59,628 nt of DNA from a virus (taxonomy: Duplodnaviria > Caudoviricetes). The position numbers were made by a program, and so were the translations under genes. Shown one piece after another: positions 1-59,628 of this stretch. Each line of letters starts with the position of its first letter. The stretch's first letter is position 1. Location of the stretch: positions 1 through 59,628 of IMG/VR virus record IMGVR_UViG_3300034272_000911. The stretch is one strand, 5' to 3'. The notes under the pieces were generated by a model that did no database searches, was not told the origin of the DNA, and saw only the letters and a program-made list of their open reading frames with translations.

Positions 1-63
1 GGGTCAAACTGCGCCGCCGCAGCGCGGCTCTGGCAACGAACGACGTGCTGACCTTTGCTGGCG
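1..63 (+). repeat. Terminal direct repeat, copy 1 (circular overlap)
   Basis: gggtcaaactgcgcc...tttgctggcg is identical to 59566-59628. Confidence 0.97.
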
Positions 64-2867
64 GCGCGACCGCCACGCTTTCGAGCGCGGGGCAGCGCGG
101 CTGGATACACGTCGTCGGCGTTGAGGGTACAGGTTCGACCTCGGGCATCGTGAACATTCCGAGCCTCGGCGCGCTTACCGTGCGCGGCGACTGGTTCGAG
201 CTCGGCACGGCAAGCGGTGTCTCCGGTCAGACGATCCAGCACTACGTCGCTGACTTTGTCTCAGCCGTGCAGATCGAGACGGCGGCAGGCTCAGGGGTGT
301 ACGAATGGTGGGGCTGCGCTCCGTCTGCCGAGTTCAACGCAACCAACATCGCCACCGATGGCAGGGGTCGGTACTTCACCTGTTCGGCGTCCGGGGTCAT
401 CACTTTCGGTGGCGCGACCTTCGGGCGGTTGCCGCCAAGCGGCGCGCGTATCCGCGTTCCGAACGTGCATTTCTCAAGCTCGACTTCAGCGAACTGGGCA
501 GCAAACACATTCAACACGGCGAACGTCCCGAACCGCTACGAGTTTTTCTCGACTGGCGGCGTGGTGGACGTCGAGTTTGCTTGCGCGAACACGTTGTTCG
601 GAGTAAGAAACGCCTCCCTTTACCGCGTCAAAGACTCTTGCGGTGCAGATTCATGCTGGGCCGGGGGGCAATCGAACGCCACAAGCAACGCAACCGCCCT
701 GTCGCAAGTTCGCTTTGAAAACGTCGCGGCGTCCCGCGTCGGCGCTATCAATCATCAAAGCTTCGCGGTCGGCTACTCGACAGATGTGGAGTTCAAGGGC
801 TGCGAGAGCTTTCAGGCGGCGGGGGCCGGAACTGCCACGGGCGCGTTCAACGTCGCCAACTGCGTCGGGGTCGTCTTCGACTCGTGCGAGGCGTTCAACA
901 ACAAGACAATCACATCGTGGACGGTTTCGTACTCCAGCGAGATTGTGCTACGCAACTGCGTCCACGTCTCGGGGGCGACCAACGTCGCGATGGCGCTCAC
1001 CGGCTGCGCGGCGGTGGAAATCACCAACATCGTCGTTGCATCTCTGCACGCTGCCACTGGGACGCGCTCCAACTACGCCATTCAGTTCGTCAACTGCGCC
1101 GACGTAGCGGTCGACGGGTTGGCGCTCTTTCCTGGGACGCTCGCGTTCGGGTTTACCGCAGTGCTCGCGCAGGATCAGACGACCAACATCCGCATTCGGA
1201 ACATCGGCACACGCGCCGCGCCGATGGTGCTGGGCGCCGACGGTCGGTATGTCGCGCAGCTCGCCAACGTCAAGAGCGCGCGTGTCTCGCGGGTTTACTT
1301 TAGCGGAGGGTCGCAGGCGGTTGACTCGACAGTCCTGACGCAAAACTGCGATGAGGTGTGGATCTCCGATTGCGGCGATCCGACAGCTTCCGCGGCAAGC
1401 AGCGTGCTTGTGACATTCCCTCAAACCTCGTTTATCCAACGCACGGCTTCTGGCGGAAACCGCACTCATGCGTCAGCTCCGGCTAACGGCACCACCCCGA
1501 CGACGTTCTCGACGATTGGGCTGCACTTTGCCGAGCAGGAAGTGTCGGAAACTGAAGCGATGCTTTCTGTGTTCACAGGCATCGAGAAAAGCCCGTCTCC
1601 GTTCAGTCAGTCGGCGTACGTCGATGACGTCGGCACCATCCGGCGCGACGGAACCAACGGCCTGCTCCTGCGCGCATTGAACGACCAAGTGACATGGACG
1701 TGGCCCTATTGGATTCTTGGACTTACAGGTTTCGGGAACACCGCGCCAGTTGTCTCCGGCACGAACACCGCGAACATCGAGCTCACCTACGACCTCGACA
1801 AAGGCACCGGCTTCAGCGGCACGTTCAAGACGCTTAATGCCGCGAACTTGTCGGCGGAGACTGGCATCAGCCCCTCTGGCGTCAAGGTACGTCTGCGCGC
1901 TCGATGCGCGGTCGCAAATACGGGCAACGTGCTGCGAACCGTGTCGTTCTTCGGCGTCACAAGTGCGGCAGACATCGCCGCGAATCCGTACCCGTACAAC
2001 GAGCCGACCGTTGCTTTGTCGGGCGTTCAGTCCGGTTCGCTGTCCGCAATCTTCCGCAACAGCGACGGGCGCCTGCTAGACGTGCGGCCGTCGACTCAGT
2101 CGCGCCTGTATCCCGCGTGGTTCGCCGACGCGAACGTAACGCTCCGCGTCCGCCGCCCCGGCTGGGCAGAGGTCCAGACGCCGTTCACGCTTACCGAAGA
2201 CGGCGCGGCGTTTCCGCTCAACCAGACCGACACGGCGATTGCGGACACCGACCCCGGCGCGCTGGGCATCACGGTCACGAACCACGGCGCTTCGCCCGTG
2301 ACGTGGAACGGCAAGCAGTGGTCGGTCACTGTCACCGTACCTGCCGGTGTCTCGGCCCCGCAGGTCGCGCAGTGGCTGTCGTGGCAGACCGCGCAGGACG
2401 CCTTCACGCTCGGCGGCGGCTTCCACAACATGGCGTGGCCCGTCATGGTGGCTGCGGTCGGCACGGCGCTGGAAACGCAGCGCGGAACGCTGTTCGGATC
2501 GACCGGCGCGGCGCTCAAGGGTGTGCGCGTGGTTGATGCCAGCGACAACGAGGTTCCGGGCTTCGCTCGTATGCAAGCCGATGATGGCACCTACTACTCG
2601 CCAGCAGCCAGCTACACGCTGACGGTCAACAACATCGTCAGCGGGTCGCGCATCCTGATCCGGCGGACGGACACGTTGGCGGTCATCGCCAACCAGACCG
2701 TCAGCGGGTCGAGCTTCCAGTACAGCTACACGCACACTTCGGACATCCCTGTGGAGATCATCGTCCGAAAGGCGACCTCCGCCCCGTTCTACCAAGAGTG
2801 GCGCACGACGACCACGCTTGCCGCGTCGAACAACAGCCAGACCGCCAACCAACAACTGGACGAGTAA
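1..2867 (+). CDS. 3' part of tail spike-like virion protein with probable right-handed beta-helix (true start 59202)
   Basis: Repeating V-x-F-x-x-C / I-x-L-x-N-C strand pattern typical of beta-helices; located in the tail module. Confidence 0.7.
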   Translation, partial: VKLRRRSAALATNDVLTFAGGATATLSSAGQRGWIHVVGVEGTGSTSGIVNIPSLGALTVRGDWFELGTASGVSGQTIQHYVADFVSAVQIETAAGSGVYEWWGCAPSAEFNATNIATDGRGRYFTCSASGVITFGGATFGRLPPSGARIRVPNVHFSSSTSANWAANTFNTANVPNRYEFFSTGGVVDVEFACANTLFGVRNASLYRVKDSCGADSCWAGGQSNATSNATALSQVRFENVAASRVGAINHQSFAVGYSTDVEFKGCESFQAAGAGTATGAFNVANCVGVVFDSCEAFNNKTITSWTVSYSSEIVLRNCVHVSGATNVAMALTGCAAVEITNIVVASLHAATGTRSNYAIQFVNCADVAVDGLALFPGTLAFGFTAVLAQDQTTNIRIRNIGTRAAPMVLGADGRYVAQLANVKSARVSRVYFSGGSQAVDSTVLTQNCDEVWISDCGDPTASAASSVLVTFPQTSFIQRTASGGNRTHASAPANGTTPTTFSTIGLHFAEQEVSETEAMLSVFTGIEKSPSPFSQSAYVDDVGTIRRDGTNGLLLRALNDQVTWTWPYWILGLTGFGNTAPVVSGTNTANIELTYDLDKGTGFSGTFKTLNAANLSAETGISPSGVKVRLRARCAVANTGNVLRTVSFFGVTSAADIAANPYPYNEPTVALSGVQSGSLSAIFRNSDGRLLDVRPSTQSRLYPAWFADANVTLRVRRPGWAEVQTPFTLTEDGAAFPLNQTDTAIADTDPGALGITVTNHGASPVTWNGKQWSVTVTVPAGVSAPQVAQWLSWQTAQDAFTLGGGFHNMAWPVMVAAVGTALETQRGTLFGSTGAALKGVRVVDASDNEVPGFARMQADDGTYYSPAASYTLTVNNIVSGSRILIRRTDTLAVIANQTVSGSSFQYSYTHTSDIPVEIIVRKATSAPFYQEWRTTTTLAASNNSQTANQQLDE

Positions 2868-2870
2868 GCC

Positions 2871-4307
2871 ATGCCCATCGCAACAGACTTTTCGGTCGCA
2901 ACCAACGGCGACATCCGGCACGTTTCTGGCGCCGAGGTCTACTCCGTGCTCGAACTGCACGCTTGGCTGCAAGACCTCGCAGACGACGCGAGCGCGAGCG
3001 GTAACGACCTGCTCGACATCCTCGCGCCGAACCCGTCGCGCCTCGACGGCCCGCGTGACGCAGCGGTCGCATCGCGCCTCAACCTGCTTGCCAGCGGCGC
3101 CATCTCGTTCAACCTCGACGACACCGCAGCCCAGTTCATCAACTTCGGCTCGGTGAAGCAGGCGAACGCGGCGACCCAGTACTCGGGACTCCAGACCATC
3201 GGTGGCATCGTCGCCGCCTCGCCGATCTACGTCGTGCAGAGCGGCAACAAGCTGACCAAGTTCTGGTCGGACGGTCACATCCAGATCCTCATCAAGGTTC
3301 GCACCGGCGGGTCGCTGATCGACTCGGGCAACGTCACCGCCTTCTCGCGCAAGTGGGGTCAGACCTACTCGCACTTCGACGTGAACCTCGCGGCGGGTGG
3401 CGAGTCGAACGCCGCGCTCTCGACCGCCATCGACTCGAACATCGTGCTGTCTGAGGCGGCGGCTGCGGCGCTGTCCTCGAAGGTCACGGTGACCTTCGGC
3501 GACACGAACCTCGACCTGAACAACGGCAACGGCTCGAAGCTCTACAAGGGCTCGATCGCGCTGTCGGGCGGGTGCACGCTCCAAGAGGCGTACCAGTACC
3601 TCCAGTACCTCACCCGCGAGACGAGCACGGCGACGCTCAACGGCGTCCCCGGCTGGCGCTACCGGGTGCTGAACGTCGCCTACACCGAGATCCCCGCAGC
3701 GCCCTTCGGAACCTTCGCGGGCGGCACCTTCTTCGCCGCGCAAGGCTGGGCGCTGACCGGCGTCCTGCCTGCCGAGGCGACCCGCTACCAGCTGATCGCG
3801 CACGACGGCACGACGCAGGTTCCGCCCACGCTGGTTGGCATCACGGTCGGCAACCTCGTCAGCGGTGATCGGGTGCTGGTCGCCCGCGAGGACGGCTCCG
3901 GCGGCATCCTGCGGGACGAGTACACGCCGGTCGCCGCCAGCTCCGGCGCGACCGCGCTGACGGTGGTCGAGTCCATCAAGACCGACACCCCGAGCTCGGG
4001 CGTCATCCGCATCAAGGGGCTGCGCTACACCTACTCGTCGTTCAACGCTGGCACCAAGACCTTCTCGGGACTGTCCCCGGCGCTGGCGTCGAACATCGTC
4101 GCCGCGGACGAGGTCTTCGTCCCGTTCGTCGACAAGGTCGCCGCGTCCACCGCGGAGTCGGTGACGTTCATCTTCTCGTCCAACTTCACCGCTCGCGTTG
4201 ACGTCCGCAACGGCTCGGGCGCCTCGCCGATTATCCCGTTCACTACGCTCTTGGGCGTCACCAGCGCAGGTGGCTCGGTCAACGCCAGCCGCAACTCGGA
4301 TGTCTGA
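2871..4307 (+). CDS. Virion structural/tail protein
   Basis: 478 aa, beta-rich S/T/G/A composition, strong GC3 bias, coupled to neighbours. Confidence 0.65.
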   Translation: MPIATDFSVATNGDIRHVSGAEVYSVLELHAWLQDLADDASASGNDLLDILAPNPSRLDGPRDAAVASRLNLLASGAISFNLDDTAAQFINFGSVKQANAATQYSGLQTIGGIVAASPIYVVQSGNKLTKFWSDGHIQILIKVRTGGSLIDSGNVTAFSRKWGQTYSHFDVNLAAGGESNAALSTAIDSNIVLSEAAAAALSSKVTVTFGDTNLDLNNGNGSKLYKGSIALSGGCTLQEAYQYLQYLTRETSTATLNGVPGWRYRVLNVAYTEIPAAPFGTFAGGTFFAAQGWALTGVLPAEATRYQLIAHDGTTQVPPTLVGITVGNLVSGDRVLVAREDGSGGILRDEYTPVAASSGATALTVVESIKTDTPSSGVIRIKGLRYTYSSFNAGTKTFSGLSPALASNIVAADEVFVPFVDKVAASTAESVTFIFSSNFTARVDVRNGSGASPIIPFTTLLGVTSAGGSVNASRNSDV

Positions 4308-4738
4308 TGAGCTTCTACATCGCGCCATTCACGTTTCGCTTCGAGGAGCAGGTGATCGATGTCGACATCGGCATCGCCGACATCGATTGCTCCGCGCTCT
4401 ACGGCGCGATCAAGCAGGCGCAGGCTTCCGAGGAGGGGATCATCTATGAGCGAGTCGCAACGGGATCGGGGCTCTCCGTCCTTGGCCCCGGAGTCCAAGT
4501 CGGTCTCACCGTCGAGCTTCTGGGGTCGTGGCAACTTCGTTTCCCGGTTGGCAACTATATTGCCCGGGTCGCAGGCGGGAACTTCATCGGTGGCCCCGGC
4601 GGAGACCCCATCGCCTACACCGCCGGAGTCCAAACCCTCCTCATTCAGTCGGCGTCTTCGACCGTGGTGAACACCGCGGGGTCTATCCCCACGGCGAACC
4701 AGATCGCTGAAGCCGTCTGGAGCAAGACGCTGCCGTGA
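4307..4738 (+). CDS. Putative virion protein
   Basis: TGATG overlap; ends in IAEAVW motif common in phage structural proteins. Confidence 0.6.
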   Translation: MSFYIAPFTFRFEEQVIDVDIGIADIDCSALYGAIKQAQASEEGIIYERVATGSGLSVLGPGVQVGLTVELLGSWQLRFPVGNYIARVAGGNFIGGPGGDPIAYTAGVQTLLIQSASSTVVNTAGSIPTANQIAEAVWSKTLP

Positions 4739-5388
4739 CGACCGCCGCACAGCGTCTTGTGGCGCTGTCTGGGCTCCCTTCAGGCACCGCCGCCGCACAC
4801 CTCATGGCTCGCGCCACGCCTCCCGGGAACGCCGGACAGAGGCTGGTAGCCATCTCTGGGCTTGCCATCGGCACAGCCGCCGCCCATCTGCTTGCAGTCG
4901 GGCCGCTTGCGACGACGCCGCTGCCGAGCGCAGAGATAGCCGCCAGAGCGTCCTCGACGGTCATCCAAGCGGAGGCGGAGGGCGGGGCGCAGGCAGAGGC
5001 TCAGGCGGACGTCATCCGGCTGGAGGCGTCTTCCGACGACGCCAAGCTGACGACGGACGCCAAGGTCGCTCAGCTTGTTGCATCCCCAGCTGAAGCGAAG
5101 CTCTTCGCTGCCTACCAGACAATCTCAATCAACTTCTTTGCCGGGCAGCAGCTGCTCAAGTCTGCCGATCGGCAAGAATCAGTAGCGGTGACAGACTCTC
5201 TTTCCCGGGGGGTTGGAAAATCTTCCGCAGAACAGCTGTCTGTGACAGACGCTCTTTCTCTTGATGTCAGCAAGCAAGCCGCTCACTCGGTGACCGTTGG
5301 CAGCAACGGCTTACTCATTTTGCAGGGCTACTGCGACATCACCTACTTTGCCAGCGACTACGTCGGTCAGTCGCGAGCATTCACCTGA
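4735..5388 (+). CDS. Putative virion protein with N-terminal tandem repeat
   Basis: Two copies of QRLVAxSGLxxGTAAAHL; C-terminal YCDITYFASDYVG. Confidence 0.6.
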   Translation: MTTAAQRLVALSGLPSGTAAAHLMARATPPGNAGQRLVAISGLAIGTAAAHLLAVGPLATTPLPSAEIAARASSTVIQAEAEGGAQAEAQADVIRLEASSDDAKLTTDAKVAQLVASPAEAKLFAAYQTISINFFAGQQLLKSADRQESVAVTDSLSRGVGKSSAEQLSVTDALSLDVSKQAAHSVTVGSNGLLILQGYCDITYFASDYVGQSRAFT

Positions 5389-5397
5389 GGCGTAAGC

Positions 5398-5859
5398 GTG
5401 AAAAATATATCCATTGTTGATGTCAAAGGCAGGCTTCAGATTATTGTTCGCGGCGCGGATGGCGCAATCAAGGACATTCGCGAGATCGATAATCTTGTCG
5501 TCAACGCGGGTCTGGCGTTCATCGCGAGCCGCCTGATCGGAGCCTCCAAGGCTGTCATGTCACACATGGCGCTCGGCGGAAGCACGACGCTTCCTGCGGC
5601 AACGCAGACCGACCTGATCTCAATGCTTGGCTCGCGTGAAGCTATCGACTCAGCGGTGATCGGCGGTGTTAACGGAAACCAAGTCGTCTACACGGCGATC
5701 TTTGAGCCCGGCGATGCGACCGGCGCCATCACCGAGGCTGGTGTCTTCAACGGCGCCACAGGTGGTGACATGCTGTGCCGAACTACGTTCGCTGTCGTAA
5801 ACAAGGGGGCGAGCGACTCTATATCTATGTCGTGGACTCTGACTTTCTCCGCGGGCTGA
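5398..5859 (+). CDS. Tail-fibre-associated structural protein
   Basis: NLVVNAG...ITEAGVFN...MLCRTTFAVVNKGASDSISMSWTL pattern typical of phage tail modules. Confidence 0.7.
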   Translation: MKNISIVDVKGRLQIIVRGADGAIKDIREIDNLVVNAGLAFIASRLIGASKAVMSHMALGGSTTLPAATQTDLISMLGSREAIDSAVIGGVNGNQVVYTAIFEPGDATGAITEAGVFNGATGGDMLCRTTFAVVNKGASDSISMSWTLTFSAG

Positions 5860-5875
5860 TCGAAGGTAAATCGGA

Positions 5876-6142
5876 ATGACTCAGGTAACCCTTCGTCGGA
5901 TCAAAGGATCTCCGCTTACCAATGACGAGGTCGATGATAACTTCCAAGCCCTGAACAGCGGCAAAGAATCGACCGCGAACAAGGGAGTAGCGAACGGCTA
6001 CGCTTCGTTGGATAGCGGTGGAAAAGTGCCGCTTGTGCAGATCCCTGACGGGATTGGCGGCGGGTCTATCGGGAACTTGGACGGCGGAGACGCCGACACT
6101 GGCCATGGCGCGCTGACTGCGGTCGACGGGGGTGGTGCATGA
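5876..6142 (+). CDS. Small tail-fibre anchor-like protein
   Basis: KGSPLTNDEVDDNF and KGVANGYASLDSGGKVP motifs. Confidence 0.65.
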   Translation: MTQVTLRRIKGSPLTNDEVDDNFQALNSGKESTANKGVANGYASLDSGGKVPLVQIPDGIGGGSIGNLDGGDADTGHGALTAVDGGGA

Positions 6143-6765
6143 GCGTACGGATCCAGATCCGCGGCGACTTGGCTTCGGCTTGGGCAGCGGTCAACCCAGT
6201 CCTTGCTGAGCGAGAGGTCGGCATCGAGACCGATACTCGGTACATCAAGATCGGGAACGGCGCAGCCGCTTGGAACGCTTTGCCGTACGCATTGTCGCCA
6301 GATCTCTACCAAGCAAAGTTGGTCTCTGGCGCCAACATCAAGACTATCAACGGTGAAAGCCTGCTCGGGAGCGGGAACATACCGATCTCTGGCGGCGGCG
6401 GAAGCGGCGGAACCAGCAAGGTAACGCGTAGCAACATCCTGCTCGGAACTCTGAGCGGCAATCAGACCGGTTTTACTTACTACACGGTTCCAAACACTTG
6501 CATCCGCGGGATAGTTTCACTGTTCAACGTCACGGTCGACGCGGTTGGAAACTTTGATATTGAAGTTCGTGGGCTCGGAAACTCCGGCGGAGAGCTAATG
6601 CTAGCCGCTACCGACATCACCAGCGCTTCGTATCTGATGAGCTCGCCTTGGTACTACGAGTCCGAGGCTGGAGCGCCAAGCTTGTTCATTGCAATCAGAA
6701 ACCGCAGCCCTAGTCCGCGGACTTTTACTCTTAGTTCTCTTCGTTTAGAGGCATTCGCAACATGA
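6139..6765 (+). CDS. Fibre protein with Mtd_N / hyaluronate-lyase N-terminal-like anchor
   Basis: IQIRGDLASAWAAVNPVLAEREVGIETDT..IKIGNG..WNALPY, followed by NIKTINGESLLGSGNI. Confidence 0.8.
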   Translation: MSVRIQIRGDLASAWAAVNPVLAEREVGIETDTRYIKIGNGAAAWNALPYALSPDLYQAKLVSGANIKTINGESLLGSGNIPISGGGGSGGTSKVTRSNILLGTLSGNQTGFTYYTVPNTCIRGIVSLFNVTVDAVGNFDIEVRGLGNSGGELMLAATDITSASYLMSSPWYYESEAGAPSLFIAIRNRSPSPRTFTLSSLRLEAFAT

Positions 6766-7736
6766 CGTACAAAGTAGGCACCCTTAACTCAACGCCCGCC
6801 AAAGATCTTGTCGATCGCCTGTCGGTTGATATGGTTGCTAATGGCTGGGTGCTGGTCGAAAACGACTATACTGAAGGCATTTATACGTGGGATGTGCTGC
6901 GTAGCCCTGCAGGGCTGAACTCTGTTGGCAACGAGTTTTTTGTCGCGATCGGGTACACGACAACCGGTCAGACTACGATGGCGTGGACCGGAATGAAAGA
7001 GTGGAACACTACAACCAAGCGCGCTACCAGATTCTTGCCAAACACCGCAAACCTTGTCCCTGACGCTCTTGGTTACAACCCGCAAGGCGCTGTAGCCCTG
7101 CCGTCTACTGGTACGCAAATCGGTTTTCGTACGCAAACACTTGCTACGTCTGACTCGTATTATTACTCAGTAAACATTGACAGGATCATTGTCAGTGGTA
7201 ATGCGCTCGGCGTCGGTACGCTGAAATTTTTCTGGTATATGGGCTTGTTCGACAGCATTGTTCCTTTGGCAGTCGACCCCATGCCGTTTACGTTCACCGG
7301 AAGTTTTTACGATAGCACTACCGCAACTCCCGCAAACACTACTGCTGGGCTTATGCTTACAGAGCCGGGGCAAACAGCCGCAAACGCCCACAATTTTGTT
7401 GGTGGCGCGCTATACGTTGGAACCACTAGCGTTAACTCTCATAGATGGGTTCCTAATTGGGAGCCTAGTGGCGGAACCGGTGCGGGTAACAACTTGCTTC
7501 GGTACACAGGGCAAAACCTCATATCTCGGGCATATGTTAACGGGCGAGTAGGTTCAATGGGCGAGCAAACACAGGCGCTTCGTGGTTTTCTTAAAGACGT
7601 CTATGGTATTGCAGGCGGTGTTTATCAAGTCGGTGACATTGCTGAATGGGTTTGGGGCGGGGTTACTTACAACGCTGTAATCTTGCCCGCTAGTGCGACT
7701 GCGAGCGCCTATAAAACAATGATAGGGCGAGTCTGA
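6762..7736 (+). CDS. Putative receptor-binding/virion protein (lower GC)
   Basis: 324 aa, coupled start, T/G/Y-rich, AT-richer codon usage. Confidence 0.6.
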   Translation: MTYKVGTLNSTPAKDLVDRLSVDMVANGWVLVENDYTEGIYTWDVLRSPAGLNSVGNEFFVAIGYTTTGQTTMAWTGMKEWNTTTKRATRFLPNTANLVPDALGYNPQGAVALPSTGTQIGFRTQTLATSDSYYYSVNIDRIIVSGNALGVGTLKFFWYMGLFDSIVPLAVDPMPFTFTGSFYDSTTATPANTTAGLMLTEPGQTAANAHNFVGGALYVGTTSVNSHRWVPNWEPSGGTGAGNNLLRYTGQNLISRAYVNGRVGSMGEQTQALRGFLKDVYGIAGGVYQVGDIAEWVWGGVTYNAVILPASATASAYKTMIGRV

Positions 7737-8038
7737 TGCCCACTTACACCGTACATCGAGTTTCGCTTTTAAGCGATAACGCTACTGAAGTCGATTTTTT
7801 TGGCTGGAGTTTTTTTTCCGCAAACATACCTACAAACTTTAAGCAATTTTTTGCTCAGCTTGCTGCCGCACCGGTTATCAACGAAGCAACGGCGCCTACT
7901 TTCTACAGCCACGATCACATACTGGAGCCAAACGCAAAACTTAATCTAGGTGATCTTGGGTTGTACGGCATCCCGTTTCCTCGCGTAACTCGCTCGACCA
8001 GCGATCCGCTTAAAACTACTTTTCCGTTTACGCCCTAA
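7736..8038 (+). CDS. Hypothetical protein (lower GC)
   Basis: TGATG coupling with the upstream gene. Confidence 0.5.
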   Translation: MPTYTVHRVSLLSDNATEVDFFGWSFFSANIPTNFKQFFAQLAAAPVINEATAPTFYSHDHILEPNAKLNLGDLGLYGIPFPRVTRSTSDPLKTTFPFTP

Positions 8039-8110
8039 TAGATCAATCGCCCATTTCTGCGCGTCGATTTGATACCATCTGGTAGCTATCAATCCCACGG
8101 AGAATCGTTT

Positions 8111-8269
8111 ATGGAGTTCGTTTTCAAGGTCACCGAGCAGGAAGGCAATCTCCTGATCGCCGCCCTCGCCAAGCAGCCCTACGAGACCGTCGCCGGGCTG
8201 CTCCACAAGCTCCAGCATCAGGCGCAGGAGCAGATGAAGGCTCCCGTCCCCGCGGAGCTCGCGCAGTAA
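8111..8269 (+). CDS. Small helical phage protein
   Basis: GGAG RBS; MEFVFKVTEQEGNLLIAALAKQPYETVAGLL; GC3 bias. Confidence 0.65.
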   Translation: MEFVFKVTEQEGNLLIAALAKQPYETVAGLLHKLQHQAQEQMKAPVPAELAQ

Positions 8270-8272
8270 CAG

Positions 8273-8300
8273 AAGCCCCGCTCCGGCGGGCTTTTACTTT
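8273..8300 (+). terminator. Intrinsic terminator
   Basis: aagccccgc-tccg-gcgggctt hairpin followed by a T-rich tract. Confidence 0.75.
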
Positions 8301-8319
8301 CTGACCACGGAGAACGCCG

Positions 8320-8574
8320 ATGTCGAAGACCCCAGCATGGCAGCGCAAGGAAGGGCAGAACCCGAAGGGCGGTCTGAACGCCAAGGGTCGCGAGTCCTAC
8401 AACCGCGCCAACCCCGGCAAGCCCGGGCTCAAGCGTCCGCAGCCTGAGGGCGGTGCACGCCGGGATTCGTTCTGCGCTCGCATGGAGGGCATGAAGAAGA
8501 AGCTCACCAGCGAGAAGACGGCGAACGACCCGAACAGCCGCATCAACAAGTCGCTGCGAGCGTGGAACTGCTGA
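8320..8574 (+). CDS. DUF6321-like basic phage protein
   Basis: AWQRKEGQNPKGGLNAKGR...RRDSFCARM...DPNSRINKSLRAWNC. Confidence 0.75.
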   Translation: MSKTPAWQRKEGQNPKGGLNAKGRESYNRANPGKPGLKRPQPEGGARRDSFCARMEGMKKKLTSEKTANDPNSRINKSLRAWNC

Positions 8575-8575
8575 C

Positions 8576-11161
8576 GTGACCGCACTCGCGATCAGGAGCT
8601 TCGCCGGGATGCGCCCGGTGATCGACCCGCGGCTCATCAACGACTCGGAAGCGCAGCTCGCTCTCAACGCTCGCCTGCAGTCCGGCGCGCTCGTCCCGTA
8701 CGACACCAACGCCAGCACGGGCGTGAGCGTCGGGCAGGCTGTCGCTTCCGCGGTCAAGAAGATCTACCCCGTCCTCAACAACGCGAAGTGGATGTCGTGG
8801 ACGACCGAGGTCGACGTCTTCGAGTCGCCGATCATCGACGACCAGTACGATCGCATCTACTGGTCGGGTGACGGGTTCCCGAAGTACGGGCCGAAGACCT
8901 TCGTGACCGCGGGCAACGCCCCGTACCCGTCGCAGTTCTACCGCCTCGGCGTGCCGAAGCCGCTGACCAAGCCGGTCGCCGCCGGTGCGACGCTGTCCGA
9001 CGCCGAGACCCAGACCCGCGAGTACGCCATCACGTTCCTGAACGCCGACCTCACCAAGGAGTCGGCGATCGACATCACCGCCAAGACCACCGTTCTTGAG
9101 AGCCACTACGACTTCGGCGCCTACCCGGCGACGGCGGCGGTCTCCGGCAACACGGTGACGCTCGTCTTCGAGAACAGCCACGCCTTCGACAAGGACGACT
9201 ACCTGCTGCTCTCCGGCGTGACCCCGGCGTTCAAGGTCGTCTCCGTCATCGACGGCAAGACCCTGACCTTCGACAAGGGCGCGGCGACGGTCGCCGCCGG
9301 TGCGAAGACGGTCAGCAAGCGAGTCCTCGCCCGGGTCAAGCTCACCGGGCTCCCGGTCGACGACAACGGGCAGTCCGCTGTCACCCAGAAGCGGATATAC
9401 CGAAAGGTAAACGACACCTACCGTCTGCTCGCGACCATCCCGATCGCGCAGGAGAAGTACGACGACGACGCGCTCGACGCGGAGGTCACGGGCGCCACGC
9501 TCAGTGCCGCAGCCCTGAACACCCCGCCCAAGCCCGTATTCGCGCCCACGGCGGCGCTGGAGATCGACGACGAGTCGACCACAGGGGTCAGCGACGCGAG
9601 CCTCCAGAGGCGCGTATACGCCGTCAGCTGGGTCGACGAGACGGGCTACGAGAGCCCCCTGTCTGCGACCAGCGGTTTCATCTCGGTGGTCGACGGCACC
9701 TCGAAGGTCAAGGTCGTCCACGGCGGCGCCATCCCCGAGGGGGTCGAGAAGAAGCGCCTGTACCGCCAGACGGTCACCACCCAGACCAACGGCACCTTCA
9801 CGGTGAACGAGGCGGACTTCAAGCTGGTCATCGAGGTGCCTGCCAGCCAGTCCGCCTACACGGACTCGCTCTCCGCCGCCAATCTCGCCTCCAGAGCGGC
9901 TCCCACGAACCCTGACGCCCTGTCCCCACCTGAGCAGCCCTTCGCCGCCTCGGGCGCCCTGCAGCCCGTCAGGAGCGCGGAGACGCGGGTCTACGTCTAC
10001 ACCTACGTCTCGGAGTACGGCGAAGAGGGGCCACCCAGCGAGCCGTCCGAGTCGGTCGACATCGACCCCGAGTCGCCCGTCACCGTCTCCAGCATCTCGG
10101 GCGCGCCGACCGGGAACTACAACATCGCGAAGGTATTCCTCTACAGGACTGCCACCGGCAGCGCCGCGACCGGGTTCCAGTTCGTGAAGGAGATCCTCGT
10201 CGGCGTGGCTTCGACCTCGGACAACGTCCCGCAGTCGATGCTCGGCGAGCTGATCCCGTCCGTGGACTGGCTCCCGCCGCCCTCGGACATGCAGGGCGCC
10301 CGGCTGATGGCGAACGGCATCGTGATCGGCTGGTCGCAGGAGAAGACCATCTGCTTCTCCGAGCCGTACCTGCCCCACGCCTACCCGGCGGCGGCGCGGC
10401 TCTCGGTCGAGTTCCCGGTGGTCGGCATCGCCGTCTTCGGGCAGTCGGCGGCGATCCTGACCAAGGCTCACCCGTACATCGTGACCGGCGTCGACCCGCA
10501 GTCGATGACGATGGCGAAGCTCCCGCTGGAGCAGGCGTGCGTCTCGAAGCGCTCGATCGTCGAGACCGGCGACGGGGTGATCTACGCCTCGCCGGACGGG
10601 CTGGTGATGATCGGCCCGGGCGGTGCACGCCTGATGACCGCGAGCATCCTAAGCCAGAAGCAGTGGCAGGCGTACAACCCGTCGAGCATCCACGGCTACT
10701 GGCATGAGAACCGGTACCACGGCGTCTACACGGTCGGCAACGCGACCAAGATGTTCATCTTTGACCCGACCGGGCAGACCGCCAGCTGGTGCGAAGCCGA
10801 GGTCGCCGCGTTCGCCGGGCATCGCGTGGTGCAGGACGACGCCCTCTACATGCTGTTGAACAGCGGCGTCGAGGCGCTGTTCGGCGGTAGCACGCCGCGC
10901 ACGTACCGGTGGATCTCGAAGCTCGCGTCCATGCCGTCGCCGACCAACTTCAGCTTCGGGCAGGTCGTCGCCAAGTCGTACCCGGTGACCCTCAAGGTCA
11001 CGGCTGACGGGTTCGAGCGCACCTACACCGCGACCAGCTCAGACCCCTTCCGCCTGCACTCGGGCTTCCTCGCTCGCGACTGGCAGGTCGAGGTCACTGG
11101 CGCCGTCGAGGTCACCGCGGTCGCGCTCGCGCAGTCTGGGTGGGAACTGAAGAACACATGA
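8576..11161 (+). CDS. Tail tubular/nozzle (stabilization) protein
   Basis: 861 aa; YVYTYVSEYGEEGPPS, FSEPYLPHAYP and ACVSKRSIV..GVIYASPDGLV motifs of podovirus nozzle-like proteins. Confidence 0.7.
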   Translation: MTALAIRSFAGMRPVIDPRLINDSEAQLALNARLQSGALVPYDTNASTGVSVGQAVASAVKKIYPVLNNAKWMSWTTEVDVFESPIIDDQYDRIYWSGDGFPKYGPKTFVTAGNAPYPSQFYRLGVPKPLTKPVAAGATLSDAETQTREYAITFLNADLTKESAIDITAKTTVLESHYDFGAYPATAAVSGNTVTLVFENSHAFDKDDYLLLSGVTPAFKVVSVIDGKTLTFDKGAATVAAGAKTVSKRVLARVKLTGLPVDDNGQSAVTQKRIYRKVNDTYRLLATIPIAQEKYDDDALDAEVTGATLSAAALNTPPKPVFAPTAALEIDDESTTGVSDASLQRRVYAVSWVDETGYESPLSATSGFISVVDGTSKVKVVHGGAIPEGVEKKRLYRQTVTTQTNGTFTVNEADFKLVIEVPASQSAYTDSLSAANLASRAAPTNPDALSPPEQPFAASGALQPVRSAETRVYVYTYVSEYGEEGPPSEPSESVDIDPESPVTVSSISGAPTGNYNIAKVFLYRTATGSAATGFQFVKEILVGVASTSDNVPQSMLGELIPSVDWLPPPSDMQGARLMANGIVIGWSQEKTICFSEPYLPHAYPAAARLSVEFPVVGIAVFGQSAAILTKAHPYIVTGVDPQSMTMAKLPLEQACVSKRSIVETGDGVIYASPDGLVMIGPGGARLMTASILSQKQWQAYNPSSIHGYWHENRYHGVYTVGNATKMFIFDPTGQTASWCEAEVAAFAGHRVVQDDALYMLLNSGVEALFGGSTPRTYRWISKLASMPSPTNFSFGQVVAKSYPVTLKVTADGFERTYTATSSDPFRLHSGFLARDWQVEVTGAVEVTAVALAQSGWELKNT

Positions 11162-14100
11162 GCGCGACGAAGCTGCCGCAGATCCCGTCGTTCGACGGCA
11201 CGAACACCGCAGAGGTCGTCAGCGCCATCAAGGAGACCCTTGAAGTGCGCGTCGGTGCTCGCGGCAACGCGCTCGACGCTGCCGTGACGTTCCGCGACAT
11301 GACCTCGCTCGGCGTGCTGCGCGAGACCGAAATCGGCGTCGCGCCTGACCGCGCCTTGAGCGCGAGGGTCGGCGTCGAGTTCCCGTTCGGCGACCTGCCG
11401 GAGCTCTACAACCCGGCGACCGACCTGACCACGCCGCCACCTCCGACCGACCTCAAGGCGACCGCCGTATTCGACACGGTCTACCTGTCGTGGAGCCAGT
11501 CGGTGTTCCTGAACCAGTCGTACTGGGAGGTCTGGAAGTCGTTCTCGAACGACCTGTCGAGCGCGGCTCTTGCCGGAACCTCGACCAGCCAGTTCTTCGT
11601 GGACATCGCCGGGGAAGACCGCACGGTCTTCTACTGGGTCAGGACGGTCTCGGCGGCAGGCATCAAGTCGGCATGGAACAGTTCCTTCGGCACCGAGGTC
11701 AAGACCGGCATCGACCCTGCGAAGCTCGTCAAGGCAATCGAAGGGCAGATCCTCGAAAGCAGCCTGTCGGTCGAGCTTGCTGCGCGCATCGAAGCGTCCT
11801 TTGATCAAGCAAGGGCGAGCGTAAAGCGCATCACTCTGGAGTCTCAGAATCGCATCGCAGCTGTTCAGGCGGAAGCTGACGCTCGCGCAGCAGCTATTCT
11901 CGCTGAAGCGACCGCTCGCGGAGCAGCCATCACCGCAGAAGCGACGACCCGGCAGAACGCAGACAACTCGCTCGCAAGTTCGATAACCACCCTCACCGCG
12001 TCTGTGAACAGCAACGCGGCGGCGATCCAGAACGAGGCGACCGCTCGCGTGAGCGGGGATGCCGCGGAAGCGTCCGAGCGAAACACGCTTGCCACGCAAA
12101 TGCGCGGCGACTACACCGGCTCAGACCTGTCAGCCCTGACCTCTGGGTTGATCTACCAAGAGAGCATCGCCCGCTCCGCGCAAGATTCCTCGCTTGCTCA
12201 GCAGATTACGCTCCTCTCGGCGGGGTCTGGCGATCAGTTCGACTGGAAAGCAATCTGGTACTTCGACACCGGAGTCGATGGGTGGACGGGGAACGGCACG
12301 CCGACTGCCAGCGAGGGGCATCTTCGCGCCGCGAATCAGGCGAGCGACGCGCACGTTATTTCGCCCACGGGCATCAACGCGGTCGGCGCGAATTATTCTC
12401 AGGTGAGGCTTCGCGTCCGCAAGGTAGGAACCCCGACATTCGCTGGCTTTTTGTGGTGGCGAGCGGTCTCTGACAGCACTTGGGATACCGCCCGAAGAGT
12501 CGCTATTACGGCGCCTACATTCGACATCAACGGCATCGCTTTGATCTCGATCATCCCGAACTGGACGGTTACCATTGATCGCATCCGAATTGACCTGTCG
12601 AGCGCGCAGACCGCGGCTAACTACTTCGAGATCGATTGGGTTTCCATCGGAAGACCCGCTCCGGGAGCTTCTTCCGCTCAGCTGCTAGAAGAGCAGTCCG
12701 CTCGCGCTGCCGCAGACTCCGCAGAAGTCACCGCCAGAGAGACGCTTGCGACCTCGCTCATCGGGCAAGTAAATCCGTCCGGGCTCACGCTCGCAACCCT
12801 GACCTCTGGGCTTGTGCATAGCGAGCGCGTTGCACGCAGCAGCGCAGACTCCGCTCTGTCATCTGACATATCGCTCTTGAGCGCGACGGTCACTGGCAAT
12901 TTCAACACGCTGAACTCGGCTATCACCTCGGAAGCGACCGCACGCGCCAACGGCGACAGCGCGGAGGCTTCGGCGAGGAACACGCTCTCAGCACAGCTGC
13001 GCGGCTCGTACACGGGGACTGACGTCAACGCCCTGTCGGCGGGGCTGATCTACGAGGAGCGGGTCGCACGCGCCAACGCGGACTCGTCCCTGTCGTCCAG
13101 CATCACGACGCTGACATCGACGGTCAACGGGAACACGACGTCGATCCAGACCCAGCAGTCGACCATCAACGGCATCCAAGCCAAGTACACGGTCAAGATC
13201 GACAACAACGGACACGTGTCCGGCTTCGGTCTGACCTCGGAGCCGAACAACGGGACTCCGACCTCGGCGTTCATCGTCCGGGCAGACAAGTTCGCCATCG
13301 TCGACCCCGCTTCGACCGCGAACAACCTGACGAACAACCCGTCCGCGGATGTCGTCCCGTTCGCCGTCGTCGGTAGCGCGGTCTACATCAAGTCCGCTTT
13401 CATCCAAGACGCGAGCATCAGCAGCGCGAAGATCGGTTCGCTCGCAGCCAACAAGATCACCGCCGGGAACATCAACGCCGCCATCGGCATCAACGGCGGC
13501 TCCGTGTACGGCGCGTCGCTGTTCGCTGGCGGCACGGTCACGGTCAACGGCGACGGCAGCTTTACCGCCAACAACCCGACCTTCGCGGTGCTGGGCGGCA
13601 ACGTGGACATCGTCGCACCGAACTTCCGCGTCAAGTCGCTGGCTGCTGGCGGCACCCTGTTCACCCCGTTCGAGGTGGTGGGCGGCGTGGTGTACATGAA
13701 CACCGCGTTCATCCGCAACGGTACGATCACGACCGCCCAGATCGAGAACGCGCTGATCAGCAACGCCCAGATCACCAGCCTGAACGCTGACAAGATCTCC
13801 GGCGGAACCATCAACGCCAACCTGCTCCTCGTCGACAACGTCACGCTCGACACCTACTACGACGGCAGCATCGGCAAGAACAGGCTCCGCATCCCCGACC
13901 TTGCGGTCACGACCGCGAAGATCGGCGACCTGTCTGTCACTTCGGGCAAGATCGCCAACCTCGCCGTCGACGCACTCAAGATCGCAGGGAACGCCATCAC
14001 GCTGCCGCTGACTTACACCGCTGGGGACGTGTATGTTTCTACAGCAATCCTCAAAACAGGCGGCGGGTACTCCTGCGGCTTCACCTTTGTCGAATACGGT

Positions 14101-14595
14101 AATGGAGACTACGAGTACATAATCACTGACTATGACTACGGGATTGGCGACTACTACTACGTTGGCCCCGGTCTTGGCTCCTACACATACGGATGCGCGA
14201 ACTACCCGCCTACATTCACAGGCGCAATCACCGTCATAGAGACTCCGTGGATCAATGTCGGAGACGCGACTGACGGCGGCGCAGTGATCGTGTTCTACGC
14301 GACGCTGTACGCAAACATAGCCGCCGACGCCGGTCAGCACATTTACATGATGATCGATAAAGGAGACGGCAACGGCTACCTGATCTCCTCGGAGACCCTC
14401 GCCGGAACACGTACATCTGGCGGAAACACCACAAGCGCAATTCCGATTGCGATGACCTACACGGCAAACAACGTGCAAAACATTCGCATCAAGGTCGTCA
14501 CCGGAACACGAAGAGTAGACCTTTCTCCCGGAGTTGGAAGCAACCCTTCTTATCTAAGGAACATCACCATGTCAGTCATGGGAGCGAAGCGTTGA
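11158..14595 (+). CDS. Tail fibre / tip protein (FN3, coiled-coil repeats, DUF1983-like domain)
   Basis: ATGA overlap; YWVRTVSAAG (FN3), EATAR repeats, AKYTVKIDNNGHVSGFGL..FIVRADKFAI, ITSAKI-type repeats. Confidence 0.8.
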   Translation: MSATKLPQIPSFDGTNTAEVVSAIKETLEVRVGARGNALDAAVTFRDMTSLGVLRETEIGVAPDRALSARVGVEFPFGDLPELYNPATDLTTPPPPTDLKATAVFDTVYLSWSQSVFLNQSYWEVWKSFSNDLSSAALAGTSTSQFFVDIAGEDRTVFYWVRTVSAAGIKSAWNSSFGTEVKTGIDPAKLVKAIEGQILESSLSVELAARIEASFDQARASVKRITLESQNRIAAVQAEADARAAAILAEATARGAAITAEATTRQNADNSLASSITTLTASVNSNAAAIQNEATARVSGDAAEASERNTLATQMRGDYTGSDLSALTSGLIYQESIARSAQDSSLAQQITLLSAGSGDQFDWKAIWYFDTGVDGWTGNGTPTASEGHLRAANQASDAHVISPTGINAVGANYSQVRLRVRKVGTPTFAGFLWWRAVSDSTWDTARRVAITAPTFDINGIALISIIPNWTVTIDRIRIDLSSAQTAANYFEIDWVSIGRPAPGASSAQLLEEQSARAAADSAEVTARETLATSLIGQVNPSGLTLATLTSGLVHSERVARSSADSALSSDISLLSATVTGNFNTLNSAITSEATARANGDSAEASARNTLSAQLRGSYTGTDVNALSAGLIYEERVARANADSSLSSSITTLTSTVNGNTTSIQTQQSTINGIQAKYTVKIDNNGHVSGFGLTSEPNNGTPTSAFIVRADKFAIVDPASTANNLTNNPSADVVPFAVVGSAVYIKSAFIQDASISSAKIGSLAANKITAGNINAAIGINGGSVYGASLFAGGTVTVNGDGSFTANNPTFAVLGGNVDIVAPNFRVKSLAAGGTLFTPFEVVGGVVYMNTAFIRNGTITTAQIENALISNAQITSLNADKISGGTINANLLLVDNVTLDTYYDGSIGKNRLRIPDLAVTTAKIGDLSVTSGKIANLAVDALKIAGNAITLPLTYTAGDVYVSTAILKTGGGYSCGFTFVEYGNGDYEYIITDYDYGIGDYYYVGPGLGSYTYGCANYPPTFTGAITVIETPWINVGDATDGGAVIVFYATLYANIAADAGQHIYMMIDKGDGNGYLISSETLAGTRTSGGNTTSAIPIAMTYTANNVQNIRIKVVTGTRRVDLSPGVGSNPSYLRNITMSVMGAKR

Positions 14596-14960
14596 ACACA
14601 TACGCATTCGACGAGCGCGGCTATTGCATCGGCGCGATCAATGATCACGTCGAGCTGGCGGACTTTCCGAGCGCGCAGTACATCAAGCACGCTGCGCCGC
14701 TTTTTCAGGCTGATACGTTGTGGCTGGATGTCGAGCGGAACCAGCTCATGTTCAGGGCGCCACTTCCCGCCAAGGTGTCCGCAAACAAGATCAGCAGCTT
14801 GCCGCCCGGCACAGTAGCGATTGTCAGTGGCGTGAGTGTCGAGGTAGACGACGGCACTCTGGAGCTCGAAGTCGAGTACCCAGCTTCGGTGATGGTGATC
14901 CTTACCCATCTCAAGTATCTCGAAAAGATCGTGGAGGTTCCCTGTGAAGTTTCGGGTTAA
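14592..14960 (+). CDS. Tail-associated protein
   Basis: Coupled downstream of the fibre gene. Confidence 0.55.
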   Translation: MNTYAFDERGYCIGAINDHVELADFPSAQYIKHAAPLFQADTLWLDVERNQLMFRAPLPAKVSANKISSLPPGTVAIVSGVSVEVDDGTLELEVEYPASVMVILTHLKYLEKIVEVPCEVSG

Positions 14961-15117
14961 GCAGGACTATCGCGAACTACGCTCGATCACCTACCCCGAT
15001 GTTCGCGAACAGCTCGACGCGATCTGGAAGGGCGGATCAGAGATGGAAAAGATGCGTCGTCAAGTTGTCGGCGTGAAAGAGCTGTACCCAAAGCCAAAGA
15101 ACGGAGGTGTCAAGTGA
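14944..15117 (+). CDS. 57-aa tail-fibre chaperone-like protein (absent from ORF track)
   Basis: GTG start after GGAGG; MKFRVKQDYRELRSITYPDVREQLDAIWKGG...VKELYPKP matches the YP-x3-QLD-x2-W...VK-x2-YPK pattern. Confidence 0.7.
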   Translation: MKFRVKQDYRELRSITYPDVREQLDAIWKGGSEMEKMRRQVVGVKELYPKPKNGGVK

Positions 15118-15722
15118 ACAATCTGCTGGAAGCTTTGCAGCGCAACCTCGGCAACGTCTTGACGCCAGAGCTCGTCGCCGGGCTGCTGATGGCGTCCGAA
15201 GAAGTGAAGACACCGATCGACGTCGAGTCGATCCCGAAGACCAAGCACTGGGGCTACGCGCTCGCCGTGGAACGCCTTGAGGATGTGGTCTCCGAGATAC
15301 ACCCGATACACGTCGCGCATTGGGAAGAGACCGAGGTGCACCGCCACGGCGTCCCGCTCAATATCGACTACGAGTACATGATCAACGCCGAGCGGGCTGG
15401 GCGGTTCATGCTTTTCACCGTTCGCTCGCCGGATGGGGAGCTCGTCGGGAACTGCATGATGTACCTGACGCGCTCGACGCACACAAAGAAGCTCGTCGCC
15501 GAGGAAGACACGATCTTCATCCGCAAGGATCACCGCAAAGGGCGGCTCGGCATCAAGCTCATCCGGTACGTCGAGGACGTTCTCCGCGCCTTCGGCGTGA
15601 CCGAGATCCGCGTGACCGTGAAGACCGTCAACAGGGTCGGTGACCTGCTGCAGGGTCTCGGATACAGACACACCGCCAATCAACTCGTTAAGGTTCTGGG
15701 AGACAGCAACGATGTGCAGTGA
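15114..15722 (+). CDS. GNAT-family acetyltransferase-like protein
   Basis: EDTIFIRKDHRKGRLGIKLIRYVEDVLRAFGV...LQGLGY (acetyl-CoA motif A); sits before the ejection genes. Confidence 0.75.
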   Translation: MNNLLEALQRNLGNVLTPELVAGLLMASEEVKTPIDVESIPKTKHWGYALAVERLEDVVSEIHPIHVAHWEETEVHRHGVPLNIDYEYMINAERAGRFMLFTVRSPDGELVGNCMMYLTRSTHTKKLVAEEDTIFIRKDHRKGRLGIKLIRYVEDVLRAFGVTEIRVTVKTVNRVGDLLQGLGYRHTANQLVKVLGDSNDVQ

Positions 15723-17013
15723 CGCTCCGAAGCCGCCTGACATGACCCCGATCGCCAACGCGATGCGGGACATCGGCTCGCGCATGGAAGCATTGGGTCG
15801 AGACCAGCTGAGGTTCGGGCAGCGCCGTTACGACGAGACGCTCCCGCTGTACCAGCAGATGGTGCAGGCGAACCTCGAAGGGCAGCGCATGTCGATGCAG
15901 CTCGCCCGGGACTCGAACGCCGACCGCCAGAAGTTCCGCGCTCTCGAAGACCAGATGGTCTCGGAAGCCGCCTCGCAGGATCGGGGCGCGCTGCGCGCCG
16001 AGTACGCTGGTCGCGCCGCCTCGGATGCCGAGCAGGCGTCTGCCGCCACCCGGGCGATCGCCGTCCGCAACCTCTCGCGCATGGGCATCAACCCCAACGC
16101 CGCCCGGTTCGCCGACCTGAACAACCAGCTCGCGATGTCCGGCGCCGCCACGCGCACGGGGGCGATGAACAACGCCCGTATGGCAGCGGACGCCACGGTC
16201 GACGCCCGGCGCATGAACGCCATCAGCCTCGGTCGGAATCTCCCGGCGACCCAGCTGAGCGCGATCGGCACGGCGTCGGGCGTGGGCAACAGCAACGCGG
16301 GGCTGTTCAACAGCCAGAACGCGCCGGTGTTCCAAGGCTACGGCGGGGCGATGGCTGGCTTGCAGGGCAACCTCGGCGCCCAGAGCGGCATGGCTAACGT
16401 GATGAACATGGGCTACCAGAACGCCCTCGCCGCGGATCAGGCGAGCAACGCTGGCTTCAGCGCCCTCGGCTCGCTGGCTGGCGCGGGGCTGTCGTTCTTC
16501 TCCTCGCGGGACATGAAGGAGGGCAAGTCCCCCGTGAAGTCCGGCGAGGGTCTCGAAGCCGTGCGCGCCTTGCCGGTCGACCGCTGGAACTACAAGGGCG
16601 ACGGCAGGGAGCACGTCGGCACGTACGCCGAGGACTTCCGCCGCGAGACCGGCGTGGGCGACGGCAAGACCATCTCGGTGCAGGACGCGATCGGGGTCAC
16701 GATGGCTGCGATCAAAGACCTCGACCAAAAGGTAGAACTGCTTGCGGGTAAGCCTCGCAAGATGGCAAACGGCGGGAGCGTCGAGGGCGGCAAGAACCGT
16801 GACGGCAGCGGCGGCAAGATCCGCGGCGCTGGCACCGGCACTTCGGACAGCGTGAAAGCGTTGAACCGCGACACTGGAGAACCGATTATGCTCTCCAACG
16901 GCGAGTACATTCTTCCCGCTGACACCGTCAGGCGCGTGGGCAAACAGGCTCTCGACACTCTTGTCGAGCGCACTCACAAGCCTGTCCGCAGCTCGGCGAT
17001 TCGGAGGTCGTGA
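15712..17013 (+). CDS. Internal virion / DNA ejection protein with peptidase S74 (intramolecular chaperone) domain
   Basis: MCSDAPKPPD start; A/G/Q-rich; SSRDMKE..LPVDRWNYK..HVGTYAEDF; C-terminal GAGTGTSDSV..LSNGEYILPAD. Confidence 0.75.
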   Translation: MCSDAPKPPDMTPIANAMRDIGSRMEALGRDQLRFGQRRYDETLPLYQQMVQANLEGQRMSMQLARDSNADRQKFRALEDQMVSEAASQDRGALRAEYAGRAASDAEQASAATRAIAVRNLSRMGINPNAARFADLNNQLAMSGAATRTGAMNNARMAADATVDARRMNAISLGRNLPATQLSAIGTASGVGNSNAGLFNSQNAPVFQGYGGAMAGLQGNLGAQSGMANVMNMGYQNALAADQASNAGFSALGSLAGAGLSFFSSRDMKEGKSPVKSGEGLEAVRALPVDRWNYKGDGREHVGTYAEDFRRETGVGDGKTISVQDAIGVTMAAIKDLDQKVELLAGKPRKMANGGSVEGGKNRDGSGGKIRGAGTGTSDSVKALNRDTGEPIMLSNGEYILPADTVRRVGKQALDTLVERTHKPVRSSAIRRS

Positions 17014-18320
17014 TGGCACAGAGAACGATCGGGGCGATCCTCAACGAGGCGTCTGACAGCGCATCCCGTGACGCTGAGACCAGCCGTCGCGCAGCGATCA
17101 CCAATGTCTCGCTGAAGGGCGAGCTCTCGAATCAGCGCTATCGCGAAGCCGATTTTGCTGACAAAGAAGCGGAGCGCGCTCGGGCGAACGAGTACCGCGA
17201 CGAGCTCAGGAAGGTCTACGACAAGCACCTGTTCTTCGACGAGGTCGTTCCTTCGCAGCAGACCGGCGCCATCCCTGATGCGAGCGGAAACTTCCCTTCG
17301 CAGCAGACGATCAGGAAGTCGTACGAGCCGGGCAGCAGGGAGTGGATGAAGGGGCTCAGCTCCGCGATGGCGGAGAAGAGCTCGCTCGACCTGCGGTACG
17401 GGCTCGCGAAGCCCGAGGACATGAACCAGATGCTGGAGTTCCGCAAGAAGCTCGAAGCGACTGGCGCGAGCGAGGACTTCCTCGCTGCCATGCGCGGCGA
17501 CAAGGGCGCTGCCGCTCGCATCTCTGAGAAGTTCGGCATCTCTGGTCTCCAGTCCATCGAGACCGGGTACGACGACAACGGTCTGCTCAACTTCTTCGCG
17601 ATGACGCAGGGCGCTGGCCCGGGCGGTGCGATGGAGTCGAAGCGCGTCCCCATCGGTCACTTGATGGCTGCGTTCTCGCCCGAGATCGATTCGATGCTCA
17701 AGGCGAACCGCGAGCAGGTGAACGCCACCGACACGCTGGCGACCAGCGCGACCAGTCGTCGCAACCAGACCACGCAGGCGAATGCGAGCGCAACCTCCGC
17801 TGCTGCATCGATGCGAGACGCGATAACCAGAGAGCGCACCTACACCGCTCGCGCAGAGGCTCAGGGCGCACACAACACGCTTTCCGAGAGCGTGAGGGAG
17901 AACGCTGCGTCGTTCAGGCTCCCGCAGTTCACGACCAAGGATGCCACCACCGGCAAGGCTCAGGCTGTGCCGGACGACGAAGCGGCTGGAATCATCAGGG
18001 AGATCGGCGGCGTTCTCATCGGCTTGGATGGGAAAGACGGTGGCATCGCTTTCAACGAAGCTGCTAACGCGCTCACCGCCATCAACACCAAGACTCGCAA
18101 GGATTACGACGCGGAGCTTGCAGCTGCCCGCGCTGCCGACAGCGCCGCGAGACAGAGCGGCGACTCGAAGGTGCGCCGGGAGGCGAGCAACAGGCTGTAC
18201 GAGCTTGAGAGGAACGGCCCGCAGTGGTTCCAGAACCGGCGGCAGGTGTACCTCGAAAAGTGGCGAGCTACCGTCGCAGCCGATAGCGAGCCCTCCAAGT
18301 CAGCTCCCGTGGTGAAGTGA
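17010..18320 (+). CDS. Probable internal virion / ejection protein
   Basis: 436 aa, helical, lies between the S74 protein and the giant protein. Confidence 0.6.
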   Translation: MMAQRTIGAILNEASDSASRDAETSRRAAITNVSLKGELSNQRYREADFADKEAERARANEYRDELRKVYDKHLFFDEVVPSQQTGAIPDASGNFPSQQTIRKSYEPGSREWMKGLSSAMAEKSSLDLRYGLAKPEDMNQMLEFRKKLEATGASEDFLAAMRGDKGAAARISEKFGISGLQSIETGYDDNGLLNFFAMTQGAGPGGAMESKRVPIGHLMAAFSPEIDSMLKANREQVNATDTLATSATSRRNQTTQANASATSAAASMRDAITRERTYTARAEAQGAHNTLSESVRENAASFRLPQFTTKDATTGKAQAVPDDEAAGIIREIGGVLIGLDGKDGGIAFNEAANALTAINTKTRKDYDAELAAARAADSAARQSGDSKVRREASNRLYELERNGPQWFQNRRQVYLEKWRATVAADSEPSKSAPVVK

Positions 18321-21300
18321 TGAGCTCACTCGACCTTCTGCGATCCGTTCTTGAGGAAGACCCGACTGTCGGCACCGGCGAGGCGACTCAGAAGAACCTT
18401 CGCCGTGCGGAGGCGATCAGGCGTGAGTCCGTTCCCGGTCAGCGAGGCGCGCTCTCGACGCTGGACGACGTCCTCAACAGCTCCCCTCCCGAGCCTGCTC
18501 CCGTTCGCGCTCAGGCAATACCTGCCGCTACGGAACCACAGCAGGCGCGTGGCGAGTACCGGGCGTCCGAGTTCGCCGGGGACGCTGGTCGCAAGCTCCG
18601 CGGCGCGCTCGTAGGCGGATCGCTCGGCGTCCCGCAGGGCATTCAGGAAGCCGCCAAGGGAGGTCTGCGCGCCGGTATCAGCGGCGAGTCGCGCCCGGTT
18701 CCGTTCGCTCGCGCTGTCGAGAGCGGCATGAACTGGATCATGGACGCCACCGGCTTCCTGTCGTACGCCGAGCAGGCGAAGAAGCGCGACGAAGCCGTCG
18801 CAACGTTCGACCGTCTGGTCTCGGGCGCGAAGATCCCGGGTCTGGAAGGACTGGCTGAGTACGGCTCCCGCGTGCAGCGCGACATCGAATCCGGCATCTC
18901 GGATGAGGGCAAGCGCCGCATCGAAGGATCCACCCCGCGTGGGAACATCCTCAAGGGCGAGCTCAGCTTCGGCGACGACCCGACGCTCTCAGGCTACGCG
19001 CTGCAGTTCGCCGGGGTGCTCGGCTCAATGGCGCCCACCATCGCGACTGCCATCGCCACCCGCAGTCCGAGGGCGGCTGCTGCTGTCGGCGGCGGTCAGG
19101 CGGCGAACGAAGCCTCCAGCACCGCTCGCGAGTACATCGGCAACCTGTCTGACGAGCAGCTCACCGAGGTCAGCCCGTACTACAACACCCTCATCCGCAC
19201 GGGCATGTCCCCCGAGGAAGCGCGCCAGATCGTCACGGACAAGGCGGCTGAGACGGGCGCCGCGCTCCAAGGCATGGTCGCCGCGGTGGGCTCGCAGATC
19301 ACCGGCAAGCTCGTCACAGGCGCCTACGACAACATCCTGCGCCGAGTGGGCAGGAACGGCGCTGGCGCTACCGCAGCTGGCGCCGCGTTCGGCGCGCTCG
19401 AAGAGGGCGTGCAAGAGACGGCTGAAGGCGTCGCCTCTGACGTCGGCATCCGCTCGCAGATCACGGACAAGGAGATCGGCACCGACTCGGCGGCGAACTT
19501 CGTGCTGGGCGCCCTTGGCGGCGCGGCGGTGGGCGGCGTCAGCGGTGCACGCTCGACCCCCGCGAGCACCCTCGACTCCTACCTGAGCGGAGCCATCGAC
19601 GGCGCCCGGTCGAACCCCGAGGCTGTCACCCGGCAGGCTCGGATGGCCCTCGACCCGAATCGGGACGTGGCGCTCGACCCGCGGGCAAACGTCCGCCCTG
19701 CGGACAGCGAGCTGGGCGACGTCGCCATAACCCCGGGCGCGGCGCCAGACCAACAGTCGAGAACAGCTGTTGCGACCCAGCAGGATCGACCGGAGGACTT
19801 GCAGGGCGGTCAGCCGACCGGCACCCAGACTGTCGCTTCGGCGCAACAGCAGGGGGAGCCCAAGTCGCCCTCGCTGCAGACGCTCGACCAGATCCTGAAC
19901 AGCTCCGAGGAGAGCCTCCTCGCGCAGGTCGACGCGCAGAACCAGCCGCCGCCTGCCCAGCCGCCTGCCCCGAACCAGTCGTTCGTGGACGCCGTGGAGT
20001 CGATCAAGAGCGACCTCGGGATCGACCAGAGCGACACGCTGAGCCTGACCGAGGTCACGGACAACACCCGCCTGAAGCGCTTCAAGAGCGCGCTGGAGGG
20101 CGCTTTCGGCGTGAAGGTGCACTTCGTCGACTTCGGCGAGCAGCTGACCACTGGATCCGGTCGCCAGCTCGGCGCGTTCAACGGGTACCGCCACAACGAC
20201 ACGATCTTGGTGGACGCGAAGGACGTCGACCTGATCAACACCACGTGGCACGAACTGACCCACGTGCTCGAAACCCGGCACGCGGACGTCTACGCCAAGC
20301 TGCGTGACACGCTCGTCCCGAACTTGGATCCCGAGATCCGCCAGAACCTGATCACCGCCCTGAACCAGCGGCGGCAAGCCGAGGTCGGTCGCGACCTGAG
20401 CCAGCAGGAGCTCGACTCCGAGCTGGTGGCGTACGCGGTCGGGGACATCATGCAGAACCCCGAGTCGCTCGGGCAGATGTTCGACAGCTTCGGAGACCCC
20501 TCGGTCGCCAAGCAGTTCCGTGACATCGTCATGGACATCCTCGACAACCTCGTCAAGGTCATCCGCGGCCCCCAGTACATCAGGGAGCAGCAGGCGCTCG
20601 TCAAGGCTCGCAAGTCGGTCATCTCTGCCTTCGCCGAGTACCAGAAGCGCGAGGCTCAGAAGCAGATGGGCGCAGCCCCCGCGGCGCAGCCCACGGCGGC
20701 GCCTGCGGCGGCGCAGGTCGCCACCCCTGCCACGCCCACGGCTCCGGCTGCGACGCCTCAGGGAGCCCCTGCGGCGCCCGTCGCGCAGGCTCCTGCCGCC
20801 ACGCCCACCATCCGCTTCCCGACCGCCGAGGACATGGAGGCAGACGCCAGCGCTGGCGCCGCCCCCACCCCCAACTTCACGGTCTCGTACGCCACGCCTC
20901 AGCCGACAGCTGTGGGACAGCAGCGAACAGCTGTCAGCCCCTCGGGCTCAGAAAATGAGCCTACCGAACAGACCGCGCAGCCTGCAACGACCGGTTCTAC
21001 CGCTGGCGAAAACAGCTCCGGCGGTCAGTTCATGCGCCCGGCGGATCTCAAGGTCACCGGCGAGTTCGCTGGCGAGATGTTCCTGAGGGCTGTCCGCGAG
21101 TCCCCGGCTGAGATGACCGGGCTCTACATCGACTCCTTCGGGCGCGAGATCAACGCCGACCTCGCACGCGAGCTCTCGCCGATCTACCAGCAGAACCCCG
21201 CCGCGTTCGCGTCGTACGTCCACGAAGGCGCGTCTGCTCTGATCAAGCTGGTGTTCGACCAGCTGTTGGCGACAGCGTCGAGCACGGACGTCGTCCGCTT

Positions 21301-24300
21301 CACGGCTGGCGGCGGTGGCTCGGGCAAGGGCTTCGCGCTCGGCACGCTCAATCTCGTCAACGACAGCACGATCATCTACGACGGCACGCTCAGCAAGCTC
21401 GCGACCGCGACGAACCTGATCAACAAGGCGACCGCCGCAGGGCTCACGACCGAGGTCTACTACATCAACGCCGACGCCAAGTGGTCATTCGGCAACGCGC
21501 TCAAGCGCGGCACGACCAAGGGTCGCACGGTTCCTCTGGAGGCTCTTGCCGAGGCGCACTTCGGCGCCGCCAACGTCATCCGTCAGCTGGATGGAATGTA
21601 CAAGGGCAAGATCCTTGTGCGCGTCATCAACAACACCCCGGCGGGTGCTACCTACGGAGCGATCGATGACGTTCCGCGGTATAATCTCGACGAACTGAAA
21701 GGATGGATGTATGAAGAACTCGACCGCAGGGTCAAAGACGGATACCCGCTCAACCTCGCCGCAGGCTTCGCGCCCGACAAGTATTCTGTCGAAGGTCGCA
21801 TCGGAGAGCCCGCCGAACGAAACGATGGAGCAGTTCGAGGCGAGGTACGACGAGGAGATGCTGCGCCGCGTCGCGAGCGCGTCGAACAGCCCGAGCAACC
21901 CGCTGCTCCGGCTCGCGCAGATGGGCGCCAAGAAGGCGTAAGCCAGCCTTCTTCTGCGCCCGAGACGATACCGTCCGGTACGGAAACACAGCAACGGCAG
22001 TACGGGCGCAAGGTAGACGTCAGCCCGGAGCCTAAGCAGCCGAAGAAGCCCGAGATCAAGCGCGCCGGTCGGTTCAGCTACGAAGAGCTGCCGAGCGGTC
22101 GCATCGTCGTGCGCGAACAGGCTAATCGTGTCCGCTCCCTCGTCAGCGATATTGCCAAGGCGTCCAAGTACGACGAAGACGCGATCGCCTTCAGGGCTGT
22201 CGACGCCGCGGCTGTCGTCGAGGCGATGAAGAACGCCCCGAAGGCTGACAAGAAAATCGCCAGAGATATACAGCGTCGCCTCGGTCTCACGGACGAGGAG
22301 CTTAACGCGACCTCCCTTGCGTTCCAGACCGGCGAAGCTGGCAGGCGCGCCTTCGACACCCCGTTCGCCGGAGACCTGACCGACACAGTCGAGTACCTCC
22401 AGAATCGCCGCCTTGAGTCTGGACTCAGGACGCTCAACCTCGCGGAAGAGGCAGACCGCGAGACGCTCGCCAAGCTGGTCACCGCGGAAGTTCTTGCCGC
22501 CATCGGGGCTGGCGAGAACGCTCAGGAATGGTACGACGCGACGATCGCCAAGCTGATGAGCCTCGCCGCCCTGAAGTACCCAGAGCTGGCAACCGACCGC
22601 GAAGCTCAGATGGCTTTCCGCATCGCGATTGCGGTGTCCTCGCAGGGGCTGAACGTCAGGGACAACATCAAGTTCGCGATGGGCGTGTATGCCGACTACC
22701 GAAAGGACGGCAAGTTCCCTGAGCGCGGGTCAGGCGAAAGCGCGGCGAAGATGGCAGGGAACTTCGCGCTCGCAAACGACATGATCGGCAGGCTCGGCAG
22801 GAACGAGTTCATGCGATTCCTTGAGACGCCGTTCACTGCTGGCGAGCTCAGGGCGATGGGTCATAACGTAGACGAGCTCGTCGACGAGATGGTGCTCGGG
22901 TCTTCCATCTTCGGCCCCAAGATCGGGTTTGGCTTCTACTCAAACCTGTCTGGGAACTTCGAGCCAGTCACCATCGACATGTGGTTCATGCGAACCATTG
23001 GTCGCCTGATTGGCGCCCTTCGCGCATTCGACGAAGAGAGGTTCGCGGATCAGCTCCAAACCTTCCGCGGCTCGTTCGAGCAGACAGGCAACGACGGCAT
23101 CTACTCCAGCCAGTTCGATCCCGCCCTCGTCGAGAGGGCGAAGACAGACCGCGAAGCGGCTATCACGCTCGCAAGGTTGGTCGACTCGGCGCACGAAAGG
23201 GACTTCAGTGCCAACAAGGAGTCCTACAAAAACAAAACGCGAGTAAAGAGCAGGTTCGTCAACGCCGCGTCAGCGATGATCATCTCGCTCGACAAGCCGA
23301 AGGACGCCCCGGCGAGCGGCGGGGAGCGGCGGCTTCTGCGCGACGTTGTCCGCAAGGCGGTCGACATGGTCAAGGAAGCACACGGGAGTCGTGTGCCGCC
23401 TGCCGCTTTGCAGGCTCTCATCTGGTATCCTGAGCAGGAGCTCTACAAGTCGCTTGGGGTCGACCTCCCGGTAACCAGTCAGGACTACGCAGGGGCAATC
23501 ACTAAGCTCCTTTTGGAAGAGGGATACGATGAACGAGAACTCAGGGCAGCAGCCGAATCTGGATCAAGACGCGCACGACAGGCGTCTGTTGCAGATGTCG
23601 AGGGAAGAGATCAGGGAGCTCGCCAAGAAAACCGCGGAGGCGGTGAAGGCGAAGGGTCTCGCACGCTCACCCGAAGGGAGCGAGACCGAATTCTCGTCTC
23701 CCGGACGATTCGACGCTATCGAACGGGCGATGCACAAGCACCCCGGGCTTACAAGAGAAAAAGCTCAGGCGATGATGGACGAGTTCGGGTTCTAGATACC
23801 CCAGTCGTTGCGGAGTACCAGCCCGAGCTGGTCTTCAAGAACAGGCTCGGCACGATCGGCAAACCTGCGCCGAAGATGTACGAGCTGTCCGGTGGGGCGG
23901 CTCTGTTCCGCTCCTCCATCCTCTCCGCGAAGAGCGCCAGCCAGTTCGGCGCCGCGGTCAGCGTCTACGATGAAGCCGCCTACGCCACGATGCGCCTGTT
24001 CCTGTCCGAGGACGGCAAGTCTGGCTTCGCGCTCAAGGACGACGGCGACATCGTGTCCGTGTTCAGCGGCACCAAGGGCGCGGCGAACGCCATGCTCCAG
24101 CTCGCTGTGGACGAGGGCGGTCGCAAGCTCGACGCGTTCGACACGATCCTCCCCGAGATCTATGCGGACAACGGGTTCAGGACTGTCGCTCGCACCCCTT
24201 GGGACGAGAGCCAGAAGGAGCCGGACTGGGACAAGTCCGTCTTCCGCGAGTTCAACAACGGCGAGCCGGACGTCGTGTTCATGGTCTACGACCCTGAGAA

Positions 24301-27300
24301 CGCGTCTGAGTCTGGCGGTGAGCGGGTCGCGTCCTACGGCGACGGGCTCGACGCCCAAGCCGCTGCTCTGGAGTCACTCCCCAAGCCCAAGCCCAAGTCG
24401 ACCGGGCAGTTCAGCCGCAAGCTCGTAGAGCTCGCCGCCAACCAAGCGCCCGGGGCTCCCCAGCTCTTCGGGATCAGCGAGACCCCCACTGTTCTGCGCG
24501 CTGTCGGCGCTCCCCGACAGCTGTTCGTCATGGAGGGGAAGAACGTCGCGAAGGTGGTGAACCCGTCGTTCACCGGTCGCGTCAGCGAGGAAGACGGCGG
24601 CGTCCGTCGCAACGCGGCTGGATTCGTCGTCCAGACCGCACGTCGCATCCCGCTCACGGTCGATGAGATCTACGCCGTCCCGCGCCTGATCGCTGACCCG
24701 ATCGCCGTCATCAAGAGCGACGGCAGCAAGCCCGGTCGCCGCTACGGCTACAAGGTCATCATCGGGATGGTCAAGGACGGCTTCCCCGTGGTCGCCATCG
24801 TCCACCCCGACGTCCGCTACGGTGACAACAGAGCCTCGGAGATCGCCAGCGTCTACCCTGTGAACGAGCCCAACTCGCTCGCAGAGATGAACCGCGAGCT
24901 GAACAGCTCCAGCCTCGTCTACTTCGACAAGGGCAAGGCTATGGCGCTCGCAGCGCGCATCGGCAGGAACCTGCCGAGCCTCGCGAAGATCACGCCGACG
25001 CTCGCCAAGACGCCTAACTCCGTCCCCAGCCGCACGCTGCCTGTCATCCCCAACAGCAACTGGATGCGGAAGCTGGAGATCGGCGGCACCGGAGATCCAG
25101 TCGATCCCAACACCGGATTCGCACGCCGCGTTCCCACGCCGGGCAACCGCTTCACCCTGCCTGCTCGCACTCGCAGGGAGCAGTTCGTCGAGAACCTGTT
25201 CGAGAACCGGATGTCCCGCGTCGAGGACATCCAACAGGCTGTTGAACAGCAGGGTGGCACGCTCAGCATCGCGGACGCTCAGGGCAACGTCTTGGGCAGC
25301 ACCGACCTCTCCAGCGCCGTGCAGCGTATGCGTGGCGCCGTCCGCGGTCGCCTCGACCGCTTCAAGAAGGAGGTCGAGATCCCGATCATCGAGGAAGCCG
25401 CCAAGGCTGGCGTGAACCTCGAAGAGGTCGCTCAGTACCTGTACGCCGTGTACGCGCCGGAGCGCAACGCGATCATCCAGCAGCGCAACCCGACGCAGTT
25501 CCAGATTGACGGCGGCTCCGGTATGACGAACGCCGAGGCGACACAGATCGTTGCCAGCTTCCGCGCTCGCCGGAACTTCGCCGACATCCAGCGCATCGCC
25601 AACCGGGTGCGGAACATCTCGGTGATGACGCAGAACCTGCTCCTCGCCGAGGGACTGGTCGAGCCGCAGGTCGTCGCCCAGTGGCGAGCGGACAGCCCAA
25701 ACTACGTCCCGCTGCGCGGCTTCGAGGACTTCGACGAGTCGACCGGCAACCCGCTGGGTGCTGGGTCGTTCGGGCGAATGGATCCGCGCAACCCGTTCGC
25801 TCGCACCGCGAAGGGTCGTGAGACCCGTGCCGGGCAGATCCTTGAGAACATCCTCAAGGACTACTCGGACGCGGTCGTGCTCGCCGAGAAGAACAAGGTC
25901 TACCGCCTGCTCTTGCAGTTCGTGCAGACCAACCCAGACCCAGCGCTCTGGCAGGTCAACGCGCCGAAGGTCTCGCGCTCGTACTACAAGGGCGGCATGA
26001 CCCCGCTCGGCTACGTGCAGGGGACTGTTCGCATCGCCTTTGAGGTGAACGAAGACCCGGCGCAGACCATCGCTGTCCGCGTGAAGGGGCGCCCCGTGTT
26101 CATCCGCGTGCAGGACGAGGGGATGCTGGAAGACCTCCAGCTTACCGGAGCCATCGGCAGCGGCGAGCAGGCGAAGCTCTACTTCCGCGTGTGGTCTGGC
26201 GTGATGCAGACGCTCGCGAAGCTCCGCACCACCCTGTCCCCGGCGTTCGTGTTCATCGACGCGATCCGAAACACCGAGACCGGCGGCTTCTGGAACTTGG
26301 TGAAGTACGGGCCGAAGGTTGCCGGGAAGGCGTATGCGCGCCTGTTCAAGTCGGCACGGGTCGCTTGGAAGGCTGAGCGAGAAGGCACGTGGCAAGGCAA
26401 CAACGACACGATCACCATCCGTGAGCCGGGCCAGCCCCCGCGTACCATCACGCTCAAGGAAGCCTACGACATGTTCCGTGCTGATGGCGGCAAGGTCGGC
26501 TTCCTCGACATCAAGGAAATCGAGGACATTCAGGGCGAGATCCAGCGGATGTTCCGCGCCGCGCAGGTCGCCGGGTCTCTCGACCCGCGCACCTACGGCA
26601 CCCAGCTGGTCAGCATGATCGGCAAGGTCGAAGACCTGATGCTGGATGCGGCTGGCTCGGTCGAGATCGCGATGCGGTTTGCGACCTACATGGCTCGCCT
26701 TGAGGCTGGCGCCAACCGTCAGGAGGCGACCGACGCCGCGAAGAACGTCACGGTGAACTTCGACCGCAAGGGCAAGTGGACGCCGCACCTCGGTCTGCTC
26801 TACATGTTCGCCAACGCCAACATCCAAGGCACGCGTGCGACCTACAACCTGATCTTCAAGTCTGGCAAGGCTGGTCTCGCCCTCGGTGGCGCGCTCGCCG
26901 CTCTCGGGTACGCCATCGCCCAGCTCGGGTCTGGCGTGTCAGGCGATGACGACGAGCCGTACTGGGACAAGCAGCTCTACAAGAACACGAAGATCAAGAG
27001 CCTGCTGTTCTTCACGCCTGACGGGAACACCGTCACGATCCCGATGGCGTACGGCTCGGGCTTCTTCGTCAACCTCGGGTACGCGCTCAGCGACTTGCAG
27101 CGTGGAGTGCCTCTGGCGAAGGTCGCGGCGTTCATGCGCGACTCGTTCTTCACGCACTTCTCGCCGTTCGGCTCTCTGGAGAACCCGGCTACGTTCGCGT
27201 CTCCGACGCTGCTCGACCCGTTCGCGGTCGTGAACATGAACATGACGGAGCAGGGCATCCCGCTGATGCCGGATTCGTCGTTCGAGCCGGGCAAGCCTGA

Positions 27301-27922
27301 CAGCGAGAAGTTCTGGGCTTCGACCCGCGGCACCCTGTTCCAACAGCTGTCGAGCTACATGAACGACAGGACTGGCGGCACGGTCTGGTACAGCGGCGGC
27401 ATCGACGTCTCGCCCGAGACGCTGCGCTACGGGTACGGCTTCCTGACCGGCGGCGCTGGCGGTTTCGCACGCGACCTTGCCGACTCGATCTACCTCTCGA
27501 CTGAGGTCGGTCTGGACGCTGCCGTCGACAAGAACAAGATCCCCATCGTGCGGAGCTTCTACCAGCAGAACACGGGCAAGCAGAATCAGACCGAGTTCTT
27601 CAGGAACGCGGACGAAGCCGTGCGCGCCATGAAAGAGGCGAGCGACCTGTTCTACGCAGAGAAGGGGCGCGAGGAGAAGACCGCAGACCGGCTCCGAGAC
27701 CAGAGGCTGATCGCCGAGCTCGGCTACGCGGTGCAGAGCACGAAGCAGGCTCTAGCCGCCCACCGAGAGGAGGAGATCCGCATCGTCGAGCGGCGCACGA
27801 ACGGCAGCATCGACGCCGCGACTGCGGAGGAGATGCTCTCTCGGATCGCCAAGGAAAAGGACAAGCTCTACACGGACTTCAACCGCGAGTTCTACAGGGC
27901 GAACCCCAAGACCCCAGATTGA
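18317..27922 (+). CDS. Giant polyvalent virion/ejection protein (HExxH peptidase, zeta-toxin-like kinase, HhH-glycosylase-like, GNAT-like, MuF-C/PBECR-like, LPD38-like)
   Basis: 3201 aa. Motifs: WHELTH (~20250); INAD..AGGGGSGKG..IYDGT..R...GRTVP (~21140-21560); GPKIG..VTIDMWFMR..QALIW (~22910-23430); DGDIVSVF..GGRKLDAFDT..YADNGF..GEPDVVFM (~24040-24290); IADPIAVIKS..IASVYP (~24690-24860); VTVNFDRKG..YMFANA..IPMAYG..IDVSPE C-terminus. Confidence 0.85.
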   Translation: MMSSLDLLRSVLEEDPTVGTGEATQKNLRRAEAIRRESVPGQRGALSTLDDVLNSSPPEPAPVRAQAIPAATEPQQARGEYRASEFAGDAGRKLRGALVGGSLGVPQGIQEAAKGGLRAGISGESRPVPFARAVESGMNWIMDATGFLSYAEQAKKRDEAVATFDRLVSGAKIPGLEGLAEYGSRVQRDIESGISDEGKRRIEGSTPRGNILKGELSFGDDPTLSGYALQFAGVLGSMAPTIATAIATRSPRAAAAVGGGQAANEASSTAREYIGNLSDEQLTEVSPYYNTLIRTGMSPEEARQIVTDKAAETGAALQGMVAAVGSQITGKLVTGAYDNILRRVGRNGAGATAAGAAFGALEEGVQETAEGVASDVGIRSQITDKEIGTDSAANFVLGALGGAAVGGVSGARSTPASTLDSYLSGAIDGARSNPEAVTRQARMALDPNRDVALDPRANVRPADSELGDVAITPGAAPDQQSRTAVATQQDRPEDLQGGQPTGTQTVASAQQQGEPKSPSLQTLDQILNSSEESLLAQVDAQNQPPPAQPPAPNQSFVDAVESIKSDLGIDQSDTLSLTEVTDNTRLKRFKSALEGAFGVKVHFVDFGEQLTTGSGRQLGAFNGYRHNDTILVDAKDVDLINTTWHELTHVLETRHADVYAKLRDTLVPNLDPEIRQNLITALNQRRQAEVGRDLSQQELDSELVAYAVGDIMQNPESLGQMFDSFGDPSVAKQFRDIVMDILDNLVKVIRGPQYIREQQALVKARKSVISAFAEYQKREAQKQMGAAPAAQPTAAPAAAQVATPATPTAPAATPQGAPAAPVAQAPAATPTIRFPTAEDMEADASAGAAPTPNFTVSYATPQPTAVGQQRTAVSPSGSENEPTEQTAQPATTGSTAGENSSGGQFMRPADLKVTGEFAGEMFLRAVRESPAEMTGLYIDSFGREINADLARELSPIYQQNPAAFASYVHEGASALIKLVFDQLLATASSTDVVRFTAGGGGSGKGFALGTLNLVNDSTIIYDGTLSKLATATNLINKATAAGLTTEVYYINADAKWSFGNALKRGTTKGRTVPLEALAEAHFGAANVIRQLDGMYKGKILVRVINNTPAGATYGAIDDVPRYNLDELKGWMYEELDRRVKDGYPLNLAAGFAPDKYSVEGRIGEPAERNDGAVRGEVRRGDAAPRRERVEQPEQPAAPARADGRQEGVSQPSSAPETIPSGTETQQRQYGRKVDVSPEPKQPKKPEIKRAGRFSYEELPSGRIVVREQANRVRSLVSDIAKASKYDEDAIAFRAVDAAAVVEAMKNAPKADKKIARDIQRRLGLTDEELNATSLAFQTGEAGRRAFDTPFAGDLTDTVEYLQNRRLESGLRTLNLAEEADRETLAKLVTAEVLAAIGAGENAQEWYDATIAKLMSLAALKYPELATDREAQMAFRIAIAVSSQGLNVRDNIKFAMGVYADYRKDGKFPERGSGESAAKMAGNFALANDMIGRLGRNEFMRFLETPFTAGELRAMGHNVDELVDEMVLGSSIFGPKIGFGFYSNLSGNFEPVTIDMWFMRTIGRLIGALRAFDEERFADQLQTFRGSFEQTGNDGIYSSQFDPALVERAKTDREAAITLARLVDSAHERDFSANKESYKNKTRVKSRFVNAASAMIISLDKPKDAPASGGERRLLRDVVRKAVDMVKEAHGSRVPPAALQALIWYPEQELYKSLGVDLPVTSQDYAGAITKLLLEEGYDERELRAAAESGSRRARQASVADVEGRDQGARQENRGGGEGEGSRTLTRRERDRILVSRTIRRYRTGDAQAPRAYKRKSSGDDGRVRVLDTPVVAEYQPELVFKNRLGTIGKPAPKMYELSGGAALFRSSILSAKSASQFGAAVSVYDEAAYATMRLFLSEDGKSGFALKDDGDIVSVFSGTKGAANAMLQLAVDEGGRKLDAFDTILPEIYADNGFRTVARTPWDESQKEPDWDKSVFREFNNGEPDVVFMVYDPENASESGGERVASYGDGLDAQAAALESLPKPKPKSTGQFSRKLVELAANQAPGAPQLFGISETPTVLRAVGAPRQLFVMEGKNVAKVVNPSFTGRVSEEDGGVRRNAAGFVVQTARRIPLTVDEIYAVPRLIADPIAVIKSDGSKPGRRYGYKVIIGMVKDGFPVVAIVHPDVRYGDNRASEIASVYPVNEPNSLAEMNRELNSSSLVYFDKGKAMALAARIGRNLPSLAKITPTLAKTPNSVPSRTLPVIPNSNWMRKLEIGGTGDPVDPNTGFARRVPTPGNRFTLPARTRREQFVENLFENRMSRVEDIQQAVEQQGGTLSIADAQGNVLGSTDLSSAVQRMRGAVRGRLDRFKKEVEIPIIEEAAKAGVNLEEVAQYLYAVYAPERNAIIQQRNPTQFQIDGGSGMTNAEATQIVASFRARRNFADIQRIANRVRNISVMTQNLLLAEGLVEPQVVAQWRADSPNYVPLRGFEDFDESTGNPLGAGSFGRMDPRNPFARTAKGRETRAGQILENILKDYSDAVVLAEKNKVYRLLLQFVQTNPDPALWQVNAPKVSRSYYKGGMTPLGYVQGTVRIAFEVNEDPAQTIAVRVKGRPVFIRVQDEGMLEDLQLTGAIGSGEQAKLYFRVWSGVMQTLAKLRTTLSPAFVFIDAIRNTETGGFWNLVKYGPKVAGKAYARLFKSARVAWKAEREGTWQGNNDTITIREPGQPPRTITLKEAYDMFRADGGKVGFLDIKEIEDIQGEIQRMFRAAQVAGSLDPRTYGTQLVSMIGKVEDLMLDAAGSVEIAMRFATYMARLEAGANRQEATDAAKNVTVNFDRKGKWTPHLGLLYMFANANIQGTRATYNLIFKSGKAGLALGGALAALGYAIAQLGSGVSGDDDEPYWDKQLYKNTKIKSLLFFTPDGNTVTIPMAYGSGFFVNLGYALSDLQRGVPLAKVAAFMRDSFFTHFSPFGSLENPATFASPTLLDPFAVVNMNMTEQGIPLMPDSSFEPGKPDSEKFWASTRGTLFQQLSSYMNDRTGGTVWYSGGIDVSPETLRYGYGFLTGGAGGFARDLADSIYLSTEVGLDAAVDKNKIPIVRSFYQQNTGKQNQTEFFRNADEAVRAMKEASDLFYAEKGREEKTADRLRDQRLIAELGYAVQSTKQALAAHREEEIRIVERRTNGSIDAATAEEMLSRIAKEKDKLYTDFNREFYRANPKTPD
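21680..21685 (+). promoter_or_regulatory. Internal -10 element (TATAAT) upstream of nested ORF 1
   Basis: Perfect TATAAT 25 nt before ATG 21711, with an AAGGA RBS in between. No good -35. Confidence 0.5.
21711..21941 (+). CDS. Nested (+1 frame) 76-aa protein, candidate antitoxin for the zeta-like domain
   Basis: AAGGA RBS 7 nt upstream. The 3' half has phage-typical GC3 codons (MEQFEARYDEEMLRRVAS) while the main frame degenerates to R/G/E/P-rich linker. Confidence 0.6.
   Translation: MKNSTAGSKTDTRSTSPQASRPTSILSKVASESPPNETMEQFEARYDEEMLRRVASASNSPSNPLLRLAQMGAKKA
23529..23795 (+). CDS. Nested (+1 frame) 88-aa protein, candidate immunity protein for the glycosylase-like domain
   Basis: GAGG RBS 6 nt upstream; helical protein ending HPGLTREKAQAMMDEFGF; the main frame here is an R/G-rich linker. 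Confidence 0.7.
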   Translation: MNENSGQQPNLDQDAHDRRLLQMSREEIRELAKKTAEAVKAKGLARSPEGSETEFSSPGRFDAIERAMHKHPGLTREKAQAMMDEFGF

Positions 27923-28254
27923 CACAGGAGGAAACCGTGACGCTGAAGAGCGCCATACCGAAGAGCTTCCAGCTGTGCGGTCACCAGATCGCCGTCCGCA
28001 TCGTCCCGAAGCCGAAGTGGCAGTACAAAGGCGACGTCGGCTTCTGGGACTACGCGAACCTGAGGATCGATCTCGTCGCCGGGCAGCAGCCTAGCGTCGT
28101 GATGCAGACCTTCTGCCATGAGTGGGCGCACGCCATGCTGGAGATGATGGCTCACCCGCTCGCCCGAGATGAGCGATTCGTCGACCAGCTCGGACATCTG
28201 TTGCAACAGTCCCTCTCAACCTTCGAGTACCCCAATGCAGCCAAAGGCAAGTGA
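27919..28254 (+). CDS. Small HExxH zinc metallopeptidase-like protein
   Basis: QTFCHEWAHAML..DERFV; start may be GTG 27937 after GGAGG. Confidence 0.7.
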   Translation: MTQEETVTLKSAIPKSFQLCGHQIAVRIVPKPKWQYKGDVGFWDYANLRIDLVAGQQPSVVMQTFCHEWAHAMLEMMAHPLARDERFVDQLGHLLQQSLSTFEYPNAAKGK

Positions 28255-29335
28255 CGCAGAGATCATCGCAGCCCTGACCGCCAACCGCGGAGTCAGGGTT
28301 CTCGCCGCCCAGACCCTCGGGATCGCCCTGAGGACGCTCCAGTCGCGCATCATCGGGCTGAAGTCCAAGGGCGTCGCCATCCCCGAGTCGAGCTACCAAG
28401 GACACAAGGACTACCTCGCCCGCGTCGGCGACCCGCCGCCGAGACCGCCTCCGCAGCAGGAGCTGGAGTTCCCCCGCCTGCCGGACGGCAAGATCGACGT
28501 GCGCGAGCTCATCGAGCGGCGCAAGCGCGAGTTCGACCGCAAGGACGAGGCGGCTCAGGCGCGCAAGCTCATCCCCATCAAGGTCAAGACCGACCAGCCG
28601 ATCGCCGTCTGCCTGATGGGTGACCCGCACGTCGACGACCCCGGCACCGATCTGGGCGCTCTGGAGCGCGAGATGGAGGTCATCAAGGCGACCCCGGGCA
28701 TGTACGCCGGGTGCGTCGGAGACCTCCAGAACAACTGGATAGGGCGTCTGGCGAGGCTCTACGCGGAGCAGGAGACCACGGCGAGCCAGTCATGGCAGCT
28801 GGTCGAGTGGTTCGTGAACGACCTGTCCGGCAAGTGGCTGTTCATGGTCTCGGGGAACCATGACCACTGGGCGGGGTCAGGCGACCCGCTGCGCTGGATC
28901 CAGCGGCAGGCGGCGGTCGACATGACCGGCGACCACACCGTCAGGCTCGCCCTGCGGTTCGCGAACGGCGCGGAAGTCCGCATCGTCGCCCGGCACGACT
29001 TCCCCGGGAACAGCATGTGGAACCCCAGCCACGGGCAGCTGCGCGCCGCCCACCTGACCCACCACGACCACGTGCTGGTCTCGGGTCACAAGCACACCGG
29101 GGGCTACCAGCTCATCCGTGTGCCAGCCACGGGGATGCTCGCCCACTGCCTCCAGCTCGGCGCCTACAAGCGCCACGACGCCTACGCGGACGCGCTGGGG
29201 CTCCCGCCGCGGATGATCTCCCCCAGCGCCACGGTCATCATCGACCCGAAGGCGAACGAGCTCGGGATCGTCAGGGTGGAGCACGACATCGAAGCGGCGG
29301 CAGACTGGCTCACGTGGAGGCGAAGACGGGCGTAG
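28235..29335 (+). CDS. Calcineurin-like metallophosphoesterase with N-terminal HTH
   Basis: GDPH, GDLQN, GNHD, RH, GHKH motifs; N-terminal AAQTLGIALRTL HTH. Confidence 0.85.
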   Translation: MQPKASDAEIIAALTANRGVRVLAAQTLGIALRTLQSRIIGLKSKGVAIPESSYQGHKDYLARVGDPPPRPPPQQELEFPRLPDGKIDVRELIERRKREFDRKDEAAQARKLIPIKVKTDQPIAVCLMGDPHVDDPGTDLGALEREMEVIKATPGMYAGCVGDLQNNWIGRLARLYAEQETTASQSWQLVEWFVNDLSGKWLFMVSGNHDHWAGSGDPLRWIQRQAAVDMTGDHTVRLALRFANGAEVRIVARHDFPGNSMWNPSHGQLRAAHLTHHDHVLVSGHKHTGGYQLIRVPATGMLAHCLQLGAYKRHDAYADALGLPPRMISPSATVIIDPKANELGIVRVEHDIEAAADWLTWRRRRA

Positions 29336-29384
29336 CGTGGGTACGCGGACGCCGCAAGTTGTTGAAACGCAACACAACGCCTTC

Positions 29385-29431
29385 GCCTGTCACGCCGGGG
29401 GTCGCGGGTTCGAGTCCCGTCCACTCCGCCA
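29385..29431 (+). other. attP: attP core = 3' half of tRNA-Asp(GTC)
   Basis: gcctgtcacgccgggggtcgcgggttcgagtcccgtccactccgcca covers anticodon loop, T arm and CCA. The 5' half is absent. Lies just past the integrase 3' end. Confidence 0.9.
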
Positions 29432-29488
29432 CTTTCTGTTCGGGTGCACCCCATAAACGCACAGGCAGATCCGTCCCCCCTGTGGGGG

Positions 29489-30502
29489 CTACGCTGCCAC
29501 ACCTCCCACGCTTTCCCCACGCACCCCCACAGCTGTTGGGATGCTGTTCCCGACGTACTGCCGCGTCCCCTCCGCGGCGAGGTGGGCGTACCGGTTCACC
29601 ATCTCCAGACTCGCCCAGCCGCCCAGCGCCTTGAGCGTGAGCAGCGGCGTCCCGTTCATGGCGTGGTACGAAGCGAAGGTGTGCCTCAGGTCGTGCCAGC
29701 GGAAGTCGTCGATCCCGGCTCGCTTGAGGGCTTTCCTCCACGCCGTGGTGTTCGCCCTGCCGACCGGATGCCCGTCGTAGGTGAACACGTAGATCGGGTG
29801 CTGCCCCTGCTCGCCCTTCAGGATGGCGACCGCTGACTCGCTCAGCGGGATGCCGTGATCGCGCCCGGACTTGTAGTCCGACGACGCCACCCACAGCAGC
29901 CTGCGGTCGAGGTCGACCCTGTTCCACTTGAGTCCGGTGACGTTCGACATCCTGAGCCCAGTCAGGACGGAGAACTCAGCCATGACCTTCAAGTGGTGAG
30001 GCAGCTCGTCCATGAGCCTGCCGAATTCCTGCTCCGACAAGAACCGCACCCTACGGTTGCTGACCTTGTACGGCTTCATCTTCACCGGGTTTGCAGGAAC
30101 CCACTTCCATTCAACAGCCCTGTTGAACAGCGACTTCACGAACTTCAGGTAGTGGTTGGCGTTCGACGCCGTGGTCTCGGCTTTCTTCAGCTCGACCACC
30201 GCTCGCACTTCGTCTTCCGTGATGGTCGCGAACACCTTCCCCGCCCAATGCCCGTTCAGCCACCGCACCATCGACTCGTCCCGGTCAAGGGACTTCTTGT
30301 CGGTGCGTTCGCGCAGCCACCTCTCCGATGCGTCCTCCCACGTTGGAAGCTTGGAATGCCCAGCCTTCAACTGCGAGACGCGCATCGCGTGGTACAGCTT
30401 CGCTTTTTCACGGTCTCCCGTACCCGTGGATTCACGGATTCGTTTCCCGTCTGGATCACGCACTTCGATCCAGTAGACGCTGCCTCTCAGGTACATGCTC
30501 AT
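29489..30502 (-). CDS. int: Tyrosine integrase
   Basis: TGLRMSNV, HDLRHTFAS, LGGWASLEMVNRYAHL; AGGAG RBS before ATG 30502. Confidence 0.95.
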   Translation of the reverse strand: MSMYLRGSVYWIEVRDPDGKRIRESTGTGDREKAKLYHAMRVSQLKAGHSKLPTWEDASERWLRERTDKKSLDRDESMVRWLNGHWAGKVFATITEDEVRAVVELKKAETTASNANHYLKFVKSLFNRAVEWKWVPANPVKMKPYKVSNRRVRFLSEQEFGRLMDELPHHLKVMAEFSVLTGLRMSNVTGLKWNRVDLDRRLLWVASSDYKSGRDHGIPLSESAVAILKGEQGQHPIYVFTYDGHPVGRANTTAWRKALKRAGIDDFRWHDLRHTFASYHAMNGTPLLTLKALGGWASLEMVNRYAHLAAEGTRQYVGNSIPTAVGVRGESVGGVAA

Positions 30503-30545
30503 GTGAACTCCTAGCGCAGCGTCCACGTACCCGGGCGGGACAATA

Positions 30546-30917
30546 TCACAGCTTCGCCCTTCTCAAAAATACCGGCGTGTATTCGCCGACCCAAGCGCCC
30601 GTGACGTTGAAGGACATGTACTCCTCGGCTTCTTCGTGGCTCATGCCGTCGCGGCTCTTCAGGATCTCGACGCACTTCGCGTAGTCGTACACGGCGATCA
30701 TCCTGCTGAACTGCTGTCCGTATCCGATGAACGCATCCTCAAAGCCGTCAGCGTGAAGGGTCTGCTCGTCCGGCTCGACCTCGCAGCACTCGTCTACGGG
30801 GTCGTCGTGATCGCCAGCCACGTCACCAGAGCCAGCCACAGGATCGCCACGATCCTGCACATGATCTCGCTGGTCTTGTCCCAGTTCATCGTGATTCTCC
30901 TTGCTGTCAGCGCCCAC
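30546..30917 (-). CDS. Conserved phage hypothetical protein (start uncertain)
   Basis: ADGFEDAFIG..AVYD..EAEEYMSFNVTGAWVGEYTPVF. Confidence 0.65.
   Translation of the reverse strand: MGADSKENHDELGQDQRDHVQDRGDPVAGSGDVAGDHDDPVDECCEVEPDEQTLHADGFEDAFIGYGQQFSRMIAVYDYAKCVEILKSRDGMSHEEAEEYMSFNVTGAWVGEYTPVFLRRAKL
30794..30889 (-). CDS. 31-aa single-TM peptide
   Basis: AAGGAG RBS; MNWDKTSEIMCRIVAILWLALVTWLAITTTP. Confidence 0.5.
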   Translation of the reverse strand: MNWDKTSEIMCRIVAILWLALVTWLAITTTP

Positions 30918-31128
30918 GCGGGTCTACCCCAGCCAGCCATGAAACGTACCATGCTGCCTTGCCAGCCTCCTGCTCTGGCGCGTCTTTGCGCCCCATCCTC
31001 CACAGGTAGGCGATCGCCGTTCCCTTGCAGAACCCGCGGAACTCTTCCGGCGTCAGAGACGATCGGAGCGCGTCGATGCACTCGATGTTGCCCTGCTTGT
31101 AGTGGTCTGGGTTGATTGCGTCTTTCAT
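30907..31128 (-). CDS. DUF3310 (SaV/gp1.7-like) protein
   Basis: INPDHYKQGNIECIDA..GFCKGTAIAYLWRMGRK..KAAWY. Confidence 0.85.
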   Translation of the reverse strand: MKDAINPDHYKQGNIECIDALRSSLTPEEFRGFCKGTAIAYLWRMGRKDAPEQEAGKAAWYVSWLAGVDPRGR

Positions 31129-33941
31129 TTTCTACTCCTCGCACGAATGAAGTCCATCAGCTGCATCAGACCAAACGGCAGGTTATGCCCGGCGTACGAT
31201 CTATGAACCCTCTCGCAGTGGGCGAGGATTGCCTCCCGCTCAGCCTCGACCGCTGCCGCCACCTCGCGCCGCCTGTTCACGCACAACGGCTTCTGGCAGT
31301 CAGGGGGGCAGGTGTGGATGTGCTCCGGCTCCGCAAGCGCGGCTGCGGGTGGGGCGGTGTAGAGGAGGCGGTACTCAACCTCAAATCCCTGCGAGTCAAT
31401 TTCCCACGCAGGACGGTTTCTTACACTACACTCGTGCCACTTGCCCCAATTTGGCGAGCCTTTTTGTGGACGCCTAAATCTGTGCTGTGCAAGCACAGGC
31501 TCCGGCTTCTGCTCCGGCTCCGCGAGCGCGGCTTCAAGCATCACGCGCACCAGTCGCCCCTGCGCCGCCCACGCGCTGAGGTCGGTCGGCTTTGCTGTCA
31601 GCCAGTCGATGGCGATGGTGAGCGCGGACTTCTTGAACGAGGTCATTGTTCTCTCCTGTGTACCCATACTTCGGCCCCGGTGTCGGGATCGCGGTAGTTC
31701 AGTTCGGGGTTGCACCAGCAAGGGCTTCCGTCCGTGATGTGCTCGCGGTATGATTTGCCCGTTGAGACCTCGATCTCTCCTCGGGCCGGGATGCCAGTCT
31801 CGGCCCGTTCTTTTTCCGGCTCCGCGAGCGCGGCGTCAAGGGCGGCGCGGGCTAGCTTGGCGGTCGCGGGTTCATAGGTCGAGGTTTCGATGCCCTCAAG
31901 CGCATCCACCAACTTCGCGTTCATCGCGTGTAGGCGGCGCAATTCGTCGGCACTCACGGCTTCACCTCCTGCTCTGCTTTGGTGATTGCGGCTCGGGCTT
32001 TTTCAAGCCTCTCGCGCTCGGTCATCGTGTGCGCGTCATCGACAAACAGCCGCAACGCCTCCAACAGCTCCGCGTTCACCTTCAGAAGCCGCTCGTTCTC
32101 GTCCTGCGCCTCTGTCTTCCACTTCATCTGAAGGAAGACCTGAGCCTTTAGCTGCTTGTTATCGGCGCCGAGCCGCTCGACCTGCTCGCCAAGTTTCTTG
32201 ATGATCCACAGCCGGTCAGCCGCGAGCTTGTGAGCCGCGATTTTCTCAGGCGAAATGCTCACGGCTTCAGTCCCTGTCAAGCATCTTCTTGACCTGCTCT
32301 TCGGTGAGCGGCGGGATTTCGATGAGCCAGCCCCGAGCGTGGAACTCATCGAACGCCGCAGCCGAGATGTCGCAGGCTCTCTTTGCCGCCTCCACCGCGC
32401 TCAGAGTCCGCGCTTTCTGGCGTCCGGCGCTGTCCTCGCCATCATCCTGAGCCGCGACCAGTGCGAACTGGGTCATCAGCCGCATCGCAAAATCCGCTTG
32501 CGCGGACGGAGCGTGAGAGTGCTGGAAGTGCGCCCGTGCCTCGCCGTCGAAGCCGATACGAGTGACGATGTGAGTAGTCTTCATGCTGTCTCCTTAACGG
32601 TGTGATTGTGGTAGTAGATAGCGATCACGAAAGAACCGCCTTCCTCGGTGCGAACGCCAGATTGACGAACGCCATGTCTCGCGGGTTTTCGCAGGGGTGG
32701 ATAGTCTCGACCCGGTAACGGGTGCGTCCATCGGGCGCGGACGGGTCGGAAAGCAGCAGGAACTCGCCGACCTTGGGCATCGGGGTAGCCCATATCGCGC
32801 ACTTCAACTGCTGCCCCTGATTGAAGACGCCGACGATGTTGTAGTTGCGTCCCCACGCTTTGGACGATAGGTCATGCTCTTTGGCGGCGCTCACAGCTTT
32901 ACCTTCCGCGCCGCGAGCATGCAGTCAGCAATCTCGTAGGAGTCAGCCGCCATAACGGCAACCTCGCCAAGCCCGTACTTCGCCAGCAACCCGTTCAACG
33001 CTGCCATCGCGAGCTCGTCGCGCAGTCGTTCCAACTCGTCCCGCTTGCGGTCGGCTTCGGTGGGTACAGGCACGGCGTACTCTTTGGCGTTACTCATGGC
33101 TTCATCGCCCGGATCACGATGGGCGGCGCTTGGCTTTTTCGTTTGCTGGCGCAGTACTTCCGAGATGTCGTATCCCTCAAAGTCTTCGATGAAAACGCCG
33201 TGACCAAATGCGCGTTCTCGCCTGCAACGCGGACAGTCAATCGCGCACTTCAGCAGCTTGTTCTCCCACATTGGAATGGCGTACCCGCAGCCGAAGCAGG
33301 TGGCATAGCGCGTGCTCATGCTTTCCCCTCGTTGAGCAGCTCGTAGAACTGTGCTTTAGCGCGCTGCTTTTCCTGAAGCGCGCGATGCAGCGCGTCGACC
33401 CAGCACTGCGGCGCGGCGCTGTCGTGGAACACGATCTCCGTCCCGTACTCGGGGTGACCGTGGATGTTGATGCAGTCCTCAAGGCTGCTCCAGATCGACG
33501 TCGATCGACATGCCGTCATCCACCGGATCGCCACGCTGCCATCCGTGAACACGACGCCCTCGAACTGCGGTTCGTGGTCGGCGTTCTTCTGGAGGTGGTT
33601 GTGGGTATCGCGCTGGCTGATGTTCCGGCGGTACGCGGTGAAGCGACTCATGGCGGTCTTCGCAGTCTTATTGGCGCTGCGACTGTTCAACAGCTCAAGC
33701 TGCGCCGCATACGACGCGCAGCGCTCCATCAGCTCCTTGCATGTGCGCTGGTACTCCTCAGGCGAGTGCGAGCGCGAGAGCCATTCCTTGTCGATGTCGT
33801 CGAGTTCGATGGTCACTTTCTTGTCCTCCAGCAGGCAACGATGAATCTGATCAAGCCGATCGCGAACGCGATGCCCCACAGCAGCACGACCGCGACGACC
33901 GCGGCGGCGATGAAATCTGCGATCTCCTGCGTTCGCTCCAT
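31125..33941 (-). CDS. Run of ~8 small coupled early genes of unknown function (31125-31646, 31643-31957, 31954-32262, 32267-32584, 32625-32894, 32891-33319, 33316-~33816, 33813-33941)
   Basis: Overlapping start/stop codons; typical lambdoid early motifs (LEKARAAITKA, LRDELAMAALNGLLA..AADSYEIADCML, FEGVVFTDGSVAIRW..IHGH). Confidence 0.65.
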
Positions 33942-34052
33942 GATTCTTGGCTGATTGCAGTACGGGTCAGCCGCTCCGTTTAGTTTCCAGACTGCATCTG
34001 GGTTAAGTGCCGCAGCCCCGCGACAAGGGGGGGTCAGAGCCACGGCACCAAT

Positions 34053-34895
34053 TCAGAAGGGGACGTTCTCCTTGTGAGCCTTCCACACCGGACAGCCGTG
34101 ACTGACGTTGCAGTAGCTCTCGCAGCGCGTGTACTCGCCCGTCCGCGTTTCGATGAAGTGCTTGTCCTTGCCAGCCTCGACGAGCGCGGCTTCGGCTTCC
34201 GACAGACTGTCGAACAGCTTCAGCGCCCTCTTGGCGCCGCCCTTCTTCAGGGCGAACACGGGCGGCTTGAGCCAGCGGTCTTCGTCGGTGCAGGGGTCAG
34301 GCGTCTCATGCTGGTGGAGCTTCACCCGCTCCAGCATGAATTCCTCTGCGCGAGCGAGATCCCACACGGGGATCTCCACCACAGCGACGGGCAGCTGCGG
34401 GTACTCAGGGTCGCGCTTCGCCTGCTTCTTCGACCAGTCGCGGAGCAGGGCGACGTTCCGCAGCCCCGTGACTTCCATGCCGTTGCGAACAGCGAGGGCG
34501 CGCAACAGGTTCAACTGCTGTTCCCACTCCGTCTTCGGTTCGTCGCCCTTCACCGACCAGACGGTGGTGAACTTGTAGTCCATGAGGATGCCGCCCTCAA
34601 AGAGGTCGTACGCGCCGGACACAGTCCAGCCGTTGACCTCCGAGAACAGGCGCCGCTCGACGTTGAGCCCGGCGCGGATGCCGGAGCGCTCCAAGATCCC
34701 GTGGACGATCTGTCCGTACAGGGAGAACAGCCGTTCGGAGACGTCTTCGATCTGCTCGACATCGTCGCGCAGCTTGCGCTGGTACGGCGGCGAGATCAGC
34801 TGGGTCACGCTGACGTCGCTCTCGCCGCGACTGTATGGGTCGTTCATCACCGCGAGCACGATCGACTCGGGGAGATTGAGCTTGTTGGTCAGCAT
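34053..34895 (-). CDS. PD-(D/E)XK exonuclease (RecB/Cas4-like), recombination
   Basis: SVTQL..GQIVHGILE..VERR..SGAYD..DYK..QLN; C-terminal Cys cluster RCESYCNVSHGC. Confidence 0.8.
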   Translation of the reverse strand: MLTNKLNLPESIVLAVMNDPYSRGESDVSVTQLISPPYQRKLRDDVEQIEDVSERLFSLYGQIVHGILERSGIRAGLNVERRLFSEVNGWTVSGAYDLFEGGILMDYKFTTVWSVKGDEPKTEWEQQLNLLRALAVRNGMEVTGLRNVALLRDWSKKQAKRDPEYPQLPVAVVEIPVWDLARAEEFMLERVKLHQHETPDPCTDEDRWLKPPVFALKKGGAKRALKLFDSLSEAEAALVEAGKDKHFIETRTGEYTRCESYCNVSHGCPVWKAHKENVPF

Positions 34896-35425
34896 CGTTC
34901 ACCTACCTTCTGCTGTTTCGATTCCTGCACCGCCGCGATCAGGTCGTCCATCGACCGCATGTGCGAGACGTGCAGGGCTATCCGCTCACCGTATCCGAAG
35001 TCCTTGGCTACGCATCCGCTGAAGAAGTCTTGCCTCAGCACGACTCCCCTGATGATCACCGACGTCTCGTACTCGTCGATGTTGCAGAGGATTCCCGCAC
35101 GGCTTGTCAGCTTCTCCGCGCTGTTGAAGTACAGCCAGTCCTTCGTCTGCCGCGAGATCGGTGTCTTCACCTGACACGTGATCCCGCCAAGGGAGAGGTC
35201 GAAGCCGCTGTCGCCGCCAATGAGCACCGACCAATCTGGATCGATGCACAAGGCACGGGCGACTCCGACCTCCCCCATGAACCCGAAGTAGCAGATGTCC
35301 CAGTCCGTCCGCGCCCGGTCGTGCTTCTGGCTTGCGACCGAATGCGCGGACTTCGTGGAGCACCGCTTCGACGTCACTTCATGCAGCAGCAACAGATCGC
35401 TGTCGCTTAGCCTTACGCGCCACAC
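34889..35425 (-). CDS. Putative restriction-endonuclease-fold protein
   Basis: GEVGVA..GDSGFDL..QVKT pattern. Confidence 0.5.
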   Translation of the reverse strand: MWRVRLSDSDLLLLHEVTSKRCSTKSAHSVASQKHDRARTDWDICYFGFMGEVGVARALCIDPDWSVLIGGDSGFDLSLGGITCQVKTPISRQTKDWLYFNSAEKLTSRAGILCNIDEYETSVIIRGVVLRQDFFSGCVAKDFGYGERIALHVSHMRSMDDLIAAVQESKQQKVGERC

Positions 35426-35672
35426 GCGGCTTTCCCCCCTTGATGGCGGCTGACGTCGGCTGTCCCGCGATCCAGTAGCGGAACGAACGCCAGCTTCCTT
35501 CGCGGACGATCAGCCCGTCTTTGTGGAGGCGGGTGATCGTTGGTGCGACGCTCCAGCGCTTGCCGCCGGTCGCTTCGATCAGCTCGGTCAGGTTGGCGCC
35601 GCGAACCCTGCGCGCACTGAGGGTTCGCAGGATCATGCTCTTGATCGGCTTGAGCTCAGAACGGGATGTCAT
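35379..35672 (-). CDS. Winged-helix DNA-binding protein
   Basis: LTELIEATGGKRWSVAPTITRLHKDGLIVREG..FRYW. Confidence 0.65.
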   Translation of the reverse strand: MTSRSELKPIKSMILRTLSARRVRGANLTELIEATGGKRWSVAPTITRLHKDGLIVREGSWRSFRYWIAGQPTSAAIKGGKPRVARKAKRQRSVAAA

Positions 35673-36258
35673 CTGCGAAATCCTCTTCGGCGCTGGGGTT
35701 GGCGGGAGCGCTCTTGCCGAGCAGCTGGAACTCGGGAGACTTCTGGATCATTTCCCGGTAGTACTTCGGCAGGCTGTCGAAGATCTTCTGGTCGTGATCG
35801 CCGATGGCGTAGAACGCCAGCTCGTTGACCGGGGCGGGGGACGCGATGCCGTCCGGCACCGGCATCACCGACGCGACGTTGGCGTAGCTCTTGGTGCCGC
35901 GCTCGGCGTGGACGATGTTGATGAAGCACACCTTGCCGAGGATGTTCTTCAGGTCGAAGCCCTTGCGCTCGACCTCAGTGAACTTCCGACCGCGCCAGCT
36001 CTCCAGCACAGCGCGCAGGCGCGCCTTCTCGTTCAGGCTGACCGTGTACTTCTCGCTGATGGTGAACGGCTTGCCGCTCTCCATGAGCTTCGACAGCTCC
36101 CACGTGATCAGGCACTGGTGCGCCTGCTTCGTCTCGCCGCCGACGCTGAAGGTCTGCGTGCCGAGATCGACGACGCGGAAGCAGCGCGCCACGTGAGCCC
36201 CGGCTGGGGCGTTCTCGTACTTGCGATCGCCGTACGGATCGCTTGCGATGAGGGACAT
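35656..36258 (-). CDS. Phage single-stranded DNA-binding protein
   Basis: PAGAHVARCFRVVDLGTQ..SLNEKARLR..WRG; acidic DDIPF tail; AAGGAG RBS. Confidence 0.75.
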   Translation of the reverse strand: MSLIASDPYGDRKYENAPAGAHVARCFRVVDLGTQTFSVGGETKQAHQCLITWELSKLMESGKPFTISEKYTVSLNEKARLRAVLESWRGRKFTEVERKGFDLKNILGKVCFINIVHAERGTKSYANVASVMPVPDGIASPAPVNELAFYAIGDHDQKIFDSLPKYYREMIQKSPEFQLLGKSAPANPSAEEDFADDIPF

Positions 36259-36378
36259 CTTCGACTCCTTGCTGTTGAAAAAAACGGAACGGGATTGTTC
36301 CAGCTCATACTGCTGCTGGAGCAGCTCTTCGTGGTGGTGCCACGCTTGAAGCCCGTCATCCTCAAGGTTCATGCCGCG

Positions 36379-36407
36379 ACTATATTGACGCGAAATTGCT
36401 ATGTCAA
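36379..36407 (-). promoter_or_regulatory. Leftward early promoter (PL-like)
   Basis: TTGACA-17 bp-TATAGT on the minus strand, abutting operator 36407-36420. Confidence 0.85.
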
Positions 36408-36481
36408 TACGTTCCGGTATTGTTTACGAACAAAAAGATTCGTGACCGACGTGCGGTCACAAAGCCCGGCTGGTCACCGGG

Positions 36482-37141
36482 TCAGAGCGGGACTCGCTTC
36501 GTGCAGGAGATCGCCCTGCCGATCACCCGCGGCATGGCAGCTGAGCGAGCCTTGAGGATCTGCGGCGAGTACGCCGGGTTGTCCGCGGTGATGCGGATCT
36601 CGCTGTTCGGCAGCTGTTGGATGCGCCGGAACAGCGTCCCGTCGCCCTTCATCCGCACGACGTAGATGGCGTCGCCGACGACCTTCTTCGCGCCCAAGTC
36701 CACCCAGACGTGATCGCCGACGCTGATCGTCGGAGCCATGCAGGAGTCCTGAGCCGGGACGATGACGAGGTTCGCCGTGCCAGACGAACGCAGAGCCAGC
36801 GTGGGGTCATCGATGGGCAGGGTGACGGAGAAGTCGCTCGTCAGGGGAGCGCGGTCTGGGACGTCGCGAGAATCGGTCAGGACGGGGATGCGCGTGACAT
36901 GCCTCGCGCCGATACCGTGCGGGGAGTCGAGCCAGCCCGAGGCGATCCCGGCTCGCTGTTCGATGTCGCGAGCCAGCTTCTCGCCGATGTTCCGGCGGTA
37001 GTCGGGGTTGTTGGTGAGGACGAGGTTGATCAGATTCGGGTTCTTCCCGGTCGCCCGGCAGAACGCGGCGCGGTTCCCCTCGTAGGAGTCTCTGATCAGG
37101 GAGATCAGGTTCTGCCGCCGCACCTCAAAAGCGCTGGTCAT
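36482..37141 (-). CDS. cI: CI-like repressor (HTH + S24-like domain)
   Basis: RRQNL..AAFCRATG..RNIGEKLARDIE..GWLD HTH; MAPTI..GD..VD..ADNPAY C-terminus; GGAG RBS; divergent from cro-like gene. Confidence 0.85.
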   Translation of the reverse strand: MTSAFEVRRQNLISLIRDSYEGNRAAFCRATGKNPNLINLVLTNNPDYRRNIGEKLARDIEQRAGIASGWLDSPHGIGARHVTRIPVLTDSRDVPDRAPLTSDFSVTLPIDDPTLALRSSGTANLVIVPAQDSCMAPTISVGDHVWVDLGAKKVVGDAIYVVRMKGDGTLFRRIQQLPNSEIRITADNPAYSPQILKARSAAMPRVIGRAISCTKRVPL

Positions 37142-37172
37142 GGCTATGTCTCCAAGGTAGTTCGTGACCTGA

Positions 37173-37282
37173 ACTGTAATGTAATACCGTACGGTGGTCA
37201 ATCGGCGACCGTTTCGTATCGGGCAGAAACCTTGACGCACGTGCGAGTATCGCTATGATCGGCGACCGATACCGTTCGGTAT
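37173..37282. promoter_or_regulatory. Lysis/lysogeny switch: divergent promoters and operators
   Basis: Minus strand TTGACC-17-TACAGT (37173-37201); plus strand TTGACG-16-TATGAT (37232-37259); operator-like sites at 37184, 37206 and 37269. Confidence 0.8.
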
Positions 37283-37299
37283 TGAACCAAGGAGCCAAG

Positions 37300-37593
37300 A
37301 TGAACGCCGAGATCACCCCTGTTGCCGAAGCTGCGCCGTCGCAGCCCGAGGCGCCGCACAAGACCTACATCCGCTCGCTGCCGCAGATCGAACGCGACCG
37401 ACTGGGTCACCTCGTCGACGTGTCCGGTGCGTACGTGACGAGCCTCGTCTACCGCGATGCGAACACGCTCTCGCTGTCGATGGCGATCGCGATCGACAAG
37501 CACAGCGGCGGCGCGCTCGACTTCCGCGAGCTCGTCAACCGTCGCGAGATCATCGACTGGGAGTACGTGAAGCAGAAGCTCAACAGCACCTGA
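37300..37593 (+). CDS. cro: Cro-like regulator
   Basis: AAGGAG RBS; YIRSL..ERDRLG..SGAYVTSL..LSMAIAIDKHSGG..REL. Confidence 0.7.
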   Translation: MNAEITPVAEAAPSQPEAPHKTYIRSLPQIERDRLGHLVDVSGAYVTSLVYRDANTLSLSMAIAIDKHSGGALDFRELVNRREIIDWEYVKQKLNST

Positions 37594-37605
37594 GGCTGTG
37601 GCACA

Positions 37606-37795
37606 GCCGCTCAGTCGGGGGTCAAGGCGACAGGGCTGAGCGGCAAATACCCCTACTGGACGTCAGCGGTGGAACAGGGGACATGAGGGCGGCGAAGCTA
37701 GCACCCTCTCCGCGAAAAGGCTGGCGGGTCATGTCGGCTCCGAAGGGCAGGCGTGTGAAGGCAGACCAGTCTTGGGCTAGGTCTGTCTCACCAAA
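37606..37795 (+). ncRNA. Candidate structured RNA between cro and the replication genes
   Basis: Chain of hairpins in an intergenic region with no credible ORF. Confidence 0.4.
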
Positions 37796-37869
37796 GGGCA
37801 GAGGGGAACCAAGAGCTCCTATTCGTGCAGGAGCGGGAAGCGGATTCATAACCGCCAGACGGTCAATCA

Positions 37870-37911
37870 ATACTCCCGGGTATTGAATACGCACATACCG
37901 CTAAGTAGACT
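37870..37911 (+). promoter_or_regulatory. Operator plus promoter of the replication operon
   Basis: ATACTCCCGGGTAT abutting TTGAAT-17-TAGACT. Confidence 0.65.
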
Positions 37912-37946
37912 CCGCAGTTCCACAGCAAACACCCACGGAGCGCGGA

Positions 37947-38381
37947 GTGAAGAGCCTGACCCACCTACCGATCTCGATCACCCACGAAGGGGACGAGTTC
38001 GTCATCACCCAGAACGTCGGCGCGACCGCTGACGACGTCGTGTCGATCCGCATCGGCGAAAACCAAGCGGCGCAGATCGCGAAGTTCCTCACGCAGAAGG
38101 ACAAGCCCGACGAGAGCGAGCCGCTCTGCCTCGCGGACGGCTTCGTCGAGTTCTGGCTGGAGTACCCGAGGAAAGACGGCAAGGCGCGAGCGTTCGATCT
38201 CTGGAAGCGCCAGCGTCTGCACCTGCAGGCTGAGAAGGTCATGGCGCACCTTCGCGCCGTGAAGGCGACAGACCAGTGGTCGAAGGACGGCGGTCGGTTC
38301 GTGCCTCACGCTGCGACCTACCTCTCGCAGAAGCGCTACCTCGACGAGGTCGAGTCGGAGGACGCCTCCGCATGGCAGTGA
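37947..38381 (+). CDS. Replication initiator / helicase-loader-like protein
   Basis: FVEFWLEYPRKDGKARA..W..FVPHAATYLSQKRYLDE. Confidence 0.7.
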   Translation: MKSLTHLPISITHEGDEFVITQNVGATADDVVSIRIGENQAAQIAKFLTQKDKPDESEPLCLADGFVEFWLEYPRKDGKARAFDLWKRQRLHLQAEKVMAHLRAVKATDQWSKDGGRFVPHAATYLSQKRYLDEVESEDASAWQ

Positions 38382-38821
38382 CCAGCTCACCGCTTCCGTA
38401 CGGCGCAGAGGCGATCGTCACCTCTCGGCTGCGCGGTCGTGCGCCTGAAATGGTCATGCTCTCGCTGCTGCCTGCGCGATACCGGTTCAACGCCGACCCC
38501 TACGCTTTCGTCAGGGCTCTGCCCGGGCGCACCTACGACTGGCGATTCCTCCGCAAGATCGAAACGATGGTCGTGACCGATACCATGCCGGAGCCCGGCT
38601 TCCTTGAGGGGCTGTGCAGGCAGGCGTTCCCCGTCAGACTCTGGGTTCTGGGCAGGGACGTCGGCGCGACGGTGATGTATCTTCCGACTCTGGAGTCCGT
38701 CTCACGCGGGGACAGCTCGACGTGGGACTGGCGACTGTCCTTTGAGCCGATGCTGTCGTTCCAGAATTACGAGTGGAACCAGTGGTTCGCAACAGCTGTC
38801 GAGGACATGGCGCATGTATAA
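38372..38821 (+). CDS. Hypothetical protein
   Basis: Coupled between the initiator and helicase genes; start approximate. Confidence 0.55.
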   Translation: MAVTSSPLPYGAEAIVTSRLRGRAPEMVMLSLLPARYRFNADPYAFVRALPGRTYDWRFLRKIETMVVTDTMPEPGFLEGLCRQAFPVRLWVLGRDVGATVMYLPTLESVSRGDSSTWDWRLSFEPMLSFQNYEWNQWFATAVEDMAHV

Positions 38822-39809
38822 CACGATCCCAGACAGCATCGATTTTGAGCGCTACCTGCGCGATACCGAATCGAAGAACCACAAGATGCGCCGCCCGGTC
38901 GACTTCGTGGAAGCGACGATCGAACGCATGTTCGGCGACTCGGTCGGAAACTTCGCTCGCCTTCCGTTCGGTCAGGTCGACATCCAGTTCAGACCCGGCG
39001 AGGTCACCGTCTGGGCTGGCGTGAACGGTCACGGCAAGTCGATGGTGATCTCTCAGGTCATGCTCGGCTTCATCCAGCAGGGCTTCCGCTGCGGCGTCGC
39101 GAGCTTTGAGCTGCTGCCAGAGGCGCTCAACAAGCGGATGATCCTGCAGGCTGCTGGCGGCATCCCAGACGTGCGCTACGTGCGCGACTTCCTGAGCTGG
39201 ACTGGCGATCGCCTCTGGTACGCCGACGTCCGCGGATCGGCGTCGAACAAGGACATGCTCGGCATCGTCAAGTACGCTGCCCTTGAGAGCAAGGTTCAGC
39301 ACTTCTTCATCGACAACCTGATGTGCTGCGTCTCTGGCGAGGACGACTACAACTCGCAGAAGGACTTCGTGTTCCAGCTCTGCGAGATGGCTCGCGAGCT
39401 CGGCATCCACATCCACATCGTCCACCACATCCGCAAGCTTCAGGACGAGAAGATTATCCCGGGCAAGTTCGACATCAAGGGTTCGGGATCGATCACCGAC
39501 CGCGTCGACAACGTGATCATCGTCTACCGGAACAAGCGCAAGGAAGCTGAGCTCCAGAAGTCGGACAAGGAGCTCCCTCAGGAGAAGCGCGTCGAGTGGC
39601 AGCGCGCCTACGATGCGAGCGTGATCGTCGTGAAGCAGCGAGACGGCGGCGAGGAAGCGACCGTCAAGCTCTGGTTCCAGCGCGAGGCGAACAGCTTCCA
39701 CGACAGACGCATCGACGGACGACCGCCGTGCTTCGAGATCCCGCGATTCGTGAAGCCGGAGCTCGTAGCTGTCGAAACAGCTGTCCTCAACGAGGAGGTC
39801 GAGTCGTGA
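38814..39809 (+). CDS. DnaB/SF4 replicative helicase
   Basis: GVNGHGKS Walker A, FFIDNL Walker B, HHIRK, KGSGSITD, KQR. Confidence 0.9.
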   Translation: MYNTIPDSIDFERYLRDTESKNHKMRRPVDFVEATIERMFGDSVGNFARLPFGQVDIQFRPGEVTVWAGVNGHGKSMVISQVMLGFIQQGFRCGVASFELLPEALNKRMILQAAGGIPDVRYVRDFLSWTGDRLWYADVRGSASNKDMLGIVKYAALESKVQHFFIDNLMCCVSGEDDYNSQKDFVFQLCEMARELGIHIHIVHHIRKLQDEKIIPGKFDIKGSGSITDRVDNVIIVYRNKRKEAELQKSDKELPQEKRVEWQRAYDASVIVVKQRDGGEEATVKLWFQREANSFHDRRIDGRPPCFEIPRFVKPELVAVETAVLNEEVES

Positions 39810-40099
39810 AGTTCACGCCCGCAGAGCGCGAGTACTTCGCGAAGGTCAGAAAGGAAAGCCCTGAGGTCGACAGCATGTTCACAGCTGTTCGACAGATGAT
39901 GGAGACCTTCCGCGGGGCGAAGATCGTGCACCTCAAGGTTCGCGACTCGGAGTGGGGAAGACCCATGCCCGAAGGCGTACCGTACGTCCCGATGCCTCGC
40001 GTCGAGACAATACCGAAAGGCAAGAAAAAACAGCAAGCGCAACAGACTGTCGGACAGCGGCGGCGAGCGGCTACCCGATACAAAGGAGATCCAACGTGA
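39806..40099 (+). CDS. Hypothetical protein
   Basis: GGAGG RBS; GTGA overlap; MKFTPAEREYFAKV. Confidence 0.55.
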   Translation: MKFTPAEREYFAKVRKESPEVDSMFTAVRQMMETFRGAKIVHLKVRDSEWGRPMPEGVPYVPMPRVETIPKGKKKQQAQQTVGQRRRAATRYKGDPT

Positions 40100-40554
40100 G
40101 CCAGACGAACATCGCATTCCAAGGGGAGATCATGCTCCTCAACTGGGCTGAGTCATCCACCCGAGGACGGACGGTCACCTTCCTGCTGAGCGAGGATGGT
40201 GAGTCGCACCCGTTCAAGGACTTCACGATCAGGCAGGGCAAGCGCGCCGGTCAAAGATTCATGGCTGTCCTCGTCCAGATCGACGACAACGAACAGCCTG
40301 TTCAACAGCCGACCCAGCGACTGTCCCAGACCGCAGCCGTCATGTGCAAAGACCCTGAGTTCTGGACGTGGGCGAGCTCGCGCACGTTCGACCCGGTCAA
40401 CACCGAGGATACGGCTCGCCAGTTCATGCTCGACATCGTCGGCATCCAGTCACGCGGCGAGCTCGACAGAGACGCGAGCGCAGCCGATCGCTTCAACCGT
40501 CTGGTCGTGATGCCGTTCAGCGCCCACCGCCAGTTCTTCACGCCGTCGCTGTGA
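40096..40554 (+). CDS. Conserved phage hypothetical protein
   Basis: AAGGAG RBS; AGQRFMAVLV..CKDPEFW..GIQSRGELD. Confidence 0.65.
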   Translation: MSQTNIAFQGEIMLLNWAESSTRGRTVTFLLSEDGESHPFKDFTIRQGKRAGQRFMAVLVQIDDNEQPVQQPTQRLSQTAAVMCKDPEFWTWASSRTFDPVNTEDTARQFMLDIVGIQSRGELDRDASAADRFNRLVVMPFSAHRQFFTPSL

Positions 40555-40571
40555 CGACGCGGGTGCTCGAC

Positions 40572-40871
40572 ATGAATTGGCGAAGCCGAAAGCTGCTCGA
40601 CCACATCCACGAATGCCCTGAGTGCTTCGCCTGCGGGGCGATCAACACTGTCGGGAACATCGTCCCTGCTCACAGCAACCAGCTGCGCGACGACAAGGGC
40701 AAGGGCATCAAGGCGCACGACTACCGCGTCGCCGCGATGTGCAACAGCTGTCATCACGAACTCGACCAAGGGATGCGGTGGACGAAAGAGGAGCGGGTCG
40801 CCATCTGGGAGCTCGCTCACCGCAAGACGATCGGATGGCTGTTCTCAACAGGGAGGGTGACTGTCACATGA
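40572..40871 (+). CDS. YbcO/DUF1364-like Zn-binding HNH-type nuclease
   Basis: CxxC..VPAHSN..GKGIKAHD..CNSCHHELD. Confidence 0.75.
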   Translation: MNWRSRKLLDHIHECPECFACGAINTVGNIVPAHSNQLRDDKGKGIKAHDYRVAAMCNSCHHELDQGMRWTKEERVAIWELAHRKTIGWLFSTGRVTVT

Positions 40872-41039
40872 AGCTCGGAACGTACGAATGCCCGGTCTGC
40901 AAGAAGCTGTCCGCGCACAAGGGGTCAAAGATCGCGAGGCTGTACTTCGGCAGCGGCAGCGATCGCGAGGTCATGCGGACGATGGTCTGCGCGCCTTGCT
41001 GGCTCAAGCTACCGGAGATCAATCGCAAAGGAGGTCATA

Positions 41040-41396
41040 GTGGGAAAGCTGCAAAGGGAAAGAGGCGCGTCGACGGAACGCGAGATCGCAACGTACCTGT
41101 CGGAACAGCTGGGCGTGGTGGTGAAGCGCAAGCTGGGGCAGGCGAGGGACAGCGGGGAGGACATCAGCGTCCCGCCGTACCGGATCGAAGTGAAGCGCCG
41201 CCGAAAAATCGGTGCGCTCAAGTTCTTGGAGCAGTGCGAGGATGGGTGCGGCGAGTCCGAAATCCCGGTGGTGGTGATGCGGGTTGACGGCGACCTTCGA
41301 CCGACCGTCATGCTCAGGCTGGAGGACTTCGTGTTCCTGATGCGAGAGACGATGGACGTGAAGCCTTGCGCTGTTGGAGGAATGCCTGATGGCTAG
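41040..41396 (+). CDS. PD-(D/E)XK Holliday-junction resolvase-like protein
   Basis: RGASTEREIA..GEDI..IEVKRR..PVV; GGAGG RBS. Confidence 0.75.
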   Translation: MGKLQRERGASTEREIATYLSEQLGVVVKRKLGQARDSGEDISVPPYRIEVKRRRKIGALKFLEQCEDGCGESEIPVVVMRVDGDLRPTVMLRLEDFVFLMRETMDVKPCAVGGMPDG

Positions 41397-41934
41397 CCAT
41401 GAGCGCATCGCCCGCGCCTTGAACTCGTCAAACCTCAAACAGGACGAACAGCACTTCGACGCTGACGTCGTCGCAGCGCTCGCGTTCGCGCCTCAGCTTG
41501 GGGCGTCGATCCATGCGCTGGTTCTGGCTGGGCATCAGGAGGAAGCGCCGCGGACGATACGCTTGCTGACCCAGACGCTGATCCGCGCTGGGCGCCGCAA
41601 GCGGATCGGCTTCGGCTCTCAGAGGGCAGAGGTCGTCGCGAGGCAGGCGCTGCTGGAGTGGGTGATCCGCGTGTGCCGGGCTTGCAACGGGTCGGGCAGG
41701 AGGCTGGTCAGCTACTCTCACGATGCGGAACAGCCGACGCAGGAGGACAGCTGTTCGCACTGCGAAGGGACAGGTGTTTTCACGCCGACGTGGGCGTGGA
41801 GGCATGCGTCGATGGAGCTGCCCCCGGAGGCGGAGCAGGGCTGGTGGGAGAAGCGGCTCGACCTCGCCAAAGAAATCATGGATGACGCGTTCCGGTCGAC
41901 CCGGCGGAAGGTGACCAGCCAGCTTGAGGACTGA
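41389..41934 (+). CDS. Antiterminator Q-like late regulator with Zn finger
   Basis: CRACNGSG..CSHCEGTG; last gene of the nin-like region. Confidence 0.6.
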   Translation: MASHERIARALNSSNLKQDEQHFDADVVAALAFAPQLGASIHALVLAGHQEEAPRTIRLLTQTLIRAGRRKRIGFGSQRAEVVARQALLEWVIRVCRACNGSGRRLVSYSHDAEQPTQEDSCSHCEGTGVFTPTWAWRHASMELPPEAEQGWWEKRLDLAKEIMDDAFRSTRRKVTSQLED

Positions 41935-41947
41935 ATCCCAAAACGAA

Positions 41948-41999
41948 GAAAGCCCCTGCACAACAGCCACAACAGCTGTTGCACAGGGGCTTTCGCTTT
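41948..41999. terminator. Bidirectional terminator between convergent operons
   Basis: gaaagcccctg...caggggctttc inverted repeat with A/T flanks. Confidence 0.7.
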
Positions 42000-42095
42000 G
42001 ATAGTCTCAACTCGCGAGGGCTATCCAACCATAACAACACGCCGCCCTCGCCTAGCGTGTCGTCGTCCCCTCAGGTACACCGTCAGGTGCAATCC

Positions 42096-43474
42096 TCAGG
42101 GAATCGTCTCAGGTATCTCAATCGTCGGTGGCTCGTCGAAGAGCAGCGTGTAGTCCTTGCCGCTGATCTCCCGCACCGTGGGGCGCTTGCGCTCCCACTC
42201 AGGGGTGCCGACCGTGGTCGCGCCCGGGTGCAGGCTCTCCACGAACCGGAGTGCGTCCTCCCGGGATGCGAACGCGAACGGCGCGCCGCTGGGCTTCCGC
42301 ACGTACATGCTGAACCCGGCGCCGCCGCTCCAGCAGCGGACGTCTGCGACCCAGACGCCGCCGCTCACGACTGCGCCTCCTGTTCGGACTGTTCCAAGTA
42401 GGCAACAGCTGTCGCCTCGCTGTACCCGGCGTTGATCAGCTCTCGGATGATCGTCTCGCGACGATCGGAGTCCGGCGCCGGGGCTGGCTCGCGGCGATCC
42501 TTGGCGGGAGCGCCCAGACCAGCTCGCAGGTGATCGCGCAGCTCGTCGACTTTCGGCGCCCCGTCTTTCACGGACACCAGCGCGACGGGCTTGCCGGACT
42601 TCAGGATCTGGGAGAGCACAGACGAAAGGTCGAGCGCGACCACGCCGCTGCTCTTCGCAGCGAGGAACATGCTCTGCACGGACGGGTCTGCGTCAGCCGC
42701 CCCGTACTCGGTGAGCACCTCGTGGTCTCGCTTCGTCGCCCTGACCAGCCTGACCCCAGCCCTCAAAAGGGACTGGCGCAGGAACTCGGCGTCCTTGACG
42801 GACAGTTGGATGGTGATGTTCTGCACAGCTGTTCTCCTTAGGCTTTCGCCCACTTGGCGATGGACTGGGGGACGGGCTCGGGCTCGGCGACGATCTGGTA
42901 TCCCAGCTTCTCAGCCTCAGCCAGCGCCAGATGGGTCAGGGTCTTGGTGCCAGCGATCCTCGCGAACGCATGCGCCGTCTCGTTGACGGGATAGACCGCG
43001 GGGGTGCCGTACACGTTACGGACTCGGACGATTAGAGTCTGCACAGAATTTTCTCCTGCTGTTTGATGGTTCTGTTGGCGACAGCGAGACAGCCTCGCAG
43101 GCTGTTCCGTCTCTGGCGCGCCGCGGCGAGTCGATCCTCAAAGCGAGCCACGCGATTGCGTAGGCGCTCGACCTCGACCCTCGCCAGCCTCAGCTGCGCG
43201 ATGTACTTGGCGCAGCTCACGTGATCACGCCCAGCTTCCTGCGGACAGCGTCGAGCTGCTCGCGGGTGAAGGGTTCCCTGCCGAAGGTCTCGCCGCTGAA
43301 GTGCCGCTTGCTCCACGCCTCGTACAGCTCGCCGTGCTCGGGCGACATCTTCGCCAGCGCCTTGATGCTCGCGAAGCTGCTCTCCCCTGCTCTCCACGTT
43401 CGGTGGCAGTCCGAGAAGTTGTAGTACCAGTCGTGACGTGCGAGCTGCGCGTCGAATTCTTTCAGAGTAGCCAT
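42096..43474 (-). CDS. Five small coupled genes of unknown function (42096-42368, 42365-~42826, 42838-43044, 43032-~43220, 43217-43474)
   Basis: Coupled ORFs with AGGAG RBSs; motifs VRNVYG..YPVNETA..GTKTLT and LARHDWYYNFSD. Confidence 0.65.
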
Positions 43475-43523
43475 AGGTCTTTTCTCCTAGGGGGCTCGCG
43501 CCCCCAACAGTTGTTGAACAGCA

Positions 43524-45578
43524 TCAGGCGACGCGGCGCTCGCCGCGCAGCTCCAGCTGCTTGATGACGCCCTTGAGCGTCGACTTGCCCATCGTGTCCA
43601 GCGTGACCGCGGTGCCGATCGGGTAGACCGTGTTGAACTGCCGCGGGTCGCAGCCGATACCGAAGCCGACGATGTCGACGCCGAAGAGGTTCGGCGCGGC
43701 GTCGCACAGCTTCCGCATGTCAGCCTCGTCGCCGAAGCCGTCCGTGATCACGATGCACAGCTTGCGCTGGTGGGGCATGGCACCAAGGCGCTCGACCGCG
43801 GCTCTGACCGTCTCGTAGTCCGGCGTACCGCCGCCTACCAGATCAGGCAGAGACGCGATCGCTCGCGCCGCCTGCTTCAGCTTCCTGCCGAAGGACTTCG
43901 CGAGCACCAGCTCGGAGCGGCTGCTGCCGACGTAGACGGCTCCGCTGCCCGTATTCTCCCAGCCGCCGCCGCCAGCCCTGCCGTCCAGCCTTGTCGGCGC
44001 GCCGCCCTTGCCGAAGTGATCGCCGCCAGAGGCGCCCTGCGAGTGACGGAAGCCCATGACTTCGACGTCGCAGCGAGCGCCCTCGACCACGTCCGCGATC
44101 GCGAACGCGAGGTCGCGAGCCGCCGTCGCCCTGTTGCCCCACATGGAGCTCGACAGGTCGACGATGACCGACACAGCGGTGTCGACGCCCGGGCTCACCC
44201 AGCGGCGCTTGAACACCCGCTCAGACCCCGCGAACATGCGCGGAGCACGGCGACCGTCGAAGCGACCGCCGACCGCGCCACCGTCCCAGCCGCAGAGCTC
44301 AGGGGCGCGAAGCACCCGGGTCAGCTGGGAGCGCAGCGCTGCCATGCCAGCCGACTTGCGGAGGTGCTCGTAGACGTTCTCGTCGACGCCCTTCATGGAC
44401 GTCCACTTGGACATGTCGGAGACCGCCGCGGTCGCGCAGGGCGGGAGTCTCACGGGGCTCTTGTTGCGCTCCGCGGCTCGCTTGAAGAGGTCGTCGACGT
44501 TCGGCTCAGGATCGATCAGCTTGCGATCGTCGAGGCGATCGTTCTCGACCGGGGCGAACTCGCCGCCGCCGCCGCCAGAGTCACCGCCGACGTCGCCGTC
44601 GTCGTCCTCAGGCTCGTCGTCGGGCTCTTCGCTGCCAGCGTCGGGCTGGGGCTCGCCCTCACTCTCGTCGCCCTCGTCGCCGTCCTCGCCCTCGCCATAG
44701 CTCTCGCCGTCAGTCTCGACCTCCTCGTCGTCGAAGCGATCGCCCTCGACCGGGTCGAACTCGTCGTCCTCGTCGGACTCGCCGTCCTCGTCGTCGAACA
44801 GCTGTTCCTCGTCGCTGTCCTGCTCCTCAGCCTCGTCCTCGCTGGACTCAAGCGGCGAAGGCGGCAGGTCAGCCGCAGGCGGCGGTGAGAGCGCATCAGG
44901 GAACGCGGCGAGCCAGCTGTCGAGGAACTCGCGAGCGAGATACGCCGACACTTCGGTGCCTTGCTTCTTTAGCGACGCCTTGGTGATCCCCTCAGCGGCA
45001 GCGGCATACCAGCCCTGCCACGGCATGGGGATGCGACGCAGCAGCGTCTTCGCATAGCCGTTGCCGTTACCGAAAGCGGCGCGGCAGACCAGCGCCAGCG
45101 CGAACGGCGCGCAGTTGATCGACGTCGGGTTGAAGTCCGGCGACAGGTGCGTCGTGGTGTACTTGCTGATCAGCTTCTTGAAAGCTGACCGCGAGCCCAG
45201 CGCCTTGCCGCTCTTCGACACCGCCTGCTCCATGCGAGCGTCTTCGATCCCGTTGAAGAGCTTGAAGGCGATCCCGGAAGCAGGGCGCCAGCTGGCGCCA
45301 GCGATCTGTTCGGTGAAGGCGACATGCCCGGCTTCGTGCAGCGTGTAGCCGACGATCAGGTCAGCGTCGCGACGGGAGAACAGACTGTTCTCCGCGACTG
45401 ACGGGTAGTTGATGCGGATGCTGCCATCCTTGCCCCACGACGCCCACGCGGTGCTGCCGACCCATGAGGTCATCAGCTTGCGAGCGCTCGTCTTGACCCC
45501 GAAGTGCAGCAGCTGCTTCAGCGCAGCTGCTCGCACCGCAGCCTTCAGCTGCGATCCAGTGACGTGCTTCTGGTTCAT
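43524..45578 (-). CDS. CobT-like vWA protein (HExxH N-domain, acidic linker, MIDAS)
   Basis: LHEAGH..NGIEDARME; D/E-rich linker; VDLSSSM..GGTPD..VITDG. Confidence 0.85.
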   Translation of the reverse strand: MNQKHVTGSQLKAAVRAAALKQLLHFGVKTSARKLMTSWVGSTAWASWGKDGSIRINYPSVAENSLFSRRDADLIVGYTLHEAGHVAFTEQIAGASWRPASGIAFKLFNGIEDARMEQAVSKSGKALGSRSAFKKLISKYTTTHLSPDFNPTSINCAPFALALVCRAAFGNGNGYAKTLLRRIPMPWQGWYAAAAEGITKASLKKQGTEVSAYLAREFLDSWLAAFPDALSPPPAADLPPSPLESSEDEAEEQDSDEEQLFDDEDGESDEDDEFDPVEGDRFDDEEVETDGESYGEGEDGDEGDESEGEPQPDAGSEEPDDEPEDDDGDVGGDSGGGGGEFAPVENDRLDDRKLIDPEPNVDDLFKRAAERNKSPVRLPPCATAAVSDMSKWTSMKGVDENVYEHLRKSAGMAALRSQLTRVLRAPELCGWDGGAVGGRFDGRRAPRMFAGSERVFKRRWVSPGVDTAVSVIVDLSSSMWGNRATAARDLAFAIADVVEGARCDVEVMGFRHSQGASGGDHFGKGGAPTRLDGRAGGGGWENTGSGAVYVGSSRSELVLAKSFGRKLKQAARAIASLPDLVGGGTPDYETVRAAVERLGAMPHQRKLCIVITDGFGDEADMRKLCDAAPNLFGVDIVGFGIGCDPRQFNTVYPIGTAVTLDTMGKSTLKGVIKQLELRGERRVA

Positions 45579-46792
45579 CAGGCACCCATTTGGTTGATGG
45601 TGACGGTGGTCGTGAAGGCGCTCTTTCCAGCGAGCGCCTGATCGATCGCGACGTCGGAGACGTTCGCCTTCCAGAGCTGCTGGAGCACTTCCTGAGCCTC
45701 GCTGGAAGCGCGGTTCACGATGCACTCCTCAAAGGCTCGCTGGGCGACCTGCCCGTCGCTGAGCGCTTCGGCGAGGTAGAACGCCTCGCGCAGCGTCGGC
45801 ACGTGGTCGAGCTCAGCCTTCTCGCTGGCACCGCGGCAGACCGTCAGGAAGTTGACGATCAGCTTGCTGAGCTCCAGCTCGCACCCGGTGCGCCCGGTGA
45901 TGACCTTCGCCTCGACGGCGGGGGTCATGTAGCTGAAGACCAGCGTCTTCGCGAAGCGGTTGACGAACGCGACGTTCTGCTCGCGGACGCCAGCGTAGAG
46001 CCCGGTGTAGTCGCCGCGACCGTTGCTGTTGTCCGCGGCGAAGAACACGACGCCCGGCGCCTTCCGCACGATCTCCCCGGTCTCGGGGATGGTGACGGTG
46101 CCTTCCGGCTCCAGCACCGAGTGCAGGGCGGCGAGGTACTCGGGGCGAGCCATGCTGACCTCGTCGAGCAGGATCACCGCACCCGGGCGGGTCATGCCCA
46201 GCAGCACGATGCCGCGCTGGTAGACCGTCGATCCGTTGCGGACGCGCTCGCCGCCGATGAACTCGTACCGCTCAGCGCCGCTGTCGAACTGGACGCGCAC
46301 GAAAGCGCGACCCAGACCGGCGCAGAGGTTCTTGACGAACTCGGTCTTGCCGGTGCCAGCAGGGCCAGCGAGCCAGCAGTTGCGTCCGCGCTTCAGCGCC
46401 TGAACAGCGCTGAACAGCTGTTCGGGGTCGAACCCGTAGAGCGGGTCGAGCTTCGGCGCTTCGGGGTCTCCCCAGACGTCGACGACGACGTCGCGGTGCT
46501 TGCCGCCGATCCCGAAGACCTCGCCCAGCGTCTTCTGGGCGACGATCTCGACAACAGGCTGTTCGACAGGCTGTTCGGCAGGCACGGGCGACCCGGCGCC
46601 AGCCGCGAGGCTGGGCATCGCCCCGGCGATCAGACCCATCGATGCGATCGCCTGCTCGACCGCGACGCCGGGCAGCTTGCTGAGCGCCTCGACGAGGTCA
46701 GGCTTGGAGTGCCGAGCGAGGTCACGACCGCGCCCGGTGATTCGACGCAGCAGCTCGTTGAGCTGCGGCTTGCTGAAATGGGAAAGCTCCAT
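45578..46792 (-). CDS. MoxR/CobS-like AAA+ ATPase
   Basis: GPAGTGKT, ILLDE, AADNSNGRGD..NRF; TGATG coupling to the vWA gene. Confidence 0.9.
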   Translation of the reverse strand: MELSHFSKPQLNELLRRITGRGRDLARHSKPDLVEALSKLPGVAVEQAIASMGLIAGAMPSLAAGAGSPVPAEQPVEQPVVEIVAQKTLGEVFGIGGKHRDVVVDVWGDPEAPKLDPLYGFDPEQLFSAVQALKRGRNCWLAGPAGTGKTEFVKNLCAGLGRAFVRVQFDSGAERYEFIGGERVRNGSTVYQRGIVLLGMTRPGAVILLDEVSMARPEYLAALHSVLEPEGTVTIPETGEIVRKAPGVVFFAADNSNGRGDYTGLYAGVREQNVAFVNRFAKTLVFSYMTPAVEAKVITGRTGCELELSKLIVNFLTVCRGASEKAELDHVPTLREAFYLAEALSDGQVAQRAFEECIVNRASSEAQEVLQQLWKANVSDVAIDQALAGKSAFTTTVTINQMGA

Positions 46793-46943
46793 CAGGTACC
46801 TCACAGGTAGTTGGGGATGACGTACGCCGCGAGCGCGATCACGCTCGCGAGCAGAAACAGCTGACTGACGCGAAACAGTACCCTCCGGTATTGTTCGCGC
46901 CGACGTTGACGCCGCCGGACGACGACCATGTAGTCGCGCATGA

Positions 46944-47174
46944 TCACAGCGGTGCACCCGGCACGGGGTAGAGCTCGCTGGCGATCTTCGCGAGCATGTC
47001 CCAGTTGATGCCGACGTGGGGGTCGTGCAGCGCCTTGGCGCGAAGCAGCACTTGCGACGCCTGCTTGCCGCTCAGGTCTGGGCGCAGGTCGAGCACGTCG
47101 TTCAGGTGCCAGCTGATCGCGACGCATTCGATCACGTCGGTCAGCTCTCGTCGGTAGACAGTGGTCAGGGGCAT
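46944..47174 (-). CDS. Hypothetical protein
   Basis: AGGAG RBS; ISWHLNDV..RPDL..A..VL..HD..GINWD. Confidence 0.65.
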   Translation of the reverse strand: MPLTTVYRRELTDVIECVAISWHLNDVLDLRPDLSGKQASQVLLRAKALHDPHVGINWDMLAKIASELYPVPGAPL

Positions 47175-47266
47175 AGGTATCTCCTAGGGTCAGATGGACT
47201 GGATGCCGCGCCAGCACAGCGCGAGCACGATGAAACAGGCGGCGAAGCCGACGACGTCGGCGAAGC

Positions 47267-47887
47267 TCACGCCGCCACCTGAGAGCGCTTGGCGATCTCT
47301 GCGGCGACCTCAGCGCTCAGGCGAGCGGCGAGCTGGGCAGAGTTAGCCCACGCGATCGCGTCGAGCTCGCTCTCGTTCATGGGCTCGCGGGTCGCGACGA
47401 CGCAGTTGCGCGCCCAGACCCATGCCACGTTCGCGTGGAAGCCGTTCGGCTGGAGCACGTCGTCGATCGCGATCCCAAGCTTGGGCTCCAGCTTGGCGCG
47501 GTAGCCCATGCCGTAGTGGCGCTGGATCACCGCGACCACCTTGCCGGACAGCCCCTTGTGAGCTCGCCCCTTGGCGACCCTCACGACGCGACCGCGGACG
47601 GTGACGTCGTTGAGCTCGCGCTCGCGCTGGTCGATCAGCTGCCGCAGCTGCTGCTCGTAGCAGTGCTGGCGGTAGGCGGCGATCGCCTCCAGCGAGCAGT
47701 CGACGACGGCGTCGCTCAGCTCGTTCAGGCACCGCCGCTGCTTGCGACCGAGCTCGTCGATGTAGTGGGCGCACGGCACCCACTCCCAGATGTCCGACAT
47801 GACCTGCACGGACTCGCACCGGACAGCGAACACGCGCCCGGCGATTGACGGTAACTGCATGACGTTCTCCATGTTGGGGTGACTCAC
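47267..47887 (-). CDS. Hypothetical protein with SH3/KOW-like segment
   Basis: GRVVRVAKGRAHKGLSGKVV. Confidence 0.6.
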   Translation of the reverse strand: MSHPNMENVMQLPSIAGRVFAVRCESVQVMSDIWEWVPCAHYIDELGRKQRRCLNELSDAVVDCSLEAIAAYRQHCYEQQLRQLIDQRERELNDVTVRGRVVRVAKGRAHKGLSGKVVAVIQRHYGMGYRAKLEPKLGIAIDDVLQPNGFHANVAWVWARNCVVATREPMNESELDAIAWANSAQLAARLSAEVAAEIAKRSQVAA

Positions 47888-48084
47888 GGGTGCTCGCGGT
47901 TCGACACGTAGTACGTGCCGCGCCGGGGGCGCTTGACCTCGACCGGGTCTTCGATCGACAGGAAGTCGAGCATGCTGTCGAGGTAGGCGTTGCCGCTGGA
48001 TCCCGGGGCGATCCGCGCCTTCCGCTTGGCGGGGCGCTTGGCGGGGCGGCTGGGCTTCTTCGGGGGGCTGACTCGTCGGCTCAT
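47884..48084 (-). CDS. Small basic protein, first gene of the second leftward operon
   Basis: AGGAG RBS; MSRRVSPPKKPSRPAKRP. Confidence 0.55.
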   Translation of the reverse strand: MSRRVSPPKKPSRPAKRPAKRKARIAPGSSGNAYLDSMLDFLSIEDPVEVKRPRRGTYYVSNREHP

Positions 48085-48099
48085 GGCTGGTCTCCTACG

Positions 48100-48370
48100 G
48101 TTGAAAGGGCGTCCGCTGCTACCCCCGCGCATATCGCCGCAGGGGCAGGGACTGACGTCCGGCAGGCTATCGGGGCGCGTCGTAACCACTCGCGCCCCCA
48201 GCGTCCTGCAAACCGCTCGCGGCTCATCGCCGCTCCTCACCAGCCGGGCGCCACCCCGACCTTCCCGTCGATCCACCGCACAGGGTGGCTTCTCTGGAGT
48301 CCGACCACTATCGGGAGCCGTCCCCGCCGGGGTCTCACTCCCCGGAGCAGCTAGCGCCGCCACGGGGCAA
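48100..48370 (-). ncRNA. Candidate structured leader RNA
   Basis: About 270 nt containing at least 6 hairpins, between an operator and the first RBS. Confidence 0.4.
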
Positions 48371-48603
48371 ACGATACCAAACGGTATTGCCCAAGTGTGA
48401 CAATCGATCGGCGTGACCACTATGCGGTCACTTGGGGGTTGCAAGAGGGCAGCACTTGACAGCTCCCACTGGAGCGTCTAGGGGCGCCACCAGTGAGGAC
48501 ATGCTGTCGGCAACAGCTGTCGGGAACACCGTGAGCGAGTGAGCCCAAAGAAAGCTCAAAGAATTACCAAACAGCAACAGCGAACAGCTGTCGGAGACAG
48601 AGC

Positions 48604-48720
48604 GTGCAGAAGCAGACCAAGCCTTCGAAGGCGTTCAAGCCGTGCGCCGGGTGCAAGACCCGCAGCGCGTGCGCCAAGGCAGGCAAGTGCGGCGCATCGA
48701 CCGCCCCGCGTCGCCGCTAA
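48604..48720 (+). CDS. 38-aa Cys-rich basic protein (absent from ORF track)
   Basis: GGAG RBS; MQKQTKPSKAFKPCAGCKTRSACAKAGKCGASTAPRRR; GC3-biased codons. Confidence 0.6.
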   Translation: MQKQTKPSKAFKPCAGCKTRSACAKAGKCGASTAPRRR

Positions 48721-48775
48721 CAGCGCGGCAACAGCTGTCGGCAGTACCGAAACGTAAAACGCCGCCGGAGTCCGC

Positions 48776-49372
48776 GTGAGCGAGCAGGACAGTCCCAAGC
48801 TCACCAGAGCACAGAAGCGAGCCCAGAGCAGGGAGCGCAAGCAGACCGTAGAGCGCGAAGAGCTCGCAGCTCTCAGGGAGCGCGAAGAGAGCGCCTACAG
48901 AGCACAGCAGCAGCTGGTGAAGATCGGGCGCCCGAGCTCGTACACGCCTGAGCAGGGAGACAGCATCTGCGCTTGGGTGGGAGAGGGGCGCAGCCTGATC
49001 AGCTGGTGCAGGCAGAGCGGGGTTGCGATGGTGACGGTGCAGCGGTGGCTGAGGACGGTCGACACCTTCCGCGCCAGCTACGCACGCGCACACGAAGACC
49101 GCGCCGACGCCCTCGCCGACGAGCTGGTCGACCTCGCCGACAGCGTCCAGCACGGCACCCTTGAGGCGATCGCAGCCGCCAAGCTCCGCATCGACACCCG
49201 CAAGTGGATCGCCGCCAAGCTGCGCCCGACCAAGTGGGGCGAGGCGCCAGCTGAGCAGCAGCGCACGTCCGTGGTGTTCAACATCGGCATCCGCGACCGC
49301 CTTCCCCACAGCTCAGGCGCCACGATCGACGCCACGCCGTTGATCCAGCAGGACAGCGCGCCGGACACGTAG
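48776..49372 (+). CDS. terS: Terminase small subunit
   Basis: GRPSSYTPE..ICAWVGEGRSL..WL..F..YARA..LADE..AKLRIDTRKWIAAKLRP. Confidence 0.85.
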   Translation: MSEQDSPKLTRAQKRAQSRERKQTVEREELAALREREESAYRAQQQLVKIGRPSSYTPEQGDSICAWVGEGRSLISWCRQSGVAMVTVQRWLRTVDTFRASYARAHEDRADALADELVDLADSVQHGTLEAIAAAKLRIDTRKWIAAKLRPTKWGEAPAEQQRTSVVFNIGIRDRLPHSSGATIDATPLIQQDSAPDT

Positions 49373-49404
49373 TCCGGTGCTCTAGGCGAGCGCCTCGCCG
49401 ACTG

Positions 49405-49660
49405 AGGCAGGGGGGGGTGGGAAGCCCCCTCGCGCCGCGGGGCAACAGAGCGCGCACGCGCACGCGAACAGCTGTCGCGCACAGGCGCACGCGATCCAAT
49501 CGCGCACGCACGCGCACGCGCACCCCCACGCGGACACGCGCACGCGACCCCGGGGGGTTTGGCTCCACCATATACCCACCCACACGCACGCCGGAGCACT
49601 CCCACACACGGGAGCGCCCCCCCCATGTGGACTACGGCTCGACACCCCCCGGGGGTGTTG
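49405..49660. repeat. Low-complexity (CGCA/CGCG)n tract with G/C runs downstream of terS
   Basis: gcgcacgcgcacgc-type repeats; ccccgggggg occurs twice. Confidence 0.7.
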
Positions 49661-49694
49661 GGACTCCTGTACCGATTCGTTTTACGGAGACGAC

Positions 49695-49970
49695 ATGTAC
49701 GACGCCATCCTGCAGAAGTACCTGCGCCAGTTCGAGCCGCTGAAGCAGGTGGAGGTCGGCTACCGCTCCACTGTGCAGGAGAGCTTCGCGCCGTATCTGG
49801 TGCTGGTACACGGCTTGGTAAGCATCAACGGCAACATCTGCCAGTACGAAGCGGAGATCGATATGCGTGACATGAATGGCCCGGGTGATCTGGAGCGCCT
49901 CGCCGGGATGATCATCCAGTCCTTCGATAAGGCGTCTGCGTCCCCGCAGAAGCTCCTCGCGGTGAACTGA
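49695..49970 (+). CDS. Hypothetical protein
   Basis: GGAG RBS; GC3 bias. Confidence 0.6.
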   Translation: MYDAILQKYLRQFEPLKQVEVGYRSTVQESFAPYLVLVHGLVSINGNICQYEAEIDMRDMNGPGDLERLAGMIIQSFDKASASPQKLLAVN

Positions 49971-49971
49971 C

Positions 49972-50331
49972 ATGGACGTCAGCTCGTACATCGCCCAGAA
50001 GCTCACGGCGGCTCTGGGAGGGCTTATCGGCGGCGCCAGCATCATGTCGTACATCAGACCCCACTCGGTGGGCGAGGCGTTCACACGCGGCGGTACGTCG
50101 ACTGGCGCAGCGATCATCTTCGCTGGCCCATCGCTTCAAGCCCTCGGTCTACAGACCGGGTGGGAGATGCAGTTGGTAAGCGGCTTCGTCATTGGCTTTT
50201 CGGCGTACAGCGTACTAGGCGCTGTCGCTAACTTCCTCGAACGACACAAGAGTAAGGACATCGTCGACCTTGTGCGTGCGGCGAGGGGTGAAGAGCCAGC
50301 GGCAAAGCACGACCGGAAGGAGGGCGAGTGA
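49972..50331 (+). CDS. Holin-like membrane protein
   Basis: Three hydrophobic segments and a charged C-tail, upstream of the endolysin. Confidence 0.6.
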   Translation: MDVSSYIAQKLTAALGGLIGGASIMSYIRPHSVGEAFTRGGTSTGAAIIFAGPSLQALGLQTGWEMQLVSGFVIGFSAYSVLGAVANFLERHKSKDIVDLVRAARGEEPAAKHDRKEGE

Positions 50332-50828
50332 TGTTGGAGACTCTGGGTGGTGGAATCCTCGGCTCCCTGCTGGGCGGACTGTTCCGTCTCGCGCCCGAGG
50401 TGATGAAGGTCTTCGACCGCAGGAACGAGCGCGGGCATGAGCTCGCCATGTTCGACCGCCAGTGCAAGCTGGAGGAGCAGCGTGGCGCGCAGAAGATGGC
50501 GGAGATCGGCGCGCAGCGTGACCTGCAGGTCGACACCGCGGCGATGGACGCCCTGAAGGCGGCGGTGGAGTCGCAGGCGGACATGGTGAAGGCGGCAGGC
50601 ACCGGCTTCGCGGCTTCCCTGAGCGCCTCCGTGCGCCCGATGGTGACCTACTGGGTGCTGCTCATCTGGTCGGTGCTGCACTTTTGGTACTGCGTGCAGA
50701 CCGTGCAGGCGGGGCTCGACCCCACCTCGGCGTTCAAGACCATGCTGACCCCGGACTTCGCCGCGCTTGTCGCTGGCACGCTGAATTACTGGTTCCTCGA
50801 CAGGACGCTCGCCAAGCGCGGTCTCTGA
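50328..50828 (+). CDS. Holin-like protein (3TM / GTA-holin type)
   Basis: HELAM..ASVRPMVTY..NYWFLDR. Confidence 0.7.
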   Translation: MMLETLGGGILGSLLGGLFRLAPEVMKVFDRRNERGHELAMFDRQCKLEEQRGAQKMAEIGAQRDLQVDTAAMDALKAAVESQADMVKAAGTGFAASLSASVRPMVTYWVLLIWSVLHFWYCVQTVQAGLDPTSAFKTMLTPDFAALVAGTLNYWFLDRTLAKRGL

Positions 50829-51274
50829 TGCAGCAAGCCCTCGCGATCACGGCAGAGCTCTGCAAGCGGTTCGAGGGCTTCCGGTCTCGTCCGTACCTGT
50901 GTCCCGCCGGAGTTCCGACCATCGGCTACGGCGCGACCTACTACCTCGACGGGCGGTCGGTGAGCGTCAGCGACCCTCCCGTGACCCGGGAGCAGGCGAC
51001 TGACCTGCTCATGGCACAGCTGACGCGGGAATACTTCCCCGGGGTTCTTCGACTATGTCCGATCCTGATTACCCATCCGGCACGTCTCGCGGCGATCGCG
51101 GACTTCTCGTTCAACCTCGGGCTGGGCAGGCTACAGACCTCGACGCTCAGGCGGCGGGTGAACGAGGGGGACTGGGCGGCGGCGAGGGAACAGCTGTTGC
51201 GGTGGAACCGCGCTGGGGGGCGGGTGTTGCCCGGGCTCGTCAGGCGCAGAGAAGCCGAAGCCTCTCTGCTGTGA
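50828..51274 (+). CDS. GH24 lysozyme (endolysin)
   Basis: FEG..PYLCPAGVPTIGYG..FNLG..RWNRAGGRVLPGLVRRREAE. Confidence 0.92.
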   Translation: MQQALAITAELCKRFEGFRSRPYLCPAGVPTIGYGATYYLDGRSVSVSDPPVTREQATDLLMAQLTREYFPGVLRLCPILITHPARLAAIADFSFNLGLGRLQTSTLRRRVNEGDWAAAREQLLRWNRAGGRVLPGLVRRREAEASLL

Positions 51275-51393
51275 AGCCGCTGCCGGAGTTCAACTGGAAC
51301 GGCGCCGAGAACACCTTCGAGTGGATCCTGAAGACCGCAGAGGAAGCGCGGCGTGAGCGCGAGCCCACGCTCCTGAGCAAGAGGCTCTGGTGA
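51271..51393 (+). CDS. 40-aa hypothetical protein
   Basis: GTGA overlaps at both ends; MKPLPEFNWNGAENTFEWILK. Confidence 0.45.
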   Translation: MKPLPEFNWNGAENTFEWILKTAEEARREREPTLLSKRLW

Positions 51394-52835
51394 ACGTCAA
51401 CTACTCTGCGCCGGGCGCCGCGGCGCTCGCATTCCATCAGGACAACTCGTTCGTCCGCGGGCTGATGGGGCCGGTCGGCTCCGGCAAGTCGACTTCGTGC
51501 TGCTTCGAGGTGCTCTCGCGTGCGCTGGAGCAGACGCCCGGGCCGGGCAACGTCAGGCGCTCGCGCTGGGCGATCTGCCGCAACACCTACCCGGAGCTGA
51601 AGTCGACCACGATCAAGACGTGGATGGACTGGTACGGCGACCTCGCAGTGATGCGCTGGGACGCCCCGATCACCTCCACGATCAAGATCAAGGACATCGG
51701 TGACGGCACGGGACTTGAGCTTGAGGTCATCTTCATCGCGCTGGACAAGCCCGACGATGTCAACAAGCTGAAGTCGCTGGAGCTCACCGGCGCGTGGATG
51801 AACGAGGCGAGCGAGATGGAGAAGTCCGCGCTCGACATGCTCACGCAGCGCGTCGGTCGCTATCCATCGAAGCGCAACGGCGGGTTCAACTGGACTGGTG
51901 TCATCATGGACACCAACCCGCCGGACGACGACAGCTGGTGGTACAAGCTCGCCGAGGAGGATCGCCCGAAGAACTACAGGTTCTTCCGCCAGCCCGGCGG
52001 TCTGATCCTCGACAACGACGAGAAGTCAGAGACGCACGGGCAGTACGTGCCGAACTCGCTCGCCGAGAACATCGCGAACCACTCGCTCGGCTACCAGTAC
52101 TACATCAACCAGCTCGCCGGTAAGACCGACGACTGGATCCGCGTGTTCCTGTGCGGCGACTACGGCACGACGATGGCTGGCAAGCCCGTCTATCCCGAGT
52201 GGAACGACCGCGTGCACTTCAGTGAGAAGCCGCTCGCGCCGGTGCAGGGGATGCCTCTCCTGCTCGCGTTCGACTTCGGTCTGACGCCCGCCTGCGCGGT
52301 GGTGCAGATGTCGCCAAAGGGGCAGCTCTTGGTGCTCAAGGAGATGGTCTCGGAGGACATGGGCATCCGCCAGTTCTACTCCGAGGTCGTGCGCCCTGTG
52401 GTGCGCGGCGAGTACAGCAACTTCCGCGTCGAAGCTGTCGGCGACCCCGCGGGCAATCGCCGCAGCGAGACCGACGAGAAGACCTGTATGCAGGAGCTGA
52501 TGGAGCTCGGGATGCTCTGCGAGCTCGCTCCGACGAACGAATTCATCGCCCGGCGCGAGTCCGTGGCGTTCTTCCTGCAACGACTGACGAGCAGCGGCCC
52601 GGGGCTCCTGCTCGACCCGTCTTGCAAGATGATCCGCAAGGGGTTCAACGGCGGCTACCGATACGAACGGCTGAAGGTATCGGGCAGCGCACGGTTCAAG
52701 GATCGCCCCGTGAAAGACAAGTTCAGCCACATCCACGACGCCTTGCAGTACGCCTGCTTGCAGATGAGGTCAGAGATGAACCCAGTCCGAGCCAAAACCG
52801 TGACCAAGTCCCGCGCCGCCGCGGGGTGGACGTAA
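51390..52835 (+). CDS. terL: Terminase large subunit
   Basis: GPVGSGKS, RNTYPEL, WMNE, DTNPP, AFDFGLTPA, GDPAG, SHIHDALQY. Confidence 0.95.
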   Translation: MNVNYSAPGAAALAFHQDNSFVRGLMGPVGSGKSTSCCFEVLSRALEQTPGPGNVRRSRWAICRNTYPELKSTTIKTWMDWYGDLAVMRWDAPITSTIKIKDIGDGTGLELEVIFIALDKPDDVNKLKSLELTGAWMNEASEMEKSALDMLTQRVGRYPSKRNGGFNWTGVIMDTNPPDDDSWWYKLAEEDRPKNYRFFRQPGGLILDNDEKSETHGQYVPNSLAENIANHSLGYQYYINQLAGKTDDWIRVFLCGDYGTTMAGKPVYPEWNDRVHFSEKPLAPVQGMPLLLAFDFGLTPACAVVQMSPKGQLLVLKEMVSEDMGIRQFYSEVVRPVVRGEYSNFRVEAVGDPAGNRRSETDEKTCMQELMELGMLCELAPTNEFIARRESVAFFLQRLTSSGPGLLLDPSCKMIRKGFNGGYRYERLKVSGSARFKDRPVKDKFSHIHDALQYACLQMRSEMNPVRAKTVTKSRAAAGWT

Positions 52836-52841
52836 TCCGTC

Positions 52842-54815
52842 ATGGCGCTCCAGTCCCTTCGCCTCTCCACTGCGATCGAGAAGTCCGAGGTTCCCGCCCC
52901 GGTCGTCGTCTCGCTCGCGGCGTACATCGAGAAGTGCTACGAGGCGGCGAAGACCGAGAAGGACAGCGTCGTCACCGAGCGCCTGCTCAAGTGCGAGCGT
53001 CAGCGCCGCGGCGAGTACGACCCGGACAAGGCTGCGCTCATCCGCGAGACCGGCGGCTCGGACATCTACCTCATGCTGACGGACATCAAGTGCCGCGCAG
53101 CCGAGTCGTGGATCAAGGACGTGACCATGTCCTCCGGTCAGAAGACGTGGTCGCTCGCGCCCACCCCTGAGCCTTCGCTGCCGAACGAGATGCGCGAGGG
53201 CGTGATCGAGACCGTGGTCATGGAAGCCGACGCCGTTTCCCAGCAGGGAATGGCGATCGACCCGCGTGCGATCGATGCGCGCATGAAGGAGCTGTACGAC
53301 GCGGTCACCAAGGCGATCGCCGCCAAGGCGAAGGACGCCGCGCTGAAGATGGAAGAGCGGATGCACGACAAGCTGGTGCAAGCCAACTGGTCGGACACGC
53401 AGGCTGAGGTCATCTACGACTTCGTGACCTTCCCGGCTTCGATCGTCAAGGGGCCGATCATCCGCCGCAAGCGCGTGCTGAAGTGGGGCTCGAACTGGCG
53501 CCCGAAGGTCGAGGAGGAGATCGTCGAGTCGTTCACACGCGTCTCGCCGTACGACATCTACCCCTCGCCGAGCGCGGTGACCTGCCAAGACGGCTACATC
53601 ATCGAGCGCCACCGGCTCAGCCGGGCGGATCTGTCCGCCATGATCGGCACCCCGGGCTACAACGACGACGCCATCCGCGCCGCGCTGGATCAGTTCGGGC
53701 GCACCGGCATCCGCTCCATGCAGGCGGGCGACAACGAGCGCGCCACCCTCGAAGGTCGCACGACCACGCTCGCGAGCTCCGAGACCATCGAAGCGATCGA
53801 GTTCTGGGGCGCCGTCTCCGGCTCGATGCTGATCGAGTGGGGGCTGACGAAGGACATCGACCCGTCCCTTGAGTACGAGGTCAACTGCTGGAAGGTCGGG
53901 CCGCACGTGATCCGCGCCATCCGCAACCCCGACCCGCTCGGTCGCCGCCCGTACTCGAAGGCGAGCTGGGAGGCGATCCCGGGCGCGTTCTGGGGCGTCG
54001 GTCTGCCCGAGGTGGTGCGAGACGTGCAGACGATGTGCAACGCCGCCGCACGCGCCCTCGCGAACAACATGGGCATCGCCTCCGGCCCTCAGGTCGAGGT
54101 GAACGTCGATCGCCTGCCGACCGGCGAGAACCTGACCCAGATGTACCCGTGGAAGATCTGGCAGACGACCTCCGACCGCACCGGTGGCGGGCAGGCGGCT
54201 GTGCGCTTCTTCCAGCCCGACATGAACGCGGACACGCTGATGGCTGTGCTCCAGTACTTCCAGAAGGTCTCCGACGAGGTGACCGGCGTGCCGAACTACG
54301 TGTACGGCTCGACCTCGGTCGCGGGCGCCGGGCGCACCGCCTCGGGTCTGTCGATGCTGATGGAGAACGCCGCCAAGGGCATCAAGCAGGCGATCCTGTC
54401 TCTCGACAAGGCGACGAGCGAGATGCTCACCCGCCTCTACGACCACCTGATGATCTACGACGACGACAAGTCCATCAAAGGCGACATGCAGATCGTCGCG
54501 TCCGGTGTGGTCGGCACGCTCCTCAAGGAGACGATGCAGGCTCGCCGCAACGAGTTCATGCAGATGACCGCCAACCCGTTCGACATGCAGATCATCGGCC
54601 CCGCGGGTCGCGCTGAGCTGCTGCGTCAGGCGGCGGAAGGGCTGAACATCGACGTCAACAAGATCGTCCCTGACCCCAAGGAAATCCTCGCTGCCCAGCA
54701 GGCGCAGATCGAGGCGGAAGCTGCGAACGCGGAAGCGCAGATGCAGCAGCAAGCGATGCCTGCCGATCCCCAACTTATGGCGCAGCCTGCGCCCCAGCCC
54801 CAAGGAGTGATGTGA
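52842..54815 (+). CDS. Portal protein
   Basis: 657 aa after terL; RVSPYDIYP, GAFWGVGLPE..DVQ..N, RTASGLSML; Q-rich tail. Confidence 0.88.
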   Translation: MALQSLRLSTAIEKSEVPAPVVVSLAAYIEKCYEAAKTEKDSVVTERLLKCERQRRGEYDPDKAALIRETGGSDIYLMLTDIKCRAAESWIKDVTMSSGQKTWSLAPTPEPSLPNEMREGVIETVVMEADAVSQQGMAIDPRAIDARMKELYDAVTKAIAAKAKDAALKMEERMHDKLVQANWSDTQAEVIYDFVTFPASIVKGPIIRRKRVLKWGSNWRPKVEEEIVESFTRVSPYDIYPSPSAVTCQDGYIIERHRLSRADLSAMIGTPGYNDDAIRAALDQFGRTGIRSMQAGDNERATLEGRTTTLASSETIEAIEFWGAVSGSMLIEWGLTKDIDPSLEYEVNCWKVGPHVIRAIRNPDPLGRRPYSKASWEAIPGAFWGVGLPEVVRDVQTMCNAAARALANNMGIASGPQVEVNVDRLPTGENLTQMYPWKIWQTTSDRTGGGQAAVRFFQPDMNADTLMAVLQYFQKVSDEVTGVPNYVYGSTSVAGAGRTASGLSMLMENAAKGIKQAILSLDKATSEMLTRLYDHLMIYDDDKSIKGDMQIVASGVVGTLLKETMQARRNEFMQMTANPFDMQIIGPAGRAELLRQAAEGLNIDVNKIVPDPKEILAAQQAQIEAEAANAEAQMQQQAMPADPQLMAQPAPQPQGVM

Positions 54816-55129
54816 TGGGCAAGCTGACTTCGTTCGCGACCGGCATGGGCGAGGGTTACCTCGCTGGCAAGCGGTACAAGGACAACAAGGCGCGTCAGGA
54901 GCGTCAGGACGCGATCATGGAGAAGGTGCTCGCCGCCGACTCTTCGACCGCCGCGCCCGCTGCCGCCCCCGCCGAGGAGGAGGAAAAGCCCCTCTGGAAG
55001 CGGATGTTTGGCATGAAGGACGGTGGCGCTGTCCGCGGCTACGCCAACGGCGGCATGATCGGCGACAACACGCCGATGCCGAGCCACAGCTGCAAGATGA
55101 GCTGGCAGCGTCAGTCGTTCAAGAAGTGA
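54812..55129 (+). CDS. Small head-associated protein with xxGG motifs
   Basis: MKDGGAVRGYANGGMIG. Confidence 0.6.
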   Translation: MMGKLTSFATGMGEGYLAGKRYKDNKARQERQDAIMEKVLAADSSTAAPAAAPAEEEEKPLWKRMFGMKDGGAVRGYANGGMIGDNTPMPSHSCKMSWQRQSFKK

Positions 55130-55329
55130 ACCAGTTTCCCCGCGAGCTTGTCGAGCGCCTGAGACGGGACTCGGACGCGCAGCAACTCGCGGCACAGTTG
55201 ACGCAGTTCAGAGAGGAGAAGCGAGTCGATCTGGAGGACGCGACGGCGTCTGTCCAGATCCACAAGCTGCAAGGCTACTGCCAAGCCCTCACTGACCTGA
55301 TCAAACTGCTCTCACCCGAGGGCAGATAA
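55126..55329 (+). CDS. Small conserved protein downstream of portal
   Basis: IHKLQGYCQALTDLIKL; typical position. Confidence 0.6.
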   Translation: MNQFPRELVERLRRDSDAQQLAAQLTQFREEKRVDLEDATASVQIHKLQGYCQALTDLIKLLSPEGR

Positions 55330-55428
55330 CCCCGCCGGAGGTTTTCCGGCACAACCCGCCCTGACTCCAGTCACGTAGGCAGAGACTCCGACGAGGCTCT
55401 CTTGCGCGTAGGACACGGCTCAGAGGAT

Positions 55429-56379
55429 ATGAAAATGCCCAGACTACCGAAAGAAGTTGAGAAGCAAGCAGAGCTTGCGGAGCAAGCATTCAACAAAGCG
55501 TACGGAACACCTCAGCAGCCACCTGAGGCTCCGAAGCCTGCCGATGCGACCCCCGCTCCTGCCACAGGCAACGATCAGACGGCAACCGCGCCAACCGCTC
55601 CCACCGTGGAACCCGGCAAGCCGGACGCCGACAAGCCCCAAGACCCCGTCGAAGATGGTGACCTGAACCACTGGAAGCAGCGTGCGAAAGTGGCTGAAGG
55701 TCGGCTCTCGAAGGAGATGCCCCGCATGGCTCAGACGATCCGCGAACTCAAGGATCAGCTGACCGCCGCGGAGCAGAAGCTTCGTGACGCCCAGTCCGCG
55801 CAGACTGTGAGCCTCGAATCCGTCGTCAAGCCGGAGGAGGTCGAGCAGTACGGCAAGGACTTCATCGACATGGTCGGTCGCGTAGCGCGTAGCGCTGCGC
55901 CCGGGGTCGATCAGAACCTGAAGCAGCAGGTCGAGGAAGCGTCGGAACAGACGCGCAAATTGGCGCGACAGCGGTTCTTCGAGGAACTCGGTCGCGACGC
56001 TCCGCAGTGGGAGAAGCTGAACACGGACGAGGACTTCCTCGCACACCTCTCGGGTCTTGACCCGTACACGGGTCGCCCGAGGCAGGAACTCTTCGACGAT
56101 GCCTATCAGAAGCTCGACGCTTGGCGCATCGCGAACTTCTTCAACTCGTTCTCGGAGTCTCGGCGTTCAAGCCCCCAACCGCCGACGCCATCGCTGGCTG
56201 ATCAGGTCACGCCCTCTGCAAGCAGAGCGCAGACCGCGCCACCGGCGAAGAAGGTGTGGAACGCGAAGGAGGTCGCTCGTTTCTACGACGACGTCCGGCG
56301 CGGCGCCTACACCGCGGCTGAAGCGGCAGGGATCGAGAAAGACATATTCGCCGCTCAATCCGAAGGGCGCTTTCGCTGA
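55429..56379 (+). CDS. Capsid scaffolding protein
   Basis: P/A-rich N-terminus, coiled coil, PQWEKLNTDEDF, AAQSEGR C-terminus; precedes the capsid gene. Confidence 0.75.
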   Translation: MKMPRLPKEVEKQAELAEQAFNKAYGTPQQPPEAPKPADATPAPATGNDQTATAPTAPTVEPGKPDADKPQDPVEDGDLNHWKQRAKVAEGRLSKEMPRMAQTIRELKDQLTAAEQKLRDAQSAQTVSLESVVKPEEVEQYGKDFIDMVGRVARSAAPGVDQNLKQQVEEASEQTRKLARQRFFEELGRDAPQWEKLNTDEDFLAHLSGLDPYTGRPRQELFDDAYQKLDAWRIANFFNSFSESRRSSPQPPTPSLADQVTPSASRAQTAPPAKKVWNAKEVARFYDDVRRGAYTAAEAAGIEKDIFAAQSEGRFR

Positions 56380-56449
56380 GCAATTCCGCTCGGCGAGATA
56401 GCGCTACAACAGGGAGAGCGGCGGGACATTAACCCAAGGAGAACCTTCA

Positions 56450-57433
56450 ATGTCCCTTCCTGTCTCTGGCAACTACTACGGCACTGGCGTCGGTAACGAC
56501 GCCTACGCCGCAACCTTCATCCCCCAGATCTGGTCTGGCAAGCTCCAAGTCAAGTTCTATCAGTCGACCGTGCTGTCGGCGATCACGAACAACGACTGGG
56601 AGGGCGAGATCAAGGATCAGGGTGACAAGGTCACGATCCGCACCATCCCGTCGATCACCGTCTCGAACTACACCAAGGGCATGACCCTCGCTTCGCAGGT
56701 TCCGACCTCGGGTGTGGTGGAGCTGCTGATCGACAAGGGCAAGTACTTCTCCGTCGTCGTCGACGACGTGGACGCGGTGCAGTCCGACCTCAAGCTGATG
56801 GACATCTTCACGAACGATGCCTCTCAGCAGATGAAGATCACCATCGACACCGACGTGCTCGCTGGCGTGAAGAACGCCGCTGCTGCCGCCAATCAGGGCG
56901 CTGCCGCGGGTCTGCTGTCCGCGAACATCAACCTCGGTGACGGCAACGCCACCGGCGGCTACACGGGCGTCCAGCTCACGCGCCCCACCATCATCAACAA
57001 GATCGTGGAGATGGGTCAGGTGCTCGACGAGCAGAACGTCCCGGAGACGGGCCGCTGGATGGTGATCCCGGCGTGGATGGCTGCGATGATCAAGCAGTCC
57101 GACCTCAAGGATGCGTCGCTCACCGGTGACTCGGTGACGCCGCTCCGCAACGGTCGGCTCGGCACGATCGATCGCTTCACCCTCTACGTCAGCAACCTCC
57201 TGCCCACCCAGACCGGCGTGACCCGCATGTCTGGCGACGCGGGGGCCGGTACCGTCAAGGCGACCTACGTCTACGCCGGTACCAGTGACGCCATCACGTT
57301 CGCCTCGCAGGTGACGAAGATGGAGTCGCTGCGGGCGCAGACGACCTTCGGCAACCTCGTCCGCGGACTGAACGTCTTCGGCTACAAGGTGATCAAGCCG
57401 GAGGCTCTCGTCGAGGGCTTCTTCTACGCCTGA
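56450..57433 (+). CDS. Major capsid protein
   Basis: FIPQIWSGKL..EGEIKDQGDKVTI..LDEQNVP..GR..RGLNVFGYKVIKPEAL; AAGGAG RBS. Confidence 0.9.
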   Translation: MSLPVSGNYYGTGVGNDAYAATFIPQIWSGKLQVKFYQSTVLSAITNNDWEGEIKDQGDKVTIRTIPSITVSNYTKGMTLASQVPTSGVVELLIDKGKYFSVVVDDVDAVQSDLKLMDIFTNDASQQMKITIDTDVLAGVKNAAAAANQGAAAGLLSANINLGDGNATGGYTGVQLTRPTIINKIVEMGQVLDEQNVPETGRWMVIPAWMAAMIKQSDLKDASLTGDSVTPLRNGRLGTIDRFTLYVSNLLPTQTGVTRMSGDAGAGTVKATYVYAGTSDAITFASQVTKMESLRAQTTFGNLVRGLNVFGYKVIKPEALVEGFFYA

Positions 57434-57453
57434 TCAGCGTAGGTGAGCAAGCG

Positions 57454-57484
57454 TCCGGGGGAGGGCAACCTCCCCCGGATGTTC
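57454..57484 (+). terminator. Hairpin/terminator after the capsid gene
   Basis: tccgggggagg-gcaa-cctcccccgga perfect 11-bp stem; weak U tail. Confidence 0.65.
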
Positions 57485-57510
57485 ACTGCACAGCGAACAT
57501 GGAGAGGTAG

Positions 57511-58209
57511 ATGGCACTGACCCCAAGCGAACTGCTGACCAGAGCCGCGGACGTCCTGCAAGACGCCGGGAACGTACGCTGGTCGCAGGCGGAGCTGCTC
57601 CGCTACCTCAACGACGGTCGCCGTGAGCTCGCCATCCACCGCCCAGACGTGTACGCCACGACCAGCACGATGACCTTGGTCGCTGGCTCGAAGCAGTCTA
57701 TCCCCGTGGACGGCGCGAAGTTCCTCGACGCCATCCGCAACGTGTCCGCCGCCAACGCCATCGGCAGGGCGGTGCGACTCATCGAACGCGAGGTCTTGGA
57801 CGCGCAGATGCCGGACTGGCACACGCTCGCCGCGTCGACCTCCATCAAGCACTTCATGTTCGACGAGCGGACGCCTAAGACGTTCTACGTCTACCCGCCC
57901 GCCGCCGCCGGACACAAGCTCGACGTCTCGTACTCCAAGGCTCCCGTCGACATCGTCTCGGGAGACCTGAACTCCTCCACCGCGCTCTCCGCGGAGGAGA
58001 TCTACACCGGAACGCTTGTCGACTACATCCTGTACCGGGCGCTCAGCAAGGACGCCGAGTACGCCGCGAACGCGCAGCGCGCATCGCTGCACTACACGGC
58101 GTTCGCCACCTCGCTCGGTATCAGCAACCGCAAGCGCATCGCCTCCTCCCCCAACGTCGCCAACATGGACGGCACGCCTCCCAAGGCTGCTTCCCTTGAG
58201 GTCGCCTGA
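57511..58209 (+). CDS. Head-tail adaptor (DUF6682-like)
   Basis: LQD..RWSQAELLRYLNDG..RPD..FYVYPP..DYILYRALSKDAE. Confidence 0.75.
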   Translation: MALTPSELLTRAADVLQDAGNVRWSQAELLRYLNDGRRELAIHRPDVYATTSTMTLVAGSKQSIPVDGAKFLDAIRNVSAANAIGRAVRLIEREVLDAQMPDWHTLAASTSIKHFMFDERTPKTFYVYPPAAAGHKLDVSYSKAPVDIVSGDLNSSTALSAEEIYTGTLVDYILYRALSKDAEYAANAQRASLHYTAFATSLGISNRKRIASSPNVANMDGTPPKAASLEVA

Positions 58210-58859
58210 TGGCAACTCTCGACAGCTTCTATCCCTACATCCTCCCCGACGTCCAAGGCTGTCCCGAGCCGACCATCGATGTCGCGATCCGTTCGGCGGC
58301 GATCGAGTTCTGCGAGAAGTCTCTCGCGTTCCAGCGAGACCTCGACCCCGTCACCGTCGTGAAGAACATCATCGACTACGACCTCGAACCGCCCGACCAG
58401 CAGCTCGTCGTCCGCATCATGCGGATGTGGTTCAAGGGAACGGAGCTCCACCCCGTCGCGCCTGACTTCGTGTCGAAGCCGGAGATCTACAACTCCCTCT
58501 TCAGCGGCGCCGACAAGAGCGCCAGCGACCCGCGCCACTACATCCAGAAGGACGAGCGCACGTTCACCCTCTACCCCATTCCGCCTGACACGGTCGCCAA
58601 CGCGCTCACGATGCGCGTCGCGTTGAAGCCCAGCCGCTCGGCGACCACCATCGAAGACGACCTGTTCGAGGAGTACGCGGAGGTCATCGCGCACGGCGCG
58701 AAGTTCCGGCTGCTCAGCATGGCGAGCAAGCCGTGGACGAATGGCCCGGCGGCGTCGGCTTCCCTGACCCTGTTCAACAACGGCATCAACGCAGCGATGC
58801 TGCGCGGCTACCGCGGCGGCACCCGCGCCGGACTGCGCGTGCAGATGAGGAGCATCTAA
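58209..58859 (+). CDS. Adaptor / tail tubular-like protein
   Basis: PDVQGCP..AAIEFCEKS..ALKPS..KPWTN. Confidence 0.7.
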   Translation: MATLDSFYPYILPDVQGCPEPTIDVAIRSAAIEFCEKSLAFQRDLDPVTVVKNIIDYDLEPPDQQLVVRIMRMWFKGTELHPVAPDFVSKPEIYNSLFSGADKSASDPRHYIQKDERTFTLYPIPPDTVANALTMRVALKPSRSATTIEDDLFEEYAEVIAHGAKFRLLSMASKPWTNGPAASASLTLFNNGINAAMLRGYRGGTRAGLRVQMRSI

Positions 58860-58860
58860 C

Positions 58861-59202
58861 GTGGCGACCAAGAAGATCAAGCTGGTGCGCGGTGACAACT
58901 ACCCGCAGATCCGCGTCGAGCTCACGGACGTGAACACCGGCGCGCCGATCGACCTCACGGGCGCGAGCATCACGCTGCACTTCCGCGCCGTGGGGAGCTC
59001 GACCGTGCTCTTCTCGCGCCCGGGCGTCGTCCCGGTCGGCACCGCCGCGCAGGGGCAGGGCGTCTTCACCTTCCAGAGCGGCGACCTGAACATCGACCCC
59101 GGTGACTACGAGGGCGAGGTCGAGGTCGTCTGGTCGGGTCTCGGCGCTCGCCAGACCGTCTACGACCTGCTCAAGTTCCGAGTGCGCCAAGACTTCGCCT
59201 GA
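58861..59202 (+). CDS. BppU-N-like Ig-fold tail protein
   Basis: LVRGDNYP..PIDLTGA..GDYEGEVEV..QTVYDLLKFRVR. Confidence 0.7.
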   Translation: MATKKIKLVRGDNYPQIRVELTDVNTGAPIDLTGASITLHFRAVGSSTVLFSRPGVVPVGTAAQGQGVFTFQSGDLNIDPGDYEGEVEVVWSGLGARQTVYDLLKFRVRQDFA

Positions 59203-59628
59203 TGGCCAACCAAACCGTCACCACCGCCGTCAACTACGACGACGCCTCGATCTCGGGGCTCCTGAACGGCGAAACCATCACCATCAATTCGGGTGGTTCC
59301 GTCACCATCAACAGCGACGTCCGCTGGGGTCAAAACGCCGCCGTTCTTGGAGTGATGAATGTCAACGAAGGCGAGCTGCGGATCGACGGGCGTGACGTCT
59401 GGTGGGTTCCGTTCAGCGCGGCGACGGGCAACGTCCCGGCGCTAGGCGTCCAAGGCACCCCCGACGTGACGCGCGGCGGCTCGAACGTCGGCGAGTACCT
59501 CGGCATCTGGACGGCGCTCGGCGCCGCCCCAAGCGCCCCCGGCGGCGCGATGCCCTCGACGGGCTGGGTCAAACTGCGCCGCCGCAGCGCGGCTCTGGCA
59601 ACGAACGACGTGCTGACCTTTGCTGGCG
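59202..59628 (+). CDS. 5' part of large tail/virion protein that wraps across the origin (MANQTVTTAVNYDDAS...)
   Basis: ATG overlaps the upstream stop (TGATG). The frame is open to the end and continues in frame into the 45..2867 ORF; about 1076 aa in total. Confidence 0.85.
   Translation, partial: MANQTVTTAVNYDDASISGLLNGETITINSGGSVTINSDVRWGQNAAVLGVMNVNEGELRIDGRDVWWVPFSAATGNVPALGVQGTPDVTRGGSNVGEYLGIWTALGAAPSAPGGAMPSTGWVKLRRRSAALATNDVLTFAG
59566..59628 (+). repeat. Terminal direct repeat, copy 2 (circular overlap)
   Basis: Identical to 1-63. Confidence 0.97.

Follow-up and report, generated by a model that had tools for sequence, protein, structure and literature searches.

Small +1-frame genes overprinted on linkers of a giant phage virion-protein gene and their candidate role as masks of the preceding domains

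Two inter-domain linkers of a giant phage virion-protein gene appear to be overprinted by small genes in the +1 frame, and one of these, ORF2, has the sequence signature of a conserved overlapping gene; its product is predicted to attach to the domain encoded directly before it. The reading favoured here, to which we assign a probability of about one half, is that the products of the small +1 genes mask the preceding domains of the giant protein until it is ejected into a new cell. Coordinates refer to the window, that is, the whole 59,628-nucleotide viral sequence analysed (IMGVR_UViG_3300034272_000911).

The giant gene and its domains

The host gene (18317..27922, + strand; from the ORF list and its translation) starts with GTG, encodes 3201 amino acids and contains both nested ORFs. 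It sits in the structural module, 3' of genes for an internal virion protein, a tail fibre and a virion structural protein, and its product carries Pfam matches to Zeta_toxin (aa 1019-1096), MuF_C (aa 2112-2208) and LPD38 (aa 2884-3060). PHROG profiles add a resemblance of aa 231-532 to the N-part of the virion RNA polymerase profile phrog_2206 and matches of aa 2298-3196 to phrog_14770/616/10691. The combination of LPD38 and MuF_C with structural-module neighbours identifies a polyvalent protein, and the large multi-domain build and virion gene module are those of the class as described (Iyer et al. 2017, PMC5512222). The main text of that description uses the words 'overlap' and 'frameshift' 0 times each, and nested partner genes lie outside the class as set out there. 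The phage is called temperate because an integrase gene is present (29489-30526, - strand; phrog_1, E 6.6e-65), and the giant multi-domain protein is probably packaged and ejected by it.

Two main-frame domains directly precede the nested ORFs. The first is a Zeta-toxin-like P-loop domain (21134..21709, + strand), directly 5' of ORF1, which scores 41.2-47.8 bits against PF06414 (cutoff 22.3) over a match restricted to profile positions 98-178 of 199, and whose translation contains the glycine-rich loop GGGGSGKG; the above-cutoff match and the P-loop together place it in the Zeta toxin family. The homologous segment in the relatives L023/L127 shares 62% identity with it. The second, domain X (22088..23533, + strand), is a conserved, all-alpha segment of ~480 aa, with 67 invariant columns in an alignment of 51 sequences (A3) and an AF2 model of pLDDT 88.9 and pTM 0.80. 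Foldseek returned no PDB match for it at E<=1e-3, and no Pfam or PHROG family matched; its 14 BFVD matches are without exception proteins of uncultured phages, and seven have polyvalent-type names. For this domain DUF7178 is no more than an Atlas lead. The first-pass annotation had placed both nested start codons at the ends of recognisable enzymatic domains, a description that suits the Zeta-like domain before ORF1 and fails for domain X. The next main-frame domain after ORF2 is a phrog_2563 domain of unknown function (23939..24283, + strand; aa 1875-1989, E 1.4e-16).

Two nested reading frames

ORF1 (21711..21941, 76 aa) and ORF2 (23529..23795, 88 aa) both lie on the + strand in the +1 frame of the giant gene. 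As read from the sequence, a Shine-Dalgarno-like AAAGGA (21698..21703, + strand) stands 7 nt 5' of the ORF1 ATG and a GAGGGA (23519..23524, + strand) 4 nt 5' of the ORF2 ATG, so the two same-strand ORFs and their well-spaced ribosome-binding sites are as first proposed in position, frame and spacing.

A codon-position signal accompanies both. Third-position GC (GC3) over the whole gene is 0.83 in the main frame, 0.65 in +1 and 0.47 in +2, and there are only three places in which +1 GC3 is ahead of main-frame GC3 by over 0.1, with maximum excesses of 0.43 (21662-22037), 0.36 (23372-23852) and a weak 0.16 (18482-18677), the last of which reads in +1 as a shadow of the main frame. The plot of GC3 per frame suggested by the first-pass annotation thus gives a clear switch at the two predicted places, plus this third, shadow-like interval. 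Stop-free stretches of at least 50 codons are common in the gene (19 in +1, 27 in +2), and the main frame is clearly beaten in just two of them, 21699-21941 (GC3 0.84 vs 0.55) and 23475-23795 (0.72 vs 0.45). A codon-usage log-odds scan flags 21782-21961 and 23522-23806 and nothing else.

Assembly error as the source of the nested ORFs was ruled out: over 21500-23797 a contig assembled from a different run (X3, record 1) matches the window sequence without a single difference or gap, and further pieces (X4-X6) are identical to it.

Conservation and selection at ORF2

Loci were gathered by the upstream main-frame domain X alone, which yielded 80, of which 79 could be assessed. A +1 ORF of 47-100 codons lies at the end of domain X in 78 of the 79, against a background of 11% stop-free (6275/55840) among +1 windows of equal length taken from further 5' in these genes, so the openness of this frame across divergent relatives exceeds chance. 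Among 67 unique sequences the start is ATG in 61 and GTG in five, and in relatives a purine-rich, Shine-Dalgarno-like box (GAAGG, GAGGG or GGAGG) is found 4-9 nt 5' of it. Subject to the caveat that the NG86 method was not designed for overlapping frames, dN/dS is 0.19 in the nested frame and 1.78 in the main frame over codons 2-32 of ORF2, whereas the 50 codons upstream of the overlap give 0.06 (main) and 1.68 (+1); over the last 27 codons the values are 0.36 nested and 1.04 main, and directly 3' of the stop the main frame returns to 0.27. The constrained frame therefore switches exactly over the overlap. By these comparisons ORF2 is a genuine overprinted gene that purifying selection maintains, and the main frame across it evolves like an unconstrained linker. 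Two of the checks first suggested for the nested genes, dN/dS in the two frames and a conserved +1 ORF or stand-alone homologue beside related domains, favour ORF2.

The +1 segments might instead be alternative C-termini, reached by programmed +1 ribosomal frameshifting and producing truncated isoforms of the giant protein, as both are in +1 on the same strand, directly follow a domain and end in a stop. This is very improbable. A start codon with a Shine-Dalgarno-like box stands at the first conserved residue in 66 of the 67 unique sequences, and many loci have a +1 stop within 0-5 codons 5' of it; at one (L050) this stop is immediately adjacent to the ATG, an arrangement that speaks for initiation and not for frameshifting. 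Free-standing homologues likewise begin at profile position 1. A word-index search for longer proteins (155-2000 aa) found none, which is weak evidence, and an exhaustive profile search did recover longer module-bearing proteins, none of them joined to domain X. A +1 frame reachable from the main frame with no initiation of its own, as a programmed frameshift product would require, is not what these loci show.

The N-terminal module of ORF2 follows domain X in three different downstream contexts, the two travelling together as a cassette. Such tight linkage of a small ORF to its cognate domain, with distinct families following distinct domains, is that of toxin-immunity and toxin-antitoxin pairs. 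In a single distant relative (L121, 48% identity), domain X occurs with no nested ORF.

A predicted complex and a masking model

Structure prediction paired the ORF2 product with domain X at an ipSAE of 0.81, 0.80 and 0.81 in three runs, against 0.00 for the best of three controls; these scores are model confidences from self-built, uncalibrated alignments, and in the calibration of the tool 58 of 80 solved complexes come up to the mark they pass, as do 2 of 110 mismatched pairs. The partner has a pLDDT of 58-62 in the complex, and the runs share at least 53% of contacts. Invariant columns account for 20 of the 48 residues in the confident interface of domain X and 47 of the 434 others (odds ratio 5.9, p = 4e-7), and contact is made by residues 4-45 of ORF2, its conserved part. 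The ORF2 product is thus predicted to bind the most conserved surface of domain X. The modelling of domains with nested peptides proposed by the first-pass annotation covered this pair, and for it the model favours binding.

These observations may be joined into the following model. Each nested gene would be translated from the same late mRNA as the giant protein, by internal initiation at its own Shine-Dalgarno box and ATG at the domain end. The N-terminal ~45 residues of ORF2 (M-x-N-x-S-x-QQPNLDQD-x-HD...) would bind domain X non-covalently, with a footprint on an invariant surface that includes the SQG..N, FGPKIGxGF and PVTxDMWF motifs, and would mask that surface during synthesis and assembly of the giant protein; the ORF1 product would likewise mask the Zeta-toxin-like P-loop domain, as epsilon masks zeta. 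On ejection the giant protein would leave the capsid as an unfolded thread; the partner, because it is a separate chain, would stay behind, and the unmasked domain would be active only in the newly infected cell. In colicin-immunity complexes the inhibitor is co-synthesised with the toxin, bound to its cytotoxic domain and shed on translocation. Shedding of the partner on ejection may be colicin-like in this sense, a working analogy with no sequence or gene-order relation to the nested ORFs. It counts against the model that, to inhibit at 1:1, the partner would have to be initiated efficiently from within an ORF that is itself heavily translated.

We infer from this arrangement that the partner masks or inhibits its domain, that it is released on ejection and that ORF1 acts likewise, and the toxicity of domain X is assumed, since the domain has no known fold or activity. 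An 'immunity' role is accordingly a matter of interpretation, and the data are equally compatible with chaperones or cofactors: the small proteins may bind their domains to help fold or package the giant protein, or to serve it as structural or activating cofactors, possibly co-packaged, and inhibit nothing. Conservation, selection and the predicted binding of ORF2 suit such a role equally well, no toxicity is known for domain X, and free-standing proteins with two or three modules could tie several domains together in a scaffold-like manner. On the other hand, the modelled footprint falls on invariant, active-site-like motifs and not on a peripheral surface, one of the preceding domains belongs to a toxin family (Zeta), and in two loci (L045/L046) an intact, free-standing small ORF persists next to a remnant of domain X that is truncated and degenerate, which suits an orphan protective gene better than a dedicated chaperone. 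A chaperone or cofactor role is thus a serious contender, if a rather unlikely one. As for the domain-plus-immunity cassettes first envisaged, the overprinted gene, the cassette and the predicted binding stand for ORF2, whereas ORF1 is without dN/dS support and domain X without an enzymatic family.

ORF1, a moderately supported candidate

ORF1 is less certain than ORF2, and on sequence comparison it is a moderately supported candidate for an overlapping gene. GC3 is 0.86 in its own frame and about 0.5 in the main frame. Its ATG, Shine-Dalgarno site and TAA are kept in the sole other lineage found (L127/L128) at about 65% nucleotide identity, where the homologous site reads GAAGGAG and the homologue has a GC3 of 0.82-0.94 in the nested frame against 0.34-0.41 in the main frame; ordinary coding sequence in its genome has 0.67. 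Start, Shine-Dalgarno site, stop and coding periodicity are thus all conserved in this single independent lineage, and the two contigs, L127 and L128, hardly differ as far as the ORF1 stop but diverge completely right after it, as cassettes would.

Substitution patterns give no such support. From one lineage pair, and at low power, nested-frame pN/pS is 1.1-1.2 over codons 39-67 and 1.08 over codons 10-38, and the main frame over the second half of ORF1 has 0.8-0.9; purifying selection in the nested frame was not detected in this pair, and the dN/dS comparison suggested earlier does not support ORF1. Nor does all of its product read as the ordinary helical protein first described for both nested frames, as residues ~1-38 are S/T/P-rich and overlie codons constrained in the main frame.

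It might therefore be supposed that ORF1 is no gene at all and that its +1 periodicity is an undecayed relic, either a frameshift that has been compensated or the fossil 3' terminus of what was formerly an independent Zeta-domain gene. A pN/pS of about 1 in both frames over codons 39-67, the shadow-like, main-frame-constrained N-terminal half, the confinement to a single other lineage and the failure to find any called homologue are what a relic would leave. A relic would hardly be expected, however, to retain ATG, Shine-Dalgarno site and stop at such divergence, to show in a relative a nested GC3 of 0.91-0.94, above that of the genome's ordinary genes, or to have a recombination boundary exactly at its stop, and other Zeta-like domains have a +1 ORF at the same position. 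We regard this explanation as unlikely.

Relation to known systems

A literature search found no published description of the nested-partner arrangement. The epsilon/zeta type II toxin-antitoxin systems resemble it in joining a Zeta-family P-loop domain to a small protein, here ~50-76 aa, as candidate mask. They differ in that neither ORF1 nor the other Zeta-adjacent family has detectable Pfam similarity, and in gene order: epsilon precedes zeta, whereas here the order is reversed and the genes overlap.

Another parallel is the Rz1 gene, which lies wholly inside Rz in the +1 frame. The two-component spanin of lambda that Rz and Rz1 encode is described as an embedded gene pair whose products form a complex (PMC5295617, PMC6139136). 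The likeness is of a small +1 gene that is enclosed by a larger phage gene, has a start of its own and encodes a partner in a complex, here a predicted one; the differences are that the products here are soluble, their role is not lysis, the host gene encodes a multi-domain virion protein, and relatives hold several unrelated nested genes within one gene. An embedded spanin of the Rz/Rz1 type was rejected, as no lipobox, signal peptide or hydrophobic stretch occurs in the N-termini of ORF1 (MKNSTAGSK...) or ORF2 (MNENSGQQPN...).

Phage MuF toxin genes followed by small ORFs proposed to encode immunity have been described (PMC5576092). Polymorphic and MuF toxins share with the present case a modular toxin-type domain and a tightly linked cognate small ORF that travel together, and the giant gene also encodes a MuF_C domain. 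In those systems, however, the immunity gene follows the stop of the toxin gene and a C-terminal toxin domain, whereas here the small genes are overprinted in +1 on internal linkers of an uninterrupted ORF.

Other families and free-standing modules

The idea that a domain is paired with its own nested partner extends beyond ORF2. Related Zeta-like domains are followed, in 37 of 40 loci, by a +1 ORF unrelated to ORF1 whose ATG stands at a constant distance; from its codon 13 to the end, dN/dS is 0.53 in the nested frame and 1.07 in the main frame, a modest contrast from an alignment built on the nested peptides. ORF1 has no detectable similarity to this family. A third +1 family follows another domain in four loci (L015/L018/L023/L041), and no relationship was detected among the nested families. 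A general rule may be proposed tentatively, and may well not hold, by which polyvalent effector domains each have a +1 overprinted masking-protein gene on the following linker, in at least three unrelated families whose modules also occur free-standing.

It is also conceivable, if improbable, that the nested proteins serve mainly in superinfection immunity, lysogens or carriers of free-standing multi-module versions neutralising the injected effectors of related phages. The integrase, the intact small ORF beside a degenerate domain in L045/L046 and the occurrence in metagenomes of free-standing homologues with one or several modules would all fit, but the nested ORFs sit inside a late structural gene, and no sigma-70-like promoter was found within it in 21300-24000.

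A profile search with ORF2 recovered 105 representative clusters, mostly free-standing small proteins, and five free-standing called proteins (P0033, P0041, P0045, P0105 and P0027) join two or three modules in one frame; by these sequences, the modules are real polypeptides elsewhere. Multi-module proteins, P0105 and P0027 among them, might shield against several kinds of injected effector at once, like poly-immunity proteins, and, if so, would serve lysogens, hosts or rival phages.

Codon bias and reading frame in the giant gene

The two nested ORFs, ORF1 (21711-21941, 76 aa) and ORF2 (23529-23795, 88 aa), lie on the same strand as the 3201-aa giant gene (18317-27922, +) and in its +1 frame, with an SD-like box before each, as the first-pass annotation had stated when it claimed ribosome-binding sites for both. 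Its further forecast, a GC3 switch to the +1 frame at these two places and nowhere else, is borne out by the per-frame values: main-frame GC3 is 0.83 over the whole gene and falls to 0.4-0.6 across 21662-22037 and 23372-23852, where that of the +1 frame climbs to 0.8-0.9. The gene contains 46 open alternative-frame stretches that are 50 or more codons long, and GC3 clearly exceeds that of the main frame only at ORF1 and ORF2; a codon-usage log-odds scan likewise flagged these two places in the gene and no others, and in three high-GC relatives it flagged the corresponding positions. The region is identical in contigs from other runs, which excludes assembly frameshift errors and also means that the ORFs offer no variants for a within-population dN/dS.

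A 96-codon open stretch at the 5' end of the gene (18324-18614, +1), with an R/S/P-rich translation and only a slight GC3 excess (0.78 vs. 0.71 in the main frame), was judged a shadow and not a gene, and with it the third, weak GC3 switch at 18482-18677 was set aside.

An overlapping gene downstream of domain X

A search with the ORF2 peptide recovered two called homologues and 45 loci, and at every locus (45/45) the homologue is enclosed by a longer ORF on the same strand, relative to which it is in the +1 frame. Among the 43 viral loci this longer ORF has 500 to ∼3900 codons, with several cut off by a contig edge, and in the two metagenome contigs it has just 172. This sample was chosen via the ORF2 peptide itself, and the loci were therefore refetched with the upstream main-frame domain alone (domain X, 22088-23533). 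The refetch gave 80 loci, of which 79 could be assessed, and a +1 ORF of 47-100 codons stands at the domain end in 78, which answers the earlier call to check homologous domains for a conserved +1 ORF; as background, 11 per cent of same-length +1 windows upstream within the same genes are stop-free. The one exception is contig L121 (3322-3920; 46 per cent G+C), whose domain X is the furthest diverged of the relatives (48 per cent identity) and which has several stops in the +1 frame and no nested ORF; the overprint is either younger than domain X or was lost there. A tblastn search of ORF2 against phage GenBank records gave no match.

The conserved N-terminal module of the small protein comprises ∼45 residues and comes after the same domain X in three downstream contexts: that of the window, with an ORF of 85-89 aa ending ...GLTREKAQxMxDEFGF (class A), one in which the giant ORF stops ∼145 nt further on (class B), and one in which a further domain comes next (class C). 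Among 67 unique ORF2-type sequences 61 begin with ATG and 5 with GTG, and the start sits at the identical offset in 59, preceded by a GAAGG, GAGGG or GGAGG box. Programmed frameshifting, by which the nested frame would be entered from the main frame, was rejected for both ORF1 and ORF2; it is disfavored by a relative (L050) in which a +1 stop immediately abuts the nested ATG.

Selection changes frame over the ORF2 overlap, and the contrast is large and clean. By pooled Nei-Gojobori estimates, a method (NG86) not built for overlapping frames and for which the flanks serve as internal controls, the 50 codons upstream of ORF2-type starts have a dN/dS of 0.06 (main frame) vs. 1.68 (+1 frame), over nested codons 2-32 it is 0.19 in the nested frame and 1.78 in the main frame, and over the last 27 codons of the 88-aa subclass it is 0.36 nested and 1.04 main; the main frame is back to 0.27 right after the ORF2 stop. 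Where the two genes overlap, the main frame need only remain open, and its translation is a variable R/G/E/Q-rich linker, much as first described. ORF2 is a real overlapping gene, and its reading as a fossil was rejected.

ORF1 and other nested families

The aligned Zeta-like segment (21134-21709) ends one codon before ORF1 starts, and the Pfam Zeta_toxin match, which runs to aa 1096, ends 36 codons before it. A Zeta-domain-based scan found its homologue in one other lineage only (contigs L023/L127 and L128), in which the ATG, SD and TAA are kept; a word-index search for called ORF1 homologues returned none. The two relatives are near-identical to each other up to the ORF1 stop and unrelated immediately past it, so the end of ORF1 coincides with a module boundary. 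In the homologue GC3 is 0.82-0.94 in the nested frame and 0.34-0.41 in the main frame, the ordinary coding GC3 of that relative's genome being 0.67. Pairwise pN/pS gives ORF1 no support, in a comparison of a single lineage pair with little power: codons 10-38 are main-frame constrained (main 0.45 vs. nested 1.08), and over codons 39-67 both frames look unconstrained (nested 1.1-1.2, main 0.8-0.9). The very high GC3 limits synonymous change and may have lowered pS here. ORF1 may be a mere fossil, and we put the odds that it is a functional gene slightly better than even.

When related Zeta-like domains were fetched via the main frame only, a +1 ORF of ∼50-66 aa followed in 37 of 40 loci, with its ATG at a fixed offset and a C-terminal end ...SLAGxxTP. 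Over its first 12 codons the main frame is the constrained one (dN/dS 0.25 main, 0.79 nested), and the remaining codons give 0.53 nested vs. 1.07 main, values biased by an alignment made from the nested peptides. In a subgroup of six loci (L134, L135, L137, L139, L141 and L158; ∼2054-2236) the nested ORF ends ...FKDGLDLSNYNSR and the giant ORF stops ∼170 nt past it; the nested gene is therefore retained even at a C-terminal domain.

A third +1 family (MPVRxxTxEE...GxVIFGQK...), absent from the window, occurs in class C relatives, after the domain that lies downstream of the ORF2 homologue (L018:10784-10972, the same place in L015, L023:10784-10957 and L041:10781-10924). The main frame over this family also looks conserved (LRxxxRxLRAEA...), and true dual coding may occur there. 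Profile comparisons among the nested families found no relation, and each domain type thus appears with its own nested partner. The pattern of a nested ORF after a domain is general.

Free-standing forms of the nested modules

An exhaustive ORF2 profile search yielded 105 representative clusters at E<=1e-3, most of them small, free-standing proteins beginning at profile position 1, the stand-alone homologues that the first-pass annotation had proposed to look for. Several metagenomic, free-standing proteins concatenate modules: the third-family and ORF2 modules are joined in one frame in eight proteins (P0033, P0041, P0045, P0059, P0069, P0078, P0095 and P0113), all three modules in P0105, and in P0027 the ORF2 module and the third module are followed by an extra domain. 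Two further loci (L045:2745-3002 and L046:1231-1488) carry an intact, free-standing ORF2 homologue preceded in the same frame by a truncated, degenerate domain X remnant (WYPEQELYK to WLLGQEFYK), the remnant's stop lying five codons ahead of the small ORF's ATG; the small ORF looks like an orphan copy. These free-standing, concatenated and orphaned forms show the nested modules to function as independent polypeptides. Queries made to place the multi-module proteins in a genomic context (P0027, P0013 and alignment A10) gave no new match among viral or genome contigs, and a search for longer proteins fusing ORF2, weak evidence in itself, found none.

A predicted complex and its possible function

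Domain X had been taken for a recognizable enzymatic domain, a description that did not hold up: its confident, all-alpha model (pLDDT 88.9) has no Foldseek match in the PDB at E<=1e-3, its structural neighbors are polyvalent proteins of uncultured phages and no others, and Pfam and PHROG searches returned no family for it or for ORF1 or ORF2. A PDB sequence search gave a single chance match (E 0.18). The domain is nonetheless strongly conserved, with 67 invariant columns among 51 sequences.

The proposal that ORF2 encodes a partner of the domain before it agrees with complex prediction. With its own alignment supplied for each, domain X and the ORF2 product are predicted to bind (ipSAE 0.81, 0.80 and 0.81; best of three controls 0.00), with a partner pLDDT of 58-62 and at least 53 per cent of contacts in common between runs; when the tool was calibrated, 58 of 80 solved complexes attained this mark, as did 2 of 110 mismatched pairs, a rough guide here because own alignments were used. 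Predicted contacts on the small protein fall on residues 4-45, its conserved part. On domain X the confident interface is invariant at 20 of 48 residues vs. 47 of 434 elsewhere (p = 4e-7) and includes the SQG..N, FGPKIG.GF and PVT.DMWF motifs. Such a predicted footprint is what might be expected from a protein occluding a functional site.

The best-supported account is that internal initiation on the late mRNA would yield the small protein, which would then bind and mask the domain just made. By analogy with immunity proteins, the masked domain may be held inhibited, and the partner may be shed while the giant protein threads out of the capsid. The same data would fit a chaperone or cofactor role for the small proteins, to which we give about a quarter of the weight. 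If the small proteins do mask adjacent domains, masking would explain how chained, potentially self-harming effectors can be made and packaged, and also how they are turned on only after ejection. As a practical handle, a nested peptide flags a functional domain of a polyvalent protein and its conserved working surface, including domain X, which is widespread among uncultured phages and without a known fold.

Relation to known systems

To our knowledge, nested same-strand ORFs are never reported by gene callers, and a collection of ∼15 billion proteins lacks the exact ORF2 protein; a layer of conserved phage proteins has thus escaped notice. The few verified overlapping genes of DNA phages are joined by a clean example of dual coding, replicated several times over, in which the selected frame switches sharply. 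Rz/Rz1 is a known case of an embedded +1 gene whose product binds that of its host gene. Immunity genes next to toxin domains are likewise known, as in phage MuF toxins (PMC5576092), whereas here the candidate partner genes are overprinted on internal linkers. Our literature search, which covered main texts, found no account of partner genes overprinted on the internal linkers of polyvalent proteins. The giant gene matches the 'polyvalent protein' class as set out by Iyer et al. 2017 (PMC5512222), in whose main text the words 'overlap' and 'frameshift' occur zero times.

The phage and its possible setting

The window is a complete viral record of 59,628 bp with direct terminal repeats and a G+C content of ∼65 per cent, and it codes for a terminase, portal/adaptor, major head protein, internal virion protein, tail fibre and virion structural protein. 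The giant gene (18317-27922) follows the structural genes and has Pfam Zeta_toxin, MuF_C and LPD38 domains, and the N-terminal part of its product is similar to profiles of virion RNA polymerases. On the minus strand, 1.6 kb downstream of the giant gene, lies a tyrosine integrase (29489-30526; phrog_1, E 6.6e-65), which implies that the phage is temperate; the two are separated by a gene resembling DNA repair exonucleases (28169-29335). It is accordingly possible that a lysogen expresses the nested ORFs as superinfection immunity, but a promoter scan of 21300-24000 returned 0 sites.

A blastn search of 21000-24200 against phage GenBank records matched only short stretches, downstream of the nested ORFs, in minor capsid genes of Microbacterium phages. 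The DNA of the window was found in lake-water metagenome runs and in no listed RNA run, and the arrangement of domain X with its nested ORF also occurs on a 5.4-kb contig (L171) binned with a Rhodoferax sp. MAG; the binning and the lake-water runs together hint weakly at a betaproteobacterial host from freshwater.

Follow-up and report, generated by a model that had tools for sequence, protein, structure and literature searches.

The locus raises two linked questions: what kind of domain is embedded in a giant phage protein, and whether the small ORF nested in another frame at the end of that domain encodes a protein that acts on it. The window, i.e. the whole stretch of 59,628 nt that was analysed, is a complete 59.6-kb phage genome, and all features described below lie on its + strand.

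The giant virion protein and its glycosylase-like domain

The ORF list, Pfam and the neighbouring genes define a giant ORF of 3201 aa (18317..27922). Its N-terminal region matches PHROG 2206, 'virion RNA polymerase', and Pfam matches follow to Zeta_toxin (aa 1019-1096, E 1.6e-10), MuF_C (aa 2112-2208, E 1.5e-11) and LPD38 (aa 2884-3060, E 5.7e-18). The gene sits in the structural module, after genes for an internal virion protein, a tail fibre and a virion structural protein, and this context supports the original prediction, made from the DNA letters, that a virion protein is encoded. Judged by its sequence, the giant ORF has the make-up of a polyvalent protein, with several unrelated effector domains and an LPD placed among virion genes. 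Behind the Zeta-toxin domain, the same giant gene contains another +1 ORF (21711-21941).

The domain of interest spans aa 1343-1739 (22343..23533). It belongs to a large family, with 1822 representative clusters (50% identity) at E<=1e-3 and 566 at E<=1e-30. No family in Pfam, NCBIfam, PHROG or PADLOC scored above threshold against the domain, and the same held for its stand-alone relatives. The only curated family giving any signal was Pfam DUF7178, which aligned with the GPKIG...VTIDMWFMR stretch of the window's domain at E 0.12 and 12.7 bits, short of the 27-bit cut-off, and with the relative P0149 at E 7.2e-5 and 23.2 bits, again under the 27-bit gathering threshold. DUF7178 is also carried by 11% of the members of a nearby ESM-Atlas cluster. 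It is a family without assigned function, and a literature search found no mention of it. By blastn, positions 22300-24100 matched 3 of 50,697 phage records, in minor capsid genes of Microbacterium phages that each aligned over only 4-6% of the query. Single-sequence searches of IMG/VR for the locus gave no confirmed relative; the IMG/VR relatives used here were found only after querying with alignments.

The fold was approached through two models, one of the domain itself (model 1, pLDDT 90.6, pTM 0.83) and one of a relative with 34% identity (model 2, pLDDT 85.4), each compared with 48,161 chains in a wide structural search (VIA). With model 1, matches 1-23 were exclusively HhH-GPD glycosylases or relatives of that fold (Z 11.2-5.6), and with model 2 the same classes filled places 1-22 and 24 (Z 9.6-5.8); the two top values, 11.2 and 9.6, lie below the approximately 13 that helical proteins can attain through arrangement alone. 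The best match of model 1 was 3n0u (197 residues aligned, rmsd 4.0), with 1pu6 (Z 9.6), 7rdt (9.2) and 2abk (8.5) among the others. Beneath the glycosylases came unrelated pieces at Z<=5.1, covering only a helical insertion inside the fold (model residues 229-318, 23027..23296) that aligns alone, to unrelated helical pieces.

Other searches were negative within their scope. Foldseek of both models against the PDB returned nothing at E<=1e-3, the best values being E 0.12 and 0.14 (annexins, terpene synthase). PDB searches by sequence and profile gave chance matches only (E 0.12 and 0.2), the BFVD search other unannotated polyvalent proteins only, and the ESM Atlas search hypothetical viral clusters only. 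A Pfam scan of the whole protein and of the domain found no PF00730 even at E<=10, and the PF00730 HMM, positive in 14/14 control genomes, had 0 matches in the window. Aligned by hhalign with E. coli Nth (EndoIII), alignment A1 scored a probability of 0.2. The original prediction of an HhH-GPD domain, which would fall if the domain were not of the HhH fold, is supported by the VIA fold matches of both models and not by PF00730, hhalign or Foldseek. An HhH-GPD fold is likely, at the level of fold only.

The short strings on which that prediction had been built are all present in the main-frame translation of the giant ORF: EWYDAT (22520), AVSSQG (22631), GPKIGFG (22913), VTIDMWFMR (22967) and LQALIWYP (23408). 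Model helices and conservation delimit within them a helix-hairpin-helix, a Gly/Pro loop and an Asp signature, SSIFGPKIGFGFYSNLSGNFEPVTIDMWFMRTIGR, at 22901..23005. In model 1, helices 186-190 and 194-202 stand on either side of the hairpin G191-P-K193; the loop SGNFEPVTI follows, and D212 caps helix 213-223. The candidate catalytic residues are therefore Lys1535 (22919-22921) and Asp1554 (22976-22978), K193 and D212 in model numbering, both invariant in alignments A1 (30 sequences) and A3 (15). At a spacing of 19, the K and D are found in 145/145 regex-matched locus records, out of 147 records in all with 2 unmatched by the regex. The corresponding Lys-to-Asp spacing in E. coli EndoIII is 18.

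Since this layout is that of the catalytic pair of bifunctional glycosylase/AP-lyases, the modelled domain is most likely a DNA base-processing enzyme, one that would flip and excise, or otherwise process, a DNA base in the newly infected cell. Glycosylase chemistry is what we infer for it. The same fold could serve another chemistry, as a base-hypermodification transferase (PaMx11 gp46-like) or a nucleoside or nucleotide hydrolase (Qng1/DUF2419-like), or could form a purely DNA-binding module. Among the structural matches are indeed 8z2m (gp46, a 5-PmdU glycinyltransferase; Z 6.7 and 6.8) and 7u07/7ugk (a queuine salvage enzyme; Z 9.0 and 8.4-8.5). The best matches are nevertheless DNA glycosylases, the Lys...Asp spacing of 19 resembles that of the bifunctional glycosylases, and a transferase carried in the virion would depend on a nucleotide-activated substrate being available in the new host, so that these other activities appear unlikely.

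The ORF nested in the +1 frame

At the end of the domain, 88 codons are open at 23529..23795, exactly the nested ORF that the original prediction had put about 35 codons past QALIW, in the +1 frame relative to the main ORF. The protein, which ends in HPGLTREKAQAMMDEFGF, is a putative partner of the domain on the basis of the ORF list, conservation and the substitution pattern. Five nucleotides upstream of its ATG is a Shine-Dalgarno-like GAGGG (23519..23523), which the main frame reads as Glu-Glu-Gly; ribosome-binding site and start codon together are built from the main-frame codons ...Glu-Glu-Gly-Tyr-Asp-Glu.... This site too had been proposed from the letters, and an SD-like motif is kept across related loci. 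The accompanying '-10' fared differently: TAAGCT does sit at 23503-23508, yet a promoter scan of 23200-24000 gave 0 sigma-70-like sites, leaving the element unsupported.

The nested ORF is overprinted on a main-frame inter-domain linker (23528..23797) rich in Arg, Gly and Glu and marked by its GC content by codon position, which in the overlap is 0.74/0.61/0.42 in the main frame and 0.61/0.42/0.74 in the nested frame. Main-frame GC3 thus falls to 0.42 against 0.83 gene-wide, a collapse seen at one other place in the gene only.

Across related loci, a +1 ORF of 47-104 aa with an ATG is found at the end of the domain in 77 of 80, counts that are not independent, the loci being metagenomic with many close relatives among them. 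The ATG occupies the identical position in 48/77, and an SD-like motif precedes it in 61/77, as compared with 388 of 2938 (13.2%) control +1-frame ATGs. Substitutions at +1 codon positions 1/2/3 were distributed 0.325/0.218/0.458 in the overlap versus 0.128/0.647/0.225 in the domain (127 pairs), and 15 disjoint pairs left this picture unchanged; the most conserved positions of the overlap are the main-frame third positions. Amino acid identity was higher in the +1 frame than in the main frame in 63/65 pairs at 70-85% nucleotide identity, and in distant clades the overlap is of low complexity in the main frame and better conserved in the +1 frame.

Could the ORF be a by-product of the Arg/Gly/Glu-rich composition of the linker, or of a sequencing frameshift? 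Off-frame ORFs are common in this genome, with its GC content of 63.7%, and gene callers almost never report the ORF, called homologues of the nested protein numbering 10 at E<=1e-3 in 5.8 billion proteins. A by-product would be expected neither to hold the main-frame third positions as the most conserved nor to conserve a motif in +1 where the main frame is not conserved; moreover, the same module exists elsewhere as an ordinary gene or in frame, and in loci of 38-48% GC the ORF persists, ranking 1st-6th of approximately 50-170 +1 runs. A composition artefact is contradicted by the motif conservation and substitution pattern, a sequencing frameshift by the recurrence of the nested arrangement in 103 contigs, and either origin is extremely improbable.

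Arrival in the +1 frame by a programmed +1 ribosomal frameshift, which would yield a truncated giant protein ending in the peptide, is also very improbable. In-frame versions of the module do exist, and in the window no +1 stop interrupts the 18 codons ahead of the ATG, an interval that contains a CTT-TTG-G run. The ATG and SD are conserved, however, and 41 of the 77 loci have a +1-frame stop no more than 5 codons before the ATG, observations on which frameshifting was rejected; in addition, the separate-gene versions are coupled by ATGA/GTGA, and an unsystematic look revealed no conserved slippery site.

The nested ORF is accordingly judged, from conservation and substitution pattern, to be very probably a genuine and separately translated gene. 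Positional conservation, a start and ribosome-binding site of its own, and apparent purifying selection in its own frame are what is expected of a functional overlapping gene. The protein matched no family above threshold in Pfam, NCBIfam, PHROGs or PADLOC, and tblastn against 50,697 phage records gave a single record at E 0.5.

Within the product, alignment A2 delimits a conserved core at residues 2-45 (23532..23663), comprising an acidic NLDQDAHD motif with the invariant Q13 and an amphipathic helix. The C-terminal 43 of the 88 residues lie beyond it and include a lineage-restricted module, SSPGRFDAIERAMHKHPGLTREKAQAMMDEFGF (23694..23792), present in P0002, P0003 and L004-L010, with similar tails in L065-67, L079 and L092. 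The HPGLT..E.A motif stressed in the original prediction belongs to this C-terminal part and is neither widely conserved nor placed in the interface predicted below; residues 2-45 are both.

Linkage, predicted contact and possible role of the small protein

Had homologues of the peptide never been linked to the domain, the proposed pairing would have lost its footing. Of 136 phage contigs, 132 have the module behind the domain, in three arrangements. Arrangement one, nested in +1 as in the window, includes 103 contigs. Arrangement two, a coupled downstream gene with ATGA/GTGA start-stop overlaps, includes 25. Arrangement three, in frame after the domain, includes 4, and is seen also in P0126. 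A nested or directly downstream, coupled partner gene is thus present in 128/136 contigs, an organisation of adjacent, co-translated genes like that of toxin-antidote pairs. All 144 matches of a peptide HMM, which was trained on those same loci, fell at the end of the domain, with 0 elsewhere in 1.11 Mb of six-frame sequence. Most versions of the module are only 47-63 aa long; in some contigs a large downstream protein begins with it (L118, >830 aa; L138, 392 aa; L083, 166 aa).

Prediction of a complex between domain and nested protein scored 0.80, with 0.01 for the best of 3 controls, on a scale whose mark was reached by 58/80 solved complexes and 2/110 mismatched pairs, a calibration that is approximate here, custom alignments having been used. 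The runs shared at least 58% of contacts, with a partner pLDDT of 61-63. The predicted interface comprises 192-205 contacts and covers most of the invariant residues: peptide residues 2-45 are predicted to touch domain residues 100-108, 133-177, 189-198, 210-215, 357, 361 and 375-382. Residues 191-194 and 210-215 are included, such that the peptide would lie over the HhH hairpin and the Lys/Asp cleft, and the C-terminal module of the nested protein remains outside. On these models the nested protein probably binds the domain. The small protein had originally been proposed as 'inhibitor or partner'; its binding is predicted here, and its role as an inhibitor is putative.

The reading favoured here, with a probability of about 0.45, is that the domain is a glycosylase-like effector that is injected, and the small protein its cap or inhibitor, translated on its own. 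By its domains and gene context, the giant protein would be packaged into virions and delivered to the host along with the DNA, and the glycosylase-like domain would act on a DNA base in the newly infected cell. In the producing cell the small protein, its first 45 residues covering the HhH hairpin and the Lys/Asp cleft, may silence the domain as a cap, inhibitor or immunity factor. Because a separate polypeptide would be stripped off as the giant protein is threaded out of the capsid, such a role is considered the most likely one; the small protein would be left behind and the domain armed in the next host. That it inhibits, rather than serving as a cofactor, is itself put at slightly less than an even chance. 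A left-behind inhibitor fits less well with the contigs in which the module is in frame (4/136) or heads large proteins (L118, L138).

The in-frame fusions, in those 4 contigs and P0126, are what would be expected if the small protein were part of one fold, an integral piece of the enzyme, whether a split-off C-terminal element or a cofactor subunit, serving to complete or activate the cleft, for instance by supplying acidic or His residues (DQDxHD or DPD). The size of the predicted interface and its spread over most invariant residues would suit such a subunit, as would the polar or acidic character of the module's conserved residues. Against this, selection holds the module as a separate polypeptide in 128/136 contigs despite the cost of overprinting; a non-covalent subunit would probably be lost on ejection, leaving the ejected domain inactive; and the matched HhH-GPD structures align to the domain alone, with no extra chain needed. 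A split enzyme is consequently regarded as somewhat unlikely.

The large downstream proteins headed by the module bear on a further possibility, in which domain and peptide form a docking device, the peptide tagging cargo or the next polyvalent segment for the capsid and the cleft being a site for binding peptide and not for acting on DNA. The extra C-terminal module of the window's protein, outside the interface, could likewise be seen as something carried. Yet most versions, at 47-63 aa, amount to the binding core alone and so have no cargo, and the invariant Lys and Asp in the HhH-GPD layout argue for catalysis; docking is quite unlikely.

Known systems and implications

The HhH-GPD glycosylases (Tm1821 Ogg, MagIII, EndoIII/NTHL1, MutY, OGG1, AlkA) have in common with the phage domain a two-lobed all-alpha fold, predicted here, and the order of an HhH with invariant Lys, a Gly/Pro-rich loop and an invariant Asp opening the next helix. 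Unlike them, the phage domain has approximately 390 aa with a 90-residue helical insertion, is without detectable sequence or profile similarity to them, and forms part of a virion polyprotein, with a small protein partner of its own (predicted); its activity is putative.

The giant multi-domain layout with LPD38, MuF_C and Zeta-toxin is shared with the polyvalent proteins of phages and conjugative elements described by Iyer et al. 2017 (PMC5512222). That study's main text contains the words glycosylase, overlapping and frameshift 0 times each. The domain matches none of the Pfam LPD models for polyvalent proteins and may bear an LPD number in the supplementary lists of that study. Those lists excepted, neither the domain nor the nested gene was found described in the accessible parts of the literature on polyvalent proteins, virion HhH-GPD domains and overlapping genes.

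Precedents exist for both the genetic arrangement and the proposed function. In lambda, the small Rz1 gene is contained entirely within Rz, in the +1 frame, and the proteins made from this pair interact. The present gene is likewise embedded in +1 and a partner of the larger product, binding being predicted here; unlike Rz1, it lies over a linker between domains of a 3201-aa effector, goes with one particular domain, and recurs elsewhere as an ordinary downstream gene or in-frame element. As in zeta-epsilon/PezT-PezA, colicin-immunity, Ugi and p56, a small, partly acidic, coupled protein is predicted to cover an enzyme active site. Ugi and p56 act on the UDG of the host rather than on an enzyme of the phage. 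In contrast to toxin-antidote pairs, the putative antidote is overprinted inside the effector's own ORF.

The +1 ORF behind the Zeta-toxin domain offers a parallel case, the classical relatives of that fold having a small antitoxin. A more speculative extension of the favoured reading, in our estimate rather less probable than that reading itself, is that antidote genes, each specific to one domain, are overprinted in +1 on the linkers behind the dangerous domains of polyvalent virion proteins, with the caps being shed on ejection. Were this so, it would occur twice in this gene, after the Zeta-toxin-like and the new glycosylase-like domains.

The analysis supplies a likely fold and a candidate catalytic pair (K1535, D1554) for a domain that is among the most common unnamed ones in injected phage proteins, and suggests that DNA bases are excised or processed as a weapon early in infection. 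What is very probably a conserved protein-coding gene has been missed by standard gene callers although present in approximately 100 of the contigs examined, and the occurrence of one module in overprinted, separate and fused form is an unusually clear natural series for a gene moving into an overlapping frame. If the small protein is indeed a safety catch, it would explain how phages make DNA-damaging or toxic virion cargo without harm to their own replication, and would provide ready-made enzyme-inhibitor pairs for study. Should the extension to other dangerous domains hold, hundreds of uncultured phages would share a large class of genes that lack annotation, and the effector with a built-in, detachable safety catch would be a general architecture.

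Fold of the domain

The domain (aa 1343-1739 of the giant protein, nt 22343-23533) is without a curated family. None was found in Pfam, NCBIfam, PHROGs or PADLOC, and the sole curated signal, DUF7178, is sub-threshold, with E 0.12 in the window over the GPKIG...VTIDMWFMR stretch and E 7.2e-5 (23.2 bits, cut-off 27) in the relative P0149. Exhaustive HMMER searching of 1.84 billion representatives gave 1822 related proteins at the E<=1e-3 threshold, 566 of them at E<=1e-30. Most are giant (1500-4400 aa), and some, 337-700 aa long, stand alone. Across an alignment of 30 domain sequences (A1), the invariant residues, numbered within the domain (1342 lower than in the whole protein), are F141, N145, S187, G191, K193, G195, G197, F198, N201, L202, G204, T210, D212, W214, R221, W361, Y362 and Y382.

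A glycosylase-like helix-hairpin-helix (HhH) fold had been proposed for this region, and two models, each matching HhH-GPD enzymes exclusively at the top of a structural search, bear this out at the level of fold. The AlphaFold2 model built with A1 is all-alpha (pLDDT 90.6, pTM 0.83). Against all 48,161 PDB representatives, its first 23 matches are only HhH-GPD DNA glycosylases and two enzymes of the HhH-GPD fold, the queuine salvage enzyme DUF2419 and phage PaMx11 gp46. The top match is Tm1821 Ogg (Z 11.2, 197 of 209 residues aligned, rmsd 4.0), and other Z scores are 9.6 for MagIII, 9.2 for NTHL1, 8.5 for EndoIII, 8.1 for OGG1 and 5.6 for AlkA. From the 24th match onward only an insertion (residues 229-318) aligns, to unrelated helical pieces with Z<=5.1. 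The second model, of the relative P0086 (34% identity; pLDDT 85.4, pTM 0.82) with its own alignment A3, returned the same enzymes as matches 1-22 and 24, with a top Z of 9.6. Because helical proteins can score Z of about 13 from arrangement alone, the assignment rests on the exclusivity of the lists and their reproducibility rather than on the height of Z.

In the model, a helix (186-190), the hairpin G191-P-K193, a second helix (194-202) and a Gly/Pro-containing loop lead to D212, which heads helix 213-223; this modelled order is the HhH-'GPD' layout. Lys and Asp are 19 apart, a spacing at which K and D stand in all 145 locus records matching the motif regex, which left 2 of 147 records unmatched. 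In E. coli EndoIII the corresponding spacing, K120 to D138, is 18. Other comparisons gave no match and count against family membership: the PF00730 HMM, which detects its family in 14 of 14 control genomes, had no match in the window; hhalign of A1 against E. coli Nth gave nothing; PDB sequence and profile searches with the domain were empty; and Foldseek against the PDB returned no match for the first model (best E 0.12) or the second. The domain is therefore assigned to the HhH-GPD fold but not to the Pfam family itself.

A small protein encoded at the domain end

The strings quoted in the original prediction are all in place, and the nested ORF spans 23529..23795 exactly, with 88 aa in the +1 frame and GAGGG 5 nt 5' of its ATG. 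The proposed TAAGCT '-10' is present as sequence, but a promoter scan found no sigma-70-like sites in 23200-24000; lying inside a long mRNA, the ORF needs no promoter. Across the nested ORF the main frame has a GC content of 0.74/0.61/0.42 by codon position (1/2/3), versus 0.65/0.47/0.83 gene-wide; read in its own frame, the ORF has 0.61/0.42/0.74. Such a GC3 dip occurs in only two stretches of the giant gene.

Scanning IMG/VR with the domain alignment confirmed 560 of 599 candidate stretches. Among the best 80 loci of these 560, 77 carry, where the domain ends, a +1 ORF that opens with ATG and is 47-104 aa long (median 60, counting from the ATG closest to that end). The ATG position is identical to that of the window in 48 of the 77, and a +1 stop lies at most 5 codons before the ATG in 41 of the 77. 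An SD-like motif precedes 61 of the 77 ATGs; for the remaining +1-frame ATGs of these loci the figure is 388 of 2938 (13.2%). Both SD and ATG are supplied by the main-frame codons (K/E)-E-G-(Y/F)-(D/N)-x. Counting the window too, 74 of 78 show a lower main-frame GC3 in the overlap than in the sequence before it.

Substitutions point to selection on the +1 product. Over the first 126 nt of the nested ORF, in 127 pairs differing by 3-30%, they fall on +1 codon positions 1/2/3 as 0.325/0.218/0.458, versus 0.128/0.647/0.225 in a phase-matched control block within the domain from the same pairs; 15 disjoint pairs gave 0.341/0.213/0.446 versus 0.169/0.608/0.223. Main-frame third positions, normally the freest, are thus the most constrained in the overlap and +1 third positions the freest. 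At 70-85% nucleotide identity, amino acid identity is 0.706 in the +1 frame and 0.602 in the main frame, with +1 higher in 63 of 65 pairs, a comparison biased towards +1 by an alignment made on the +1 peptides. In distant clades the +1 peptides retain [FY]APW..DPD...MS.E..A..L..L..K, while the main frame is low-complexity Gly/Arg/Glu/Ala. Frameshifting is an unlikely source of the peptide given the conserved ATG and SD and the +1 stops before the ATG, and the substitution pattern makes an artefact unlikely.

The nested ORF is seldom reported by gene callers: single-sequence searching found two called homologues of its protein (P0002, 66% identity; P0003, 56%), and a profile search found 10 called proteins at E<=1e-3 among 1140 candidates. 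One of the called homologues, P0155 (92 aa, E 1.3e-10), sits on a 526-kb contig, which suggests that the pairing of domain and small protein also occurs in a prophage or cellular genome.

A second scan, seeded by distant stand-alone relatives (A3), confirmed 553 of 599 stretches; 80 loci were kept and 67 analysed, 13 being dropped as contigs already in the first set. With an iterated HMM of the nested peptide and its homologues (the module), the module directly follows the domain in 144 of 148 locus records (80, 67 and the window). Every one of the 144 hits falls between -300 and +400 nt relative to the domain end, with none elsewhere in a 1.11 Mb six-frame translation of the same loci, which shows specificity rather than independent discovery, the HMM having been trained on those hits. 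Removing 12 further repeated contigs leaves 136, many closely related, so that counts are not independent events. The expected linkage of peptide homologs to the domain holds in 132 of these. The module takes three coding arrangements. It is nested in +1 in 103 contigs, in 78 of which the main ORF continues for at least 150 codons. It is a downstream gene in 25 (18 in +2, 7 in +1), and the ATG or GTG of such separate genes overlaps the main stop (ATGA/GTGA) with an SD in front. It is in frame in four, and it is absent from four, of which L038 and L150 are real absences and L088 and L140 run off the contig. Within the first set the exceptions are L038, with no module ORF, L068, where the motif forms a C-terminal tail in the main frame, and L081, where the giant ORF ends 3 codons past the domain and a separate 146-aa gene begins with the motif. 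P0126 carries the module as an in-frame tail. Some contigs place the module at the start of a large protein (L118, >830 aa; L138, 392 aa). At L118:3649-6138, L138:1208-2383 and L083:2694-3191 the module, [FY]APW..DPDPPDYW..., heads a large multi-domain protein right after the domain gene, looking as if a polyvalent protein had been split at the domain end.

The giant putative virion protein and a possible role for the pair

The virus record is complete, at 59,628 bp with direct terminal repeats and 63.7% GC. Its giant ORF (18317..27922, plus strand, 3201 aa) contains the domain and the nested ORF, with Pfam matches to Zeta_toxin (aa 1019-1096), MuF_C (aa 2112-2208) and LPD38 (aa 2884-3060). 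Residues 231-532 match PHROG 2206, 'virion RNA polymerase', and the C-terminal third matches three large function-unknown PHROGs families. Upstream are genes for an internal virion protein (8576-11161), a tail fibre (11140-14595) and a virion structural protein (15640-17013). The region 51390-57433 encodes terminase, portal/adaptor and major head proteins. Domains and gene neighbours suggest that the giant protein is packed in the virion and ejected, and it is of the 'polyvalent protein' type set out by Iyer et al. 2017 (PMC5512222). An HExxH metallopeptidase-like motif, WHELTHV (aa 644, window 20246), in a conserved block at about 19900-20700 with a weak Pfam hint (YgjP-like, E 0.13), may mark the polyvalent-protein metallopeptidase of that study. 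The domain 3' of the nested ORF (23798-24420, aa about 1828-2035) has no Pfam match, matches PHROG 2563 of unknown function over aa 1875-1989, and has BFVD relatives labelled NAT_SF, i.e. acetyltransferase-like. An acetyltransferase-like gene (PHROG 1249, 15114-15722) lies among the virion genes, and a DNA repair exonuclease-like gene (PHROG 7339, 28169-29335) directly 3' of the giant ORF.

Complex prediction from A1 and A2, the latter an alignment of 44 nested peptides in which Q13 is invariant, scored 0.80 (runs 0.80, 0.80 and 0.82), with 0.01 for the best of three controls. For calibration, 58 of 80 solved complexes attain this mark, as do 2 of 110 mismatched pairs, a rough guide here as our own alignments were used. 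At least 58% of contacts are shared between runs (partner pLDDT 61-63), and the prediction supports, rather than shows, binding of the peptide to the domain. Peptide residues 2-45 are predicted to contact domain residues 100-108, 133-162, 168-177, 189-198, 210-215, 321-323, 357, 361 and 375-382. These contacts bring the K193-bearing HhH hairpin, the stretch around D212 and the majority of the remaining invariant residues into the interface, and Q13 itself contacts residues 191-192. Known HhH-GPD enzymes hold the DNA backbone with this hairpin and have the Asp in the pocket for the base, so a peptide placed there would exclude DNA. The HPGLT motif stressed in the original prediction is present in the window's protein, but the C-terminal 43 residues holding it fall outside the predicted interface; similar tails occur at L004-L010, L065-67, L079 and L092.

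The best-supported reading is a glycosylase-like effector domain capped by a separate, co-translated small protein. The giant protein would leave the capsid unfolded, the non-covalent cap would stay behind at exit, and on arrival in the next host the domain would refold without it. Capping of this kind would account for selection retaining the module on a chain of its own in 128 of the 136 contigs, even where this takes overprinting. The in-frame versions and those at the N-terminus of a large protein fit better with other explanations, namely that the small protein could be an obligatory subunit or a docking tag, or that the domain could perform other chemistry on the same fold.

A second +1 ORF after the Zeta-toxin-like domain

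The other GC3 dip (21707-22000) holds a 76-aa +1 ORF, 21711..21941 (MKNSTAGSK...), which overlaps the last 10 nt of the Zeta-toxin-like domain and over which main-frame GC3 is 0.50-0.58. When IMG/VR was scanned using an alignment of the Zeta domain, 81 of 208 stretches were confirmed and 80 loci kept; 47 were examined with the window, the other 33 being partly near-duplicates or short-flanked. All 48 have an ATG- or GTG-started +1 ORF of 44-120 aa with shared motifs at the domain end. Ten close pairs gave 0.21/0.30/0.50 by +1 codon position versus 0.125/0.63/0.25 in the domain, which favours the +1 frame in a test weakened by several ORFs lying mostly 3' of the main stop. Classical zeta toxins come with a small antitoxin, and by analogy the product of 21711..21941 may be an epsilon-like antidote, a parallel that would favour the antidote reading of the nested ORF as well.

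Literature searches, covering the main text of Iyer et al. 2017, returned nothing that describes the domain as a glycosylase or reports overprinted genes within polyvalent proteins. A new HhH-GPD-fold family, an embedded gene and a proposed effector-antidote logic come together here. The combination of all three is unusual, and it is widely conserved.
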